Shown here one piece after another: positions 1 to 64,000 of a stretch of 64,000 nt of DNA. How positions within the stretch are numbered: position 1 is the first letter of the stretch; every line of letters starts with the position of its first letter. The notes under the pieces are model-generated. The model did not search any database. It was not told where the DNA came from and saw only the letters and a list, made by a program, of their open reading frames with translations. The stretch lies in assembly GCF_001677475.2 (NCBI RefSeq), contig NZ_CP015229.1; one strand, 5' to 3'. The DNA comes from Escherichia coli (GTDB lineage Bacteria > Pseudomonadota > Gammaproteobacteria > Enterobacterales > Enterobacteriaceae). The translations under genes and the position numbers were made by a program.

Positions 1-332
1 AATTCTTTATCAATGTTGCGAACAAAGACACCTTCCCGGTAATGACCTTCTTTAGTTCTGCACTGATTAACTTCGCCGTTCCGTCTGGTGGCGGTCACTG
101 GGTTATTCAGGGACCTTTCGTGATACCCGCAGCCCAGGCGCTGGGCGCTGATCTCGGTAAATCGGTAATGGCGATCGCCTACGGCGAGCAATGGATGAAC
201 ATGGCACAACCGTTCTGGGCGCTGCCAGCACTGGCAATCGCCGGGCTCGGTGTCCGCGACATCATGGGCTATTGCATCACTGCCCTGCTCTTCTCTGGCG
301 TCATTTTCGTCATTGGTTTAACGCTGTTCTGA
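1..332 (+). CDS. atoE: Short-chain fatty acid transporter AtoE, C-terminal fragment (5' end lies outside the window)
   Basis: Open frame runs from the window edge to a stop at 330-332; hydrophobic membrane-protein C-terminus directly upstream of atoB as in the ato operon. Confidence 0.7.
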   Translation, partial: FFINVANKDTFPVMTFFSSALINFAVPSGGGHWVIQGPFVIPAAQALGADLGKSVMAIAYGEQWMNMAQPFWALPALAIAGLGVRDIMGYCITALLFSGVIFVIGLTLF

Positions 333-362
333 CGGCAACTCTACAGACAGAAGGAATATAAA

Positions 363-1547
363 ATGAAAAATTGTGTCATCGTCAGTGCGGTACGTACTGC
401 CATCGGTAGTTTTAATGGTTCACTCGCCTCCACCAGCGCCATCGATCTGGGGGCAACAGTAATTCAGGCCGCCATTGAACGCGCAAAACTCGATTCACAA
501 CACGTCGATGAAGTGATTATGGGTAACGTATTGCAGGCCGGGCTGGGGCAAAATCCGGCTCGTCAGGCACTGCTAAAAAGCGGACTGGCAGAAACGGTGT
601 GCGGATTTACGGTCAACAAAGTATGTGGTTCTGGTCTGAAAAGCGTGGCGCTTGCCGCCCAGGCAATTCAGGCCGGTCAGGCACAGAGCATCGTAGCGGG
701 TGGAATGGAGAACATGAGTTTAGCGCCCTATTTACTCGATGCAAAAGCACGCTCTGGTTATCGTCTTGGAGACGGACAGGTTTATGACGTGATCCTGCGC
801 GATGGCCTGATGTGCGCCACTCACGGTTATCATATGGGTATTACCGCCGAGAACGTTGCCAAAGAGTACGGAATTACCCGTGAAATGCAGGATGAACTGG
901 CGCTACATTCACAGCGTAAAGCGGCAGCAGCCATTGAGTCCGGTGCTTTTACCGTCGAAATTGTCCCGGTAAATGTTGTCACACGGAAGAAAAACATCGT
1001 CTTCGATCGCGATGAATTCCCGAAAGTAGATTCTACTGCAGAAGCTCTTGCTGCATTGCGCCCGGCCTTCGACAAAGCCGGAACGGTCACCGCCGGGAAC
1101 GCGTCTGGCATTAACGATGGGGCTGCCGCACTGGTGATTATGGAAGAATCTGCGGCGCTGGCGGCAGGCCTAAAACCACTGGCACGCATTAAAAGCTATG
1201 CCAGCGGTGGCGTGCTCCCTGCATTGATGGGTATGGGGCCAGTACCTGCCACGCAAAAAGCGTTACAACTGGCGGGGCTGCAACTGGCAGACATTGATCT
1301 CATCGAAGCCAATGAAGCATTTGCCGCGCAGTTCCTTGCCGTTGGGAAAACCCTGGGCTTTGATCCTGAGAAAGTGAATGTCAACGGCGGAGCCATCGCG
1401 CTGGGGCATCCTATCGGCGCCAGCGGTGCACGTATTCTGGTCACACTATTACATGCAATGCAGGCTCGCGATAAAACGCTGGGTCTGGCGACGCTGTGCA
1501 TTGGCGGCGGTCAGGGAATTGCGATGGTGATTGAACGATTGAATTAA
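363..1547 (+). CDS. atoB: Acetyl-CoA acetyltransferase (thiolase II)
   Basis: 394-aa ORF with thiolase hallmarks (NKVCGSGLK active-site Cys region, C-terminal CIGGGQG); AGGAA ribosome-binding site upstream. Confidence 0.95.
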
Positions 1548-1555
1548 CCAACAAA

Positions 1556-1590
1556 AACGCCCGATAGCGAAAGTCATCGGGCGTTTTCTT
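1556..1590 (+). terminator. Intrinsic terminator downstream of atoB
   Basis: Hairpin aacgcccgat/atcgggcgtt followed by TTTTCTT immediately after the atoB stop. Confidence 0.6.
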
Positions 1591-1620
1591 AAACATCGAC
1601 AGTGAAAGTAACCTCATTAA

Positions 1621-2157
1621 TTACCAGTCAAAACTTTTCACCAGCGTCAGCTCGCCAGCATTACGCATCGGTACAATAAATGTTTCCTGTTTCTCATTGA
1701 CCGATCCTTCATCGGTGATCAGCGTCAGTTGGGCAGTGGTTAATTCCGTTTCGCTGCGTCCGCCATAGTAGTTGATATACACCTGATAGCGCCCGTGAAC
1801 TGGCGCTGGCATGGCGAAAATCTCGGGGCCGTACCCCGTCGTGACATCCATATCCAGTGCGCCACTGTTTTTCAGCACCGTGTTACCGTACCAGGCGTGT
1901 TCGCCATCAGGCGTGACAACATGGAGATCGAGATCGGTATTGTCCGTATCCCACGAGAGAACCAGCCGTAAACGTGCACGAATCGTTCCTGTACCCGGCG
2001 TTGAGTAAAACTGCATTTTTTGTCGGCTTTGCCCATCCGGGCTGATGACCTGCACGCTGTTGCTGCCTTCAATGCCCTGACGCCAGCGGAAAGTAGGGCT
2101 ATTGCACCAAAACCTACAAGGCCATAAAACCGCCAGCCTTTCGCCTTTTTTAACCAC
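1621..2157 (-). CDS. yfaP: YfaP-like (DUF2135) protein, probably a 5'-truncated remnant
   Basis: 178-aa ORF resembling the C-terminal part of YfaP; the upstream part continues in another frame (ORF 1872-2210) and the gyrA terminator lies only about 110 bp away. Confidence 0.45.
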   Translation of the reverse strand: MVKKGERLAVLWPCRFWCNSPTFRWRQGIEGSNSVQVISPDGQSRQKMQFYSTPGTGTIRARLRLVLSWDTDNTDLDLHVVTPDGEHAWYGNTVLKNSGALDMDVTTGYGPEIFAMPAPVHGRYQVYINYYGGRSETELTTAQLTLITDEGSVNEKQETFIVPMRNAGELTLVKSFDW

Positions 2158-2263
2158 TCATTGCCACATTCCTTGTGTAAAGCCAGCCATTTTTTATGGG
2201 CGATGCACAACTTTATCGCGTCCTAATACGACAAAAGCCCAGACTTTGCAGCCTGGACTTTTC

Positions 2264-2292
2264 AATTCAAAAAAGGGAGATGGCTCCCTTTT
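2264..2292 (-). terminator. Intrinsic terminator of gyrA
   Basis: On the minus strand, hairpin AAGGGAGCCATCTCCCTT followed by a T-run, just downstream of the gyrA stop. Confidence 0.6.
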
Positions 2293-2309
2293 GACATGAA
2301 TAAATAAAA

Positions 2310-4937
2310 TTATTCTTCTTCTGGCTCGTCGTCAACGTCCACTTCCGGAGCGATTTCATCGTCCCCTTCCGCAGCACTGCCGTCGATGGTATCCAGATCT
2401 TCCTCGTCAACCGGTTCAGCAACACGTTGCAGACCCACTACGTTTTCATCTTCCGCAGTACGGATGAGGATCACGCCCTGGGTGTTACGGCCCACGATGC
2501 TGATTTCTGAAACGCGAGTACGTACCAGCGTACCGGCATCGGTGATCATCATGATCTGGTCGCAATCATCTACCTGCACCGCGCCAACCACTAAACCGTT
2601 ACGTTCGGTGACCTTGATGGAGATAACCCCTTTCGTCGCACGTGACTTGGTTGGGTATTCCGCCACTGCGGTACGTTTACCATAACCGTTCTGCGTTGCG
2701 GTGAGGATTGCGCCATCGCCACGAGGCACGATCAGAGAGACGACTTTATCGCCTTCGCCTAAGCGAATACCGCGCACACCTGTGGTATTGCAGCCCATCG
2801 CACGGACAGAAGACTCTTTAAAGCGCACCACTTTACCTTCGGCGGAGAACAGCATTACTTCGTCTTCGCCACTGGTCAGGTCAACGCCGATCAGCTCATC
2901 GCCTTCAACCAGCTTGATCGCCACTTTACCGGCGGTACGCAGACGGTTGAATTCGGTGAGGACGGTTTTCTTCACAGTACCGTTAGCCGTCGCCATGAAG
3001 ACTTTCACGCCTTCTTCAAACTCGGTCACTGGCAGGATCGCGGTGATACGTTCGTCCTGCTCCAGGGGCAGCAGGTTGACGATCGGACGACCACGTGCAC
3101 CACGAGAGGCTTCCGGCAACTGATAGACTTTCATCGAATAGACACGGCCACGGCTGGAGAAGCACAGGATATGGTCGTGGGTGTTCGCCACCAGCAGTCG
3201 GTCGATAAAGTCTTCTTCTTTAATACGTGCGGCAGATTTACCTTTCCCGCCACGACGCTGCGCTTCGTATTCCGAAAGCGGCTGGTACTTCACGTAGCCC
3301 TGGTGAGAGAGCGTCACGACCACATCTTCCTGAGTGATCAGATCTTCCAGGTTGATGTCTGCGCTGTTGGCAGTGATTTCAGTACGACGTTTGTCGCCGA
3401 ACTGTTCACGAACCAGTTCCAGCTCTTCGCGGATCACTTCCATCAGACGATCGGCGCTACCCAGAATACGCAGCAGTTCCGCGATCTGATCCAGCAGCTC
3501 TTTGTATTCATCGAGCAGTTTTTCGTGCTCAAGGCCGGTCAGTTTCTGCAAACGCAGATCCAGAATTGCCTGAGCTTGCTGTTCGGTCAGGTAGTACAGA
3601 CCGTCACGCACGCCGAACTCTGGCTCCAGCCATTCCGGACGCGCAGCATCGTCACCCGCACGCTCCAGCATCGCGGCAACGTTGCCCAGCTGCCACGGAT
3701 TAGCAACCAGCGCGGTTTTCGCTTCTGCAGGCGTCGGCGCATGACGGATCAGTTCAATGATCGGGTCGATGTTCGCCAGTGCTACGGCTAATGCTTCAAG
3801 GATATGAGCACGATCGCGGGCTTTACGCAGTTCGAAAATGGTACGACGGGTCACCACTTCGCGACGGTGACGGACAAACGCAGCGATAATGTCTTTCAGG
3901 TTCATGATCTTCGGCTGACCATGGTGCAATGCCACCATGTTGATACCGAAAGAAACCTGCAACTGGGTCTGGGAGTAGAGGTTGTTGAGCACCACTTCAC
4001 CGACCGCATCGCGTTTAACTTCAATCACGATGCGCATACCGTCTTTGTCAGACTCGTCACGCAGCGCGCTGATGCCTTCCACGCGTTTTTCTTTTACCAG
4101 TTCCGCAATCTTCTCGATCAGGCGCGCTTTGTTCACCTGATACGGAATTTCGTGGACGATAATGGTTTCACGCCCGGTTTTGGCGTCAACCTCCACTTCA
4201 GCACGGGCGCGGATATATACCTTGCCGCGACCGGTACGGTAAGCTTCTTCAATACCGCGACGACCGTTAATGATTGCCGCCGTCGGGAAGTCCGGCCCCG
4301 GGATGTGTTCCATCAGCCCTTCAATGCTGATGTCTTCATCATCGATATACGCCAGACAACCGTTGATGACTTCCGTCAGGTTGTGCGGCGGGATGTTGGT
4401 TGCCATACCTACGGCGATACCGGAAGAACCGTTCACCAGCAGGTTAGGAATTTTGGTTGGCATGACGTCGGGAATTTTTTCCGTGCCGTCATAGTTATCA
4501 ACGAAATCGACCGTCTCTTTTTCGAGATCGGCCATCAGTTCATGGGCAATTTTCGCCAGACGGATTTCCGTATAACGCATTGCCGCCGCAGAGTCGCCGT
4601 CGATGGAACCGAAGTTACCCTGACCGTCTACCAGCATGTAACGCAGCGAGAATGGCTGCGCCATACGGACGATCGTGTCATAAACCGCCGAGTCACCATG
4701 GGGATGGTATTTACCGATTACGTCACCAACGACACGGGCAGATTTTTTATAGGCTTTGTTCCAGTCATTGCCTAGTACGTTCATGGCGTAAAGTACGCGA
4801 CGGTGTACCGGCTTCAGGCCATCTCGGACATCTGGCAGCGCACGGCCAACAATGACCGACATCGCATAATCCAGATAGGAGCTCTTCAGCTCTTCCTCAA
4901 TGTTGACCGGTGTAATTTCTCTCGCAAGGTCGCTCAT
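2310..4937 (-). CDS. gyrA: DNA gyrase subunit A
   Basis: 875-aa ORF; N-terminus [47 protein letters not shown], active-site Tyr region and acidic C-terminal tail. Confidence 0.97.
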
Positions 4938-5083
4938 CTAACCGCTATCCCTCTACTGTATCCCGGATTCAAAGGTCGCAAATTATAACACAGCCGCGCA
5001 GATTGAGGTAAACCTATACGCTTTATTCACATCCAATGCCTGATATACTCGTTTGTCTTGCCAATTACGGAGTAGAAGTGCCA

Positions 5084-5806
5084 ATGAATGCCGAAAAATC
5101 GCCGGTAAACCATAACGTAGACCACGAAGAGATCGCTAAATTTGAAGCCGTCGCCTCCCGCTGGTGGGATCTTGAAGGTGAGTTCAAACCGCTGCACCGC
5201 ATTAACCCGCTGCGTCTGGGCTATATTGCCGAGCGTGCTGGCGGTTTATTTGGCAAAAAGGTGCTCGATGTCGGTTGTGGCGGCGGCATTCTGGCCGAGA
5301 GTATGGCGCGCGAAGGCGCGACGGTGACCGGTCTGGATATGGGCTTTGAGCCATTGCAGGTGGCGAAACTGCACGCACTGGAAAGCGGCATTCAGGTAGA
5401 TTACGTGCAGGAAACCGTGGAAGAGCACGCGGTAAAACATGCCGGGCAATATGATGTGGTGACCTGCATGGAGATGCTGGAGCACGTCCCCGATCCGCAG
5501 TCAGTGGTCAGAGCCTGTGCACAACTGGTGAAACCGGGCGGCGATGTCTTTTTCTCGACGCTTAACCGCAACGGCAAGTCATGGCTGATGGCGGTGGTTG
5601 GTGCGGAATATATTTTGCGCATGGTGCCTAAAGGCACGCATGATGTGAAGAAGTTTATTAAACCGGCAGAGCTGCTTGGCTGGGTAGATCAGACAAGCCT
5701 TAAAGAGCGACATATAACCGGGCTACATTACAACCCGATCACTAATTCCTTTAAGCTTGGCCCCGGCGTGGATGTGAACTATATGCTGCACACGCAGAAT
5801 AAATAA
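5084..5806 (+). CDS. ubiG: Bifunctional 3-demethylubiquinone / 2-polyprenyl-6-hydroxyphenol O-methyltransferase
   Basis: SAM-methyltransferase motif [13 protein letters not shown]; start set at ATG 5084 ([11 protein letters not shown]...), giving 240 aa rather than the longer ORF-track start. Confidence 0.93.
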
Positions 5807-5813
5807 AATTGTT

Positions 5814-5848
5814 TGCCGGATAAGGTGCTCGCACCACATCCGGCTACA
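5814..5848. repeat. REP-like palindromic element between ubiG and yfaL
   Basis: tgccggataagg...catccggctac with inverted GCCGGAT/ATCCGGC halves, resembling enterobacterial REP units. Confidence 0.45.
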
Positions 5849-5866
5849 ATGCCGGACGCAAAGCAG

Positions 5867-8800
5867 CTACCATTTCACCGTCATCGTCAAAAACCCTGTA
5901 GTCTGGGCAAAATCATCACTCCCTTTCTGCCACGCCATGCTACCACGCAGCGAAACTCGCTGACTGATATTGCCCGTTACTCCAACTTTTATTTCACCCC
6001 GTTGCTTCACCGCATCGTCACTGATAGTGCTGCCATCCTCTTCAATTTCCGTCGCATGGGGATCGTGATAATAATTCAGATCTAACGTTGGTGTGACATG
6101 AACAGCGGTACGCCATTCGCTGTGTAAACCCAGCCGCGTCTGAATATCATCACCCTGCGATTGTGACACGCGTGCATGGTTAGCGGCGGTAAAGTCATCC
6201 TGCAGCACGCCCTGATAAATCACCTGCGCCTGCGGTTCAATCACCACACCACGCTCCGGTAACCACTGATACCCCGCCTCCAGCGAGGCGATAATCCCCG
6301 ACGAGTGGTAATGATCTGTGCCATCGTCTTGTTCGGAAACATCATTGTTAAACCACGCGTATTGCAGCCAGCTATCCAGCCAGGCCCCCTGCTTCTGATT
6401 ACCGTGCTGAAACCAGCTTGAGGTCAGCCCAACGGCAAAACCGTGGTTCTGGTTATCGGCGCGAGTTCCAGTCATATTCGAGCGGCTGTCGCCCTGGTTA
6501 TCGCTGTAGCCACCTACAATCCCAAGCATCCACTCGCCATCATCGCCCCAGCGCCCCCTAAACAGGTCACCGCTAAGCTGCACCGTAGAAGTGTCTTCAT
6601 GCTGAGCCAGTTGCCTTGCCGCCGTGTAATGATAACGTCCGCCGATAACACGTAAATTCAGCGTCTGACCATCGCCACCAGCGTGATCGCGTCGCTCCAT
6701 CACAAACGCCTGATTTGCCGCCCGCAGGTTATTGAGATAACCGCCAACTTTGGCATTCAGCACCGGCTGGTAAGCGGGGATTGGATCGGGTGTTGGGTCA
6801 GGATCGGGTGTTGGGTCCGGGTCTGGATCAGGTGGCGATGGCGGCGTTACTTCTTGCGATCGCAGATACCAGTCGTTGTTATCTTCCACCAGCGTGTAGT
6901 CATACGCTCCCATGTTGACGTAGCCACTGCCTGCCAGACTGAACTGCGCATTGTTTTGAAACTGCGTGGGATCAGCTGCGAAATCAACCACTTTAATGCC
7001 TGTAGATGTCGGCTCACCAATCCCTGTAATGGGGTTAACCACAACCGTGGTATTGCCAGCAGTATTACCGTTCAACACCAACTGGTCGCTTGCTGAGTCA
7101 TCGCCGTTTAATTCGCTGTCGAGCAGTAACGTACCGCCGCCGGTGTAATCACCGTTTACCGTCAGCGTATCGCCAACGACGCCATTTTGCAGGCTAACCG
7201 CACCGGATGTATTGGTCAGATCACCATTAACCGTCACATCGGCAAGATAGGTCAGGTTGTCAGTTTCAAGGTTGGTATTAAGCTCACCTGTCAACGTCAC
7301 GCCATCGGTGGCATTCACCAGCGTCCCATCGCCGTTAAACAGTGAGGCATTAAGGGCGACAGAAGTATCCTGCCCGGTCAGGCGCAAAACCGTACCATCG
7401 CTGATGTCGATAGTGCCGCTGGAAGTAGCATCAATTGACTGAATATCCTGATCCGAGCCAGTAACGAACGTTGCCCCATCACCGACCCACAGTGACGAAG
7501 CATAAGGAAGAATATCCGCAACATCACCTTTCAGGGTGCCTTCTTCGACACGTACCGCCGACTGCGTTGTACCGCTGGCGGTCAGCTCCAGCGTGCCTGC
7601 ACCGGTTTTCGTCAGTGTGGTTCCCGCGTCCTGGTGCTGTCCACTGCTGTCGGCCATCAATGCGCCCCACTGCGTGTCGACCCCCGCATCAACTGCCACT
7701 TCACCGTCGGCGCGCATTTCAATATCACGCCCATGCTCAGTCGTTGTAGAGCGAGTATCGACATTGGCAGTAATCTCCATCACGCTTTCTTGTTGATTAT
7801 CGGTAAAGATAACCTGGCGGTTGTAATGGGTATCTCCAAGCTGCGAGTTGTCGCTCACCATCAGCGTACCGGAGGCGATTTGCGTTGTGCCGAGGTATTG
7901 ATTGTCATTTGCCAGGCTGACCTGCCCGTCACCCGCATCGATCACCACGTAGACGCCATCTTTCCCGTCGCCGCCGATATGCATATCGTTTCCGCCTGCA
8001 AGATCCACCACATCCTGACTGCCGATAACCGTACCGCCGTTGCCGCTGACTTCAAGGCCATCGTTGTATGATGTGCCGCTCTGCCAGGTGGAGAAATCAG
8101 AGAGATCGAGCACACCGCCGTTTAACACAATCGACTGCGGATCGTCCTGGAGAGCGGCAAGATCTGCCGCGTCGCCTTCCAGTGAAAGCACCGCACCATC
8201 ATCAACGACTATATCGCCGGTTAGCGCCATCGACTGCGCCCCCGCCAGCACATAGCTGCCGTTTTGCGCAATGGTGAGCTGACCAGCACCTTTGATGGTG
8301 CCAGCAAAACTGCCTTGATTAACAGTAACATTGCCACCAGCATCGATATTTAAAGTGCCATTCTGAAAGCCCGTCAATGAGTGCACAAAGGTTTGTTGGG
8401 TGGAGCCAACATTTAGCTCTGCCTGATTCTGGTACTTATCAATACTCCCTATCGTCAGACCGTAGCAGTCTTGCGGATCGTCCTGGCAATGCGTATCGCC
8501 GACATTCATCAGGGAGTTGCTGCGGCCCAGGGTAACTTCACCGTTTTCAATCTGCATCTCACCAGTAAAGTCATTGTTATCTGCATTAAGTACCAGATCG
8601 CCGGAACCTGTTTTGGTGATTAACCCGGTACCTGCAATAGAGTCAACAGCTCCGTCATTCTCTGTATTGCCGATAACCAGCGTTTTTCCGTCGGCAATAT
8701 CAAAGGTAACTTCACTTAAGCCGAGATACATAAAGCCACCCGCCGCAGTAGAAGGACCATCTCCATAGCCTGCTGCGCTATTGTTCTCATCCACTAACAC

Positions 8801-9607
8801 GCCGCCGTTCTGGCTGTAGCTGTCATCAACAGAAATATCAATAAGATAGGGAGCCGTCGCGCTATTGGTATATATCGCCCCGCCATAACCTTCAGCAGTG
8901 TTATTTGTAAAGGCGGTGTTATTTATTATCGTATAACCTGAAGGATGCGTGATATCGCTATTATTATCTGTGACATCAATTGCGCCGCCATCGCCATCAC
9001 TGTAACTTGTTGATGTATATGCCTGGTTATTGTTAAAAATATCATCACTTAAATAGATATCATTATTGATGGTATAAATTGCACCACCTTTACCGTCATT
9101 AGCGATGTTATTGCTAAACACGGCGTTAGTGACACGTAAATCGACGGTACCAGTATCATTAGTACCAGAAGAATAGATTGCGCCACCATAACCGCCTGCG
9201 ACGTTACCAGAAAAAATAACATCAGTAAGATTCAGCGTTGAGTTTTCTTTAGCAAATATTGCCCCACCGTTATTATATTCTCCTGTAACGGTGTTATTGG
9301 CAAACAGAGTCATTCCTGTGTTATTTTCTGGTAATAGTGAAAATTCCGCTCCCTGTTGCAAAAATACGGCTCCTCCGCTGGCATTATTGGTCATATCAGA
9401 AAAAACCAGCCATTGCCCATCGGCGACACTCCAGTCCTGCGTAATGCCTGAAAGGCTTTGCCTGCTGGCGTGACAACTCGCTTTGATATCATATCCCTGG
9501 CATAAATCAATGGCCGCCGCGACACCGTTAGCAGAGAAAAGAGATGCAATCATTGACGGGAGTAGAGATAAATACTCCTTGCGTAGAAAGATAATCCGCA
9601 TATTCAT
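5867..9607 (-). CDS. yfaL: Autotransporter (type Va) adhesin: GGAIY-repeat passenger, Pro/Asp/Thr-rich linker, C-terminal beta-barrel
   Basis: 1246-aa ORF with signal peptide, repeated G(Y/K/D)GGAI(Y/F) motifs, PDPDPTPDP linker, and beta-barrel domain ending in ...TVKW. Confidence 0.9.
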   Translation of the reverse strand: MNMRIIFLRKEYLSLLPSMIASLFSANGVAAAIDLCQGYDIKASCHASRQSLSGITQDWSVADGQWLVFSDMTNNASGGAVFLQQGAEFSLLPENNTGMTLFANNTVTGEYNNGGAIFAKENSTLNLTDVIFSGNVAGGYGGAIYSSGTNDTGTVDLRVTNAVFSNNIANDGKGGAIYTINNDIYLSDDIFNNNQAYTSTSYSDGDGGAIDVTDNNSDITHPSGYTIINNTAFTNNTAEGYGGAIYTNSATAPYLIDISVDDSYSQNGGVLVDENNSAAGYGDGPSTAAGGFMYLGLSEVTFDIADGKTLVIGNTENDGAVDSIAGTGLITKTGSGDLVLNADNNDFTGEMQIENGEVTLGRSNSLMNVGDTHCQDDPQDCYGLTIGSIDKYQNQAELNVGSTQQTFVHSLTGFQNGTLNIDAGGNVTVNQGSFAGTIKGAGQLTIAQNGSYVLAGAQSMALTGDIVVDDGAVLSLEGDAADLAALQDDPQSIVLNGGVLDLSDFSTWQSGTSYNDGLEVSGNGGTVIGSQDVVDLAGGNDMHIGGDGKDGVYVVIDAGDGQVSLANDNQYLGTTQIASGTLMVSDNSQLGDTHYNRQVIFTDNQQESVMEITANVDTRSTTTEHGRDIEMRADGEVAVDAGVDTQWGALMADSSGQHQDAGTTLTKTGAGTLELTASGTTQSAVRVEEGTLKGDVADILPYASSLWVGDGATFVTGSDQDIQSIDATSSGTIDISDGTVLRLTGQDTSVALNASLFNGDGTLVNATDGVTLTGELNTNLETDNLTYLADVTVNGDLTNTSGAVSLQNGVVGDTLTVNGDYTGGGTLLLDSELNGDDSASDQLVLNGNTAGNTTVVVNPITGIGEPTSTGIKVVDFAADPTQFQNNAQFSLAGSGYVNMGAYDYTLVEDNNDWYLRSQEVTPPSPPDPDPDPTPDPDPTPDPIPAYQPVLNAKVGGYLNNLRAANQAFVMERRDHAGGDGQTLNLRVIGGRYHYTAARQLAQHEDTSTVQLSGDLFRGRWGDDGEWMLGIVGGYSDNQGDSRSNMTGTRADNQNHGFAVGLTSSWFQHGNQKQGAWLDSWLQYAWFNNDVSEQDDGTDHYHSSGIIASLEAGYQWLPERGVVIEPQAQVIYQGVLQDDFTAANHARVSQSQGDDIQTRLGLHSEWRTAVHVTPTLDLNYYHDPHATEIEEDGSTISDDAVKQRGEIKVGVTGNISQRVSLRGSMAWQKGSDDFAQTTGFLTMTVKW
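6783..6835. repeat. Imperfect 18-bp tandem repeat inside yfaL (encodes the PDPDPTPDPDPTPDP linker)
   Basis: ggatcgggtgttgggtca followed by ggatcgggtgttgggtcc and a degenerate third copy. Confidence 0.6.
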
Positions 9608-10134
9608 CTAACCATCATTTTATATAAGACGACGTATTTAATCGCATTATACGATATGGGTTATCTTTCTTTTGTAAATTGTTCAACCCGATGCAATGGC
9701 TATTTTGTTATTATTTGATGAATAGTATCAGTGCGTCATAATTCAAGTTAATAACCTTAAGGGATATCAGTTATATTTAAACTAAATTAAAGTAATGAAT
9801 AATTTTCTTATAATATAAGGTAAATTAACAAAATGGCTTCGCATTTAACAATAACCGAATAGAAAACAACCATTTCAGCATCAACAATCGCTTACATTCG
9901 CTTATATATTGACCACAACTGATACATCAGATTATGTGATGACTCGTGCTTAGATCAATTTTTGCAATGATTAGCAAAAAGATTAATAAACCATCTATAT
10001 CAATTTATCTAACCTATTCTGCCGTTCAAGAAATCGCCGAACAGTTATTTTTAACAAATTTTTCTCTTCCCATTGACTTTCCCGGACACCTTGTCTGACC
10101 TAAGGTGCGCGAAAGCCACTTTTTCCTTCCTGAG

Positions 10135-10155
10135 TTATCCACAAAGTTATGCACT
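10135..10155 (+). promoter_or_regulatory. Two adjacent DnaA-box-like sites upstream of nrdA
   Basis: TTATCCACA (10135-10143, matches TTATNCACA) and TTATGCACT (10147-10155, 8/9 match); DnaA control of nrdAB is established. Confidence 0.55.
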
Positions 10156-10173
10156 TGCAAGAGGGCCATTTTC

Positions 10174-10220
10174 ACACTATCTTGCAGTGAATCCCAAACA
10201 TACCCCCTATATATAGTGTT
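10174..10220 (+). promoter_or_regulatory. Two NrdR-box-like palindromes in the nrdA promoter/5' leader
   Basis: acactatcttgcagtg (10174-10189) and ccctatatatagtgtt (10205-10220), about three helical turns apart, upstream of the nrdA start at 10297. Confidence 0.5.
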
Positions 10221-10296
10221 CTAAGCAGCTTCCCGTACTACAGGTAGTCTGCATGAAACTATTGCGGAAAGAATTCCAAAAACAGGTACGACATAC

Positions 10297-12582
10297 ATGA
10301 ATCAGAATCTGCTGGTGACAAAGCGCGACGGTAGCACAGAGCGCATCAATCTCGACAAAATCCATCGCGTTCTGGATTGGGCGGCAGAAGGACTGCATAA
10401 CGTTTCGATTTCCCAGGTCGAGCTGCGCTCCCACATTCAGTTTTATGACGGTATCAAGACCTCTGACATCCACGAAACCATTATCAAGGCTGCCGCAGAC
10501 CTGATCTCCCGTGATGCGCCGGATTATCAGTATCTCGCCGCGCGCCTGGCGATCTTCCACCTGCGTAAAAAAGCCTACGGCCAGTTTGAGCCGCCTGCGC
10601 TGTACGACCACGTGGTGAAAATGGTCGAGATGGGCAAATACGATAATCATCTGCTGGAAGACTACACGGAAGAAGAGTTCAAGCAGATGGACACGTTTAT
10701 CGATCACGACCGTGATATGACCTTCTCTTATGCTGCCGTTAAGCAGCTGGAAGGCAAATATCTGGTACAGAACCGCGTGACCGGCGAAATCTACGAAAGC
10801 GCCCAGTTCCTTTATATTCTGGTTGCCGCGTGCCTGTTCTCGAACTACCCGCGTGAAACGCGCCTGCAATATGTGAAGCGTTTTTACGACGCGGTTTCCA
10901 CATTTAAAATTTCGCTGCCGACGCCAATCATGTCCGGCGTGCGTACCCCGACTCGTCAGTTCAGCTCCTGCGTACTGATCGAGTGCGGCGACAGCCTGGA
11001 TTCCATCAACGCCACCTCCAGCGCGATTGTGAAATATGTTTCCCAGCGTGCCGGGATCGGCATCAACGCCGGGCGTATTCGTGCGCTGGGTAGCCCGATT
11101 CGCGGTGGCGAAGCGTTCCATACCGGCTGCATTCCGTTCTACAAACATTTCCAGACAGCGGTGAAATCCTGCTCTCAGGGCGGCGTGCGCGGCGGTGCGG
11201 CAACGCTGTTCTACCCAATGTGGCATCTGGAAGTGGAAAGCCTGCTGGTGTTGAAAAACAACCGTGGTGTGGAAGGCAACCGCGTGCGCCATATGGACTA
11301 CGGGGTACAGATCAACAAACTGATGTATACCCGCCTGCTGAAAGGTGAAGATATCACTCTGTTCAGCCCGTCCGACGTACCGGGGCTGTACGACGCGTTC
11401 TTCGCCGATCAGGAAGAGTTTGAACGTCTGTATACCAAATATGAGAAAGACGACAGCATCCGTAAGCAGCGTGTGAAAGCCGTTGAGCTGTTCTCGCTGA
11501 TGATGCAGGAACGTGCGTCTACCGGTCGTATCTATATTCAGAACGTTGACCACTGCAATACCCATAGCCCGTTTGATCCGGCCATCGCGCCAGTGCGCCA
11601 GTCAAACCTGTGCCTGGAGATAGCCCTGCCGACCAAACCGCTGAACGACGTCAACGACGAGAACGGTGAAATCGCGCTGTGTACGCTGTCTGCTTTCAAC
11701 CTGGGCGCAATTAATAGCCTGGATGAACTGGAAGAGCTGGCAATTCTGGCGGTTCGTGCACTTGACGCGCTGCTGGATTATCAGGATTACCCGATCCCGG
11801 CCGCCAAACGTGGAGCGATGGGTCGTCGTACGCTGGGTATTGGTGTGATCAACTTCGCTTACTACCTGGCGAAGCATGGTAAACGCTACTCCGACGGCAG
11901 CGCCAACAACCTGACGCATAAAACCTTCGAAGCGATTCAGTATTACCTGCTGAAAGCGTCTAATGAGCTGGCGAAAGAGCAAGGCGCGTGCCCGTGGTTT
12001 AACGAAACCACTTACGCGAAAGGGATCCTGCCGATCGATACTTATAAGAAAGATCTGGATGCCATCGCTAATGAGCCGCTGCATTACGACTGGGAAGCTC
12101 TGCGTGAGTCAATCAAAACGCACGGCCTGCGTAACTCCACGCTTTCTGCTCTGATGCCCTCCGAGACTTCTTCGCAGATCTCTAACGCCACTAACGGTAT
12201 TGAACCGCCGCGCGGTTACGTCAGCATCAAAGCGTCGAAAGACGGTATTCTGCGCCAGGTGGTGCCGGATTACGAGCATCTGCACGACGCCTATGAGCTG
12301 CTGTGGGAAATGCCGGGTAACGATGGCTACCTGCAACTGGTGGGTATCATGCAGAAATTTATCGATCAGTCGATCTCTGCCAACACCAACTACGATCCGT
12401 CACGCTTCCCGTCAGGAAAAGTGCCGATGCAGCAGTTGCTGAAAGACCTGCTCACCGCCTACAAATTCGGGGTCAAAACGCTGTATTATCAGAACACCCG
12501 TGACGGTGCTGAAGACGCACAAGACGATCTGGTGCCGTCAATCCAGGATGATGGCTGCGAAAGCGGCGCATGTAAGATCTGA
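10297..12582 (+). CDS. nrdA: Ribonucleoside-diphosphate reductase 1 alpha subunit (class Ia)
   Basis: 761-aa ORF; N-terminal ATP-cone (MNQNLLVTKRDGSTERINLDKIHRVL), catalytic core, C-terminal Cys pair. Confidence 0.97.
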   Translation: MNQNLLVTKRDGSTERINLDKIHRVLDWAAEGLHNVSISQVELRSHIQFYDGIKTSDIHETIIKAAADLISRDAPDYQYLAARLAIFHLRKKAYGQFEPPALYDHVVKMVEMGKYDNHLLEDYTEEEFKQMDTFIDHDRDMTFSYAAVKQLEGKYLVQNRVTGEIYESAQFLYILVAACLFSNYPRETRLQYVKRFYDAVSTFKISLPTPIMSGVRTPTRQFSSCVLIECGDSLDSINATSSAIVKYVSQRAGIGINAGRIRALGSPIRGGEAFHTGCIPFYKHFQTAVKSCSQGGVRGGAATLFYPMWHLEVESLLVLKNNRGVEGNRVRHMDYGVQINKLMYTRLLKGEDITLFSPSDVPGLYDAFFADQEEFERLYTKYEKDDSIRKQRVKAVELFSLMMQERASTGRIYIQNVDHCNTHSPFDPAIAPVRQSNLCLEIALPTKPLNDVNDENGEIALCTLSAFNLGAINSLDELEELAILAVRALDALLDYQDYPIPAAKRGAMGRRTLGIGVINFAYYLAKHGKRYSDGSANNLTHKTFEAIQYYLLKASNELAKEQGACPWFNETTYAKGILPIDTYKKDLDAIANEPLHYDWEALRESIKTHGLRNSTLSALMPSETSSQISNATNGIEPPRGYVSIKASKDGILRQVVPDYEHLHDAYELLWEMPGNDGYLQLVGIMQKFIDQSISANTNYDPSRFPSGKVPMQQLLKDLLTAYKFGVKTLYYQNTRDGAEDAQDDLVPSIQDDGCESGACKI

Positions 12583-12608
12583 TAATCCCCCAGCCTTTGC
12601 ACCAAACC

Positions 12609-12648
12609 GTCCCCTCTCCCCTTGCGGGAGAGGGTTAGGGTGAGGGGT
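12609..12648. repeat. GC-rich palindromic element between nrdA and nrdB
   Basis: cccctctcccCTTGCgggagaggg followed by ttagggtgagggg; stem cctctccc/gggagagg. Confidence 0.4.
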
Positions 12649-12670
12649 AATAAAACCACAGGACACATTC

Positions 12671-13801
12671 ATGGCATATACCACCTTTTCACAGACGAAA
12701 AATGATCAGCTCAAAGAACCGATGTTCTTTGGTCAGCCGGTCAACGTGGCTCGCTACGATCAGCAAAAATATGACATCTTCGAAAAGCTGATCGAAAAGC
12801 AGCTCTCTTTCTTCTGGCGTCCGGAAGAAGTTGACGTTTCTCGTGACCGTATCGATTACCAGGCATTGCCTGAACACGAAAAACACATCTTTATCAGCAA
12901 CCTGAAATATCAGACGCTGCTGGACTCAATTCAGGGTCGCAGCCCAAACGTGGCACTGCTGCCGCTGATCTCGATCCCGGAACTGGAGACCTGGGTCGAA
13001 ACCTGGGCGTTCTCAGAAACGATTCATTCCCGTTCCTATACTCATATCATTCGTAATATCGTTAACGATCCGTCTGTTGTCTTTGACGATATCGTCACCA
13101 ACGAGCAGATCCAGAAACGTGCGGAAGGGATCTCCAGCTATTACGATGAACTGATCGAAATGACCAGCTACTGGCATCTGCTGGGCGAAGGCACCCACAC
13201 CGTTAACGGTAAAACCGTAACCGTTAGCCTGCGCGAGCTGAAGAAAAAACTCTATCTCTGCCTGATGAGCGTTAACGCGCTGGAAGCGATCCGCTTCTAC
13301 GTTAGCTTCGCTTGCTCCTTTGCGTTCGCCGAACGCGAACTGATGGAAGGTAACGCCAAAATTATTCGCCTGATTGCCCGCGACGAAGCCCTGCACCTGA
13401 CCGGTACTCAGCATATGCTGAATCTGCTGCGCAGCGGCGCGGATGATCCGGAGATGGCGGAAATTGCCGAAGAATGTAAGCAGGAGTGCTATGACCTGTT
13501 TGTCCAGGCGGCACAGCAAGAGAAAGACTGGGCGGATTATCTGTTCCGTGACGGTTCGATGATTGGTCTGAATAAAGATATTCTCTGCCAGTACGTTGAA
13601 TACATCACCAATATCCGCATGCAGGCAGTCGGTTTGGATCTGCCGTTCCAGACGCGCTCCAACCCGATCCCGTGGATCAACACCTGGTTGGTGTCTGATA
13701 ACGTGCAGGTTGCTCCGCAGGAAGTGGAAGTCAGTTCTTATCTGGTCGGGCAGATTGACGCGGAAGTGGACACCGACGATTTGAGTAACTTCCAGCTCTG
13801 A
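12671..13801 (+). CDS. nrdB: Ribonucleoside-diphosphate reductase 1 beta subunit
   Basis: 376-aa ORF with diiron-tyrosyl radical protein features; immediately downstream of nrdA. Confidence 0.97.
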
Positions 13802-14055
13802 TGGCCCGCGTTACCCTGCGCATCACTGGCACACAACTGCTGTGCCAGGATGAACACCCTTCCCTTCTGGCGGCGCTGGAATCCCACAATGTGGCGGTTG
13901 AGTACCAGTGCCGCGAAGGTTATTGCGGCTCCTGTCGCACCCGACTGGTCGCAGGTCAGGTGGACTGGATTGCCGAACCGTTAGCCTTTATTCAGCCGGG
14001 GGAAATTTTGCCCTGTTGTTGCCGGGCAAAAGGCGATATTGAAATCGAGATGTGA
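13801..14055 (+). CDS. yfaE: 2Fe-2S ferredoxin involved in NrdB cofactor maintenance
   Basis: 84-aa ORF with Cys cluster CREGYCGSC...CCC; start overlaps the nrdB stop. Confidence 0.88.
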   Translation: MARVTLRITGTQLLCQDEHPSLLAALESHNVAVEYQCREGYCGSCRTRLVAGQVDWIAEPLAFIQPGEILPCCCRAKGDIEIEM

Positions 14056-14071
14056 ATTGGTTGTTGTGCCA

Positions 14072-14103
14072 GATACAACGCTTATACGTCTTATCTGGCC
14101 TAC
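14072..14103. terminator. Hairpin between convergent yfaE and inaA (probable bidirectional terminator)
   Basis: Inverted repeat gccagata...tatctggc in the 53-bp convergent gap. Confidence 0.4.
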
Positions 14104-14108
14104 AACGA

Positions 14109-14759
14109 TTACATGGCGTAGTAATACGCTTTCACCTGCTCCCAGTCCGCTTTGGGGATTGGCTCCAGATATTTTTCCAGCTGGCGGAAGTCATGATTAA
14201 TCGCTTTATTGCGACGCAAGCGGCGACGACTTTTCTCCAGGTCAAGAAAACCAGATTCTGCTTTACCTTCTGTTTTCACATAGATATGGCGAACATAACA
14301 ACAGCCATGCTGACGATTAACGCTATGCATTTTCTTAAACGCCAGTGCCACTGCTTTCAACATGGCTTGCCGTACTTCGTCAGAATAAGGCGATACTGCA
14401 TGCTGGGCATACCAGTCAGCAATGCTGATGAACCCCGCCATATCTTCAGTCACCAGCAACGCGCGCCATTCACCCTCAATTTTCACCGCTTCACCAAAAA
14501 CGATCTTCGGCACGATGACACCGGCCCGTTCTAGTTCTTTAATTACCGCAACCTCACGGACAATCGTTGGTCGGCCGAACGGATAACGTACAGAATGAAA
14601 CAGATGATGTGTCATGCGCTTTACATACAGCTTTTTGCCGTTGCGCTCGACGCATTGCACACCGCTCATACCATTACGGCGATAGTTAGGCTCTTCAACC
14701 CAGTCGCCCTCTGTTGCCCACCAGTGATTAAATTCGTCGTACTTTGCTGAAACTGCCAT
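14109..14759 (-). CDS. inaA: Acid-inducible, Mar/Sox/Rob-regulated lipopolysaccharide-kinase-like protein InaA
   Basis: 216-aa ORF MAVSAKYDEFNHWWATEGDWVEEPNYRRNGMSGVQ... ending ...VKAYYYAM. Confidence 0.9.
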   Translation of the reverse strand: MAVSAKYDEFNHWWATEGDWVEEPNYRRNGMSGVQCVERNGKKLYVKRMTHHLFHSVRYPFGRPTIVREVAVIKELERAGVIVPKIVFGEAVKIEGEWRALLVTEDMAGFISIADWYAQHAVSPYSDEVRQAMLKAVALAFKKMHSVNRQHGCCYVRHIYVKTEGKAESGFLDLEKSRRRLRRNKAINHDFRQLEKYLEPIPKADWEQVKAYYYAM

Positions 14760-14973
14760 ACCCTATTGCCTGTCGTTTTTATTAACGACAATGACTATAG
14801 GTGGTTACCTGAGGAAAATCTTAATGAAACGTGTCGTATTAATGAATTTCTTTTGCCGCTACTAGTGTGACACCGCTTTTGCCCTTCATTTGCAGCGCAT
14901 AGATTCCACCAGCCACTACCACTAATAGTGCGCCCAGCAGATAAAATGTGAATTTAATCAGGCGGATACAGCG

Positions 14974-15180
14974 ATGAATTTTATGCGACAGGGATTAGGC
15001 ATCGCCTTATTACCAGAGTTAACGCTGAAAACCATTGCAGGTGAATTGTGTTCCGTTCCTCACGAACCAATCTTCTATCGACAGATTTCGTTGTTGGCTA
15101 AAGAAAAGCCGGTAGAAGGCAGTCCACTGTTTTTACTACAAACGTGTACGGAACAACTCGTGGTGAGTGGAAAAATTTGA
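14974..15180 (+). pseudogene. yfaH: LysR-family regulator fragment (substrate-binding domain C-terminus only)
   Basis: 68-aa ORF ...GLGIALLPELTLK... typical of a LysR-type C-terminal domain; no HTH-encoding N-terminus upstream. Confidence 0.55.
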
Positions 15181-15248
15181 TGTGAGACATGAGATTGATG
15201 ACAAATGTAAGATTGCCTGATTCGCCACACTTAGTTGGCCTGTAGTCT

Positions 15249-15338
15249 TTACCATGCGTAATAATTCGTTTTCACCTGATTTTGGTCCACTTTGTGAATT
15301 AGCGATATATATTTATCCAATTTAGGGAAGTGACAATG
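15249..15338 (-). pseudogene. Decayed 3' remnant of an inaA paralog
   Basis: Minus-strand translation HCHFPKLDKYISLIHKVDQNQVKTNYYAW* aligns with the InaA C-terminus HDFRQLEKYLEPIPKADWEQVKAYYYAM*; DNA also aligns with 14111-14190; an in-frame stop lies just upstream. Confidence 0.5.
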
Positions 15339-15645
15339 ACTCCAGGTAGAAACCGGTATGAAGCGCCCGACTCACTGTCAAAACCGATTGTTGAGAGTAA
15401 TGACACTCCGGCGAACAGTACACAGTTTACTCTGGAGCCATTCTCAATCTGCAAGTGGGATGCCTAATAACTTGTCAGGGAAGTTATCAATATCTGTTTG
15501 TTACTTATTACCGTGTTTATTAACAATAATGATACTTTCTAACATGCGTAAAGGTCTTCGTAATAAAATGAGCTAAATTTGATAGTGAATATATTCTGCA
15601 AAGATTAAATTGTATCTAGTTAACTCACAATACAAGGAATCATTT

Positions 15646-16716
15646 ATGCCAAATACATCTATTCAATTATCTCGCTGTAATATTTTACAAAATAATAAAT
15701 TGCAAACAGCAGAAATTTACAAAGAATCACAACAAACCGCGAAACTTGAGATTTTTTGCAATGAGTTTCTAAAAATATCTCAAAGTAGATTCGGGTTATC
15801 AACCTCAGCAGACAACATAGCTAATTTATTGGCTTTTTTCACGAAAGCCTCAGATGAAATTGATAGTATCAAAACCCAAAAAATTGACGTTCACAGTTAT
15901 GGTTTCGTACCAATAAGACATTTTGTCGAGCATGTCATAACGTATAAAAATGAATTTGCAGAAGATTATGAACCCTATACCCTTACCTTTACCCGAGGTG
16001 AAAACAACGAAGGTGTTTTGAGTATCGAAAGCAAAGAAGGGTTTCTTTCAGAAAGAACAATAAATTTAAATGAATATGAAACTGCAATTAACATCATCAA
16101 TGAGCATGTTGCAAAAGAAAATATCAATAACAAGATCCAAACATTGACAGACAAAGACACACCAAAAATAACCAACTCTGACAAAATTTATAAATTTATC
16201 CACGAGTTAAATATAAGAACTCAACTTTACAGCAAGCAAAAAGAATATACAGACCTGCTACTACATTCTGAGAAAAATACAGAATGGTACAAATACACAT
16301 CCTCCGAGGAACGCTATGATGTATTTAAGAATTCTTCTAAAAAAATTGAAAATACCTACAAGCAAATTGTGCAAGCGCAGAAAAAATTGAAGCAAATGAA
16401 ATACATCAATAAATTAAGTGGTGAGCTTATCGATATCGCCGACAAAAAGTTAGCACCATTAATAAATGATAGTTTCAGCTATACACGAGATTTCTTTGCT
16501 TACTCAAAAAATGAAAAAAATATCTTCACATTTGATAATTCTAAGTTTTTAGATCCAAAGGAAAAAGAAGGTTTAATGATACAACACAGCAATGGGCAAC
16601 TGGTTATTACTGGTAAATATTGCCCTGAAGGTATGCAAACAGCATTCACCCAAGAACAATATGATAAATTAATAAGATACATTAATATTTTCTTTACTTT
16701 CCAGAAATGCGAATAA
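15646..16716 (+). CDS. Hypothetical protein, AT-rich orphan, Lys/Asn/Glu/Ile/Tyr-rich, no signal peptide or TM segment
   Basis: Long intact ORF in a visibly AT-rich segment; ATG at 15646 preceded by AAGGAA (ORF-track start 15610 is TTG); no family recognised. Confidence 0.6.
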   Translation: MPNTSIQLSRCNILQNNKLQTAEIYKESQQTAKLEIFCNEFLKISQSRFGLSTSADNIANLLAFFTKASDEIDSIKTQKIDVHSYGFVPIRHFVEHVITYKNEFAEDYEPYTLTFTRGENNEGVLSIESKEGFLSERTINLNEYETAINIINEHVAKENINNKIQTLTDKDTPKITNSDKIYKFIHELNIRTQLYSKQKEYTDLLLHSEKNTEWYKYTSSEERYDVFKNSSKKIENTYKQIVQAQKKLKQMKYINKLSGELIDIADKKLAPLINDSFSYTRDFFAYSKNEKNIFTFDNSKFLDPKEKEGLMIQHSNGQLVITGKYCPEGMQTAFTQEQYDKLIRYINIFFTFQKCE

Positions 16717-16903
16717 TACTGTACATTATAAACTGCATTACAATTTATTATTGAGCCCTATTCATACTGTTTAAAGAATAACAATACCCAGTGTTAGCTT
16801 TCCTAACAAATGAGTTTTACGCAAATATGTTGGCATCTTTTTTAACAGGATGCTCAGGTGAATGAATAGAATAACCGGTAGTAGCATTATTTCGCTTTAG
16901 CTG

Positions 16904-16927
16904 AGGATGGCGCATGAACGCCATCCT
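16904..16927. terminator. Hairpin downstream of glpQ (end of glpTQ operon)
   Basis: Inverted repeat aggatggcg/cgccatcct just 3' of the glpQ stop; weak T-run. Confidence 0.4.
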
Positions 16928-16936
16928 GCAGTAGCA

Positions 16937-18013
16937 TTACTCTTTATTAAGGAATTTTACTGCCTTATCAGGGAAATCAGTAAACAGCCCATTTACACCC
17001 GCTTTGTCATACAGAACATCATATAACTGATTCACATCAGTAGTGTATTCAGGCAGTTTATCTGACCGCACGGTATAAGGATGCACTACCAGTTTATTCT
17101 GCTGAGCATCTTGCACCATGCCAGTGAGTTTGATATTACCCGGCTGCGATGTCTCCTCAATCAACATATGGTAATCCGGGCCAATACCATCTGCATATTC
17201 CGCCACCTGTTTCATGGCACCCGGCTTAAACATCCAGTCGTAGTTGTAATTAACCCAGCTTCCGTCCGGCTGTTTCTGCTGCGTTTCATTCCAGTCGGTA
17301 TAGGCAATCAGCTGTACCAGATTGAGATCCATGCCCATTTTAGGTTCCAGCTCATTCTTAATACGCTTCAGCTCATCAGCATCAAAACATTGTAAATAAA
17401 CTTTGTCGTCCTTACCGGTGTAACCATATTTCTTCAGCACTTCCAGCGTTTTTGCCGCAATATCCTTCCCTTCCTGATGATGGAACCACGGTGCTTTAAT
17501 TTCTGGATAGATACCGATATTTTTCCCGGTAGAGTGATTTAACCCCTGAACAAATTCAATCTCTTCTTCAAAGGTGTGCACCCGGAAGTCGGACTTACCC
17601 ATTGGGAAACGCCCCGGATAAGTCTGCACTTTTTTACCGTTTTCAATATCGAAACCTTCGGTAAATTTCAGCGACTTAATTTCATCCAGCGTGAAATCTA
17701 TCGCGTAGTAACGACCGTCTTTGCGCGCCCGATCCGGGAAACGATCGGCAACATCAGTAACACGATCGAGGTAATGGTCATGCAGAACAACCAGATGGTC
17801 GTCTTTGGTCATCACCAAATCCTGTTCCAGATAATCCGCTCCCTGCGCATACGCCATCGCTTTTGCTGGCAGCGTATGCTCCGGCAAATATCCACTGGCA
17901 CCGCGATGGGCGATGACTATTTTTTCGTTGCTGTCCGCCGCCATTGCACTGCTTCCCATGACTATAGTGCTCATCATGATCGCCATGCTAAGGTTTTTCA
18001 GCGTCAATTTCAT
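16937..18013 (-). CDS. glpQ: Periplasmic glycerophosphodiester phosphodiesterase
   Basis: Start MKLTLKNLSMAIMMSTIVMGSSAMA (signal peptide), HRG catalytic motif; start trimmed from ORF-track 18070 to 18013. Confidence 0.95.
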   Translation of the reverse strand: MKLTLKNLSMAIMMSTIVMGSSAMAADSNEKIVIAHRGASGYLPEHTLPAKAMAYAQGADYLEQDLVMTKDDHLVVLHDHYLDRVTDVADRFPDRARKDGRYYAIDFTLDEIKSLKFTEGFDIENGKKVQTYPGRFPMGKSDFRVHTFEEEIEFVQGLNHSTGKNIGIYPEIKAPWFHHQEGKDIAAKTLEVLKKYGYTGKDDKVYLQCFDADELKRIKNELEPKMGMDLNLVQLIAYTDWNETQQKQPDGSWVNYNYDWMFKPGAMKQVAEYADGIGPDYHMLIEETSQPGNIKLTGMVQDAQQNKLVVHPYTVRSDKLPEYTTDVNQLYDVLYDKAGVNGLFTDFPDKAVKFLNKE

Positions 18014-18017
18014 GCCA

Positions 18018-19376
18018 TTAGCCTCCGTTGCGTTTTTGCAGTAATTCCTGATGGCGACGTTTTTCACCAATCATCACAACAATCAACAAGATAACCGCCA
18101 GAATGCTGCCGCCAATCATTACCATAAAGCCGCCATCCCAGCCGAAGAAGTCCACGGTGTAGCCAACAATCGCGCTCGCCGCCACCGAACCGCCCAGGTA
18201 ACCAAACAGACCGGTAAAGCCCGCTGCCGTACCTGCCGCTTTTTTCGGTGCCAGTTCCAGCGCATGCAGACCGATCAGCATCACAGGACCGTAGATCAGG
18301 AAGCCGATAACAATCATACAAATCATATCGACGGTTGGGTTACCTGCCGGGTTCATCCAGTAAACGATAGTCGCGATGGTCACCAGTGTCATAAAGAAGA
18401 CGCCGGTTGCCCCACGGTTACCGCGGAAGACTTTATCCGACATCCAGCCGCACAGCAGAGTGCCCGGAATACCTGCATATTCATAAAGGAAGTAGGCCCA
18501 TGAGGATTTATCCAGCGCGAAGTGCTTAACCTCTTTCAGATAAGTCGGTGACCAGTCGAGGATGCCGTAACGCAGCAGATAAACGAACACGTTGGCGATG
18601 GCGATATACCACAGCAGTTTGTTCGGCAGCACGTACTGCATGAAGATTTGCTTCGCAGTCAGCTCCTGTTCCGCTTTTTCGTTATAGTCGTCTGGATAAT
18701 CATTTTTGTACTCTTCGATCGGCGGCAGGCCACAGGATTGCGGGGTATCGCGCATCATCGCAAAGGCGAATAATGCCACCAGAATGGCGCAGAAAGCGGG
18801 CATATAGAGCGCCGCGTGCCAGTCATTGAACCAGGCCATCCCCAGCAGGAACAGCAGCGGCGGAATACCACCACCGACGTTGTGCGCACAGTTCCACACT
18901 GACACAATGCCGCCACGTTCTTTCTGCGACCACCAGTGCACCATAGTACGACCACACGGCGGCCACCCCATCCCCTGGAACCAACCGCAGAGGAACAGAA
19001 GTACAAACATCACCGCAATGCTCGACGTCGCCCATGGCACAAAGCCCATAAACAACATCACTGCCGCCGCCAGAATCAAACCTGCGGGCAGGAAAACGCG
19101 CGGATTCGAGCGATCCGATACCGAACCCATGATGAATTTCGAAAATCCATAAGCAATCGAGATCCCCGAAAGGGCAAAACCTAAATCACCGCGTGAGAAT
19201 CCCTGCTCAACCAAATAAGGAATAGCGAGCGCAAAGTTCTTACGAACCAAATAGTAAGCAGCATAACCAAAGAATATCCCCAGGAAAATTTGCCAGCGCA
19301 ATCGACGATAAGTCGGATCGATCTCCGCGGCAGGTAAGCGCGCTTTGTGTGGCGCTGGTTTAAAAATACTCAACAT
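18018..19376 (-). CDS. glpT: Glycerol-3-phosphate:phosphate antiporter (MFS)
   Basis: 452-aa polytopic membrane protein [35 protein letters not shown]... Confidence 0.95.
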
Positions 19377-19648
19377 TGATAGCCTCCGTGGCCCGTGATC
19401 TTATTTATGATTAACAGCCTGATTCAGTGGGAGAACCTGCCGTTTCTTGAGTTGCCGCGATGTTAAGAAAACATTCATAAATTAAATGTGAATTACCGCA
19501 CACATTATTAAATACGATGGTGAAAATGTTCAGAATGACGCATGAAATCACGTTTCACTTTCGAATTATGAGCGAATATGCGCGAAATCAAACAATTCAT
19601 GTTTTTACTATGGCTAAATGGTAAAAAACGAACTTCAGAGGGATAACA
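19377..19648. promoter_or_regulatory. Divergent glpTQ / glpABC control region
   Basis: 272-bp AT-rich divergent intergenic region holding both promoters and their regulator-binding sites; includes tttcgaattatgagcgaata-like half-sites. Confidence 0.6.
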
Positions 19649-23713
<4,065 letters not shown>

Positions 23714-23721
23714 TCTTCACT

Positions 23722-23745
23722 GGCAGGACGTGAAAACCTCCTGCC
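23722..23745 (+). terminator. Hairpin after glpC
   Basis: ggcagga-cgtgaaaacc-tcctgcc immediately 3' of the glpC stop. Confidence 0.4.
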
Positions 23746-24085
23746 ATTCATATCCACGCTGAATATTTCAGAATAACTGCTCTCTATTTTTTTACTTAAC
23801 TTCACATTTCCATGTATTGACACTCGCTATCTAAAAGTAGCTTTATTATGTCCCTTCAGAAACTAATTGATATAAATAATAATATTCACCACCACATTAC
23901 CTAAAAGAATAATAATATACGATTATTAAAAATTAAACATATTCACCAGCATTATATGTTTAGAATTACTTTGATAGTTCCCGCAAAAAAAATGTTTATA
24001 AATATTTATTTGCGTATATAATCCCGTCTGTTTAATATATTAAAAACATAATATTATTCCATTCATCAATATAAAAGGAACTTAA

Positions 24086-24676
24086 GTGAAAGCAAAAATT
24101 CTCATTCCATCGTTATCTGTTCTCTTGATGGGTATATCGGCTTTAAGTTATGCGGACACTCCTGCCGGTAAAGTTCATTTCAATGGGCTAATTACTGCAT
24201 CAACTTGTGACTTAGAGCAAGGTACAGGCAAGGGACAGAATGACCAGACCGTAACGCTTCAGACAGTGGACGTTGCTGATTTTGGCGCTGCTGTAGGTAA
24301 TGAAGCAGCAAACTCTGCAACAGATTTTAATATTAATCTTACCGGTTGTACGACACAATTAGGTAGCATCAACCTTGAATTTAGCGGTAATACCACCGAT
24401 GCCACCGATAATACAGCCCTGGCAATTGACACCGGTGCAGATAAAGCAACAGGCGTAGGGATTCGTATTTATCGTGAAGGTGCTTCTTCACCGATTAATT
24501 TTGCTACTGATCGTACCGATGCAGAAAGCTCTGCGGTAACACTTTCATCCATTAGCCCAACCAATGGTGATGGCAAGCATAGCTTTAATTATAAAGCGGT
24601 TTATGTCAGAACAGCAGATACAATTACTGAAGGTCAGGGTAACGCGACTGCGGATTATCGTATCGCTTACTATTAA
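24086..24676 (+). CDS. Fimbrial major subunit (chaperone-usher pilin)
   Basis: 196 aa, signal peptide MKAKILIPSLSVLLMGISALSYA, Cys pair, C-terminal beta-strand ...YRIAYY; GTG start with AAGGAA RBS. Confidence 0.8.
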   Translation: MKAKILIPSLSVLLMGISALSYADTPAGKVHFNGLITASTCDLEQGTGKGQNDQTVTLQTVDVADFGAAVGNEAANSATDFNINLTGCTTQLGSINLEFSGNTTDATDNTALAIDTGADKATGVGIRIYREGASSPINFATDRTDAESSAVTLSSISPTNGDGKHSFNYKAVYVRTADTITEGQGNATADYRIAYY

Positions 24677-24733
24677 TGATATATTTCAAAGGGGTGAAAT
24701 TACTACACCCCTTAATTACTAAAGTAAAAATGC

Positions 24734-25438
24734 ATGAAAAAATACTCTTTATTACTGATTGTATTATTTGCCAACATTGCTTACGGGGGAGTGGTTATTC
24801 GGGGAACAAGAATTATTTACCCGTCCACGGCGCGGGAAATCCCTGTAGAAGTGACGAATCAAGATAAAGAGCGTTCATACCTTGTTCAGGCCTGGATGAG
24901 TGACTTTGCCAATGATGCAAATAAGAAAACGCCATTTGTACTCACTCCGCCGTTAGTTAAACTGGAAGCTCAGAAAAACACGCTTTTCCGCTTAATCTAT
25001 ACCGGTACGCAAAAATTGCCGGAGGATCGTGAATCCATTTTTTGGCTAAATGTAAAATCCATTCCTGGGATGTCAGAAGAGTCTTCACAGGTGCCGAATC
25101 AACTGCAATTTGCCGTTCAGAGCCAGCTCAAAGTTTTTTATCGTCCGCTGGGGCTTGCTGATGATGCCAATACCGCCTATAGCAAAATCGCTTTCCGGAT
25201 ACAAGGCAACAGGCTAATCGCCAAAAACCCAACACCTTACTTTGTCACCTTCCGCACTCTGGCAGTGAATGGTAAGCCCGTATCGTATAAAGGAAACGGC
25301 GTTGTGAAAATGATGCTCAATCCATTTGGCGAGCAAACATATACTCTGACCGCATCCTCTTCTGAAAACAATAGTGTTGAATGGTCAGCAATAAATGATT
25401 ACGGCGGTACGACAAATACCATAAAGACCCGGTTATAA
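24734..25438 (+). CDS. Periplasmic fimbrial chaperone (PapD-like)
   Basis: 234 aa, signal peptide, conserved chaperone motifs (GTRIIYP, LxQxW, FWLNVKSIP). Confidence 0.85.
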   Translation: MKKYSLLLIVLFANIAYGGVVIRGTRIIYPSTAREIPVEVTNQDKERSYLVQAWMSDFANDANKKTPFVLTPPLVKLEAQKNTLFRLIYTGTQKLPEDRESIFWLNVKSIPGMSEESSQVPNQLQFAVQSQLKVFYRPLGLADDANTAYSKIAFRIQGNRLIAKNPTPYFVTFRTLAVNGKPVSYKGNGVVKMMLNPFGEQTYTLTASSSENNSVEWSAINDYGGTTNTIKTRL

Positions 25439-25499
25439 GCGCAATAGATTGTTCAGGAAAACGACAGGAATTATCTCGTACAAGGAAAGTAATAATAAC

Positions 25500-27986
25500 A
25501 TGAACTCCTTACATCTATTTTGTTTGCATGTTGTTGTAACAATAGTGCCATTGACACTGTTACAAAACAGTTACGCCCGCGAGGTGTTTAATTACAAACT
25601 TTTAGAGTCAGGGGCTTCAGAAAGCGAACTGGAAGCCATTAAAAATTTTGACAAAAATGATGGCCTGGTGCCCGGTAAATATCGGGTCGATGTTTTTATG
25701 AATAATCAACGCATTACACGTAAAGATATTGATTTTGTCGTTGATGATAAAGCGAACAAACTCTTACCTGTGTTAAGCAAAAAAGAGTATATCGCTATGG
25801 GGGTTGCCGATAGCCCCTCCGCGTCATTTGCCACGCTGGCAAATGACGATATCGTGACGAATTTAGAAAATTATATTCCCTTTTCATCAGTGCGCTTTGA
25901 GCAAAGTTCGCTGCGTCTGTATCTGTCAGTTCCACAACTGGCGATGAACAATGCCGCAAACGGGTATATTGATCCGGTTTTATGGGATAATGGATTGCCT
26001 GCGTTGTTTACAAATTACTATTTTAGCGGCTCACATAATTGGCAAGATGGTCGTTCAGATAATAGTTCATATCTTAATCTGAATAATGGTATTAATCTTG
26101 GTCCCTGGCGTTTAAGAAATAACATTAATTATAACGATGGCACCTGGCAAAATATTGATACCTATATCTGGCGAAATATCCCTGCGTTAACCAGCAAACT
26201 CATTCTTGGCGATACCTGGACAGATTCAGCCGTTTTCGATAGTTTCCAGTTTCGCGGGGTAAAACTGGAAAGTAATGAAAATATGCTTCCTTACAGCATG
26301 AGAGGTTTTGCCCCCGTTATTCGCGGCGTTGCCAAAAGCAATGCGCAAGTGACGATTCGACAAAATAATTATATTATTTACCAAAGTACGGTATCCCCAG
26401 GTCCTTTCGAATTACATGATGTCTCTCCTGTTTCTTCTGGTGGGGATATGGAAGTCACGGTAAAAGAATCTGATGGTAGCGAACAAAAATATATTCAGGC
26501 ATCAGCTTCAATTCCTGTCATGCGCCGAGAAGGAGCCATGTCTTATAGTTTATCTGGCGGAGAATATCGCTCATCTGATAACTCCCATGATAAACCCGGC
26601 TTTGCTCAGGCGACGCTGATTTACGGTTTACCTGCAGGCATTACCCTCTATGGTGGCACAATTTTTGCCAGTGATTATCGTTCTGGCGCATTAGGTGCGG
26701 GTGTCGATTTACAACACTTTGGCTCGCTTTCAGCAGACATTACTCGTTCATATAGCCAGACGGTTGATGACAGTTCACAACAAGGACAATCTTACCGATT
26801 GCTTTACTCGAAAAATTTCTCCAGCACTGAAACGAATATCACGCTTGCTGGCTACCGTTATTCCACAGAGAATTTCTATACCTTTAGCGAAGCACAAAAT
26901 AATAAAGAGTATGATGAGGACGACGCGTTTTCATACCGTAACAACTATAACCGCCATCGTCGGTTACAACTTACCATTAATCAGGCGATCCCCTCGTTTG
27001 GTCAGTTCAATATTTCAGGCTATCAACAAGATTATTGGGGACTCGGGGGTAAAGAGCGCAGCCTCAGCGTAGGGTATAGTCATAGTTGGGAAAATGTGAG
27101 TTTTAGCCTAAGTTATTTACTGACACGAATGCCAGACAATAATAAGAACGATCAACAACTCTCACTTTCTGTCAGCGTTCCACTAGGAAAATGGTTACCT
27201 GGTGCGCATGTTAATTACAATAACACCAGCAGTAATAGCGGTCACACTTTAAACAGTGTGGCGCTTAACGGTACTGCGCTGGAAGATAATAATCTCAGTT
27301 ATAGTCTGCAACAAAGTCATGGCGATCAAGGTTATGGTGGCAATACGTCACTCAGTTATCGCTCCAGTAAAGGCGTAATAGGCGCAGGCTGGAACTATAG
27401 TCAGGATCAACGGCAATTAAATTACAATATGCAGGGCGCAATTGTTCTGCATCCGTATGGATTAACCCTTGCCCAGTCTTTAGGTGAATCATCGATTCTG
27501 GTGCGCGCCCCTGATGCCAGTGGGCTGGGCATTAACAGAGGAACGTCGGTTTATACCGACTGGCGAGGATACTCCATCATCCCTTACGCATCAGCATTTC
27601 AGCGCAACCGTATCGCCATCAATACGCAAACCTTGCCGTCAAATGTTGAAATACCGGAACCGGTACAAGAAGTTATTCCTACGGAAGGCGCATTAGTCGT
27701 AGCCAATTTTTCAACGCGATATGGTCAGAAATTACTTTTAACCTTAATGCATAAAGACAAATTTGTTCCCTTTGGAGCCGTAGTCACTGCTGAAGATGAG
27801 CAAATTTCAACCCTCGTTGGGCGAAACGGTGAAACGTATTTATCCGGCGTACAAGCTAATCAAAAATGGCAAGTCAAGTGGGGAAAATCGGCCACTGAAA
27901 GTTGCCAGGTTCATATATCACCAGAACTACTTCAGACACCGCAAAACATGACTAATCTTATTATTGCCACCGCAGCGTGTGATTAA
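25500..27986 (+). CDS. Outer-membrane fimbrial usher
   Basis: About 829 aa from ATG 25500 (ORF-track start 25449 is TTG); usher-sized beta-barrel protein with C-terminal Cys pair. Confidence 0.85.
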   Translation: MNSLHLFCLHVVVTIVPLTLLQNSYAREVFNYKLLESGASESELEAIKNFDKNDGLVPGKYRVDVFMNNQRITRKDIDFVVDDKANKLLPVLSKKEYIAMGVADSPSASFATLANDDIVTNLENYIPFSSVRFEQSSLRLYLSVPQLAMNNAANGYIDPVLWDNGLPALFTNYYFSGSHNWQDGRSDNSSYLNLNNGINLGPWRLRNNINYNDGTWQNIDTYIWRNIPALTSKLILGDTWTDSAVFDSFQFRGVKLESNENMLPYSMRGFAPVIRGVAKSNAQVTIRQNNYIIYQSTVSPGPFELHDVSPVSSGGDMEVTVKESDGSEQKYIQASASIPVMRREGAMSYSLSGGEYRSSDNSHDKPGFAQATLIYGLPAGITLYGGTIFASDYRSGALGAGVDLQHFGSLSADITRSYSQTVDDSSQQGQSYRLLYSKNFSSTETNITLAGYRYSTENFYTFSEAQNNKEYDEDDAFSYRNNYNRHRRLQLTINQAIPSFGQFNISGYQQDYWGLGGKERSLSVGYSHSWENVSFSLSYLLTRMPDNNKNDQQLSLSVSVPLGKWLPGAHVNYNNTSSNSGHTLNSVALNGTALEDNNLSYSLQQSHGDQGYGGNTSLSYRSSKGVIGAGWNYSQDQRQLNYNMQGAIVLHPYGLTLAQSLGESSILVRAPDASGLGINRGTSVYTDWRGYSIIPYASAFQRNRIAINTQTLPSNVEIPEPVQEVIPTEGALVVANFSTRYGQKLLLTLMHKDKFVPFGAVVTAEDEQISTLVGRNGETYLSGVQANQKWQVKWGKSATESCQVHISPELLQTPQNMTNLIIATAACD

Positions 27987-27990
27987 CATC

Positions 27991-29037
27991 ATGAAGATAA
28001 AAATCATCAGTACTTATAAAGTTACAAGTCGTGAAACGTTATTGCTGCTGGTTATTTTGATAGCAGCCTTTGTTCCTTCTCTTAGTTTCGCTAAAACATG
28101 TAGCTACGCCAGTGGTGGACCGGCATTAGTTTCATTTTCTGATATTTCGATCAATTCTGAATACAATAAAAATACAGCGCCAGGAACCATAATTTTTGAT
28201 CGAAGTTATCATTCCAGTCACTCAGGACAGATCACATGCTCAGACAATTATCCTGATTACAGTGAAGGGTTTGCCACTTCTCCTTCAACTTTAGTCGGCA
28301 GTGATATCTGTTTATTCAATGTACCTTTGACTAATGGAAAAAATTCTGGCATCGGCATTAAAATATTTTACGATTTAAAGAATAATAATACCACCCCAAA
28401 CAATTACTGCATGGAATACCCTAAACGTACCAGCACTGCAAATAAAAACAACTTTTCCGTTGAGGGTAATTTCCGCATACAATTAAAAGTCATCGGGGAA
28501 TTACAGAGTGGTGAAATTGATTTATCTCGTTTTAGTAATGCTGGCATTTGGTGGAATAATATTGAGGCATTTTCTCTCGAATTTAGCAACACCATTATTA
28601 ATCTTCACTCATTGAGCTGCGACCTGAACACGCCTGATGTTCCAGTTTCATTATCACCCGCCGCAGGAATTAATTCCGACATCACCTTCAAAGGGATTAA
28701 CTCCACTTCGGCGCTGGTAGATTTTAATATCGGACTAACGTGTGATCCGGGAACCAATGTCGCCATACGTTTTGAAGGCGATACGGTAAGTGGAAGTAAT
28801 AATTCAATCCTGAAGCTAACTCAACAGAATAATTCTGCCTCTGGGGTTGGCGTACAGATCTTAGATAAGAATAAAAATATTATCCCCCTTAATCAACCTG
28901 ATTACGTTTTACAGTTAAGTAATATTCAGCAATCAGCCACGTCGTTGAATTTTAGTGCGCGATATATTCAGACAGAAAGTAATGTAACGCCAGGAAAAGC
29001 GGATGCGGATGCGACATTTTATCTTTCGTTTCCGTAA
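27991..29037 (+). CDS. Fimbrial tip adhesin / minor subunit (two-domain)
   Basis: About 349 aa from ATG 27991; signal peptide, N-terminal lectin-like half and C-terminal pilin-like half; last gene of the operon. Confidence 0.65.
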   Translation: MKIKIISTYKVTSRETLLLLVILIAAFVPSLSFAKTCSYASGGPALVSFSDISINSEYNKNTAPGTIIFDRSYHSSHSGQITCSDNYPDYSEGFATSPSTLVGSDICLFNVPLTNGKNSGIGIKIFYDLKNNNTTPNNYCMEYPKRTSTANKNNFSVEGNFRIQLKVIGELQSGEIDLSRFSNAGIWWNNIEAFSLEFSNTIINLHSLSCDLNTPDVPVSLSPAAGINSDITFKGINSTSALVDFNIGLTCDPGTNVAIRFEGDTVSGSNNSILKLTQQNNSASGVGVQILDKNKNIIPLNQPDYVLQLSNIQQSATSLNFSARYIQTESNVTPGKADADATFYLSFP

Positions 29038-29060
29038 TGAACAGCAATAAACCCGCGAAC

Positions 29061-29084
29061 AGGTGCCGGAAGCATCCGGCACCT
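29061..29084. terminator. Bidirectional hairpin between the fimbrial operon and yfaY
   Basis: Perfect inverted repeat aggtgccgga-AGCA-tccggcacct in the 53-bp convergent gap. Confidence 0.5.
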
Positions 29085-29090
29085 GGAATA

Positions 29091-30296
29091 TTATTGCGGC
29101 GACAGTCTCAGCGACTCAACAACCTCAATCCAGCCATGCTCACTGGCGATGTTCTGCCCGTTCAGCCAGCGGCGCAGCATATTCAGTGCCATCATTGCGC
29201 ACACTTCCTGACGGATAGCCAGGCTGTAGCGCGTAGTGCTGAAACGCACACGCAGAGCGAAAGTGCCGTCTGGTGTGGCTAGCGCAAAGTTGAGATGTTC
29301 GTTCTCGAAACCAGAAACAGCCAGTGCCAGCCCGGCAAAATGGTTGGCCCGCCGTTCTGTAATCCAGTGTGCAGTTTGCGCCAGAGTTTCTTCCTGTGAA
29401 GGAACCACTTCACATGCCAGTAATGGCGCACCTGCGCGCGAGAGTTGCAAAGCCAATAAACCACCGGTGAATTGCTCACTTAACGTCAGGCTGAACTGGC
29501 GACTTTGCAGTTCGCGACTGATTTGTGCAGGCAGTCCTTCTGTGCCTTCGAAAATCATGCTTTGCCCGGCGACGCGTTTAACGTCCAGCCACAGTTTTTC
29601 CATCGCCTGTTGCTCGCTTGCCGGTCCAGTGAGTTTCAGTTCAATAATCGGCATGGAAGAGCGATAGCCCATCGTCACACCTGGCGGCAGTTGCAACACA
29701 TCCAGGCTTTGTGCCAGATCGCTTTCCGAACGACCAAAAGTGGTCAGCCGCAGGCAAACCGGCGGCTGCGGCAAAGAAAAACGCTCGCGCAGGCGCGGCA
29801 GGATTTCATGCTCGACCATCACCTTAAACTCCGACGGTACGCCGGGGGTAAAGAATATCAGGCAACGGTTAAGCTGCACGGCAAAACCACAAGCGGTGCC
29901 TACCGGGTTATTGATAAATTCAGCACTGGCTGGCAGCTCCGCCTGTTTGCGGTTGCTCGGCGCCATTACGCGACCACGTTCGCGGAAATAGCGTTCCATC
30001 TCATTGAGCCATGCTTCATGAAGAACCAGGTTTTCACCTTTGGCTGTCGCTGCGGCGAGTGCGCTTAAATCATCACTGGTCGGCCCCAGTCCGCCATTGA
30101 CGATCAGCACATCGGCGTGCTGACTACGTTCGCGCAGAATGGTGACTAAGTCATCAAGGTTATCCCCCACCGTATTGCGGCGAGATAATGGCAACCCCTG
30201 ATGAAAGAAAAAATCGGCCAGCCAGGCAGCGTTAGTGTCAACGATTTGCCCGTGTAACACTTCATCCCCGGTGGATAGCATTTCCACTTTTAACAT
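29091..30296 (-). CDS. yfaY: CinA-like (MoCF-binding / competence-damage) protein
   Basis: 401-aa ORF MLKVEMLSTGDEVLHGQIVDTNAAWLADFF... typical CinA N-terminal domain. Confidence 0.85.
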   Translation of the reverse strand: MLKVEMLSTGDEVLHGQIVDTNAAWLADFFFHQGLPLSRRNTVGDNLDDLVTILRERSQHADVLIVNGGLGPTSDDLSALAAATAKGENLVLHEAWLNEMERYFRERGRVMAPSNRKQAELPASAEFINNPVGTACGFAVQLNRCLIFFTPGVPSEFKVMVEHEILPRLRERFSLPQPPVCLRLTTFGRSESDLAQSLDVLQLPPGVTMGYRSSMPIIELKLTGPASEQQAMEKLWLDVKRVAGQSMIFEGTEGLPAQISRELQSRQFSLTLSEQFTGGLLALQLSRAGAPLLACEVVPSQEETLAQTAHWITERRANHFAGLALAVSGFENEHLNFALATPDGTFALRVRFSTTRYSLAIRQEVCAMMALNMLRRWLNGQNIASEHGWIEVVESLRLSPQ

Positions 30297-30395
30297 GGTT
30301 ATCTCCTGCTTTTGTTATCGAATCACTATAACGCAAAGGGAGATAAGGCGTAGTAAGAAACTGAATGGCGCGGCAGAATGCCGCGCCGGAAGGGA

Positions 30396-30938
30396 TCAGA
30401 AACTGGCGTTAACCCCCACATACGGGCCGTCAGCCACGGCGTTGTCGCGGTTACCGTCTTTACCCGACAGATTCAGGTAGCGATAACCCGCCTCAATACT
30501 GACTGGACGTATAATGGTGTAACGCGCGCCAGCATTCGCTTCCTCATAACTTTGAATACCGCTGGAGAGCGAATCCGGAGAGTAGTAATACTCGCCAAAC
30601 AAACGGAAGCTGTTGCCAATTTTCCACTGCAAACCACCTCCTACCGCTGCGGCATAACCTTCATCGCCGTAATTCGGGTTGGTGTAAACGCCTTTTCCGC
30701 CAACGGTCGCCATTAACGGCCCGAGAGGCAGATTCAACCCCAGCCCCACGCCCGCGACGTCACCGTCGTCGTCGTTATGTGTCCAGTTACCGCTTAACGC
30801 CAGGCCCGTCGATTCAGTCCCAAAACCGACACCAATATTGGTGTATTCTTTACCCGCCTGACCGCTGATGCTCATTGCATTGACCGATGCAGAAACCAAC
30901 AGCATTCCGGCCAGACCTGCTAGCGCAATTTTTTTCAT
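30396..30938 (-). CDS. yfaZ: Small outer-membrane beta-barrel protein YfaZ
   Basis: Start MKKIALAGLAGMLLVSASVNA (signal peptide), Gly/Tyr-rich beta-strands, C-terminal F. Confidence 0.8.
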   Translation of the reverse strand: MKKIALAGLAGMLLVSASVNAMSISGQAGKEYTNIGVGFGTESTGLALSGNWTHNDDDGDVAGVGLGLNLPLGPLMATVGGKGVYTNPNYGDEGYAAAVGGGLQWKIGNSFRLFGEYYYSPDSLSSGIQSYEEANAGARYTIIRPVSIEAGYRYLNLSGKDGNRDNAVADGPYVGVNASF

Positions 30939-31216
30939 TATCCCCTTTCCCACAAGCAATTAATCAAAATTCCCAAAGCTGCGGGATTGTACTGCCTGGC
31001 ACAGAGGATTCAATGAGCGAAAAAAGGGATCTAGTCACTTATTGTAACTAAATACTTCTTAAATAATTAAACGCCGAAAAAATAAACACACTTTATCGAT
31101 ACACACAAAAATAATAATAAGTACAGTTATCATCGCAAAAGAGATTACTGTCACTTTCACATATTTCTGAGTTACCGTATTCTCATGGTTTCTTTTAATT
31201 TATAAGGAATACCCCT

Positions 31217-31642
31217 GTGCGACAACGGACTATTGTATGCCCTTTGATTCAAAATGATGGTGCTTATTTGCTGTGTAAAATGGCCGACGATCGCGGCGTT
31301 TTCCCCGGTCAATGGGCGCTTTCGGGTGGCGGCGTGGAGTCTGGCGAACGAATTGAAGAGGCACTACGCCGCGAAATTCGCGAAGAACTGGGAGAACAGC
31401 TGCTTTTGACAGAAATCACGCCGTGGACCTTCAGCGATGATATTCGCACCAAGACGTATGCAGATGGTCGCAAGGAAGAGATTTATATGATTTACCTGAT
31501 TTTTGACTGCGTTTCTGCCAACCGAGAAGTGAAAATAAACGAAGAGTTTCAGGACTACGCGTGGGTAAAACCTGAAGATCTGGTGCATTATGATTTGAAT
31601 GTTGCCACCCGAAAAACGTTACGTTTGAAAGGTCTTCTTTAA
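31217..31642 (+). CDS. nudI: Nucleoside triphosphatase NudI (Nudix hydrolase)
   Basis: 141 aa with Nudix box [23 protein letters not shown]. Confidence 0.9.
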
Positions 31643-31649
31643 CAATGAT

Positions 31650-31669
31650 GACAGCCATCACTGGCTGTC
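31650..31669. terminator. Hairpin between convergent nudI and ais
   Basis: gacagcca-TCAC-tggctgtc. Confidence 0.4.
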
Positions 31670-31680
31670 AGATTGAAAAT

Positions 31681-32283
31681 TTAGTGGTTAACGAATTCCC
31701 CATCCAGATAAACTTTGCCTTTTTCCACATGCATGACTAAACCATCCAGATAATCAGGTTTAAATGTCGCATCACGCTTATCTTTAGCAATATATGTTAG
31801 GCAATGATTATGGGTAAAAATAACGATATTTTTATCAGGTGCTTTTCTTTGTAAGTCTTTAATTGCACTATAAATCTCATTACCGCATTGAAGAAGTCGT
31901 TTATCTACCGTCAGCTTTTTACCCGCTGAAAACCAGGTCGCCGACTGAATGGTCCGGACGGTATTACTGGAATAAAGATCGAAATCAGGGATATCAGCGC
32001 TAAAAGCGTTGCCCAGTTCACGGGCATCCTGGGTACCTTTAACCGTAATACCTGTTTTATCTGACAAGCATTGATTAGTTGAACGATCGCAACGTTCAGC
32101 ATGGCGAAACAAAACGACAACCGGGTGCTGCTGTGCCAGTCTGGCCAATGTTTTATTGTCGATACGTGGCAAACCATTGCTACTCCAGGCGGCATGAGTA
32201 CCCAGTCCGGCAATTGCAGCGAGCGCCAGTAAAATGATGAAATATTTTTTTGACTTCAATGATGAGCGGCAAAAAGCTAACAC
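31681..32283 (-). CDS. ais: PmrA-regulated LPS core heptose(II)-phosphate phosphatase Ais
   Basis: GTG start giving (M)[25 protein letters not shown]..., histidine-phosphatase RHAER motif; 200 aa. Confidence 0.85.
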
Positions 32284-32475
32284 GTAAACTCCACCTATAG
32301 ACAAGCGCAACCAGACAATTACCGTGAAATTGAGCGACATTTCTGGCAATAATTAGCAGTTGGTGTAATATTAAAAATCCTACGATGTCGGCAAAATGCC
32401 TCAAATTTTTGCCAAATGCAAAGCCTAAATAAGAAAAAATATAAAAATTTCAATATTTACGTCTAATATTAGTTT

Positions 32476-32492
32476 CTTAAGGTTAAGTTAAT
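32476..32492 (+). promoter_or_regulatory. PmrA (BasR) box of the arnB promoter
   Basis: CTTAAG-gttaa-GTTAAT direct repeat with 5-bp spacer, about 80 bp upstream of the arnB start. Confidence 0.6.
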
Positions 32493-32572
32493 ATTCTATC
32501 CTTAAAATTTCGCTCCAAATGGCAAAATATACACAACACTCTTTATAGAAAATATAAGTGGACAGGTATTCA

Positions 32573-33730
32573 ATGGCGGAAGGAAAAGCAATGTCAGAAT
32601 TTTTGCCTTTTTCGCGACCAGCAATGGGCGTGGAGGAACTCGCTGCAGTTAAAGAGGTTCTCGAATCCGGTTGGATCACAACCGGTCCGAAGAATCAGGC
32701 GCTTGAACAAGCCTTTTGCCAGTTGACGGGAAATCAGCATGCCATCGCGGTCAGTTCAGCCACCGCCGGAATGCATATCACGCTAATGGCGTTGGAAATT
32801 GGCAAGAGCGATGAAGTGATTACGCCTTCCCTGACCTGGGTTTCAACCCTCAATATGATTTCCTTGTTGGGTGCAACGCCGGTAATGGTGGATGTCGACC
32901 GCGATACGCTGATGGTCACGCCTGAAGCTATCGAGTCAGCCATTACGCCACGCACTAAAGCCATCATTCCGGTGCATTATGCCGGTGCGCCAGCAGATAT
33001 TGACGCCATTCGCGCCATTGGCGAACGTTACGGCATCGCAGTTATCGAAGATGCAGCCCATGCCGTCGGTACGTATTACAAAGGGCGACATATTGGCGCA
33101 AAAGGTACCGCTATTTTTTCGTTTCACGCCATCAAAAATATTACCTGTGCGGAAGGTGGCCTGATTGTTACTGATAATGAAAATCTTGCCCGCCAGCTAC
33201 GGATGCTGAAATTTCACGGTCTGGGTGTCGATGCCTATGACAGACAAACCTGGGGCCGTGCACCGCAGGCTGAAGTCTTAACGCCGGGCTATAAGTACAA
33301 TCTGACCGATATTAACGCCGCGATTGCCCTGACACAGTTAGTCAAATTAGAGCACCTCAACACCCGTCGGCGCGAAATTGCCCTGCAATACCAGCAAGCA
33401 CTGGCAGCTCTCCCCTTTCAGCCATTAAGCCTTCCCGCCTGGCCGCACGTTCACGCCTGGCATCTGTTTATTATTCGTGTCGATGAACAACGTTGTGGTA
33501 TCAGTCGCGATGCGTTGATGGAAGCGTTAAAAGAAAGAGGCATTGGTACCGGGTTACATTTCCGCGCCGCTCACACACAAAAATATTATCGCGAGCGTTG
33601 TCCCACGCTGTCGTTACCGAATACCGAATGGAATAGCGAACGCATCTGTTCGTTGCCGCTGTTCCCGGATATGACTACCGCCGATGCCGACCGCGTCATC
33701 ACAGCCCTTCAGCAACTCGCAGGACAATAA
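32573..33730 (+). CDS. arnB: UDP-4-amino-4-deoxy-L-arabinose--oxoglutarate aminotransferase
   Basis: Start [16 protein letters not shown]; DegT/ArnB-family PLP aminotransferase. Confidence 0.95.
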
Positions 33731-34701
<971 letters not shown>

Positions 34702-34702
<1 letters not shown>

Positions 34703-36684
34703 TGAAAACCGTCGTTTTTGCCTACCACGATATGGGATGCCTCGGTATTGAAGCCCTGCTGTCTGCCGGTTACGAAATTAGCGCCATTTTTACCCATACC
34801 GATAATCCCGGTGAAAAAGCCTTTTATGGTTCGGTGGCTCGTCTGGCGGCGGAAAGAGGCATTCCGGTTTATGCGCCGGATAACGTTAATCACCCGCTGT
34901 GGGTGGAACGTATTGCCCAACTCTCACCAGAGGTGATTTTCTCTTTTTATTATCGCCATCTTATTTGCGACGAGATTTTGCAGCTCGCTCCCGCAGGTGC
35001 ATTTAATCTGCATGGTTCGCTGTTACCAAAATATCGTGGTCGCGCGCCGCTGAACTGGGTGCTGGTGAACGGTGAAACGGAAACTGGCGTTACATTGCAC
35101 CGAATGGTGAAACGTGCCGATGCCGGGGCCATTGTGGCGCAACTGCGCATTGCCATTGCGCCAGACGATATCGCTATTACGCTGCATCATAAATTGTGCC
35201 ATGCCGCGCGCCAGCTACTGGAACAGACATTACCCGCCATTAAACACGGTAATATTCTGGAAATCGCCCAGCGCGAAAACGAAGCCACCTGTTTTGGTCG
35301 CAGAACGCCGGATGACAGTTTCCTCGAATGGCATAAGCCGGCATCTGTACTGCACAACATGGTGCGTGCCGTTGCCGATCCGTGGCCGGGTGCCTTCAGC
35401 TATGTTGGCAATCAGAAATTCACCGTCTGGTCGTCGCGTGTTCATCCTCATACCAGCAAAGCACAGCCGGGGAGCGTGATTTCTGTAGCGCCACTGCTGA
35501 TTGCCTGTGGCGATGGCGCGCTGGAAATCGTCACCGGACAGGCGGGCGACGGCATTACTATGCAGGGCTCGCAATTAGCGCAGACGCTGGGCCTGGTGCA
35601 AGGTTCACGCTTGAATAGCCAGCCTGTCTGCACCGCCCGACGCCGTACCCGGGTACTCATCCTCGGGGTGAATGGCTTTATTGGCAACCATCTGACAGAA
35701 CGCCTGCTGCGCGAAGATCATTATGAAGTTTACGGTCTGGATATCGGCAGCGATGCGATAAGCCGTTTTCTGAATCATCCGCATTTTCACTTTGTCGAAG
35801 GCGATATCAGTATTCATTCCGAATGGATTGAGTATCACGTCAAAAAATGTGATGTCGTCTTGCCGCTGGTGGCGATAGCCACGCCGATTGAATATACCCG
35901 CAACCCACTGCGCGTATTTGAACTCGATTTTGAAGAGAATCTGCGCATTATCCGCTACTGCGTGAAGTACCGTAAGCGAATCATCTTCCCATCAACTTCA
36001 GAAGTTTATGGGATGTGTAGCGATAAATACTTCGATGAGGACCATTCTAATTTAATCGTCGGCCCGGTGAATAAACCACGCTGGATTTATTCGGTGTCAA
36101 AACAATTACTTGATCGGGTTATCTGGGCCTATGGCGAAAAAGAGGGTTTACAGTTCACCCTCTTCCGCCCGTTTAACTGGATGGGACCACGACTGGATAA
36201 CCTTAATGCGGCACGAATCGGCAGCTCCCGCGCTATTACGCAACTCATTCTCAATCTGGTAGAAGGTTCACCGATTAAGCTGATTGATGGCGGAAAACAA
36301 AAACGCTGCTTTACTGATATTCGCGATGGTATCGAGGCGTTATACCGCATTATCGAAAATGCGGGAAATCGCTGCGACGGCGAAATTATCAACATTGGCA
36401 ATCCTGATAACGAAGCGAGCATTGAGGAACTGGGCGAGATGCTGCTGGCGAGCTTCGAAAAACATCCGCTGCGCCATCACTTCCCACCGTTTGCGGGCTT
36501 TCGCGTTGTCGAAAGTAGCAGCTACTACGGCAAAGGATATCAGGACGTAGAGCATCGTAAACCGAGCATCCGCAATGCCCGCCGCTGCCTGGACTGGGAA
36601 CCCCAAATTGATATGCAGGAAACCATCGACGAAACGCTGGATTTCTTCCTGCGCACCGTTGATCTTACGGATAAACCATCATGA
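34702..36684 (+). CDS. arnA: Bifunctional UDP-glucuronate decarboxylase / UDP-Ara4N formyltransferase
   Basis: 660 aa; N-terminal formyltransferase and C-terminal SDR decarboxylase domains. Confidence 0.95.
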
Positions 36685-37571
36685 CCAAAGTAGGCTTACG
36701 CATTGATGTCGATACCTTTCGTGGCACCCGTGAAGGCGTGCCGCGTCTGCTGGAAATCTTGAGTAAGCATAATATTCAGGCCAGCATTTTTTTCAGCGTC
36801 GGCCCGGACAATATGGGCCGCCATCTCTGGCGACTGGTGAAGCCACAGTTTTTGTGGAAGATGCTGCGCTCAAACGCGGCATCGCTTTATGGCTGGGATA
36901 TTTTACTGGCAGGTACGGCCTGGCCGGGTAAAGAGATTGGTCATGCCAATGCCGATATCATTCGTGAAGCAGCTAAACATCACGAAGTCGGCCTGCACGC
37001 CTGGGATCACCATGCCTGGCAAGCCCATAGCGGTAACTGGGATCGGCAAACATTGGTCGACGATATTGCACGCGGCCTTCGCACTCTGGAAGAGATTATC
37101 GGTCAACCGGTAACCTGTTCTGCCGCTGCGGGCTGGCGTGCCGACCAGCAGGTGATCGAAGCAAAAGAAGCGTTCCATTTGCGCTACAACAGCGATTGTC
37201 GTGGGGCCATGCCGTTTCGGCCACTGCTCGAATCAGGAAACCCTGGCACTGCGCAAATTCCGGTGACCTTACCCACCTGGGATGAAGTGATTGGTCGGGA
37301 TGTGAAAGCAGAAGATTTTAACGGTTGGTTACTCAACCGCATCCTGCGAGATAAAGGCACGCCGGTTTATACCATTCATGCCGAAGTTGAAGGCTGCGCT
37401 TATCAGCATAATTTTGTGGATCTCCTGAAACGCGCAGCCCAGGAAGGCGTGACATTTTGCCCTTTAAGCGAACTGTTATCAGGGACGTTGCCGCTCGGAC
37501 AAGTTGTTCGCGGAAATATTGCCGGACGTGAAGGCTGGCTGGGTTGCCAACAAATTGCGGGTAGTCGCTGA
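36681..37571 (+). CDS. arnD: 4-deoxy-4-formamido-L-arabinose-phosphoundecaprenol deformylase
   Basis: 296-aa polysaccharide-deacetylase-fold ORF, overlapping the arnA stop. Confidence 0.93.
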
Positions 37572-39223
37572 TGAAATCGGTACGTTACCTTATCGGCCTC
37601 TTCGCGTTTATTGCCTGCTATTACCTGTTACCGATCAGCACGCGTCTGCTATGGCAACCCGATGAAACGCGTTATGCGGAAATCAGTCGGGAAATGCTGG
37701 CATCCGGCGACTGGATTGTGCCCCATCTGTTAGGGCTACGTTATTTTGAAAAACCCATTGCCGGATACTGGATTAACAGCATTGGGCAATGGCTATTTGG
37801 CGCGAATAACTTTGGTGTGCGGGCAGGCGTTATCTTTGCGACCCTGTTAACTGCCGCGCTGGTGACCTGGTTTACTCTGCGCTTATGGCGCGATAAACGT
37901 CTGGCTCTACTCGCCGCAGTGATTTATCTCTCATTGTTTATTGTCTATGCCATCGGCACTTATGCCGTGCTCGATCCGTTTATTGCATTCTGGCTGGTGG
38001 CGGGAATGTGCAGCTTCTGGCTGGCAATGCAGGCACAGACGTGGAAAGGCAAAAGCGCGGGATTTTTACTGCTGGGAATCACTTGCGGCATGGGGGTGAT
38101 GACCAAAGGTTTTCTCGCCCTTGCCGTGCCGGTATTAAGCGTGCTTCCATGGGTTGCATCGCAAAAACGCTGGAAAGATCTCTTTATTTACGGCTGGCTG
38201 GCGGTTATCAGTTGCGTACTGACGGTTCTCCCCTGGGGACTGGCGATAGCGCAGCGGGAGCCTGACTTCTGGCACTATTTTTTCTGGGTTGAGCATATTC
38301 AACGCTTTGCAATGGATGATGCTCAGCATAGAGCTCCGTTCTGGTACTACTTGCCGGTCATCATTGCCGGTAGCCTGCCGTGGCTGGGATTACTCCCCGG
38401 AGCACTGTACGCAGGCTGGAAAAACCGCAAGCATTCCGCAACCGTCTATTTGTTGAGCTGGACGATAATGCCGCTGCTGTTTTTCTCCGTCGCTAAAGGC
38501 AAATTGCCCACCTATATTCTTTCCTGCTTTGCACCTCTGGCAATGCTGATGGCGCATTACGCTTTGCTGGCAGCAAAAAATAATCCTCTGGCGCTGCGGA
38601 TTAATGGCTGGATTAACATCGCTTTTGGTGTCACTGGCATTATTGCCACATTTGTGGTCTCCCCATGGGGACCAATGAACACGCCAGTGTGGCAAACCTT
38701 CGAGAGCTATAAAGTCTTTTGTGCCTGGTCGATTTTTTCGCTATGGGCATTTTTCGGCTGGTACACCTTAACAAACGTCGAAAAGACCTGGTCTTTTGCC
38801 GCGCTTTGCCCGCTGGGGCTGGCGTTGCTGGTAGGATTTTCAATTCCTGACAGAGTCATGGAAGGAAAACATCCGCAATTTTTTGTCGAGATGACACAAG
38901 AATCACTTCAGCCAAGCCGCTATATTCTTACTGATAGCGTCGGTGTTGCCGCAGGTCTGGCATGGAGCCTGCAACGCGATGACATCATCATGTATCGCCA
39001 GACAGGTGAGTTGAAATACGGCCTTAATTATCCGGATGCGAAAGGGAGATTTGTCAGCGGTGATGAGTTCGCAAACTGGCTTAATCAACATCGTCAGGAG
39101 GGGATTATTACACTCGTGCTTTCGGTTGACCGCGATGAAGATATCAACAGTCTCGCCATTCCGCCCGCAGATGCCATCGATCGTCAGGAGCGTCTGGTGC
39201 TGATTCAGTATCGGCCCAAATGA
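37571..39223 (+). CDS. arnT: Undecaprenyl-phosphate-alpha-L-Ara4N : lipid A arabinosyltransferase
   Basis: 550-aa polytopic GT-C membrane protein. Confidence 0.95.
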
Positions 39224-39555
39224 TCTGGCTAACATTAGTCTTTGCCAGCTTGCTTAGCGTTGCCGGGCAGTTGTGTCAGAAACAAGCAACCTGCTTTGTG
39301 GCGATAAACAAACGGCGCAAACATATCGTGCTGTGGCTGGGACTGGCGCTGGCTTGTCTTGGTCTTGCCATGGTGCTCTGGCTGCTGGTCTTGCAGAACG
39401 TACCGGTAGGCATTGCCTACCCGATGTTAAGTCTGAATTTTGTCTGGGTGACGCTGGCTGCAGTAAAACTGTGGCACGAGCCGGTATCACTGCGTCACTG
39501 GTGTGGGGTGGCATTCATTATTGGCGGCATTGTGATCCTCGGGAGTACGGTGTAA
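39220..39555 (+). CDS. arnE: Undecaprenyl-phosphate-Ara4N flippase subunit ArnE
   Basis: 111-aa four-TM small-multidrug-resistance-like protein; overlaps the arnT stop. Confidence 0.9.
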
Positions 39556-39941
39556 TGGGCCTGATGTGGGGATTATTCAGCGTCATTATTGCCTCAGCTG
39601 CGCAATTAAGCCTGGGTTATGCGGCGAGTCATCTACCGCCGATGACGCACTTATGGGATTTTATCGCGGCGCTGTTAGCTTTTGGCCTGGATGCCCGGAT
39701 ACTGTTACTCGGGCTGCTGGGTTATCTGCTTTCCGTTTTTTGTTGGTATAAAACGCTACATAAACTTGCGTTAAGCAAAGCCTATGCCTTGCTCAGTATG
39801 AGCTATGTGCTGGTATGGATTGCATCAATGATACTTCCCGGCTGGGAAGGAACTTTTTCGCTGAAGGCACTACTGGGAGTTGCTTGTATTATGAGCGGGT
39901 TGATGTTGATTTTCCTGCCCACGACAAAACAACGTTACTGA
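39555..39941 (+). CDS. arnF: Undecaprenyl-phosphate-Ara4N flippase subunit ArnF
   Basis: 128 aa from ATG 39555 (TAATG overlap with arnE); [28 protein letters not shown]... Confidence 0.9.
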
Positions 39942-40201
39942 GTTTTCCCTGCCGCTGTACACTGCCGTTCCCACTCATCGGGGCTATAACTGCTTGCCGA
40001 GAGGACTTTAACCGTATGCAGCTTTTCACGATTAATACAGTAAAGGGCATTCTGCAAAGGCGAGAGTAAATCCCCCACTTTCACGGCGAAGTCACTCTTC
40101 ACTTCGGCGATCATTTTTATCGCGCCGCCAGCATCGCAGAGCATAAGTACATGTCTGTTATCTTGTTTATTGCAGCACGATTTTTTGACCAGCCATTCCA
40201 T
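39935..40201 (-). CDS. pmrD: Signal-transduction connector protein PmrD
   Basis: Start [30 protein letters not shown]...; 88 aa. Confidence 0.85.
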
Positions 40202-40310
40202 TGCATTATCCTGTTTGCTAAGAGTTTTCACATCAATTTACAGATTAACAGATAAACTCTTTATCAACGGCAATGGAATGGCAGAAATGAGAAGTGAAAC
40301 GGATGGTTAA

Positions 40311-41666
40311 TTATTGCTGGCGTTGCACCCACTCTTTTAGCGCCTGACGTGAAATTTTAATACCACCGTTTTTCAGTTCAGGTGGAAGCGTCAGCCAACG
40401 CACCGGTTGTTGAAAACGGGCCAGCTTATCTTTCACCCATTCGCCAAGATCAACGGTTTGCTGGTCATACTCCACCACCGCTACCGGTCGATGACCAAAC
40501 TCCTTGTCGGCAACGGGAACGATAAACACCTGCAAAACCGCAGGATGTGCAGCAATAACGCGCTCGACTTCTTCTGGCTGAATGCCTTCGCCACCACTGA
40601 AGAACAGATTGTCTAAACGTCCGACAATGGTCAGCTTGCCATTATGCATCTCACCGCGATCGCGCGTGGCGTACCAGCCTTCGTCATTAACCAGTGGAAC
40701 CAGTTGCCCGTTACGCCAGTAACCTTCTGCCATGCTGGCAGCCCGCAGCCACACTTCGTCGTTTACGATTTTCACTTCCCGACCCGGCAGCGGCGAACCG
40801 ACGTCTGCCAGACCGTCGGCTTCTTTCGCACACACCGTGGAGGCAAACTCGGTCAGACCATAGCCGCAAAAGCAACGAATCCCCTGCTCGCGCGCCTGTT
40901 CCGTCAACTCGACCGGAATTGCCGCACCGCCAAGTAACACCGCTTTCAGGGAAACGGAACTGCGGTTAACCAGCAAACGCCAGAGTTGTGTTGGCACCAG
41001 TGAAGCGTGAGTACAGCCTGCCAGCATTTGCTCCAATGGCTGTTTATCACGTACCGTCATCCGCGCACCAGCGTATAACCAGCGCCACATAATTCCCTGA
41101 CCGGAGACGTGAAACAGCGGTAAAGAGAGCAACCAGTCATCGTGCTCGCCAAACGGTATCAGCGATAACACACCTTGCGCACTGGCAAGATGGGCCTGAT
41201 AAGTATGAACAGCGGCTTTCGGCAAACCGGTAGAGCCGGAGGTCAACGTCATTGAGCACAGACGCGTCGGCTGCCACGCAGCGGCATGTGCGCCTTCAAC
41301 CAGCTGAATGTGCAGCGACGTTAACGCCGGAAACGTGTTTTCCCCATCCGGCACCAGCGCAAATTGCAGCGTCAGATTGGGCAGCAATTCTTCAAGCAAC
41401 GGTTGCGGCAGCTGAGGGTTCACGGGCAACACCCGCGCCCCGCATTGCAGTAACGCCAGCCAGGCGAGCAGCGTTTGCGGCGTATTCCACGCCCGCAACA
41501 TCACGCCGCTGCCCTCAACCACACCCTGCGCCGCAAAGCCGGAGGCTAATTCATCGACGCGAGCACAAAGCTCGCGCCAGTTGAGTTGCTCGTCATTAAG
41601 ACGTAAGGCGATGGCTTCTCCCCGCACTTGCCGCCAGTGACGCCACGGCCAGTCAGAGAAGATCAT
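40311..41666 (-). CDS. menE: o-Succinylbenzoate--CoA ligase
   Basis: 451-aa adenylate-forming enzyme with TSGSTGLPK motif. Confidence 0.93.
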
Positions 41667-42625
41667 AACAACCGCTCCAGTGCATCAACTTCCACGACAG
41701 GCAGCGTGCTACCCGGCCAGCGACGTACCTGCTGCGCCTGCATCAGATCCAGCGTGTCCAGCCCTGGAATGGTGTCCGGCGTTAACCAGGCGGCAATCCG
41801 CGCCAGTTGCGTTAAGCCTAAGCTCGATTCAATGGAAGAACTGATCACCGCCGTCAGCCCCACCGCGTGCGCCGCCTGTACCTGCTCGCGTACTTTTTCC
41901 AGACTGCCCGTGAGCGTGGGTTTGATAACTACCGCGCGCACGCCCTCTTCAGCCACAAAGGCAAAATCCGGCTCGCGCAGGCTTTCATCCCAGGCAATGG
42001 CAATGCCGGTTTCACGGGCAAACGCTCGCGAATCATCGCGGGTTTTGCACGGCTCTTCGAGAAACGCGATGCGGTCGCGATAATCCGGGTTAACGTATTT
42101 GGCAAACTGCTGACCTTTCAGCGGTGTCCAGGCGCGATTTGCGTCAAGACGCAAATGCAGATCCGGAATTGCCTCCAGCAACAGATTCACCACCATGCCG
42201 TCGCGCACCGCTTCGTACAATCCCACTTTGACCTTCGCCACTTTCTCGCCAGGCATATCGGCAAGTTTGAGGATCAGATCGTCCGGATCGCCATTACACA
42301 GTGGTGCCGTACGGTAATTGGCCGCCTGCGGGAGCGTATCTGCCAGCTCCGCCAATGCACAGCTTACGCCAAAGGCGACGGAAGGCAGCTGCGGTAATTC
42401 GCAATCGCCTGCCAGCCAGTTATTTACCCAGGCAAGCAGCACACTTTGCGCCTCTTCCCAGGTTTCCTGACTGAAGCCCGGCAGTGGGGAGATCTCCCCC
42501 CACCCTTCGCGCTCGCCTTCACGCAGGCAAACATACAGCCCGTCGCGGGTTTTTAACCGCCTGTCGCGCAGAACCACCCCCGCGTCCATGGGGATCTGCC
42601 AGCGGTATACCTGCGCGCTACGCAT
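41663..42625 (-). CDS. menC: o-Succinylbenzoate synthase
   Basis: 320-aa enolase-superfamily ORF, overlapping menE. Confidence 0.93.
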
Positions 42626-43482
42626 TACGGATTCCGTTTAAATTTGCTGAAATCAGGCTGACGTTTCTGGTTGAAGGCGTTGCGACCTTCCTGACCTTCT
42701 TCCGTCATGTAGAACAGCATGGTGGCGTTGCCCGCCAGCTCCTGCAGACCTGCCTGACCGTCACAGTCGGCGTTCAGTGCAGCTTTCAGGCAGCGCAGCG
42801 CCATCGGGCTGTTTTGCAGCATTTCGCGGCACCAACGGACGGTTTCTTTTTCCAGATCCGCCAGCGGTACCACGGTGTTCACAAGGCCCATATCCAGCGC
42901 CTGTTTTGCGTCGTACTGACGGCACAGGAACCAGATTTCACGCGCTTTTTTCTGTCCGACGATGCGAGCCATGTAGGAAGCGCCCCAGCCGCCGTCGAAG
43001 GAACCGACTTTCGGGCCAGTCTGACCGAAGATGGCATTATCTGCCGCGATAGTCAGGTCGCACATCATGTGCAGAACGTGACCGCCGCCGATGGAGTAGC
43101 CAGCCACCATCGCGACAACCGGTTTCGGACAGGTACGGATCTGACGCTGGAAGTCCAGCACGTTCAGGTGATGTACGCCGGAATCATCTTTATAGCCGCC
43201 GTAATCACCACGCACTTTCTGGTCACCACCGGAGCAGAACGCTTTATCGCCTGCGCCAGTCAGAATGATCACCCCGACATTATCGTCATAACGCGCATCT
43301 GCCAGTGCCTGGATCATCTCTTTTACCGTCAGAGGACGGAAGGCATTGCGCACCTGCGGACGATTAATGGTGATTTTTGCGATACCGTCGGTGGATTTTT
43401 CATAACGAATGTCCTCAAAGCCTTCGGAGCAGTCGTGCCATTCAACCGGTGCGTAAAGCATTGCTTCATCAGGATAAATCAT
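42625..43482 (-). CDS. menB: 1,4-dihydroxy-2-naphthoyl-CoA synthase
   Basis: 285-aa crotonase-fold [33 protein letters not shown]... Confidence 0.95.
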
Positions 43483-43496
43483 ATTGTGTCCTTTAG

Positions 43497-44255
43497 TCAG
43501 AAACGCAAGATCTGCGCCAGACTTGCGATTACGCCAGCGGGATTTTCCCGGTGCGCGTTATGTCCGGCGCGAGGAATGACATGGCAGTCGGCAGCCAGTT
43601 CCGTCGCCAGGGCGCGGAATTTGCTGTCACGTTCACCACATAAATAATAAAACGCAAATGTGCGGGCGCTAAGGTTAGCACGTAAATCAGGCTGAACGGC
43701 GAGAGAAGTCGCCTCCAGCATGGCGGCAAGGGTTGCGCCATTATTGTTGCTGCGCAGCGCCACCAGCTCCCGGCGTTGATCGTCATTGAGTGAGGCAAAA
43801 ACAGGCTGTTGATACCAGTCGGCAAATACCGCCGTTAACGGTTCTGTGAGAAAACGCTGCACCCATTGGCGATCGGAACGCTGACGTTCCGCACGTTGTT
43901 CAGCATTTTGCAGCCCCGGATGCCCGCCTTCGACAACAACCCCACAAAGCCCCGCCAGCCCCTGGCAAGCCGCCATCATCGCCACCCGTCCGCCAAGCGA
44001 GTACCCCACCAGCCAGAAGTCAAGGATGTTGTAACTAACCAAGGTTTTACGCAGTAAGTCGGTGACATCATCAAATCCATCGACGCTAATCGCCGCCGAA
44101 CCACCGTGACCTGGGAGATCAACATACAACCGTGAGTAGTCGGCAAACACCTCGCCCACTTCTTGCCATTCATGGCAATCGCCGGAAAAACCGTGCAAAA
44201 ACACCAGCCAGGGTAAACCTGGTTTACCGTGTTTTGCCTGCGCGTGCAGGATCAT
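43497..44255 (-). CDS. menH: 2-succinyl-6-hydroxy-2,4-cyclohexadiene-1-carboxylate synthase
   Basis: 252-aa alpha/beta-hydrolase ORF with GYSLGGR nucleophile elbow. Confidence 0.9.
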
Positions 44256-45922
44256 AAATGGCTTACCTGCGCCAGCAGTTGCTGGAGTGTTTGCGCACCA
44301 TCGGTGTCGTTAACCACCATTTCAATTACCGTGGTGGTCGGCGTGCGCCAGGCATCGGCAAGTGCAGTTTCAAGTTCCTGCCAGTTTTGCGGACGATGAT
44401 ATTTCAGCTCGAACATCGCGGCGGCGTGCTCAAAATGGACGTTTTGCGGCATCAGATAGAAACGCTCGCGCTCGTTTTTCGGCGTTGGCAACAGCGAGAA
44501 AATTTGCCCGCCGTTGTTGTTCACCACAATTAATACCAGCGGCGCGGAAACCTGACGTAATAACGCCAGCGCGTTGAGATCGTAAAGAGCTGAGAGATCG
44601 CCCACTATCGCCAGCGTCGGTTTGCCGCTTGCCCGCTGTACGCCTGCGGCGGTCGAAAGCAGTCCGTCGATACCGCTGGCCCCACGGTTGCTGTACACCG
44701 GGAAACCAGCCGGAAGTTGCGAAAGCGCATCTATCAAACGTACCACCAGGCTGTTGCCAACAAACAGTTGCCCCTGTTCAGGTAAATAGTCGCAGATGCG
44801 ATGCGCCAGTTGTGCTTCGCCAAACGCATCGCGACGGGCAATAACCGCCTGCATTGCCTGTTCCGCCAGGCGCGGAATTTCAACGCACCAGGGCTGGCGT
44901 TTTTCTGCCGGATGCTGCTCCAGCCAGTCGGCAATATTGGCAATTAAGCGACGTCCGCGATGGTGTGCCGGATCAAGTCGCCCTTCGATGTCATCAACAA
45001 TCCAGTACTCTTCCGGTTCACAGCTTGCCTGCCATTGCAGGAGCCGTTTGCCCGTCAGGCTGCTTCCCAGTTGCACCACAATTTGTGCCTGTTGCAGTTC
45101 GCTGGTCGCTTTGGCATTGCCTAACCAGAGATCGGCACACGGCAGCGGCTGTCCGGTTTGCGACAGCACGTCGCCAATCAGCGGCCAGCCAAGAGTTTGC
45201 GCCCACAGTGCAACTTTTTTGCCCTCTTCCGCACTCATGCGCCCGGCAACCACCACGCCGCGCTTTTGTCGCCAGAAGAACCAGTCGCGCTGTTTTTCAC
45301 TTTCCAGACGAGGCGCTTCACGCAGCCACGGTTTGTCGTCCTGCCACCAGTCGCCCAGCCGCTGTTGCCAGCTAAGCCCGGTGTCGTCCATTTCGCCATA
45401 CAGCGGTTCAGCAAACGGGCAGTTGATATGGACTCCACCAGCATGAAGCGTACCGAGAGCGTGGTCGATGGTAGAAACCAGCCAACGTGCGGGGATATCC
45501 TGGGTCGGGCGCGGCAGTGAAATACTATGCGTGGGGTGAGAGGCGAACATTCCCGGCTGACGAATCGCCTGATTCGCGCCGCAGTCAATTAGCTCCGGCG
45601 GGCGATCGGCGGTTAACAGGATCAGTTTTTCTCCGGTTAACCCGGCTTCAATCAGTGCAGGATAGAGATTTGCTACCGCCGTGCCGGAGGTCACAATCAC
45701 AGCCACCGGCTGCTTGCTGACTTTCGCCAGCCCCAGCGCCAGATGCCCCAGTCCACGCTCATCGAAATGGGTGTGGTGAATGAATGCGGAATTCTCCGCC
45801 GCCGCTAACGTTAACGGTGTAGAACGCGAGCCAGGGGCGATACAGATGTGTCTGACGCCGTGACGCGTTAATGCTTCCAGAATGACCGCCGCCCAGCGTC
45901 GGTTAAATGCGCTTACTGACAT
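44252..45922 (-). CDS. menD: 2-succinyl-5-enolpyruvyl-6-hydroxy-3-cyclohexene-1-carboxylate synthase (ThDP-dependent)
   Basis: Start [37 protein letters not shown]; ORF-track start at 46273 is an in-frame upstream extension. Confidence 0.93.
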
Positions 45923-46010
45923 GAGTTTGTCCGGTATCAATATTGCGGCTAAGTATAAGGAGCTACAAAAATAGATTATTGATATGAATCGGTAATGATG
46001 CGACTCATTA

Positions 46011-47306
46011 CTATTCCATTTGTAATAAAGTACGCAGCCCTGCCGCTTTGTTGTCGATTTCCTGCCACTCTTGCTCGGGGTCGGAACCACGGACAATGCC
46101 CGCGCCAGCATATAGCCGCACGACATTGCCGCTAATTTTTGCTGAGCGCAGGGAAACGCAGAATTCGCTTTGTTGTAATGAGAGATAGCCCGCAGAACCG
46201 GCGTACCATTCTCGGGTGAACGGTTCGTGACGGGCGATAAACTGTCGCGCCAGATCGCGCGGTAAGCCAGCAACTGCTGCCGTTGGCTGCAACTGATGTA
46301 AACAGATCACATCATCCGCTTTGTTGAGTGCAGTCCAGATACAGCGGCGAAGATGCTGCACTTTACGCAGACGCAGTACCTGCGGCGGTAAAACATCCAG
46401 CGTCAGGGTATCGGCCTGCAATCGTTGGCAGATATCTTCCACCACCAACATGTTCTCACGCTGGTTTTTATCATCTGCCATCAGCCACTCACCTAGCTGC
46501 TGCGCCTGCTTGTCATCAGGATGATTTGCTACCGTTCCCGCCAGCGCTTCAGTACGCAGCGCTTTGTCACGCCGCCGCCATAACCGTTCCGGTGAAGAGC
46601 CAAGAAAAGCATTTTCGCCATCAAAGGCCATGTAAAAATGGTAGCAGTTCAGATTAAGCCGACGACTGGCAGCCATCATCGCTGCCGCATTGACCGGACT
46701 TGCGAAATGCAGGTCAGTTGCCCGAGCAAGCACCACTTTGTCGAGCTCACCTTCGGCGATGGTTTTCGTTGCCAGTTCGATTAATTGCGTCCAGCCCGAT
46801 TTATCCGGCCAGTGTTGTTCTCGCGTGGTGGTTAAATGTAACCCAGACAAAGGCTTGATACTCACCAGTGCGGCGATAAATTCTTTTGCCTTGATTGCAT
46901 CGTGCTGAAGGGAGCTTTCGCTGAATAGCGTTAGCCGCAGCGTGGCTTTACCGCCACAACGTCGCCATTCCAGGCGTGGTAAAAGTAAATTGCCCTGCGA
47001 CGGGTCAAACGCATTCAGCCCCCAGATGCGTAAGTCGGCGTGTTCCGGGTGCTGACGAAGAAAACATTGTGCCTGGTCCAACGACGTAAAACGGGTAATC
47101 GCGCCCAGGACAGCAGCTTCTTCATCACCATTACGTTGTTGCCAGTAGAATTGCGGGTACGTTTGCTGACTGGCCAGCCAGCTCAAGGCATCAAAAGCGT
47201 CATTGAGAGGGAAAGGAATATCAATAACCCGAATGCCGGGTGTCGCCGGAATCTCTTGCGACAAATGGCGCAGTAGATTTTCCAGCGCCGTAGTAAGTGA
47301 TTGCAC
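46011..47306 (-). CDS. menF: Isochorismate synthase (menaquinone-specific)
   Basis: 431-aa chorismate-binding ORF. Confidence 0.93.
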
Positions 47307-47384
47307 GCGGACCTCTCCCTGTTAAAAGCCTCACATTATACGGGGTACTACAAAAAAAATGCAGTACCCCGGTGTAGGGAGGTT

Positions 47385-47690
47385 TTAACGGCGTGCCAGC
47401 AACAGTCCTAGTACCAGCCCAACGGCCGCGCCCACACCAATTCCTTGCCAGGGTTTTTCGTGGACGTAGTCATCAGCACGATAAACAGCCTGCTTCGCCC
47501 GATAGTAATAACTGTCTGAAGCCTGGCTAACCCGTTTTTTCACATCATCCAGCGCTTTTTCTGCACGCGCTTTCAGCTCAACATATTTCTGATCGGCGGG
47601 ATCGCCAGAGGAGCGGAGCACCTCTTCCAGTGTTTCACTAAGCAGCGTCAGGTCATCATCGATACGTGTATCACCAAACTGATTAGACAT
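47385..47690 (-). CDS. elaB: Ribosome-associated tail-anchored membrane protein ElaB
   Basis: 101 aa, DUF883 pattern with C-terminal TM GIGVGAAVGLVLGLLLARR. Confidence 0.9.
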   Translation of the reverse strand: MSNQFGDTRIDDDLTLLSETLEEVLRSSGDPADQKYVELKARAEKALDDVKKRVSQASDSYYYRAKQAVYRADDYVHEKPWQGIGVGAAVGLVLGLLLARR

Positions 47691-47744
47691 TCTCGTTCTC
47701 CATTTGCGTAAAACCTGTCACTAACTATAGACAAGGGTTATTGA

Positions 47745-48206
47745 TTACGCCTGAATTACCTCGCGTGCCATCCCAATGTGTGGGATACCATCTTCTTCAT
47801 AGACCTCCGTCACAGGGATAAAGCCAAAACTCTGGTAGAAGTTTTGCAGATGCGCCTGCGCCCCGAGGTAAACAGGTTTATCAGGCCAGTGACGCGTACA
47901 TGTTTCGAGTGTTTTATTCATCAGCTGCTGCCCCACTTTTTCGCCACGCAACGCTTCACTAACAATCACCCGACCAATAACGACCGGCTCAAGATCATCA
48001 TCACTTTTCAGAATCCTCGCATACGCCACCAGTTCATCATTTTTCCAACCGAGAATATGGCGATTATCCCCCGTCAAATCATCACCATCGATATCCTGAT
48101 AAGGGCAATTCTGCTCAACAACAAACACCGCGCAACGCAGTTGTAATAAGGCATAAAGCTGGGAAACCGATAATTCAGAGTGATGCAGATCTTGCCATTC
48201 AATCAT
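47745..48206 (-). CDS. elaA: GNAT-family N-acetyltransferase ElaA
   Basis: 153-aa ORF with acetyl-CoA-binding motif. Confidence 0.9.
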   Translation of the reverse strand: MIEWQDLHHSELSVSQLYALLQLRCAVFVVEQNCPYQDIDGDDLTGDNRHILGWKNDELVAYARILKSDDDLEPVVIGRVIVSEALRGEKVGQQLMNKTLETCTRHWPDKPVYLGAQAHLQNFYQSFGFIPVTEVYEEDGIPHIGMAREVIQA

Positions 48207-48270
48207 AATGCTCTCCTTTTAGATGTATGCCTTATACTAGCCGGAATATTTTTTGAAACGTGATGAACTC

Positions 48271-49188
48271 ATGGAATTAATTTTTTTAGGTACTTCAGCC
48301 GGTGTGCCAACCCGTACGCGCAATGTCACGGCAATATTGCTTAACCTGCAACATCCGACCCAGAGCGGACTTTGGTTGTTTGACTGCGGTGAAGGCACCC
48401 AGCATCAGCTACTGCATACCGCCTTTAACCCTGGAAAACTGGATAAGATTTTTATCAGCCACCTTCATGGCGATCATCTCTTTGGTTTACCCGGCTTGCT
48501 GTGCAGTCGTTCTATGTCAGGCATTATCCAACCCTTAACGATTTATGGTCCGCAAGGTATCCGTGAATTTGTGGAGACTGCGCTGCGGATTAGCGGCTCA
48601 TGGACCGATTATCCGCTGGAAATTGTCGAAATTGGCGCTGGCGAAATTCTCGATGATGGCCTGCGCAAAGTAACCGCTTATCCGCTGGAACACCCACTGG
48701 AATGTTATGGCTATCGTATTGAAGAACATGATAAACCGGGTGCATTAAATGCCCAGGCATTAAAAGCTGCTGGCGTGCCGCCTGGCCCACTGTTTCAGGC
48801 ATTAAAAGCGGGCAAAACAATCACGCTGGAAGATGGAAGGCAGATTAACGGCGCAGATTACTTAGCTGCTCCAGTGCCAGGTAAAGCGCTCGCTATTTTC
48901 GGCGATACCGGCCCCTGCGATGCCGCACTTGACCTGGCTAAAGGTGTCGATGTCATGGTGCACGAAGCGACGCTGGATATAACCATGGAAGCCAAAGCCA
49001 ATAGTCGCGGCCATAGCTCTACACGCCAGGCTGCGACACTGGCCCGTGAGGCTGGAGTCGGTAAGCTAATCATTACCCACGTCAGCTCGCGCTATGATGA
49101 CAAAGGTTGTCAGCACCTGTTACGTGAATGTCGGTCAATTTTCCCGGCGACTGAACTGGCGAATGATTTCACCGTGTTTAACGTTTAA
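48271..49188 (+). CDS. rbn: Ribonuclease BN / RNase Z (metallo-beta-lactamase fold)
   Basis: Start [18 protein letters not shown]; HLHGDH zinc-binding motif. Confidence 0.93.
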
Positions 49189-49206
49189 CTCTGCTTACTA
49201 CTAAAA

Positions 49207-49230
49207 ACAGGGCGAAACTTGCCCTGTTAT
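49207..49230 (+). terminator. Hairpin after rbn
   Basis: acagggc-GAAACTT-gccctgt followed by TTAT. Confidence 0.45.
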
Positions 49231-49375
49231 CGCAACCCGCGCTACATATATCCACCCACACGGGAATATTGAGCGATTTTTGATATTTATTCATCTCCTC
49301 ACGCACTATATTCAGAGCAATAAGTTGCCTCTTTTTATCTTCATTCAGCACAACCTTTGCAACTAAAAGGAGCCT

Positions 49376-50599
49376 ATGATGGTTACAGTTGTCAGCAATT
49401 ATTGTCAATTATCTCAAACCCAACTCTGTCAGACATTTGCAGAAAGATTTACTGTGACCGAGGAATTACTGCAGTCTTTAAAAAAAACAGCGTTATCCGG
49501 AGATGAAGAAAGCATTGAGTTACTGCATAATATTGCGTTAGGTTATGATGAATTTGGAAAAAAAGCTGAAGATATTCTTTACCATATTGTTAGAACCCCA
49601 ACAAATGAAACCCTATCGATTATCCGACTTATCAAAAATGCCTGTTTAAAATTATATAATTTGGCACATGCCGCAACCAACTCCCCCCTTAAACCAGCTG
49701 GTCCGGACAATTCAGATGATCTCCTGTTCAAAAAGCTATTCTCCCCGTCAAAATTAATGACAATTATCGGTGATGAAATTCCTCTTATATCAGAAAAACA
49801 GTCGCTTTCAAAGGTACTTTTAAATGATAAGAATAATGAACTGAGCGATGGTACAAACTTCTGGGATAAAAATCGTCAATTAACCACGGATGAAATAGAT
49901 TGCTATCTTCAGAAGATCGCCGCTAATGCAAAAAATACTCAAGTCAATTATCCTACTGGTCTCTACCTCCCCGATTCCAACAGCACTTACCTGGAAATCG
50001 CTCTCAATGATAATATTAAGAGCGATCCATCATGGCCGAAAGCAGTCCAGTTATTCCCCATAAATACTGGCGGACACTGGATATTAGTTTCGCTACAAAA
50101 AATAGTTAATGAAAAAAATAACACACAACAAATAAAATGCGTCATATTCAACTCATTACGTGCACTAGGCCATGATAAAGAAAATTCACTTAAGCGTGTC
50201 ATTAATAGTTTCAATTCTAAATTCATGGGGGAAATGCCGAATAATGATAATATAACAGATCATTTAACTGAACCAGAGATAATATTTTTACATGCCGATC
50301 TTCAGCAATATTTAAGCCAAAGTTGCGGTGCATTTGTGTGCATGGCAGCCAAAGAAGTAATTGAACAAAGGGAAAGCAATTCTGACAGCGCCCCCTATAC
50401 GTTATTAAAAAACTATGCTGACAGATTTAAAAAATATTCAGCAGAAGAGCAGTACGAAATTGATTTTCAACATCGACAGGTAAACAGAAATTGTTATTTA
50501 GATAAATATGGCGATGCAAATATCAATGATTATTATAGAGACTTAGAAATAAAACACTCACAACCCCAAAACAGAGCATCAGGCAAAAGAGTAAGTTAA
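49376..50599 (+). CDS. elaD: Deubiquitinase-like cysteine protease ElaD (ULP/CE clan)
   Basis: AT-rich [22 protein letters not shown]... with catalytic region ...[10 protein letters not shown]... and downstream Cys. Confidence 0.85.
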
Positions 50600-50616
50600 C
50601 ATCATTGTTAGTCAAT

Positions 50617-50648
50617 TCGACCAGTCAGCAAATATGCTGACTGGTCGA
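50617..50648. repeat. Perfect inverted repeat (13-bp arms) downstream of elaD
   Basis: tcgaccagtcagc-AAATAT-gctgactggtcga; no adjacent T-run. Confidence 0.5.
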
Positions 50649-50988
50649 ACATAGTTTGCTAAAAAGTCATCACTGACTGATGCCAGTCACACCATCCGCC
50701 AGTTCAATCTGCGGGTATTTCCAGCGTATCGCGGCACGCGATTGCTGGTCTGTTGATGTAGTGGATTGTTGTTGCTGACTTTTCTTACCCTCAGATTTCT
50801 GCACCCTGTCAATTCAATCTACCAATATATAACATAATTATTTTTTATTTCTCATATGAATTCCTTTTTAAAATAGCGAAGTCACTGAAAAAATATTTTT
50901 TGTATATTCCTACCAACCGTAATAAAATAAACGTTCATAACTCATTATAAATAATAATGAAATAACGCCTTTTATTAATAATTTACAT

Positions 50989-51960
50989 ATGAAAAAAATA
51001 ACACCTCTTTGTTTTATATCATTACTACTATCACTTCCTTTTATTATTTTTTACCAACCCTGGGTCAATGCATTACCGCCAACGCCCCGACACGCAAGTC
51101 CTGAGCAATTAGAAAAAACAGTTCGTTATCTTACACAAACTGTGCATCCCCGTAGTGCCGACAATATTGATAATCTGAAAAGGTCCGCAGAGTATATAAA
51201 AGAGGTCTTTGTCAGTAGCGGTGCCAGAGTTACCGCGCAGGACGTCCCCATTACGGGTGGCCCCTACAAAAACATTGTTGCTGATTATGGTCCTGCCGAT
51301 GGACCGCTGATTATTATTGGTGCGCACTATGACTCTGTCAGTAGTTATGAAAATGATCAATTGACCTATACGCCGGGCGCGGATGATAACGCCAGCGGCG
51401 TGGCAGGATTACTCGAACTGGCACGTTTGTTACAGCAGCAAGCACCGAAAACTGGCGTGCAGCTGGTCGCCTATGCGTCGGAAGAACCGCCCTTCTTTCG
51501 TAGCGATGAAATGGGGAGCGCGGTACATGCAGCTTCGCTTGAGCGTCCAGTGAGATTAATGATAGCGCTGGAGATGATTGGCTATTACGACTCTGCGCCT
51601 GGTAGTCAGGATTACCCTTACCCGGCAATGTCCTGGCTTTATCCCGATCGGGGAGACTTTATTGCCGTGGTCGGCAGAATGCAGGATATCAACGCCGTTC
51701 GTCAGGTAAAAACGGCATTGTTGTCATCCCGGGATTTATCTGTTTATTCTATGAATGCCCCTGGGTTTATTCCCGGTATTGATTTCTCTGATCACCTTAA
51801 TTATTGGCAACACGATATTCCCGCCGTAATGATTACCGACACCGCTTTTTATCGTAATAAACAATACCACTTGCCCGGTGATACCGCAGACAGATTGAAT
51901 TATCAGAAAATGGCTCAGGTAGTGGATGGGGTTATAACTTTGTTATACAACAGTAAATAA
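50989..51960 (+). CDS. yfbL: Secreted M28-family aminopeptidase-like protein
   Basis: 323 aa, signal peptide, GAHYDS and DDNASGVA metal-ligand motifs. Confidence 0.8.
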   Translation: MKKITPLCFISLLLSLPFIIFYQPWVNALPPTPRHASPEQLEKTVRYLTQTVHPRSADNIDNLKRSAEYIKEVFVSSGARVTAQDVPITGGPYKNIVADYGPADGPLIIIGAHYDSVSSYENDQLTYTPGADDNASGVAGLLELARLLQQQAPKTGVQLVAYASEEPPFFRSDEMGSAVHAASLERPVRLMIALEMIGYYDSAPGSQDYPYPAMSWLYPDRGDFIAVVGRMQDINAVRQVKTALLSSRDLSVYSMNAPGFIPGIDFSDHLNYWQHDIPAVMITDTAFYRNKQYHLPGDTADRLNYQKMAQVVDGVITLLYNSK

Positions 51961-52062
51961 TAAAAATTTCTCGAGGCGGGTCCAGAAAAAGCGACATGTA
52001 CATTTTATTTTCCCTCGTCTGTTTTAAGATGCGAAACATGAAATTCAACGGAGGAAAATAAA

Positions 52063-52566
52063 ATGGGAATGATTGGCTATTTTGCAGAAATTGACTCAGA
52101 AAAGATTAACCAACTGCTTGAGTCTACTGAAAAACCCTTAATGGACAATATTCATGACACGCTTTCAGGATTACGCCGACTGGATATTGATAAACGCTGG
52201 GATTTTTTACATTTTGGCCTGACAGGCACCTCTGCTTTTGATCCCGCGAAGAATGATCCGCTGAGTCGTGCCGTGCTTGGTGAACACAGCCTCGAAGATG
52301 GCATAGATGGCTTCCTGGGATTGACCTGGAATCAGGAGTTAGCCGCGACAATCGATCGCCTGGAATCACTGGATCGAAGTGAGCTGCGTAAACAGTTTTC
52401 CATTAAACGACTCAATGAAATGGAGATTTACCCTGGTGTGACCTTTTCAGAAGAGTTAGAGGGGCAGCTCTTTGCTTCGATCATGCTTGATATGGAAAAG
52501 CTGATTAGTGCATATCGACGTATGCTGCGACAAGGGAATCATGCGCTGACGGTTATTGTTGGGTGA
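52063..52566 (+). CDS. yfbM: DUF1877-family protein YfbM
   Basis: 167-aa ORF MGMIGYFAEIDSEKINQLLESTEKPLMDNIHDTL... Confidence 0.8.
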   Translation: MGMIGYFAEIDSEKINQLLESTEKPLMDNIHDTLSGLRRLDIDKRWDFLHFGLTGTSAFDPAKNDPLSRAVLGEHSLEDGIDGFLGLTWNQELAATIDRLESLDRSELRKQFSIKRLNEMEIYPGVTFSEELEGQLFASIMLDMEKLISAYRRMLRQGNHALTVIVG

Positions 52567-52583
52567 TGGGGTCAGGGCACCAT

Positions 52584-52616
52584 AAAAAAACCGCCGAACA
52601 TGTCGGCGGCTTTCTG
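52584..52616. terminator. Bidirectional intrinsic terminator (nuo operon end / yfbM)
   Basis: aaaaaaa-ccgccga-ACATG-tcggcgg-ctttctg; on the minus strand the hairpin is followed by a T7 run directly after the nuoN stop. Confidence 0.65.
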
Positions 52617-52633
52617 ACTTACAAACTGACTGC

Positions 52634-54091
52634 TTACATCAGCGGCATTGCCAACCGCACAATGCTAATCAGCGGTTGCGGCCATACACCCAGCACCAGT
52701 ACCAACAGTGCAGAGATCAGCACCACGATACCGCCCGCGCTGTACTGCCAGTTTGACGGTGCATCGCGACCCGGTTGTTCCGGTGCGTGCAGGTACAGGC
52801 TCACCGCCACGCGCAGGTAGTAGTAGAGGCCGATTGCCGAACCGACAACCACGGCACCCACCAGCCACCACAAGTGTGCCTGGACACCGACCGCCAGCAC
52901 GTAGAACTTACCGATAAAGCCCAGCGTCATCGGGATACCGGCCAGAGACAGCATCATCACCGTCATCACTGCCGCGAGGATCGGACGATGCCAGAACAGA
53001 CCGCGGTAAGAGAACAGGGAATCAGCATCTGGGCCACGATACGGGCTGGACATCAGGCTGACCACGCCGAATGCGCCGAGGCTGCTGAACAGATAACCGG
53101 CCAGGTAAACCCCTACCGCTTCCATCGACATCTCGCCGGTTTGCAGCGCAATCAGCGCCACCAGCAGATAGCCGAGGTGAGAGATAGACGAGTAACCGAG
53201 CAGACGTTTGATGTTGGTCTGGCTCAGCGCCATCAGGTTACCGAAGATGATAGAGGCAAAGGCGATAATCGCCAGCACCACGCGAATCGCTTCGCTGTCA
53301 CCCACCGGTGCGTAGAGGAACAGACGCATCACCACACCGAAGATAGCGATTTTGCTCGCCGTCGCCAGGAAAGTGGAAACCGGCGCAGGCGCGCCCTGGT
53401 ATACGTCTGGCGTCCACAGGTGGAACGGCACCAGAGAGAGTTTGAAGCCGAGGCCAACAATCATCAGGCCGAAACCTGCCAGCAACAGCGGCTCGTTGAG
53501 CATACCGTCGCCGAGGTTTTTACCCAACGCGACAAACGACAGGTCGCCAGACTGCGCATACACCAGCGCCATACCAAACAGCAGGAAAGAAGACGCTGCG
53601 GCAGAGAGAATGGTGTATTTGATACTGGCTTCCAGCGAACGTTTCTGGCGGAAAGCGTAACCGACCAGGCCAAACAGCGGCAAAGAGATCAGTTCGATAC
53701 CGAGGAACAGAGACGCCAGATGGTTGGCATTCGCCAGCAGGATCCCGCCCAGGGCGGCAATTAACACCAACAGGTAGAACTCGTCCTTGTTGTCGTTATA
53801 GCCTTCAAGCCACGGGTAGGCGAAAGTACAGGTGGCGAGGCTCGCCAACAATACCAGCCCGGTGTAAAGCATGGCGAAACCATCAACGCGCATCAGTGGC
53901 GTAACGTCCATAGCGCCCGCCTGGCCGACAAACCAGAGCGAAACCAGCGCCGCGTTAAGCCCAATAACCGAGAGCGTAGCGTTGAGGAAATGATTGCGTC
54001 GCCACGCAATGGAGAGCATCACAACCACCACCGTCAAGCCGACGATCAGCAACGGTAGCAGTGCGATCAGGTTTTGTGGAGTTATTGTCAT
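52634..54091 (-). CDS. nuoN: NADH:quinone oxidoreductase subunit N
   Basis: 485-aa polytopic antiporter-like subunit. Confidence 0.95.
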
Positions 54092-54097
54092 GGCGAT

Positions 54098-55627
54098 TTA
54101 CGGCCTTGTAGTAGTAACGGAATTAACAAACCACTGCTGGATATTGCCAATCGCGGAATGCGAGGTATCCAGAATCGGCTGCGGATAGAAGCCCAGCAGT
54201 ACCAGCAGCACCACCAGCAACAGGATCATAAACAGCTCACGCAGCGACATCCCTGGCAGTTCCTGGCTGGCAATCTGGCTTTTCGCTTTACCGAAGTAAG
54301 CGCGATGCAACATCGCCAGCGAATAAACAGATGCAAAGACCAGCCCAAAGGTAGAGATAACGGTAATCACCGGGACAACCTGGAAGCTGCCGAACAGAAT
54401 CATAAATTCGCCGACGAAGTTACCGGTACCAGGCATCCCAAGCGTTGCCACCGCAAAGAACAGTGACAGTGCTGGCAGCCATTTCATCTTGCTCCACAGA
54501 CCGCCCATCATGCGCATGTCGCGGGTATGGATACGTTCATAAAGCTGACCGCAGAGAATAAACAGACCCGCCGCCGACAAGCCGTGCGCAATCATCTGGA
54601 TTACCGCGCCCTGGTAGGCCAACTGGCTGCCGGTATAGATAGCAATCAGCACGAAGCCCATGTGGGAAACCGAGGTGTAGGCGATCAGACGTTTGATATC
54701 GGTCTGGGCGAAGGCCATCCACGCACCGTAGAAGATGCCGATAACACCCAGCCACATGGCGATTGGCGCGAACTCTGCCGACGCGTTCGGGAACAGCGGC
54801 AGTGAGAAACGCAGCAGACCGTAAGCAGCGGTTTTCAGCAAGATCCCCGCGAGGTCCACGGAACCGGCGGTCGGAGCCTGGGAGTGCGCATCCGGTAGCC
54901 AACCATGCAGCGGCACCACTGGCATTTTGACCGCGAAGGCGATGAAGAAGCCCAGCATCAACAGATATTCCACACCACTGGACATTGGCGTATTCAACAG
55001 CTCTTCATAGTTGAAGGTCCAGACGCCGGTCGCATTGTAGTGAACAAAAACCAGCGCCAGGATGGCGATCAACATCACCAGACCACTCGCCTGGGTGTAA
55101 ATGAAGAACTTGGTTGCCGCCGTGATACGCGTTTTACCGTCAGAGGCTTTATGCCCCCACAGTGCGATCAGGAAGTACATCGGCACCAGCATCATTTCCC
55201 AGAAGAAGAAGAACAGGAACATGTCGATGGCAAGGAACACGCCGATAACACCGCCCAGGATCCACATCAGGTTGAGGTGGAAGAAGCCCTGATATTTTTC
55301 GATCTCTTTCCACGAACAGAGTACCGCCAGCACACCGAGCAGACCGGTCAGCACGACCATCAGCAACGACAGCCCGTCAATGGCGAGATGAATAGAGATA
55401 CCAAAACGCGGGATCCACGGCATGTCGAATTCAGACTGCCACTGCGGGATTCCGGCGGATTGCGTCAGTGAATAACCGCCCTGCAACCACAGTTGCAGCG
55501 ACAGCGCCAGCGTCAATCCCATGGTGATCAGCGCGATCCAGCGCGGCACCTTGACGCCAAAGCGTTCGGTCTGCCAGCACAGGAAGCCGCCAATAAAGGG
55601 GATTAGTATTAACCAGGGTAATAACAT
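54098..55627 (-). CDS. nuoM: NADH:quinone oxidoreductase subunit M
   Basis: 509-aa antiporter-like subunit. Confidence 0.95.
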   Translation of the reverse strand: MLLPWLILIPFIGGFLCWQTERFGVKVPRWIALITMGLTLALSLQLWLQGGYSLTQSAGIPQWQSEFDMPWIPRFGISIHLAIDGLSLLMVVLTGLLGVLAVLCSWKEIEKYQGFFHLNLMWILGGVIGVFLAIDMFLFFFFWEMMLVPMYFLIALWGHKASDGKTRITAATKFFIYTQASGLVMLIAILALVFVHYNATGVWTFNYEELLNTPMSSGVEYLLMLGFFIAFAVKMPVVPLHGWLPDAHSQAPTAGSVDLAGILLKTAAYGLLRFSLPLFPNASAEFAPIAMWLGVIGIFYGAWMAFAQTDIKRLIAYTSVSHMGFVLIAIYTGSQLAYQGAVIQMIAHGLSAAGLFILCGQLYERIHTRDMRMMGGLWSKMKWLPALSLFFAVATLGMPGTGNFVGEFMILFGSFQVVPVITVISTFGLVFASVYSLAMLHRAYFGKAKSQIASQELPGMSLRELFMILLLVVLLVLLGFYPQPILDTSHSAIGNIQQWFVNSVTTTRP

Positions 55628-55857
55628 AGCTAAGTATGTCCCTTATATTTACTCCTGCTCAGGCTATCTCACTCGCCAGCCCGAATCCCGGCAGTGCTCG
55701 CAATCCTCACGTACTTAAGTACGCTCCGGTTGCTGTGCGCTGGCGGTATCCGGTCTGACTTCGCCGATGACGCCTGTACTTCAGGAACAGTTACCTAAAA
55801 TTTATTCTTAGTTCACAGACCCGGCGCAACGCCGGGTATATTCACTCAGCCAACAAC

Positions 55858-57699
55858 TCAACGCAGTACCATCAACAGTGCCAGCACCACGACCGCACCG
55901 ATGCTCATGGATGCCACATACCAGCGCAGATAACCGTTCTCGCTTAACAGCAGACCTTTACCTGCAAAGCGGGAAAGGACAGCCGGGATGTTCATCATTG
56001 AGTTCAGCGGATCGCGTTTCAGCAACCAGGCAATACCCAGGAACGACTTGACGAACACTTTGTCATACAGCCAGTCAAATCCCCAGGCGTTGTACCACCA
56101 GGTGCCCAGCAGACGGCCCGGCGCACTGTTGGCGATGGAAGTCACCAGAGTACGTTTACCCAGCCACAGCCAGGCTGCCAGCAGAATGCCGACCACCGCG
56201 ACCACGCCAGAGGTAATTTCCAGGGTCAACATGCTGCCGTGCGCCAGCTCCGTCGTTTGCGGGAGCACGCCCTGCAGCGGCGGTACAATCAGTGCGCCAA
56301 CGAAGGTGGAAAGGATCAGCAGCACAATCAGCGGCAGGCTGTGAGTTATCCCTTTCACGGCGTGAGCGTGAATTTGTTCTTTTCCGTGGAAGACGATGAA
56401 AATCATACGGAAGGTGTAAAGCGAGGTCATAAACGCACCGACCAGACCTGCCACCATCAGATTGATATGACCATTCGCCATCGCACCCGCGAGGATCTCA
56501 TCCTTACTGAAGAAGCCCGCAGTGACCAGCGGCAGTGCCGACAGTGCTGCGCCACCCACCAGGAAGCAGAGATAAACCAGCGGAATAGATTTACGCAGAC
56601 CGCCCATCTTGAAGATGTTCTGTTCGTGATGGCAGGCCAGAATGACGGAACCGGATGCCAGGAACAGCAGCGCTTTAAAGAACGCGTGAGTCATCAAGTG
56701 GAAAATCGCCGCATCCCATGCCTGCACGCCAAGCGCGAGGAACATGTAGCCAATCTGGCTCATGGTAGAGTAAGCGAGAACACGTTTGATATCAGTCTGT
56801 ACCAGCGCGGCAAAACCGGCCAGCAGCAGCGTAACCGCCCCGACAATGCCCACCAGATGCAGAACTTCCGGGGTCATCAGGAACAGGCCGTGGGTACGGG
56901 CGATCAGGTAGACACCTGCGGTTACCATCGTTGCGGCGTGGATCAGCGCGGAGACAGGCGTCGGGCCCGCCATCGCGTCGGCAAGCCATGTCTGCAACGG
57001 CAACTGCGCAGATTTACCGACCGCACCGCCCAGCAGCATCAGCGTCGCCCACATCAGCATGTTATTGCCGTCAGCAAAGTGCGCTGGTGCCAGTTCCACC
57101 ATTTCGCGGAAGTTCAGGGTGCCCAGTTCGTTGTAAAGAATGAACAGCGCGAAAGCGAGGAAGACGTCACCCACACGGGTCACGACGAACGCTTTCATTG
57201 CCGCTGCGCCATTCTTCGGATCGGTGTAATAGAAACCGATCAGCAGATAGGAGCACAGGCCCACGCCTTCCCAGCCGAGGTACATCAACAGCAGGTTATC
57301 GGCAAGCACCAGAACTACCATGCTGGCGATGAACAGGTTGGTGTAAGCGAAGAAGCGAGAGTAGCCCTCTTCACCGCGCATATACCAGGAGGCGTACATG
57401 TGAATAAGGAAACCCACACCAGTGACCACCGAGAGCATGGTCAGCGACAGGCCGTCCAGCACCAGGTTAAAACCGATGTTAAAGTCGCCTACCGACATCC
57501 ACGTCCACAGCGGCTGGCTATATGCCTGCTCACCGTTAGCGAAGAAGTCAACGCCGATAAAGGCGGTTACCAGCGCCGCCAGGCCCACAGAGCCAACGCC
57601 GACGATCGCTGAGACGTTTTCAGACCAGCGCCCACGGGAGAACGCCAGCAGGACGAAGCCAATCAATGGCAAAATAATGGTTAAGGCAAGCATGTTCAT
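55858..57699 (-). CDS. nuoL: NADH:quinone oxidoreductase subunit L
   Basis: 613-aa antiporter-like subunit with long C-terminal extension. Confidence 0.95.
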
Positions 57700-57998
57700 C
57701 CGCGCATCTCACTTACTGAATCGATGTTCAGGTTCTGGCGACGACGGTGAAGTTGCAGCAGCAGCGCAAGGCCGATACTTGCTTCTGCCGCCGCGAGGCT
57801 GATGGCGAGAATGTACATCACCTGACCGTCGGTCTGGCCCCAGTAGCTTCCGGCGACCACAAAGGCCAGCGCGGAGGCGTTAATCATGATTTCCAGACCA
57901 ATCAGCATAAACAGCAGATTGCGACGGATAACCAGACCGGTTAAGCCAAGAACGAATAAGATTGCCGCGAGGATCAGTCCATGTTGTAAGGGGATCAT
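57696..57998 (-). CDS. nuoK: NADH:quinone oxidoreductase subunit K
   Basis: 100-aa three-TM subunit. Confidence 0.95.
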
Positions 57999-58549
57999 GC
58001 GTGCTCCTCCGTTTTTCTTTTCGCGCTGTCGTCTTTACGATTGCTCAGCACTTCACCCGCTCGCTCTTCACGACCAACGTGGAAGGCCACAACCAGACCC
58101 GCGAGCAGCAGCATAGAAGCCAGTTCCACCGCCAGTACGTAAGGCCCGAACAGCGTAATACCCACTGCTTTAGCACTGATTGGCGTACCGTCGATACCCT
58201 GATCGTTAACACCGAGAATGGCGTAAACAATCACCACCAGCATGATGGCCGACAAAATTGCCGGACCAATCCACACCTGCGGTTTCAGCCACTGGCGTTC
58301 CTGTTCAATTTCTGAACCGCCCAGGTTGAGCATCATCACCACGAACACGAACAGCACCATAATGGCACCCGCGTAGACGATAATTTCCAGCGCACCGGCG
58401 AAGTAAGCGCCCAGTGAGAAGAACACCCCAGAGATCGCCAGCAGCGAAATAATCAGGTACAGCAGTGCGTGTACCGGATTGGTATGGGTGATCACTCGCA
58501 AGGTCGCAAGTATGGCTATCAGGCCACAGATATAAAAAGCGAACTCCAT
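57995..58549 (-). CDS. nuoJ: NADH:quinone oxidoreductase subunit J
   Basis: 184-aa membrane subunit. Confidence 0.95.
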
Positions 58550-58560
58550 TGCCCCTCTCC

Positions 58561-59103
58561 TTACGGTAACAGGCTCTTGACGTCGATAGGCTTGGCTTCG
58601 TTCTCTGCTTCGCCCTTATCTTTGCCGTCGATTGCCATACCTGCCATCCGGTAGAAGTTATATTCCGGGTATTTGCCCGGACCGGAGATCAGCAGATCCT
58701 CTTTCTCGTAAACCAGATCCTGGCGCTTGTATTCCCCCATTTCGAAATCCGGGGTTAACTGAATCGCCGTGGTCGGACAGGCTTCTTCGCACAGACCACA
58801 GAAAATGCAGCGTGAGAAGTTGATGCGGAAAAATTCCGGATACCAGCGACCGTCTTTGGTTTCTGCTTTTTGCAGCGAGATACAGCCGACCGGGCAGGCT
58901 ACCGCGCAGAGGTTACAGGCTACGCAACGCTCTTCGCCGTCCGGATCGCGGGTCAGAACGATACGACCACGATAACGGGGCGGCAGATAGACCGGCTCTT
59001 CCGGGTACATTCGCGTTTCGCGTTTGGCGAACGCGTGCAGGCCGATCATCCAGATACTACGAACCTGGGTGCCGAAACCTACTAACAATTCTTTTAAGGT
59101 CAT
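58561..59103 (-). CDS. nuoI: NADH:quinone oxidoreductase subunit I (2x[4Fe-4S])
   Basis: 180 aa with two CxxCxxCxxxCP motifs. Confidence 0.95.
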
Positions 59104-59117
59104 GGTCTTATTGCCCC

Positions 59118-60095
59118 TTATTGCGCCTGCCAGAGAATGACAGCCGCCGTTACCAGCAAGTTGATCAGCGTCAGCGGCAGGCAGATTTTCCAGCCGAAGG
59201 ACATTACCTGGTCATAACGCGGACGCGGTAACGACGCACGAATCAAAATGAACATCATCATAAAGAACGCGGTTTTCAGCGCGAACCAGATGAATGGCGG
59301 TAACAACGGGCCTTGCCAGCCACCGAAGAACAGCGTCACCATCAGTGCAGAGATGGTCACAATCCCGATGTACTCACCCACGAAGAACAGACCGAACTTC
59401 ATGCCGGAATATTCAATGTGGTAACCATCCGCCAGTTCCTGCTCGGCTTCCGGCTGGTCAAACGGGTGACGGTGACACACCGCCACGCCCGCGATGGCAA
59501 AGGTAATAAAACCAAAGAATTGCGGGATGACGTTCCACACATGCGCCTGGCTGTTGACGATGTCGGTCATGTTGAATGAACCGGCCTGCGCCACCACGCC
59601 CATCAGGGAAAGCCCGAGGAACACTTCGTAGCTCAGAGTCTGCGCAGAAGCACGCATCGCCCCCAGCAACGAGTATTTGTTGTTACTTGACCAGCCCGCA
59701 AACAGCACCGCGTAGACCGCCAGACCGGCCATCATCAGGAAGAACAAAATCCCGATGTTCAGGTCGGCAACCACCCAACCTGGGCTGACTGGCACAATCG
59801 CAAAGGCCAGCAGCAGCGAGGTAAAGGCAATCATCGGTGCCAGGGTAAAGATGACGCGATCCGAGAATTTCGGGATCCAGTCTTCTTTGAAGAACATCTT
59901 GATCATGTCCGCGACCAGCTGGAGCGAACCGCCCCAGCCAACACGGTTAGGTCCGTAACGGTTCTGGAACAGACCCAGCAGGCGACGTTCGCCAAAGCTC
60001 ATGAATGCCCCACAGGTGACAACCACCAGCAGGATCACCACCGCTTTGAGGATGGTCAGCAGGATCTCAATCAGTTCCGGTGATATCCAACTCAT
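59118..60095 (-). CDS. nuoH: NADH:quinone oxidoreductase subunit H
   Basis: 325-aa membrane subunit. Confidence 0.95.
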
Positions 60096-62824
60096 TGTTG
60101 TGCCTCCTTGAGATCCTCAAGATGCGCGCCAGCCAGCACCGGAGCAATGCCGGACATACCCATCGGCAAGCCAACCTGCCCTGCCGTCAGCCCTTCGGCG
60201 ATTTCAACCGGCAGCGTGACCGTGTTGCCATCGTAGCTAAAGGAGACACGAGTGCCCGCGTTCACACCCAACTTCGCGGCATCCGCCGGGTTAAGTTTGA
60301 TGTACGGCTGTGGCATACGGCTCTGGAAAACCGGAGCACGCTGTGACAATTCATCGCTGCCAAACAGGTGGTAGTACGGCGCGATACGCCATTTCCCTGC
60401 CTGCGGCTGGAAGCGTGCCGGTACGCTGGTGAAGTAATCCAGACCATTTTCGCTGGTTTCAAACAGACGCACACCTGGATCGCCAAAGCGCAGTTTGCCG
60501 CCCACTTCGTCCTGGAATTTGTTCCACGCCTGCGGGGAGTTCCAGCCCGGTGCCCAGGCAAACGGCACTTGCGAACGGTGCGCGGTCGGCTGGTTGTTAC
60601 CTTCCATCGAGAAGGTGAACATGGTGTCAATATCCTGCGGCTGACGCGGCTCATGAACGCTGATATTGGCGCGCATGGCGGTACGACCGCTGTAACGGTG
60701 CGGTTCACGGGCCAATTTCTGCCCACGAATACGGAATGTCGCATCCGGCGCAGCATCTTTGATACCCGCCAGTTCGGGGATTTTCGCCACAACAGCGTCA
60801 ATCACATGGTCGAGCTGCGTCCAGTCCACTTCACGGCTCAGCAGGGTGCTGTGCAGCGAGTGCAGCCAGCGCCAGCTTTCCAGCATGACAGTTTTGCTGT
60901 CGTAATAAGCCGGATCGTAAACCTGGAAGAAACGTTGGGCGCGGCCTTCGTTGTTGATCACCGTACCGTCGCTTTCAGCAAAGCTGGCAGCAGAAAGTAC
61001 CAGATGGGCGTTTTCCATAATCGCTGTGCGTTGATGGTCAACCACCATCACCAGCGGCGCTTTAGCCAGCGCAGCATTCACGCGGGTAGCGGAAGCGTGA
61101 CGATGCAGATCGTTTTCCAGCACCACCACCGCGTCGGCGCGTCCGGTTTCCAGTTCGGTCAACGCTTCTTCAAGCGAACCGCCCCCCATAATGCCCAGCC
61201 CCATGCTGTTTACAGAGCGAGCAATCATGGTGATACCAACGTCAGCGCCGCGACCTTTCAGGGCTTTTGCGACGTTAGCCGCAGCCTGAATCACTTCAGC
61301 GCTACCGGCGTTTGTCCCGGAGATAATCAACGGTTTCTTCGCACCTGCCAGTGCCTGCACGATGACATCGATTTTGCTTTGCAGCTCAGGTTCGATACCG
61401 TCAACCGCTGGTGCGGAGTTGTCCAGCGCATGAGCGATGGCAAAACCTAAACGCGCCTGATCTTCAACCGGTGCGCGGTAAGTCCACGCCGCGATATCAT
61501 CCAGACGGGTGTCATCAACGTTGGTAACAAACAGCGGATGCTTCGCACGTTGGCCGATGTTGAGGATTGCCGCAATTTGCCAGTCAGCCACTTTCTGTGC
61601 TGCCGCCATTTCGCGCGCTTTACCTTTCACCGCCTGACGCACCGCCAGTGCGACACGAGCGCCAGTCTGAGTAACGTCTTCGCCCAGCACCAGTACCGCA
61701 TCGTAAGATTCGATTTCGCGCAGAGCCGGAGTATAAATGCCGCCTTCACGCAGCACTTTTAGTGCCAGTTGCAGACGTTCCTGCTCACCGTGAGCGATAC
61801 CGGTATAGAAGTTTTCTTCGCCCACCAGCTCACGCAGCGCAAAGTTGCTTTCCACGCTGGCACGCGGAGAACCAATACCGATCACTTTCTTCGACTGACG
61901 CAGAATATCTGCCGCGCCCTGCATTGCCTGTTCGGCGTTGAGGGTAATGAAATCATCGCCACGACGCTGTACTGGCTGACGCGGACGATCTTTCAGGTTG
62001 ACGTAGCCGTAACCGAAACGACCACGGTCGCAGAGGAAGTAGTGGTTTACTGTACCGTTGTAACGGTTTTCGATTCGACGCAGTTCGCCATAACGCTCGC
62101 CGGGGCTGATGTTACAGCCGATGGAACATTGCTGGCAGATGCTCGGCGCAAACTGCATATCCCATTTACGGTTGTAACGCTCGGAGTGCGTTTTGTCGGT
62201 GAATACGCCGGTCGGGCAAATTTCGACCAGGTTACCGGAAAATTCGCTTTCCAGCGTGCCGTCTTCCGGGCGACCGAAGTAGACGTTGTCGTGCGCACCG
62301 TAAACGCCCAGATCTGTACCGTCAGCGTAATCTTTGTAGTAACGCACGCAGCGGTAGCAGGCGATGCAGCGGTTCATTTCGTGAGAGATGAACGGCCCCA
62401 AATCCTGATTACGGTGGGTACGTTTGGTGAAACGGTAGCGACGGAAGCTGTGTCCGGTCATCACGGTCATATCCTGAAGATGACAGTTACCGCCTTCTTC
62501 ACATACCGGACAATCGTGCGGGTGGTTGGTCATTAACCACTCGACCACACTTTCACGGAACTGTTTCGCTTCTTCGTCGTCAATGGAAATAAAGGTGCCA
62601 TCGGAAGCCGGTGTCATACAGGACATCACCAGGCGACCACGCGTGTCTTCCGCGTTTTGGTATTGCTTCACCGCACACTGGCGGCAAGCACCGACGCTTC
62701 CCAGCGCCGGATGCCAGCAAAAGTAAGGAATATCAAGGCCCAGAGACAGACAAGCTTCCAGCAAGTTGTCCGCTCCGTTGACCTCGTATTCTTTGCCGTC
62801 TACATGAATTGTAGCCATTAGCAT
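60092..62824 (-). CDS. nuoG: NADH:quinone oxidoreductase subunit G
   Basis: 910 aa; N-terminal 2Fe-2S/4Fe-4S Cys clusters and molybdopterin-oxidoreductase-like domain. Confidence 0.95.
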
Positions 62825-62870
62825 GCTTCCAGTTTTCTCAGTCAGAGACTGAGCGTTAATCGAAATTCGG

Positions 62871-64000
62871 TTACCAGCGCTCTTTCAGCAGGTTCGGCTG
62901 AATCCCATTAATCAAATGGGTATTGCTGAACGGCTGTTTGATTCCCGCCTCAAATTCTTCGCGGAAATATTTGATGGCGCTCTGTAACGGCTCCACTGCA
63001 CCAGGTGCGTGGGCACAGAAAGTTTTACCCGGGCCTAAGAATCGACACAGTTGCTCAAGTGTTTCGATATCGCCCGGCTGACCTTCGCCACGCTCCAGCG
63101 CACGCAGAATTTTCACGCTCCACGGCAGACCGTCGCGGCACGGCGTACACCAGCCGCAGGACTCACGGGCGAAAAACTCTTCCAGGTTACGCACCAGCGA
63201 CACCATGTTGATCTCATGGTCAACCGCCATCGCCAGCGCCGTACCCAGACGGCTGCCCGCTTTACCGATGCTTTCGAATTCCATCGGCAGGTCAAGGTGC
63301 GCTTCGGTCAGGAAGTCGGTGCCCGCGCCGCCTGGCTGCCAGGCTTTGAATTTCAGACCGTCACGCATACCACCGGCGTAATCTTCGAGGATCTCGCGTG
63401 CGGTGGTGCCGAACGGCAGTTCCCACAGACCCGGATTTTTCACCCGACCGGAGAAGCCCATCAGCTTGGTGCCAGCATCTTTACTTTTCGAGATGTTCTT
63501 ATACCACTCCACGCCGTTAGCAAGGATTGCCGGAACGTTACACAGGGTTTCGACGTTGTTGACGCAGGTTGGTTTACCCCATGCGCCGGAGGTTGCCGGG
63601 AAGGGGGGCTTCGAGCGCGGGTTAGCGCGACGCCCTTCCAGGGAGTTGATTAACGCTGTTTCTTCCCCGCAGATGTAGCGCCCTGCCCCGGTATGGACGA
63701 ACAGTTCGAAGTCGAAACCTGTTCCCATAATGTTTTTGCCAAGTAGACCCGCTTCGGTGGCTTCGGCAATGGCACGGCGTAGATTCACTGCCGCTTCGAT
63801 ATATTCGCCGCGCAGGAAGATATAGCCACGGTAAGCTTTCAGCGCAAACGCGGAGATGAGCATGCCTTCCACCAGCAGGTGCGGCAGTTGCTCCATCAGC
63901 AGGCGGTCTTTATAGGTGCCCGGCTCCATTTCATCCGCGTTACACAGCAGGTAACGGATGTTCATGGATTCGTCTTTCGGCATCAGGCTCCACTTCAGAC
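62871..64000 (-). CDS. nuoF: NADH:quinone oxidoreductase subunit F, partial (N-terminus beyond window end)
   Basis: C-terminal ~375 codons of the NADH/FMN-binding 51-kDa subunit ([12 protein letters not shown] 4Fe-4S motif); frame stays open to the window edge. Confidence 0.9.

Follow-up and report, generated by a model that had tools for sequence, protein, structure and literature searches.

Silencing by H-NS of acquired and cryptic chaperone-usher operons is well established in E. coli. The closest described counterparts of the leader studied here are those of cryptic, H-NS-silenced gamma-type operons of the Fim, Lpf, Sti and Bcf kind in E. coli and Salmonella, and the resemblance extends to the order of the genes (pilin, chaperone, usher, tip subunit), to the Fim/Lpf-like families of their products, to the combination of a low G+C operon with a very AT-rich upstream spacer, and to the location in an islet that is specific to a strain or lineage and is flanked by conserved core genes. 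The present locus differs from those operons in that none of its proteins reaches the cut-off of an NCBIfam equivalog, no regulator or recombinase gene is linked to it, and an involvement of H-NS is suggested by base composition only. Pap-type promoters, with two sets of GATC/Lrp sites about 102 bp apart, are similar to it in that two short repeated sites lie tens of bp from each other upstream of the pilin promoter; here, however, GATC is absent, there are no papI- or papB-like genes and the repeat pair is not conserved. Since two GATC-containing Lrp site sets do not occur in 23714-24085, a Pap-like Dam/Lrp phase-variation switch was rejected. The invertible fimS switch also has short repeats within the promoter region of a fimbrial operon, but these are inverted, flank about 300 bp and go with adjacent recombinase genes, whereas the repeats described here are direct, 57 bp apart and without an adjacent recombinase. 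With direct repeats, and no flanking inverted repeats accompanied by a recombinase gene, an invertible switch of the fimS type was discarded as well.

The repeats in question are two near-identical 13-mers, for which an earlier note on this DNA had offered two explanations, paired sites for a regulator encoded elsewhere or an AT-rich coincidence. The former found no support in our analysis, and we believe that the latter is very probably correct, the 13-mers being a chance resemblance in a leader that is rich in A+T, evolves fast and belongs to a chaperone-usher operon acquired horizontally. This reading is based on the frequency with which shuffled spacers yield as good a pair, on the background of ten equally good pairs in the window (the whole 64-kb stretch of DNA that was analysed), and on the fact that the orthologous leader has lost the pair.

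A fimbrial islet between glpC and pncC

The genes glpA, glpB and glpC end at position 23713 of the window, glpC being 93% identical to its E. coli counterpart, and are followed by a four-gene operon:

24086..24676, + strand: major fimbrial subunit (pilin) gene, GTG start, 196 aa (Pfam PF00419, E = 2.6e-18)
24734..25438, + strand: periplasmic fimbrial chaperone gene (PapD_N and PapD_C, PF00345 and PF02753)
25449..27986, + strand: outer-membrane usher gene, ORF limits (PapC_N, Usher and PapC_C; PF13954, PF00577 and PF13953)
27964..29037, + strand: two-domain fimbrial subunit gene, putative tip adhesin, 357 aa (PF00419 on residues 239-356 only)

Gene callers placed the usher start at ~25500, which gives a protein of 828 aa, and the C-terminal part of the 27964-29037 product resembles the FimF and FimA pilin domains. 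By their Pfam domains, these genes have the make-up of a chaperone-usher operon, in which the genes of a pilin, a chaperone (PapD-like), an usher (PapC-like) and one further subunit lie next to each other, and no regulator or recombinase gene was detected by Pfam within or adjoining the four. The next gene, pncC/yfaY, is on the minus strand. In NCBIfam, the four proteins were nearest to the Lpf, Fim, Sti and Bcf families and none reached a curated cut-off; specifically, all matches of the pilin to the Lpf, Fim and Stk subunit models were below the cut-offs. The operon is left unnamed because no protein reaches the cut-off of any NCBIfam equivalog and, as judged from its predicted proteins, it represents a new, though ordinary, chaperone-usher operon of the Fim/Lpf-like kind.

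The operon lies in a low G+C islet of 5.3 kb (23714-29040), its own G+C content being 36-46% versus ~55% in the flanks, and it occupies the site that in E. coli holds rpnE, a small hypothetical gene and rhmA/T/D/R. It was absent from the 5,426 complete RefSeq E. coli genomes searched with megablast and blastn, and an identical pilin was found in genomes labelled as E. coli, E. ruysiae, Escherichia sp. Marseille-Q3837 and other unclassified Escherichia, which points to a source in the cryptic-clade group of Escherichia or closely related to E. coli. Because glpC (22448-23713) is 93% identical to that of E. coli, versus 96-98% in both long flanks (1-22000 and 29114-53900), the comparison suggests that a recombination tract may have introduced the islet along with part of glpABC. 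A duplication of the target site or island boundary was looked for and rejected, as E. coli homology stops at the glpC stop codon and the right boundary has no matching repeat.

A second Escherichia lineage (contigs L011-L014, L025 and L026) carries the operon at the same site between glpC and pncC with a pilin 88% identical to that of the window, and the full order glpTQ-glpABC-operon-pncC-yfaZ-nudI could be followed in L025. In that contig (11902-12953), the fourth gene was called as only 208 aa after a gap of ~420 bp, versus 348 aa in L026, and this putative adhesin gene may be disrupted in the L025 strain. Homologues were also found in C. braakii (pilin 80% identical) and C. portucalensis (79%), where they are in different genomic contexts. 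In C. portucalensis CP186530.1 (L018, 1-3600), the four-gene fimbrial operon is directly 3' of genes for a lipocalin (PF08212), a beta-lactamase (PF00144) and a LysR-type regulator (PF00126 with PF03466), a trio that looks like blc-ampC-ampR, and the distance between the regulator and pilin genes is just 171 bp. Searching 5.8 billion protein sequences yielded five pilin clusters (99, 88, 87, 80 and 79% identity, the third represented by a partial protein) and no further intermediate relatives, and no relatives were found by scanning contigs of species-representative genomes with a profile of the pilin alignment. Since the protein search gave only these five clusters, it is unlikely that further intermediate orthologues exist.

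The leader and its repeated 13-mers

The spacer between glpC and the pilin gene (23714-24085) is 372 bp long with 27% G+C, and contains the following features:

23721..23746, + strand: hairpin directly after the glpC stop codon (-15.9 kcal/mol, z-score -4.3)
23882..23894, + strand: copy 1 of the 13-mer, ATATTCACCACCA, centred at about -141 from the predicted transcription start
23939..23951, + strand: copy 2 of the 13-mer, ATATTCACCAGCA, centred at about -84 from the predicted transcription start
23984..23992, + strand: A-tract, A8 then T, just 5' of the predicted -35 and conserved between two lineages
23995..24022, + strand: predicted sigma-70 promoter, with -35 TTTATA (23995-24000), a 16-nt spacer and -10 TATAAT (24017-24022)

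Reading both copies from the window sequence confirmed that the 13-mers, their coordinates and their 57-bp separation had been given exactly in the earlier note, which was also right in placing them upstream of a pilin gene, in a leader or promoter region rich in A+T, as seen from the G+C content of the spacer and the Pfam Fimbrial assignment of the gene. The two copies form a direct repeat, with 57 bp from start to start and 12 of 13 positions identical. They have in common an exact core of 10 nt, ATATTCACCA, and in a repeat search the similarity extended over 21 nt (81% identity). With four C in ten bases, versus 18% C across the spacer, this core is not a low-complexity AT word. A distance of 57 bp corresponds to ~5.4 helical turns, so that the two sites are out of phase and on opposite faces of the DNA. 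The possibility that the pair is the remainder of a longer 57-bp tandem duplication was dismissed, as the segments outside the 21-nt core match at ~39% of positions (hand count), close to the ~32% that base composition predicts. Two further symmetries were observed in the spacer. One is a perfect 9-bp inverted repeat (TAAACATAT at 23934-23942 and ATATGTTTA at 23954-23962, with an 11-nt spacer), the left arm and spacer of which are overlapped by copy 2, and which according to the leader alignment is not kept in the orthologue; the other is a near-palindrome, CTGAATATTTCAG, at 23759-23771, upstream of the 13-mers in a region that differs in the cross-lineage alignment. Both are probably AT-rich coincidences.

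The predicted promoter was the best site of the promoter scan (10 of 12 matches) and lies ~64 bp upstream of the pilin GTG. No other stretch of the spacer is as well conserved between the two Escherichia lineages as its -10 block, ATTTG[C/T]GTATATAAT, which ends at 24022, and in the alignment the orthologue has TTTCCA as the counterpart of the -35 at the same 16-nt spacing. We infer from these features that the promoter of the fimbrial operon is at 23995-24022, with a predicted transcription start near 24029. Downstream of it, the ribosome-binding site AAAAGGAA and the start codon are kept, the latter as GTG in the window and as ATG at the same position in the orthologue. The hairpin next to glpC is present at the same place in the L025 orthologue, where a U-run follows it; the hairpin of the window has no T-run, and there it was not called by a simple terminator scan. 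The glpABC transcript probably ends there. Those parts of the spacer that are conserved are this hairpin, the A-tract and the -10 region. The only ORF contained within it encodes 21 aa (23956-24021), and two longer ORFs on the minus strand just run in from the coding region of glpC. No RNA family was matched in the spacer by Rfam at E <= 1, and reading of the sequence confirmed that 23714-24085 has no GATC.

The A-tract may act like an UP element. It varies among strains (A7T, A8T, A7TT and A8TT) and is located 5' of the -35, that is, outside the interval between -35 and -10; its length variants would alter the distance from the promoter to any upstream site. Farther upstream, a T7/T6 tract at 23786-23792 is also strain-variable. 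The variants of both tracts track linked SNPs and for this reason look inherited, unlike those expected of fast slipped-strand switching.

Taken in order, these elements suggest the following arrangement for the leader. Transcription of glpABC would end at the hairpin just 3' of glpC, and the fimbrial operon would be driven from its own sigma-70 promoter with an A-tract upstream of the -35. The 27% G+C leader would probably be coated and silenced by H-NS, as judged only from its base composition.

Chance expectation and conservation of the pair

We compared the spacer with itself without gaps, each match being given a weight of -log2 of base frequency in order not to undervalue the C-rich core. 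The 57-bp pair was the top-scoring ungapped direct repeat (17.6 bits), and its score was reached or exceeded in 69 of 500 dinucleotide-preserving shuffles of the spacer (14%). When mismatches and gaps were allowed, 25 of 100 dinucleotide shuffles (25%) equalled or beat the observed pair. The longest exact direct repeat of the spacer is another one, the AT-only 11-mer AATAATAATAT at 23875 and 23908. In the whole window (64 kb), we counted 19 exact direct repeats of at least 10 nt and, scattered throughout, 10 pairs of 13-mers with at least 12/13 identity, in both cases at distances within 100 bp. Therefore, both by the spacer shuffles and by the window-wide count of pairs, the similarity of the two copies does not rise above what local base composition yields by chance. 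A pattern search of the window for the 13-mer gave three matches versus 0.2 expected, but this enrichment is circular, the pattern having been derived from these very sites, and the sole further match (with no more than one mismatch), at 42183, is in coding sequence inside an ORF of 320 aa. The longest close-range exact direct repeats of the window, all stronger than the 13-mer pair, are a 17-mer with 18-bp spacing, a 13-mer with 69-bp spacing and a 14-mer with 42-bp spacing, and the three are located at 6783-6817, 48604-48700 and 48753-48810. A literature search on the 10-mer ATATTCACCA and on E. ruysiae fimbriae retrieved nothing relevant.

Conservation was examined within and between lineages. 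The same-lineage set comprised 10 contigs with an identical pilin and four with close variants, and their glpC-pilin spacers are ~99% identical, which is too high to reveal constraint. Among the ~14 columns that vary within this lineage, two are inside copy 1, namely A23888C (in L010) and A23894G (in L006 and L022-L024). The comparison between lineages rests on one diverged orthologous lineage (two Escherichia lineages in all) and gave 53% identity for the spacer versus 58-59% at third codon positions in the genes of pilin and chaperone, values close enough for the spacer to look near-neutral. With a spacer mean of 6.9 bases kept per 13-column window, copy 1 kept 4 of 13 in the orthologue, which places it in the lowest 8% of such windows. 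Copy 2 (in the orthologue, ATATTCATAAACA) kept 10 of 13, a value reached or exceeded by ~12% of the 13-column windows of the spacer, and lies within a moderately conserved block extending to ~23962, in which the neighbouring windows starting at 23948 and 23950 keep at least 11 of 13. Thus, the two sites are not both conserved above the neutral background. Moreover, neither a second copy nor the TTCACCA word is present in the orthologous leader or in the leaders of the two Citrobacter homologues.

Alternative readings and significance

Other readings of the 13-mers have to be weighed against a chance resemblance. Were they paired operators through which a trans-encoded regulator activates or represses the operon in this lineage only, from about -84 and -141, several observations would fit: the 12/13 identity and relatively C-rich core, the position of both copies upstream of the best predicted promoter at distances proper to upstream activator or repressor sites, the location of copy 2 in a comparatively well conserved block, and the lack of a local regulator in the four-gene operon, which implies that any specific control must come from elsewhere. 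A restriction to this lineage is also compatible with a comparison that covers just one diverged orthologous lineage. However, the pair is at the level of chance in the shuffles and in the window count, copy 1 is poorly kept in the orthologue and polymorphic within its own lineage, and none of the homologous leaders, whether of the orthologue or of Citrobacter, has a pair. A spacing of ~5.4 turns, with sites on opposite faces, disfavors cooperative binding, and a spacer without GATC does not have the layout of a Pap-type Dam/Lrp switch. We consequently regard paired operators as improbable. We know of no regulator with a convincing match, the resemblances of the 13-mers to the RcsAB box, the Tor box and the PhoP, OmpR, CpxR, Lrp, NarL, Fur and IHF consensus sequences being partial. 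That they are recently evolved, lineage-specific sites for an unlinked regulator is quite improbable too; if true, such sites would tie the islet into a host circuit and be an instance of new operators arising after horizontal acquisition.

It could also be that function is confined to copy 2 and its surroundings (~23939-23962, ATATTCAnnAnCATTATnTGTT), where a single regulator might bind or a nucleoid protein might nucleate, with copy 1 as a fortuitous look-alike. The bases kept in copy 2 and in the windows next to it, in a spacer of near-neutral 53% identity, speak for this idea, but conservation of that degree is unexceptional among the windows of the spacer, the overlapping 9-bp inverted repeat is not kept in the orthologue and the comparison covers two lineages only, so that we consider it unlikely. 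Finally, the TTCACC contained in each copy might be taken for the -35-like hexamer of additional weak upstream promoters, and the promoter scan indeed lists TTCACC (23885-23890) with a 17-nt spacer and AATAAT (23908-23913) as a 9/12 match. Yet promoter-like sites are not enriched in the spacer (4 versus 2.7 +/- 1.2 in shuffles), on reading the sequence copy 2 has no comparable -10 hexamer 16-18 nt downstream, and copy 1 is not conserved, all of which makes such promoters extremely unlikely. Hence, under the reading that we prefer, a chance resemblance, the 13-mer pair is present in the sequence yet is not real as a functional element, and no role can be demonstrated for it; if anything near the repeat is functional, it would be the block around copy 2 alone.

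The 13-mer pair therefore matters little in itself, since it is one of about ten equal short repeat pairs that arise by chance in a 64-kb window, and a reader scanning the full window would meet about ten of them. What is gained is a map of the region, with a fimbrial islet specific to cryptic-clade Escherichia between glpC and pncC, in which the conserved promoter core and the strain-variable A-tract are the places to examine for regulation of the fimbria.

Follow-up and report, generated by a model that had tools for sequence, protein, structure and literature searches.

A near-canonical PmrA/BasR box with the geometry of a class II activator site upstream of arnB in Escherichia coli

Results and discussion

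A PmrA/BasR box in the ais-arnB spacer

The spacer between the divergent genes ais and arnB of Escherichia coli contains a site, CTTAAGGTTAAGTTAAT at positions 32476-32492 on the plus strand, with every sequence-level property of a class II activator site of PmrA/BasR for arnB. Positions are those of the 64,000-nucleotide stretch of contig NZ_CP015229.1 (assembly GCF_001677475.2) that was analysed as a whole, hereafter the window. We hold it to be very probable that this box is the PmrA/BasR class II activator site of arnB, where binding of phosphorylated BasR and the resulting activation are read across from homologous systems and from the literature. The initial annotation, made from the letters of the window alone, had located a PmrA box at exactly this place and on this strand, and our sequence check returned the same coordinates. 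The box is real, correctly placed and was correctly interpreted. It is also already known, because an earlier study assigned this exact 17-mer to PmrA in the E. coli arn promoter, that of an EPEC strain, and called it a PmrA consensus "with a slight modification" (PMC10729948).

The site is made up of two TTAA-containing hexamers with 11-bp periodicity, half-site 1 being CTTAAG (32476-32481) and half-site 2 being GTTAAT (32487-32492), with GTTAA between them. When the 17-mer was compared with the consensus YTTAAK-N5-YTTAAK, 11 of the 12 specified positions matched, the mismatch being the G, in place of Y, with which half-site 2 begins. The box had been called canonical; its presence stands, and with one mismatch near-canonical is the better word. 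This single departure falls inside the range found among orthologous boxes. Both half-sites contain TTAA and with it the TAA core of a PmrA box; in the solved complex, the TAA core bases are contacted by N188 and T187 of PmrA (PMC10570014).

Standing against chance, and conservation

Counting matches to the consensus proved uninformative as a test of the site, since four matches with at most one mismatch were observed in the 64-kb window against 3.27 expected, which is no better than chance. Counting was replaced by a PWM scan and by phylogenetic footprinting. The PWM was trained on 31 distinct boxes upstream of arnB in other genera, with Escherichia and the closest Citrobacter left out. Such a scan had been proposed in the initial annotation as a check, and it gave the arnB box the highest score in the window, 19.3 bits, ranking first of approximately 128,000 positions on both strands (runner-up, 11.6 bits). 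None of 30 first-order Markov randomisations reached 19.3 bits.

The comparison of orthologous loci covered 79 arnB upstream regions from other Enterobacterales, one genome per species. In 60 of the 79, the 300 nt upstream of arnB held a plus-strand box with no more than one mismatch, where shuffled sequences would be expected to give 3.8; the same regions held 17 minus-strand boxes, mostly the same site read backwards. Across the orthologues the 5' half-site is near-invariant, CTTAA[GT], and the 3' half-site is degenerate (CCTAAG, GTTAAT, ATTAAC, TTTAAT), a pattern that mirrors the strong and weak half-site affinities measured for PmrA of Klebsiella pneumoniae (PMC3973317). In nearly every genus a TAnnnT hexamer lies exactly 10 nt past the box. 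The site is above chance by its PWM score, by its conservation among orthologues and by the fixed -10 hexamer, not by the consensus count.

Within the species, of 5426 complete E. coli genomes, 5418 gave a match to a 501-bp query around the box, with 95-99.4% identity and with ais and arnB annotated at the matching place. The 49-bp core (32470-32518) was found in 5412 of these 5426 genomes and was identical in 3193. In three variants of the core that were sampled, the changes lay at 32511 or 32516, or the sequence was interrupted just upstream, and the box itself was unchanged.

A separate observation was made in E. coli EC5931 (NZ_CP104592.1), a blood isolate, in which an IS1 element sits in the PmrA box at the equivalent of 32476-32484 and has duplicated 9 bp of the target, CTTAAGGTT. 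Next to arnB the box is still complete in this isolate; the ais side retains half-site 1 only, about 0.8 kb from the full box. Elsewhere in the window, the spacer between yfaZ and nudI carries TTTAAGAAGTATTTAGT (31047-31065, minus strand, which is the yfaZ strand), a match to the PmrA consensus with one mismatch and to the PhoP consensus with two, with a poor PWM score.

The arnB promoter and its start site

Primary transcription start sites of E. coli K-12 have been published from Cappable-seq data processed with TSSpredator, at 2365854 (+) for arnB and 2365723 (-) for ais (PMC12987492, Table 1). We aligned NC_000913.3 to the window, which placed these two sites at 32517 and 32386, respectively. 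The initial annotation had predicted a start about 35 bp downstream of the box, and the published arnB start, the A at 32517 on the plus strand, agrees with it: relative to this base the box spans -41 to -25, with its centre at -33, which is the position of a -35 element. The -10 hexamer TAAAAT (32503-32508, plus strand) begins 10 bp past the box; a TAnnnT hexamer at this distance recurs across genera, and the ugd promoter has the same geometry. The start falls 8 nt past the hexamer, slightly long against the usual 6-7 nt; bases 32515-32516 are C, and 32517 is the first purine. It should be kept in mind that this start site was taken from antibiotic-treated cells, not from cells under Fe3+ induction. 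In the re-analysed Cappable-seq data, the arnB, ugd and ais start sites were induced in all three antibiotic treatments (PMC12987492). K-12 and the window differ at five intergenic positions (32336, 32348, 32355, 32406 and 32549), none of which falls in the box, the -10 hexamer or the start site.

A generic sigma-70 scan detected no full arnB promoter and no match to a -35 hexamer there, which is the result that a promoter dependent on an activator should give. From the start site and the start codon we derived a 5' untranslated leader of 74 nt (32517-32590, plus strand), in which AAGGA at 32580-32584 is the Shine-Dalgarno sequence. The leader folded no better than shuffled sequence (z = 0.22) and no Rfam family matched it. 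The only Rfam match at gathering threshold anywhere in the window was the nuoG RNA cis-regulatory element, at 62826-62868 on the minus strand (50.3 bits).

The whole spacer, 32284-32590, was searched for a PhoP box (KGTTTA-N5-KGTTTA) with up to two mismatches and none was found, in agreement with the published view that direct control by PhoP was lost in Escherichia and Salmonella (PMC2565834). In the window as a whole, the best PhoP-box-like match is GGTTTTGCAGGTGTTTA (40523-40539, minus strand, one mismatch), which lies inside the 3' part of menE, on the same strand as pmrD and approximately 320 nt upstream of the start codon of that gene; matches with at most two mismatches numbered 23 window-wide against 14.1 expected. 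The spacer is AT-rich, with 32% G+C compared with 51% for the window, and it has been listed among the H-NS-bound "promoter islands" (PMC3661553).

The limits of this spacer depend on which start codons are used. RefSeq starts place the intergenic region at 32284-32590, and the narrower interval of 32350-32572 given at first came from the longest open reading frames. An in-frame ATG at 32573 yields the 385-aa arnB annotated in K-12, and PGAP genomes start at 32591 (379 aa). Several Citrobacter species have a stop codon immediately behind the upstream ATG (ATG GCT TGA), and the NCBIfam arnB profile starts at the downstream methionine. The Citrobacter stop codon and the profile start favour 32591 as the probable start of arnB.

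An intact polymyxin-resistance module

The window is a piece of the E. coli chromosome, with the gene order glpTQ/glpABC, yfaY, yfaZ, nudI, ais, arnBCADTEF, pmrD and menE-C-B-H-D. The gene ais (also pmrG; 31681-32283, minus strand, 200 aa, GTG start) is divergent from arnB (32591-33730, 379 aa), whose product matches NCBIfam PRK11658 with 734 bits, residues 1-378 aligning to profile positions 1-378 of 379. On the plus strand there follow arnC (33734-34702), 3 nt past the arnB stop codon; arnA (34702-36684), with a 1-nt overlap with arnC (TAATG); arnD (36681-37571), overlapping arnA by 4 nt (ATGA); arnT (37571-39223), overlapping arnD by 1 nt; arnE (39220-39555), overlapping arnT by 4 nt; and arnF (39555-39941), overlapping arnE by 1 nt. 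The gene pmrD (39935-40201, minus strand, 88 aa) is convergent with arnF, and their 3' ends overlap by 7 bp (39935-39941).

The initial annotation had described the module ais, arnBCADTEF and pmrD as intact, with ais on the opposite strand and pmrD downstream, and this is borne out. All nine products score above the NCBIfam curated cut-offs with end-to-end coverage of their profiles, in the order of annotated E. coli, and because of this we regard the module as intact at the sequence level. The accompanying statement that all arn genes overlap by 1-4 bp needs correcting, as the arnB/arnC junction is a 3-nt gap (TAA-GCC-ATG) and overlaps (1, 4, 1, 4 and 1 nt) are found at only five of the six junctions. 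A gap of 1-9 nt, usually 1-5 nt, separates arnB from arnC in 74 of 80 other Enterobacterales, and an overlap of 4 or 1 nt joins arnC to arnA in 79 of the 80. Such conserved tight packing is compatible with translational coupling of the arn genes, which would itself be a further step from the gene coordinates.

Does the box also serve ais?

The ais start site at 32386 on the minus strand, from K-12 position 2365723 (PMC12987492), has a core promoter of its own, spanning 32386-32422, with a -10 hexamer CATTTT (32398-32393) and a -35 hexamer TTGCAT (32421-32416) separated by a 17-bp spacer. When the spacers of Escherichia, Salmonella and Citrobacter are aligned, the block 32393-32422 forms the second island of conservation; ais adjoins arnB in these genera only. 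Another minus-strand sigma-70 candidate, TAGACG-16-TATATT (32465-32438), was set aside as it does not fit the start at 32386. The ais 5' leader folded no better than shuffles (z = 1.23).

There is no separate PmrA box for ais with up to two mismatches within 60 bp of its start, and the only box available to it is that of arnB, read backwards at -106 to -90 of the ais start. A single PmrA box might drive both genes, from the -35 position in the case of arnB and, for ais, from about -98 in E. coli or about -88 in Salmonella and some Citrobacter, with the same face of the helix kept by selection. Such a bidirectional box, class II for arnB and a distal upstream site for ais in constant helical phase, would be compatible with our preferred reading of the site as the arnB activator site, but we regard it as a tentative idea and rather doubtful.

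What first speaks for sharing is that ais is activated by PmrA (PMC3140997, PMC10962826) and co-induced with arnB (PMC12987492), and that its start has conserved -35 and -10 hexamers but no box between -60 and -20. The spacing adds to this. Counted from the invariant AAAATGCC, which marks the ais -10 region, the box starts at a distance of exactly 83 bp in E. coli, E. albertii and Citrobacter sp. R56, and of exactly 73 bp in Salmonella, in C. amalonaticus-like genomes and in one further Citrobacter-like contig; these spacings were read at ten loci, over the equivalent of window positions 32393-32492. The difference corresponds to one helical turn. Only these two spacings occurred, despite a spacer sequence that is poorly conserved and a metagenome scan that allowed anything from 63 to 93 bp between the ais -10 block and the box, which weakly suggests a shared box under a constraint of phase.

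The loci nevertheless come from no more than about five lineages and may reflect just one or two indel events. Moreover, few lengths (115, 124 and 125) are also seen for the arnB leader at these loci, and the 10-bp difference may thus be due to chance. A site at -98 is also far for direct contact with the polymerase. Finally, binding of PmrA at the Salmonella pmrG promoter may already have been described.

Activation by PmrA versus a QseB site

In a published model (PMC10729948) the element is mainly a QseB site: bound PmrA blocks RNA polymerase, and expression of arn requires both the absence of PmrA and activated QseB. A 60-bp probe that differs by one base from window positions 32455-32514 was shifted by phosphorylated QseB, and arnB was over-expressed in a pmrA qseC double mutant (PMC10729948). 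Our search of the 60-bp EMSA probe for the published QseB consensus returned nothing better than 3-4 mismatches. The best match in the spacer is GCAATAATTAGCAGTT (32346-32361, plus strand, one mismatch), located in the ais 5' leader. As this match is outside the probe, the shift may have occurred on the PmrA box itself; it may reflect recognition of that box by QseB, which is a paralogue of PmrA. The shift, however, took 3 ug of protein, with QseB the sole regulator assayed on that DNA (PMC10729948).

The architecture of the promoter is harder to reconcile with this model. A -35 hexamer is missing from the arnB promoter, and the box occupies exactly the position used by the class II activators of the family, a geometry which it has in common with ugd and with the structurally solved activation complex of K. 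pneumoniae. Fe3+, in addition, induces arnB in E. coli through PmrA/PmrB (PMC3140997, PMC10962826). The geometry points to PmrA as an activator here rather than a repressor, and we judge the QseB model improbable as an account of this element.

That the box is a chance match without specific function, as might be supposed of an AT-rich, H-NS-bound spacer in a window where consensus matches with at most one mismatch occur at chance level, is scarcely credible, given its first rank by PWM, its start site at the expected distance and its fixed distance from the -10 hexamer in dozens of genera whose flanking sequences cannot be aligned.

Proposed regulation and significance

We return to the box as the very probable PmrA/BasR activator site of arnB. 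By analogy with the solved K. pneumoniae system, phosphorylated BasR/PmrA would bind 32476-32492 and activate transcription. In this scheme PmrB would sense Fe3+, Zn2+ or mild acid and phosphorylate PmrA, and in some backgrounds PmrD, induced by PhoP, may protect phosphorylated PmrA. A PmrA dimer would then bind the two TTAA-containing half-sites head-to-tail and contact sigma-70 RNA polymerase, which would use the TAAAAT hexamer 10 bp downstream. Transcription would proceed from 32517 through arnBCADTEF, presumably as one tightly packed unit. In E. coli, induction of arnB, eptA and ais by Fe3+ via PmrA/PmrB has been reported (PMC3140997, PMC10962826).

Lipid A is modified with aminoarabinose through the arn operon, the main chromosomal route to polymyxin and colistin resistance. 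The PmrA-dependent arn promoter is textbook material and its confirmation here adds nothing new. The practical value lies in an annotation anchor, with the box at 32476-32492, the -10 hexamer at 32503-32508 and the start at 32517, and in a reference against which promoter variants with a possible effect on colistin susceptibility, for example the IS1 insertion of one clinical isolate, can be recognised.

Comparison with known systems

The closest relative of the site is the BasR-dependent promoter of arnB (also pmrH, pbgP or yfbE) in E. coli K-12, which is the same locus: the box, the -10 hexamer and the start-site region are identical, and the two sequences are separated by strain-level SNPs only, at approximately 98% identity over 1.5 kb.

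In K. pneumoniae, PmrA box1 of the pbgP promoter, CTTAATATTATCCTAAG, is orthologous in position, upstream of arnB, and the K. pneumoniae orthologue among the upstream regions that we compared indeed carries it. This box has been footprinted (PMC2565834) and solved together with PmrA and RNA polymerase (PMC10570014); a crystal structure (4S05) and a cryo-EM activation complex are available for it. It likewise consists of two hexamers with 5 bp between them, the 5' half-site being strong and the 3' one weaker, and replaces the -35 element, although the letters of its half-sites differ from the CTTAAG and GTTAAT of E. coli. The Klebsiella box lies about 171 nt from the start codon and is followed by a second, PhoP-dependent proximal promoter (PMC2565834), whereas the E. 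coli spacer holds no PhoP box at up to two mismatches.

The E. coli ugd promoter belongs to the same regulon and has the same geometry of box, 10 bp and -10 hexamer, here TATTCT. Its box is a perfect consensus, CTTAATATTAACTTAAT, at -39 to -23, compared with one mismatch and -41 to -25 for arnB. More distantly, the pho box of PhoB and other class II sites of the OmpR/PhoB family are also direct repeats with an 11-bp period that lie about 10 bp upstream of the -10 hexamer and replace the -35 element (PMC10570014); their recognition sequences and regulators differ from those of the arnB box.

Follow-up and report, generated by a model that had tools for sequence, protein, structure and literature searches.

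What the perfect palindrome behind elaD is, and whether it has anything to do with the absence of yfbK beside it, is the question raised by this E. coli locus. In the window, that is the whole stretch of 64,000 nucleotides which was analysed, elaD (49376-50599, + strand, 407 codons) is an intact open reading frame whose product contains the Pfam domains ElaD_SseL-like_N, ElaD-SseL-like_C and Peptidase_C48; the homologous regions used for comparison also bear the annotation elaD. It is followed co-directionally, 389 bp away, by yfbL (50989-51960, + strand), which is intact and codes for an M28 metallopeptidase according to Pfam and annotation. The DH5alpha locus (L002) was used as the K-12 reference and MG1655 for genome coordinates. 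K-12 possesses the order rbn, elaD, yfbK, yfbL, yfbM, yfbN, yfbO, yfbP and nuoN, with yfbK (1,728 bp) on the minus strand. A sequence-only reading of the window had placed yfbK between elaD and yfbL of K-12 and had taken it to be absent here. This placement is correct, and the 389-bp gap confirms that yfbK is missing from the window as a gene. Alignment with K-12 revealed that the two arrangements differ, yfbK being kept in K-12, and that the palindrome itself is the same in both. The rbn-elaD part of the window is about 96% identical to K-12. The best complete-genome match of the locus (48000-54200) was ST2747, with 98.6% identity over 6.2 kb; no genome in the collection was identical, and the best match of the ElaD protein of the window reached 97%. 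The locus probably represents a somewhat divergent E. coli lineage.

The palindrome occupies positions 50616-50649, 16 nt beyond the stop codon of elaD (TAA, 50597-50599). It is composed of two arms of 15 nt each (50616-50630 and 50635-50649), which are 100% complementary and enclose a loop of 4 nt; CGACC/GGTCG forms the stem base. The perfect 13-bp arms reported earlier (50617-50629 and 50636-50648, with AAATAT as the loop) are real and are nested inside these longer arms. Considered as duplex DNA, the element is a 34-bp palindrome in which 16 of the 17 positions of each half are symmetric. In a hairpin census it was the longest perfect hairpin of the 64-kb window, and in 30 dinucleotide-preserving shuffles of the window the longest perfect arms measured 8-13 bp against the real 15 bp, which places the palindrome well beyond chance. 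Further perfect hairpins in the census were located at 25822-25848 (12-bp arms, 3-nt loop) and 29060-29085 (11-bp arms, 4-nt loop). The predicted RNA fold has 15-16 pairs. Its energy for the + strand is -26.9 kcal/mol (z-score against shuffles -8.7), and for the - strand -29.1 kcal/mol (z-score -9.5). A stem of 15-16 perfect pairs is longer than expected for a typical terminator-like stem.

The missing T-run described in the sequence-only reading was borne out on both strands, where only 2-4 T were found within the first 8 nt. A terminator consensus scan made no call at the palindrome, and its d'Aubenton-Carafa-type tail scores stayed at 0.2-1.9, whereas the classic terminator at 1554-1587 of the same window scored 3.8 and 4.5. 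Thus, of the features of an intrinsic terminator, the palindrome has the GC-rich stem-loop and lacks both the U-tract after it and the A-tract before it; a canonical intrinsic terminator was rejected because the scan and the tail scores failed on the U-tract. It does possess one feature of the class of Dar & Sorek, a stable stem-loop with no U-rich sequence after it. An Rfam scan of 49000-52700 (E<=10) returned sub-threshold chance matches only, such as a microRNA model lying over the hairpin. On these features, we propose that the palindrome serves as the 3'-end stem-loop of elaD, as well as of the convergent yfbK where that gene is present.

The space between elaD and yfbL is not uniform. 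About 186 of its 389 bases (50670-50855) are yfbK remnants, in three pieces which share one frame on the minus strand. The earlier description of about 340 bp of non-coding, partly AT-rich DNA needs correction for 50670-50855, which cannot be called simply non-coding. Positions 50600-50709 align to the K-12 elaD-yfbK spacer and the final 40 nt of yfbK. The first remnant (50670-50709) represents the last 13 codons and the stop codon, IELADGVTGISQ followed by the stop, with a tail of K-12 type and 39/40 identity to L002 3405-3444. The second (50709-50729) is a 21-nt internal island, IRWKYPQ, which is in frame and matches L002 3657-3677 at 20/21 positions. The third (50730-50855) corresponds to the 5' end of the gene and shows about 71-75% identity to L002 5001-5132. 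The ancestral yfbK ATG is situated at 50853-50855, and two stop codons lie in the former signal-peptide region; read from this ATG, the minus-strand frame gives MRNKK, a stop, LCYILVD, a second stop, and then IDRVQKSEGKKSQQQQSTTSTDQQSRAAIRWKYPQIELADGVTGISQ up to the final stop. The deletion junctions are at 50709/50710 and 50729/50730, with microhomology of at most 1 nt. The alignment is read as two in-frame deletions, of 213 and 1,323 bp, which took out the body of yfbK and left a 186-bp pseudogene, and the stop codons of the signal-peptide region are read as gained after them. A GTG-started 44-codon open reading frame on the minus strand (50670-50804) consists of the fused remnants and is annotated by PGAP as 'hypothetical protein' in ST2747. 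It showed no Pfam match and is probably no real gene, and annotators may note that this 44-codon 'hypothetical protein' of some genomes is a yfbK remnant. The AT-rich part of the spacer (50856-50988, GC about 28%) aligns to the K-12 yfbK-yfbL spacer and represents the former divergent yfbK/yfbL promoter region, which is now the upstream region of yfbL alone.

The yfbK-less allele is not peculiar to the window. Of the 5,426 complete E. coli genomes, 2,577 matched a 1.2-kb query spanning the junctions as one unbroken alignment covering 80% or more of the query, O157:H7 and B-derived strains among them. The allele is common, old and segregating, in about half of E. coli genomes. An independent case was found in L009 ('E. 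coli' SCPM-O-B-8794, representative of a separate GTDB species), which carries its own internal yfbK deletion at 5600-5760. There the sequence corresponding to K-12 L002 3422-3545 is kept and resumes at about 5014. Since the junctions differ and the L009 lineage never had elaD, yfbK must have been lost more than once in Escherichia.

The alignment with K-12 disposes of the idea, also raised in the sequence-only reading, that the palindrome is a scar of the indel. The identical 34 nt are present in K-12 (L002 3351-3384) next to an intact yfbK, 16 nt past the elaD stop and 20 nt from the yfbK stop, within the 70-nt spacer of the two convergent genes; the derived MG1655 position is 2,383,941-2,383,974. 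It follows that the palindrome is older than the yfbK loss and unconnected with it. Only proximity speaks for a scar, the left junction being 60 nt away. Against it stand the identical palindrome in K-12 and other genomes that keep yfbK, as well as in the 28 yfbK-bearing contigs among 73 classifiable metagenome contigs, and the real junctions at 50709/50710 and 50729/50730, 60-80 nt to the right of the palindrome. The scar reading is refuted.

The distribution of the palindrome was analyzed to see where else it occurs. The window contains no second copy, even at a tolerance of 3 mismatches. In a sensitive search it was present in 4,199 of the 5,426 complete E. coli genomes, at one locus per genome. 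The median of two 'places' per genome is, we infer, one site matched on both strands, as was seen directly for single sites in the window search and the metagenome scan. The palindrome was found in 85 metagenome stretches; 80 of these were fetched, and the elaD 3' end was on one side in all 80. The loop AAATAT was invariant in all fetched contigs, and the scan demanded exact arms, which makes it uninformative on arm variation. Among the 80 contigs, 45 had the deletion junction, 28 had yfbK and 7 were too short for classing. No match to the palindrome was obtained in viral contigs and phages, and the plasmid matches to the palindrome or elaD cassette amounted to six records, which are chromosome-sized or contain chromosomal fragments. 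A REP/BIME or other dispersed repeat family was rejected, as there is one elaD-linked locus per genome and no Rfam match. One copy per genome, always behind elaD, argues against any repeat family, so the genome-wide search which the sequence-only reading had proposed ended, over 5,426 genomes, in a single-copy, locus-specific element. Among the genomes sampled, three arm variants were observed (C50629T, G50639A and G50644A), all of them single transitions and each uncompensated. The palindrome was no less polymorphic than its flanks. Diversity was too low for any covariation of the stem to show, and conservation does not discriminate between the readings of the palindrome.

The sequence to the right of the deletion has a history of its own. 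A hyperdivergent patch (50730-51050) is 67-74% identical to every sampled allele with yfbK, compared with 95-99% in its flanks; yfbL from about 51110 onward is again 95-99% identical to the yfbK-bearing alleles. When the 321-bp segment right of the junction was compared across genomes, 85-99% identity was found in the yfbK-less class (2,796 genomes) and 71.6-74% in the yfbK-bearing class (2,501). The 5,297 genomes were strictly bimodal, and 60 records drawn at points along the ranking contained no intermediate identities. To the left of the junction, the yfbK remnants depart from K-12 at only 2 of 61 positions, so relaxed constraint alone cannot account for a patch diverged by about 28%. This pattern suggests that the yfbK deletion arose on a divergent allele or together with its import. 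It is possible that a divergent allele was imported by illegitimate recombination or that the patch represents an ancient allele class; a comparison with E. albertii and two other Escherichia species yielded no donor.

The palindrome belongs to a cassette. The approximate limits of the elaD cassette in the window are 49192-50697 (about 1.5 kb), including elaD, the palindrome and the final ~9 codons of the K-12-type yfbK. Its GC content is 34-40%, against about 50% or more in the flanks. The cassette was found in K-12, O157 and window-type genomes and was not found in B2 E. coli, E. albertii and Escherichia sp. MOD1-EC7003. Homology to the elaD-less loci ends 3 nt past the rbn stop (window 49191) and restarts at about 3427-3432 of K-12 L002. 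In B2-type E. coli (L004), rbn is followed by the convergent yfbK with neither elaD nor palindrome, and homology restarts about 26 nt inside the 3' end of yfbK, so that yfbK ends with different codons in the two types. The elaD-less order of B2, again with no palindrome, is shared by Escherichia sp. MOD1-EC7003 (L008) and E. albertii (L010), and the divergent 'E. coli' L009 is devoid of elaD and palindrome and has only a yfbK remnant. As the elaD-less lineages also lack the palindrome, it came with the elaD cassette. The rbn-yfbK spacer of B2 E. coli, L008 and L009 contains a different strong hairpin, CTGTTTGCC...GGCAAACAG, with no adjacent U-run; the spacer of E. albertii differs from these in sequence.

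The probable course of events is that a low-GC cassette of about 1.5 kb replaced the ancestral spacer of the convergent rbn and yfbK, bringing elaD with the sequence upstream of it, together with the palindrome and a new tail for yfbK. The yfbK deletion would then be a separate, later event on an elaD-bearing background, and the cassette-type tail of the yfbK remnant in the window supports this order. The variable presence of elaD and its probable horizontal acquisition have been described before (PMC1847702; PMC12575377). A phage origin of the cassette found no phage match, and plasmid matches were chromosomal only. In a search for more distant ElaD relatives, whose downstream hairpins might be compared, the best 120 proteins were all Escherichia sequences of 90% identity or more. 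An inverted repeat of 30 nt with 77% complementarity (49143-49172 and 50686-50715; core GAACTGGCG / CGCCAGTTC) brackets the cassette, joining the rbn 3' end with the yfbK 3' end. Since part of its right arm runs across a deletion junction, the full length of the match is at least in part a coincidence; the core may reflect microhomology that served in the insertion of the cassette. At the left cassette edge, after rbn, another predicted hairpin is situated (49206-49228). On the + strand an A-run precedes it and no T-run follows, the T-run being on the - strand only, and it looks like a terminator for leftward transcription alone, antisense to elaD.

Inactivated elaD is frequent among natural genomes. 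The gene is frameshifted in ST2747, CFSAN018748, AUSMDU00014361 and 2015-01-2097, contains internal stops in AR_0369 and KR2009, and is interrupted by IS1 in PCP06171, while a single deletion in EC67 begins at the 5' end of elaD and stops shortly before yfbL. The elaD of the window is free of such lesions.

Changes were also observed on the other side of the locus. Close relatives of YfbL are confined to Escherichia. An extra 326-bp deletion in yfbL (window 51251-51576, compared with L003) was found in O157:H7 and in many yfbK-less strains, including the B-derived BLK16, and the deleted yfbL is annotated as a frameshifted hypothetical protein. The genes yfbN, yfbO and yfbP, which fill about 2.6 kb between yfbM and nuoN in K-12, are missing in the window, ST2747, O157:H7 and B2 strains. 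The yfbM-nuoN spacer of the window (52567-52633) is only 67 bp long and carries a classic bidirectional terminator, AAAAAAACCGCCGAACATGTCGGCGGCTTTCTG. This terminator of the convergent yfbM and nuoN (about 52587-52612) displays the textbook succession of A-tract, stem and U-tract, and the palindrome has no such tracts. Altogether, the locus from rbn to nuoN is a small, well-resolved case of step-wise gain and decay, in which the elaD cassette was gained, yfbK was deleted, yfbL was truncated in O157 and B-type genomes, and yfbN, yfbO and yfbP occur only in K-12-like genomes.

What the palindrome does was considered at the level of the elaD transcript. The favoured reading, to which we give a probability of roughly 0.55, is that it acts as a transcript-end stem-loop lacking a U-tract, with a protective or pausing role, and that termination itself is Rho-dependent. 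A Rho-dependent structure was one of the options offered in the sequence-only reading, and it is favoured here on sequence features combined with published K-12 Rho-region data. RNA polymerase would read through the hairpin, possibly pausing there; Rho would then terminate transcription on the untranslated, G-poor RNA 3' of the palindrome, and 3'-5' exonucleases would trim the RNA back to the hairpin, which would become the stable end of the mRNA. In K-12 the palindrome lies midway between the convergent elaD and yfbK stops, so it could fold in both transcripts. In the window, elaD and yfbL are co-directional, and hairpin and Rho together would also insulate yfbL from elaD read-through.

The downstream RNA speaks for this on the + strand and against it on the - strand. 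In the 80 nt past the palindrome, the + strand contains 28% C and 19% G, and the - strand, with 15% C and 20% G, has no C>G enrichment. Further along, between 50780 and 50988, G falls to 4-9% on the + strand, and the sequence is untranslated up to yfbL. By its composition, the + strand RNA past the palindrome would make a good Rho substrate. In E. coli, Rho-dependent transcripts end just past stable stem-loops which have no U-tracts (PMC6061677). Such stem-loops guard the transcripts against PNPase and RNase II, and a mild C>G enrichment is found downstream of them (PMC6061677).

Published K-12 data place Rho at this very locus. Rho termination regions on the + strand have been reported at 2,382,642 (after rbn), 2,383,800 (inside elaD) and 2,386,323 (inside yfbL), and on the - strand at 2,382,764, antisense to elaD and near its 5' end (PMC7815308). 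From these regions, Rho is active at the K-12 elaD locus (PMC7815308). The region at +2,383,800 lies 124 nt before the elaD stop and is 141 nt ahead of the palindrome instead of behind it, which counts against the favoured reading. So does the - strand region near the elaD 5' end, as transcription running leftward could cross the hairpin. The + strand region at 2,382,642 is just downstream of rbn, and rbn may therefore also rely on a hairpin together with Rho. In MG1655 Term-seq under three growth conditions, no curated 3' end falls within 2,383,700-2,384,099, an interval which includes the palindrome (PMC7815308); this too counts against it, although low expression of elaD and yfbK could be behind the result.

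Other explanations of the palindrome were weighed against a stem-loop working with Rho. It is possible, although rather unlikely, that the palindrome is a weak bidirectional intrinsic terminator or a site of RNA-polymerase collision for the convergent elaD and yfbK, stopping transcription with no need of Rho. Its position, centred in the 70-nt K-12 spacer of the convergent stop codons, would suit such a site, and so would a hairpin which folds equally well on either strand and is followed by mostly A/U bases that would form a weak RNA:DNA hybrid. A stem-loop is also reportedly needed for positioned collisions at bidirectional terminators (bioRxiv 10.1101/2022.10.23.513370). However, there is neither a U-tract nor an A-tract on either side, the K-12 tables hold no mapped 3' end at the palindrome, and collisions cannot contribute in the window, where the convergent partner is gone. 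A little more doubtful is the view of the palindrome as a functionless passenger, for example a terminator of the donor brought in with the elaD cassette, whose arms have stayed perfect only through the youth of the cassette and the low diversity of E. coli. This accords with a palindrome no more conserved than its flanks, with three arm substitutions left uncompensated in natural genomes, with an elaD which is often a pseudogene, through frameshifts, internal stops or an IS1 insertion, and with the decay of the whole island. Yet a perfect 15-bp stem in a transcribed 3' region folds and blocks exonucleases whether or not it is selected, and B2 and two other Escherichia lineages, which have no elaD, also possess a strong hairpin at the equivalent place, as if one were generally retained between the convergent genes.

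An action on double-stranded DNA, as the operator of a dimeric regulator or as a recombination or cruciform site used in the acquisition of the elaD cassette, is very unlikely. Its appeal comes from the near-complete symmetry of the 34-bp duplex (16 of 17 positions per half) and from the location about 45 nt from the right cassette edge. A length of 34 bp exceeds that of typical operators, though; searches of the window and of the opposite cassette edge gave no second related site, phages and genuine plasmids had no match, and no recombinase gene is adjacent. For the protein-binding site offered in the sequence-only reading, support was found nowhere. The sole published binding peak nearby, that of LldR in gSELEX, is inside yfbK about 1.2 kb off (PMC10272880), and an LldR site at the palindrome was rejected for that reason. 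A FadR/LldR-like box, TGGTCnGACCA, at the ends of the arms was likewise rejected with about 9/14 matches by eye. An integron attC-like site was also rejected by eye, as there are no R''/R' core sites, the stem is perfect and the cassette edge lies about 45 nt away. That the palindrome is specifically the cis site of cassette delivery (e.g. for a hairpin-recognising recombinase) or an operator for a regulator of elaD is still more improbable. If a role at the DNA level were true, the palindrome would be the sign of a kind of small chromosomal gene cassette not recognised before in Escherichia.

The stem-loop reading has a plainer meaning. The palindrome would be the ordinary 3' hairpin of elaD, a probably horizontally acquired deubiquitinase gene of host-interaction interest, with no link to the missing yfbK. 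For elaD expression constructs, the hairpin and the apparent reliance on Rho would be practical design details.

Among known systems, the closest likeness is to the stem-loops of Dar & Sorek (PMC6061677). With these the palindrome shares a stable stem-loop just past the stop codon that is neither preceded by an A-tract nor followed by a U-rich one, a mild C>G enrichment downstream, on the elaD strand only, and K-12 Rho regions at the locus. It differs from them in having no mapped steady-state 3' end and in that the nearest Rho coordinate is upstream. Bidirectional intrinsic terminators, such as that between yfbM and nuoN, resemble it in that one hairpin is centred between convergent stops in K-12 and folds both ways; unlike them, the palindrome has no A-tract and no U-tract, and in the window one of the convergent genes is gone. 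REP elements, described as dual terminator-stabilisers of 3'UTRs (bioRxiv 10.64898/2026.03.23.713779), share with it an extragenic palindrome in the 3' untranslated region, the convergent-gene setting, and the proposed dual role in partial Rho-dependent attenuation and protection from 3' decay. The palindrome is distinguished from REP by its one copy per genome behind elaD and by a perfect stem in place of the mismatches characteristic of REP. Taken with these systems, the palindrome is an unremarkable further case of a known kind of stem-loop.

What the first reader, a model, noticed from the sequence alone, without database searches (positions are those of the whole stretch)
52567..52633. 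yfbM abuts nuoN directly with a shared terminator
A single A7-hairpin-T-rich structure separates yfbM from the convergent nuoN. From memory, K-12 has yfbN, yfbO and yfbP between these genes. Their absence here marks another small strain-variable slot at the end of the nuo operon.
Basis: partly seen in the sequence, partly recalled or inferred. Interest (0 to 1): 0.2.

Follow-up and report, generated by a model that had tools for sequence, protein, structure and literature searches.

The report
Common yfbM–nuoN junction, nuo terminator
The 67 bases between yfbM and nuoN hold the conserved hairpin terminator of the nuo (respiratory complex I) operon, and the lack of K-12's yfbN/yfbO/yfbP genes here is the ordinary, majority arrangement of E. 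coli at a small, long-standing variable spot.

Summary
yfbM (52063-52566, +) and nuoN (52634-54091, -) converge on a 67-bp spacer. It holds one A7 / 7-bp GC hairpin / T-containing element, 24 nt from each stop codon.

On the nuoN strand this is a textbook intrinsic terminator (hairpin plus U7). On the yfbM strand the tail is weak (4 U in 8).

The window's state is the common one. A contiguous yfbM-spacer-nuoN junction occurs in 4,213 of 5,426 complete E. coli genomes (about 78%). K-12-type yfbNOP occurs in about 17-19%. Rarer forms include yfbN/yfbO variants and IS insertions.

Relatives change the polarity I first assumed. A yfbN homologue sits just downstream of the nuo terminator in E. fergusonii, two unnamed Escherichia species and two other enterobacterial genera. 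The empty allele is therefore most likely one old deletion, shared with E. whittamii, and not a strain-specific loss.

The hairpin, T-run and following ATGGT are conserved in all these taxa. K-12 alone has the T-run cut to T5.

Ordinary and essentially known; low interest.

The parts
52063..52566 (+). yfbM (DUF1877 protein, 167 aa), convergent with nuoN
   Evidence: ORF. Pfam PF08974 E=1.7e-35. 166/167 aa identical to K-12 YfbM. Matches PDB 1RYL.
52567..52583 (.). 17 nt between the yfbM stop and the A-run (TGGGGTCAGGGCACCAT). The last 6 nt (CACCAT) belong to the conserved terminator flank (ATGGTG on the nuoN strand). The first 11 nt are specific to the empty allele and of unassignable origin.
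   Evidence: Spacer alignment. Cross-taxon comparison. Similarity to junctions of occupied alleles is at chance level.
52584..52590 (-). A7 on the + strand, which is the U7 tract of the nuo terminator on the nuoN strand
   Evidence: The length varies from A6 to A9 among strains and is A5 in K-12.
52591..52609 (.). Terminator hairpin: 7-bp stem CCGCCGA/TCGGCGG with 5-nt loop ACATG
   Evidence: -11.8 kcal/mol. Fold z = -4.71 on the minus strand and -2.68 on the plus strand. The hairpin sequence is identical in all the E. coli and E. whittamii loci that keep it, apart from one loop base in K-12. The six GC core pairs are almost invariant across 8 alleles and taxa: five invariant, the sixth broken in one sequence.
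52610..52633 (.). 24 nt between the hairpin and the nuoN stop codon (CTTTCTGACTTACAAACTGACTGC). This is the weak U-containing tail for the yfbM transcript and the 3' UTR of nuoN.
   Evidence: 4 T in the first 8.
52634..54091 (-). nuoN, last gene of the nuoA-N operon
   Evidence: ORF. 485/485 aa identical to K-12 NuoN. Annotated as nuoN in all matching genomes.

Best explanation
The spacer contains the ancestral Rho-independent terminator of the nuoA-N operon. It has a GC-rich 7-bp hairpin followed by U7 on the nuoN strand, 24 nt after the nuoN stop. In this genome the small, fast-evolving gene cassette that elsewhere lies beyond that terminator is missing. That cassette always includes yfbN and variably includes yfbO, yfbP or other orphan ORFs. 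Its absence leaves the yfbM stop codon 24 nt from the other side of the same hairpin. The hairpin is then the only structured element available to stop yfbL-yfbM transcription. Read in that direction it has an upstream A-tract and a poor U-tail, so it probably acts as a weaker terminator or pause site of the bidirectional type seen between convergent genes. The empty allele is the majority form in E. coli. It is most likely a single old deletion that is also present in E. whittamii, not an event specific to this strain. Shown: the anatomy, the conservation, the allele frequencies and the gene orders in relatives. Inferred: terminator activity on either strand, and the direction of change (loss versus gain).
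For: Anatomy and fold statistics.

Conservation of the terminator. The same hairpin follows nuoN in K-12 and in every Escherichia allele examined. Hairpin, T6-7 and ATGGT are conserved after nuoN in E. fergusonii, Escherichia sp. E2748, a Superficieibacter-like genome and one further genus.

Frequencies. The junction is contiguous in 4,213-4,303 of 5,426 complete E. coli genomes. K-12-type yfbNOP is present at 80% coverage or more in 946 genomes, and any island match in 1,015.

Single origin of the empty allele. The 66-68 bp spacer is nearly identical in the window, 118UI, O157:H7, ST131, ST2747, UTME-12, strain SCPM-O-B-8794 and E. whittamii.

Old occupancy. YfbN homologues form only 19 clusters, all from Escherichia or a few relatives. 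In all five YfbN-homologue contexts retrieved, yfbN lies just downstream of nuoN on the same strand. Amino-acid identity to K-12 YfbN is about 46% in the other genera, 70% in E. fergusonii and 87% in Escherichia sp. E2748. Two E. coli alleles are only 79% identical to each other.
Against: - The cassette is AT-rich (39.7% GC against 57.2% for nuoN and 50.6% for the window). That is the classic sign of acquired DNA and would fit repeated gain.
- K-12-type yfbNOP is at least 99% identical in 985 genomes, consistent with a recent spread.
- No sequence of the occupied alleles can be recognised at the deletion junction, so the deletion is not directly demonstrated.
- For function, no covarying base pairs support the hairpin (conservation only).
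- In K-12, published Term-seq tables list no 3' end at this hairpin, and a Rho-dependent termination region lies at 2389543(-), antisense to yfbP (PMC7815308). The hairpin therefore does not stop all nuo transcription there, although K-12 has only U5.
Confidence: 0.8

Rival explanations
1. The empty junction is ancestral. The yfbN-containing cassettes are horizontally acquired islets that inserted, more than once or once followed by spread through flanking homology, next to the nuo terminator. K-12 gained genes; the window lost nothing.
For: Low GC of the cassettes (37-40%). At least 99% identity of the K-12-type island across 985 genomes. The empty spacer is shared by E. coli phylogroups and E. 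whittamii. YfbN and YfbO alleles are mosaic between loci, which indicates recombination. K-12's right junction is clearly derived, since it cuts the conserved T-run to T5 and removes ATGGT.
Against: yfbN occupies the same position and orientation after nuoN in E. fergusonii, two other unnamed Escherichia species and two other genera. Its divergence roughly tracks taxonomy, which independent insertions would not easily produce. No terminal repeats or mobility genes flank the island.
Confidence: 0.3
2. The hairpin terminates only the nuo operon and is not a shared terminator. yfbM transcripts read through it into antisense nuoN and are ended by Rho or by collision with nuo transcription.
For: The yfbM-strand tail has only 4 U in 8 (CUUUCUGA). 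The fold z-score is weaker on that strand. Rho-dependent termination of transcripts running antisense into neighbouring genes is common in the K-12 data, including on the other side of this very hairpin. Bidirectional terminators between convergent genes can be poor intrinsic terminators and depend on polymerase collisions (bioRxiv 10.1101/2022.10.23.513370).
Against: An upstream A-tract with a GC hairpin is the usual form of two-way intrinsic terminators. The hairpin lies 24 nt from the yfbM stop and no alternative structure exists in the spacer.
Confidence: 0.35
3. The adjacency is an assembly or sampling artefact, meaning a collapsed or mis-joined region.
For: None found.
Against: The identical junction occurs in more than 4,200 complete genomes from independent projects.
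Confidence: 0.01

Closest known systems
E. coli K-12 MG1655 yfbM-yfbN-yfbO-yfbP-nuoN locus (b2272-b2276)
   Same: Same flanking genes. NuoN is 100% and YfbM 99.4% identical. The same terminator hairpin follows nuoN, with one loop base different.
   Different: K-12 has 2,610 bp with three genes where the window has 67 bp. K-12's T-run after the hairpin is T5+CTGAAAAAG instead of T7+ATGGTG.
Canonical Rho-independent (intrinsic) terminators, and bidirectional terminators between convergent gene pairs in E. coli (Ju et al. 2019, as summarised in bioRxiv 10.1101/2022.10.23.513370)
   Same: GC-rich stem-loop followed by a U-run on the nuoN strand. An A-run on the other side lets the same hairpin be read from both directions. 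It lies between convergent genes.
   Different: Activity was not measured here. The yfbM-direction tail is U-poor. The published class is described as often not resembling intrinsic terminators, whereas this one does on one strand.
Small strain-specific islets of E. coli genomes (the K-islands/O-islands of K-12 versus O157:H7 comparisons; from general knowledge)
   Same: A low-GC block of a few kb holding orphan genes, present in some strains and absent in others, at a fixed site between core genes.
   Different: Here the occupied state appears older than the species, with several gene combinations and highly diverged alleles. YfbN is 79% identical between two E. coli strains, while flanking genes are 97-98% identical at DNA level.

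Membership tests
Rho-independent (intrinsic) terminator, nuoN strand | GC-rich stem-loop (5-14 bp stem, 3-8 nt loop) | tested here: met
   7-bp stem with 6 GC pairs, 5-nt loop, -11.7 to -11.8 kcal/mol. z = -4.71.
Rho-independent (intrinsic) terminator, nuoN strand | U-rich tract immediately 3' of the stem | tested here: met
   UUUUUUUA directly after the stem, 7 of 8.
Rho-independent (intrinsic) terminator, nuoN strand | Located shortly downstream of the last gene of the operon and conserved in relatives | tested here: met
   24 nt after the nuoN stop. Hairpin plus T6-7 is conserved in 8 alleles and taxa, including other genera.
Rho-independent (intrinsic) terminator, nuoN strand | RNA 3' ends map to the U-tract in vivo | tested here: inconclusive
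   No data exist for an empty-allele strain. In K-12 (U5 variant) no curated 3' end lies at the hairpin, and a Rho region lies about 500 nt downstream (PMC7815308 supplements). Those lists are thresholded.
Rho-independent (intrinsic) terminator, yfbM strand (the 'shared' reading) | U-rich tract immediately 3' of the stem | tested here: not met
   CUUUCUGA has 4 U of 8. Only the hairpin and the upstream A-tract are present.
Strain-variable accessory slot (presence/absence polymorphism between core genes) | Alternative contents at the same site in conspecific genomes | tested here: met
   Empty in 4,213-4,303 genomes. K-12-type yfbNOP in 946-1,015. Twenty-four genomes match the island at only 80-90% identity, and the one examined carries a diverged yfbN/yfbO pair without yfbP. 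There are also IS200/IS605, IS66 and IS3/IS1 variants.
Mobile genomic island | Integrase or transposase, flanking direct repeats, or tRNA attachment site | tested here: not met
   No terminal repeats flank the K-12 island. There are no mobility genes among yfbN, yfbO and yfbP (Pfam). There were no PADLOC defence hits.

The most novel reading that the evidence does not exclude
The stretch between the nuo terminator and yfbL may be an old, multi-allelic cassette site of Escherichia and related genera. Fast-evolving orphan genes are shuffled there (yfbN always, plus yfbO, yfbP, a 191-aa ORF with sub-threshold SUKH-like hits, a 409-aa ORF, and yfbM). Which cassette abuts the terminator would then change how the nuo operon ends: U7 hairpin termination in the empty allele, against U5 plus downstream Rho-dependent termination in K-12. 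Because loss of yfbO or yfbL is reported to make K-12 resistant to phage N4, the presence/absence polymorphism might be maintained by phage pressure.
Probability: 0.12. Interest if true: 0.35.

Novelty: already known. Interest (0 to 1): 0.12.

Why it matters
It matters little. This is a correct note about gene content: the window carries the majority E. coli arrangement at a site where the laboratory reference K-12 is atypical.

There are three practical consequences.

1. K-12 is a poor reference for this junction, including for how the nuo transcript ends, because its U-tract is truncated by the neighbouring yfbP.
2. yfbN, yfbO and yfbP are Escherichia-restricted orphan genes missing from about four fifths of E. 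coli. Phenotypes assigned to them in K-12 (N4 sensitivity for yfbO; retron-toxin 'blocker' calls for yfbN and yfbO) cannot be generalised.
3. The site is a small example of a long-lived presence/absence polymorphism next to an essential-operon terminator.

Tried and rejected
1. The consensus terminator scan gave 0 sites at the hairpin and also missed the K-12 copy. I rejected this as a probable tool artefact after a fixed-stem scan.

2. My first reading, that K-12 gained an island and the empty state is ancestral, rested on low GC, on E. whittamii and on the uniform spacer. I downgraded it after finding yfbN downstream of nuoN in E. fergusonii, two unnamed Escherichia species and two other genera.

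3. I looked for deletion or insertion breakpoints by microhomology (CCAT or GCAC repeats) between the empty spacer and the junctions of occupied alleles. Local alignment scores were at chance level against shuffles (572/2000 and 854/2000; 675-2289/5000 for the left junctions). Only the CACCAT next to the A-run is shared, and that is part of the conserved terminator flank.

4. I searched for terminal direct or inverted repeats on the K-12 island. There was nothing convincing.

5. Defence-system membership of YfbN, YfbO, YfbP and YfbM: no PADLOC hits. Pfam gives only sub-threshold UBA-like hits for YfbN and TPR hits for YfbP.

6. Rfam on the spacer gave only sub-threshold chance matches, Fluoride at 15.9 bits and ryfA at 14.7 bits.

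7. A literature search for 'yfbM' returned only poultry papers, where the term means yolk-free body mass. Two further Term-seq papers had no usable supplement entries.

8. I asked whether yfbM has its own terminator in K-12. There is only a weak AT-rich fold (z = -1.76), so I make no claim.

Full report
**What is there.** The window carries yfbL (50989-51960, +) and yfbM (52063-52566, +), converging on nuoN (52634-54091, -) and the rest of the nuo operon. yfbM is a DUF1877 protein (Pfam E=1.7e-35). It differs from K-12 YfbM at one residue, and NuoN and NuoM are identical in protein sequence to K-12. The finding's coordinates, 52567-52633, are exactly the 67 bp between the two stop codons.

The spacer reads TGGGGTCAGGGCACCAT-A7-CCGCCGA-ACATG-TCGGCGG-CTTTCTGACTTACAAACTGACTGC. 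The hairpin sits 24 nt from each stop codon.

**Is it more than chance?** The hairpin alone is worth -11.8 kcal/mol. The 81-nt region folds far better than dinucleotide shuffles on the nuoN strand (z = -4.71, 0/200) and moderately better on the yfbM strand (z = -2.68, 2/200).

The consensus scan reported no terminator. I believe this is because it extends the stem through the A-run/T-run pairing and so uses up the T tail. It also misses the K-12 copy. A fixed-stem scan finds this site on the minus strand as one of only two in the 64-kb window on both strands. The tail is UUUUUUUA on the nuoN strand but CUUUCUGA on the yfbM strand. Rfam has nothing significant here.

**Comparison with K-12.** MG1655 has yfbN (-), yfbO (+) and yfbP (+) between yfbM and nuoN, with 2,610 bp between the stop codons. 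The same hairpin follows nuoN in K-12, with one loop base different. The extra DNA therefore lies between the yfbM stop and the A-run. In K-12 the run is only A5 (U5 on the nuoN strand) because the yfbP-side junction cuts into it. The K-12 segment is 39.7% GC against 57.2% for nuoN. It has no flanking repeats or mobility genes.

**Frequencies in E. coli (5,426 complete genomes)**

| State at the slot | Genomes |
|---|---|
| 1-kb query across the junction, at least 80% covered in one place | 4,303 |
| Tighter 181-bp query, contiguous | 4,213 (77.6%) |
| K-12 segment, at least 80% covered | 946 (17.4%) |
| K-12 segment, any match | 1,015 (18.7%) |
| K-12 segment at 99% identity or more | 985 |
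| Island matches at only 80-90% identity (the one examined has yfbN/yfbO but no yfbP) | 24 |

- In the diverged form, YfbN is 79% and YfbO 89% identical to K-12.
- Other variants are IS200/IS605 inserted in the A-run, IS66 in yfbM, and an IS3-family element in the hairpin loop with loss of elaD through yfbM.
- Genomes with the plain adjacency include O157:H7 and ST131.
- The window therefore has the majority allele.

**Which state is older?** I first took the empty state to be ancestral. Its 66-68 bp spacer is almost identical across the window, 118UI, O157:H7, ST131, ST2747, UTME-12, strain SCPM-O-B-8794 and E. whittamii, and the island is AT-rich. Further evidence points the other way.

YfbN homologues form only 19 clusters in the large protein collection, all from Escherichia or a few relatives. 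In all five YfbN-homologue contexts retrieved, yfbN lies just beyond the nuo terminator on the nuoN strand:

| Source | Gene order after the nuo terminator (T) |
|---|---|
| E. fergusonii | T-yfbN-orf191-yfbM |
| Escherichia sp. MOD1-EC7003 type | T-yfbO-yfbN-orf191-yfbM |
| Escherichia sp. E2748 | T-orf409-yfbO-yfbN-yfbM |
| Superficieibacter-like genome | T-REP-yfbN'-yfbP'-yfbL, no yfbM; YfbP' is 61% identical to K-12 YfbP |
| A further genus | T-yfbN'-orf173-orf85-yfbL |

YfbN identity to K-12 is about 46% in the other genera, 70% in E. fergusonii and 87% in Escherichia sp. E2748. The alleles are mosaic. The MOD1-type locus has a K-12-like yfbN (95% nt) but a yfbO 98% identical to the diverged E. 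coli form.

The simplest reading is that a yfbN-containing cassette is old at this site, and that the empty allele is one old deletion now at high frequency in E. coli and present in E. whittamii. I hold this at roughly 2:1 over the reverse. The low GC, the near-clonal K-12-type island and the absence of recognisable breakpoint sequence all leave room for gain. E. albertii was uninformative because its contig ends 11 nt after yfbM.

**The terminator across taxa.** On the nuoN strand, all eight alleles and taxa show the nuoN stop, an A-rich stretch and a CCGCC(G)-loop-(C)GGCGG hairpin. Seven follow this with T6-7 and ATGGT; K-12 is the exception, with T5+CTGAAAAAG. The consensus fold keeps five core pairs invariant and shows no compensatory changes, so the support is conservation and not covariation. 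This is the conserved end of the nuo operon.

**Function: shown versus inferred.** Terminator activity is inferred from sequence. The only experimental data I could reach are for K-12. The curated Term-seq tables of Adams et al. (PMC7815308) list no 3' end at the hairpin (no entries at 23899xx or 23900xx). They do list a Rho-dependent termination region at 2389543 (-), antisense to yfbP, with Rho score 11.1 and p = 2.9e-36.

At least in the U5 variant, then, some minus-strand transcription passes the hairpin. Whether U7 does better is untested. On the yfbM strand the poor U-tail makes 'shared terminator' the weakest part of the title. It may instead act as a pause or collision site, of the kind described for convergent gene pairs.

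**What the missing genes are.**
- YfbN has only sub-threshold UBA-like Pfam hits.
- YfbP has sub-threshold TPR hits.
- YfbO has no hit in the local Pfam copy, though a precomputed PF27222 'YfbO' label appears.
- None of them matches PADLOC models.
- A preprint reports that loss of yfbO or yfbL makes K-12 resistant to phage N4 (10.1101/2025.09.29.679331).
- Another preprint lists yfbN and yfbO among 'blockers' in a retron-toxin screen.

These are leads only and do not bear on the window, which lacks the genes.

**Verdict.** The feature is ordinary: the conserved nuo terminator in the commonest E. coli allele of a small, long-standing variable site. Interest is low.

Noticed in passing
window 50600-50988: yfbK (575-aa vWA-domain gene in K-12) is missing between elaD and yfbL. 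Only its flanks remain: 50600-50709 is 96% identical to the K-12 elaD-yfbK junction, and 50730-50988 is 72% identical to the yfbK 5' and promoter side. A 44-aa ORF at 50670-50804(-) is annotated as a hypothetical protein at the equivalent position in other genomes. The same state occurs in strains 118UI and ST2747.
   Followed up: partly
window 49376-50599; L012, L003, L018, L021: elaD (ElaD/SseL deubiquitinase, 407 aa) is present here but absent in ST131-type genomes. In E. fergusonii and two other genera a CheW/response-regulator gene (327-333 aa) lies between yfbK and rbn, where E. coli has elaD or nothing. The whole rbn-nuoN interval is a patchwork of presence/absence genes.
   Followed up: partly
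window 52565-52574; L005 5987-5996: The spacer just after the yfbM stop contains ATGGGGTCAG. This is an exact 10-nt match to the terminal sequence of an IS3-family element (ISEcB1-like) that in strain TUM17668 is inserted in the loop of this same hairpin. Only 5 of 3,000 random 80-nt pieces of the window score as well. It could be chance, or an IR-like target for the IS.
   Followed up: partly
window 55628-55857 (nuoM-nuoL intergenic); L001 15043-15205: The nuoL-nuoM intergenic region inside the operon is 230 nt here and looks unrelated to K-12's 163-nt version, which carries a REP-like element. O157:H7, ST2747 and TUM17668 also have the 230-nt spacing.
   Followed up: no
window 44000-64000: The best match of this 20-kb stretch to any of 5,426 complete E. 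coli genomes is only 98.3% identity (nearest: AST215, ST2747, PCN033). The source lineage is therefore not closely represented in that collection.
   Followed up: no
L001 11999-12024 (K-12 2389998-2390023); PMC7815308 supplements: In K-12 the nuo terminator's U-run is shortened to U5 by the adjacent yfbP-side junction. Published data show a Rho-dependent termination region about 500 nt further on, antisense to yfbP, and no catalogued 3' end at the hairpin.
   Followed up: partly
L006 6656-7231; L014 8001-8576; L018 6712-7287: A 191-aa ORF occupies the slot next to yfbM in E. fergusonii and an unnamed Escherichia species (81% identical to each other). It has only sub-threshold Pfam hits, to SUKH/SMI1-KNR4 immunity-type families (E = 0.01-0.1).
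   Followed up: partly
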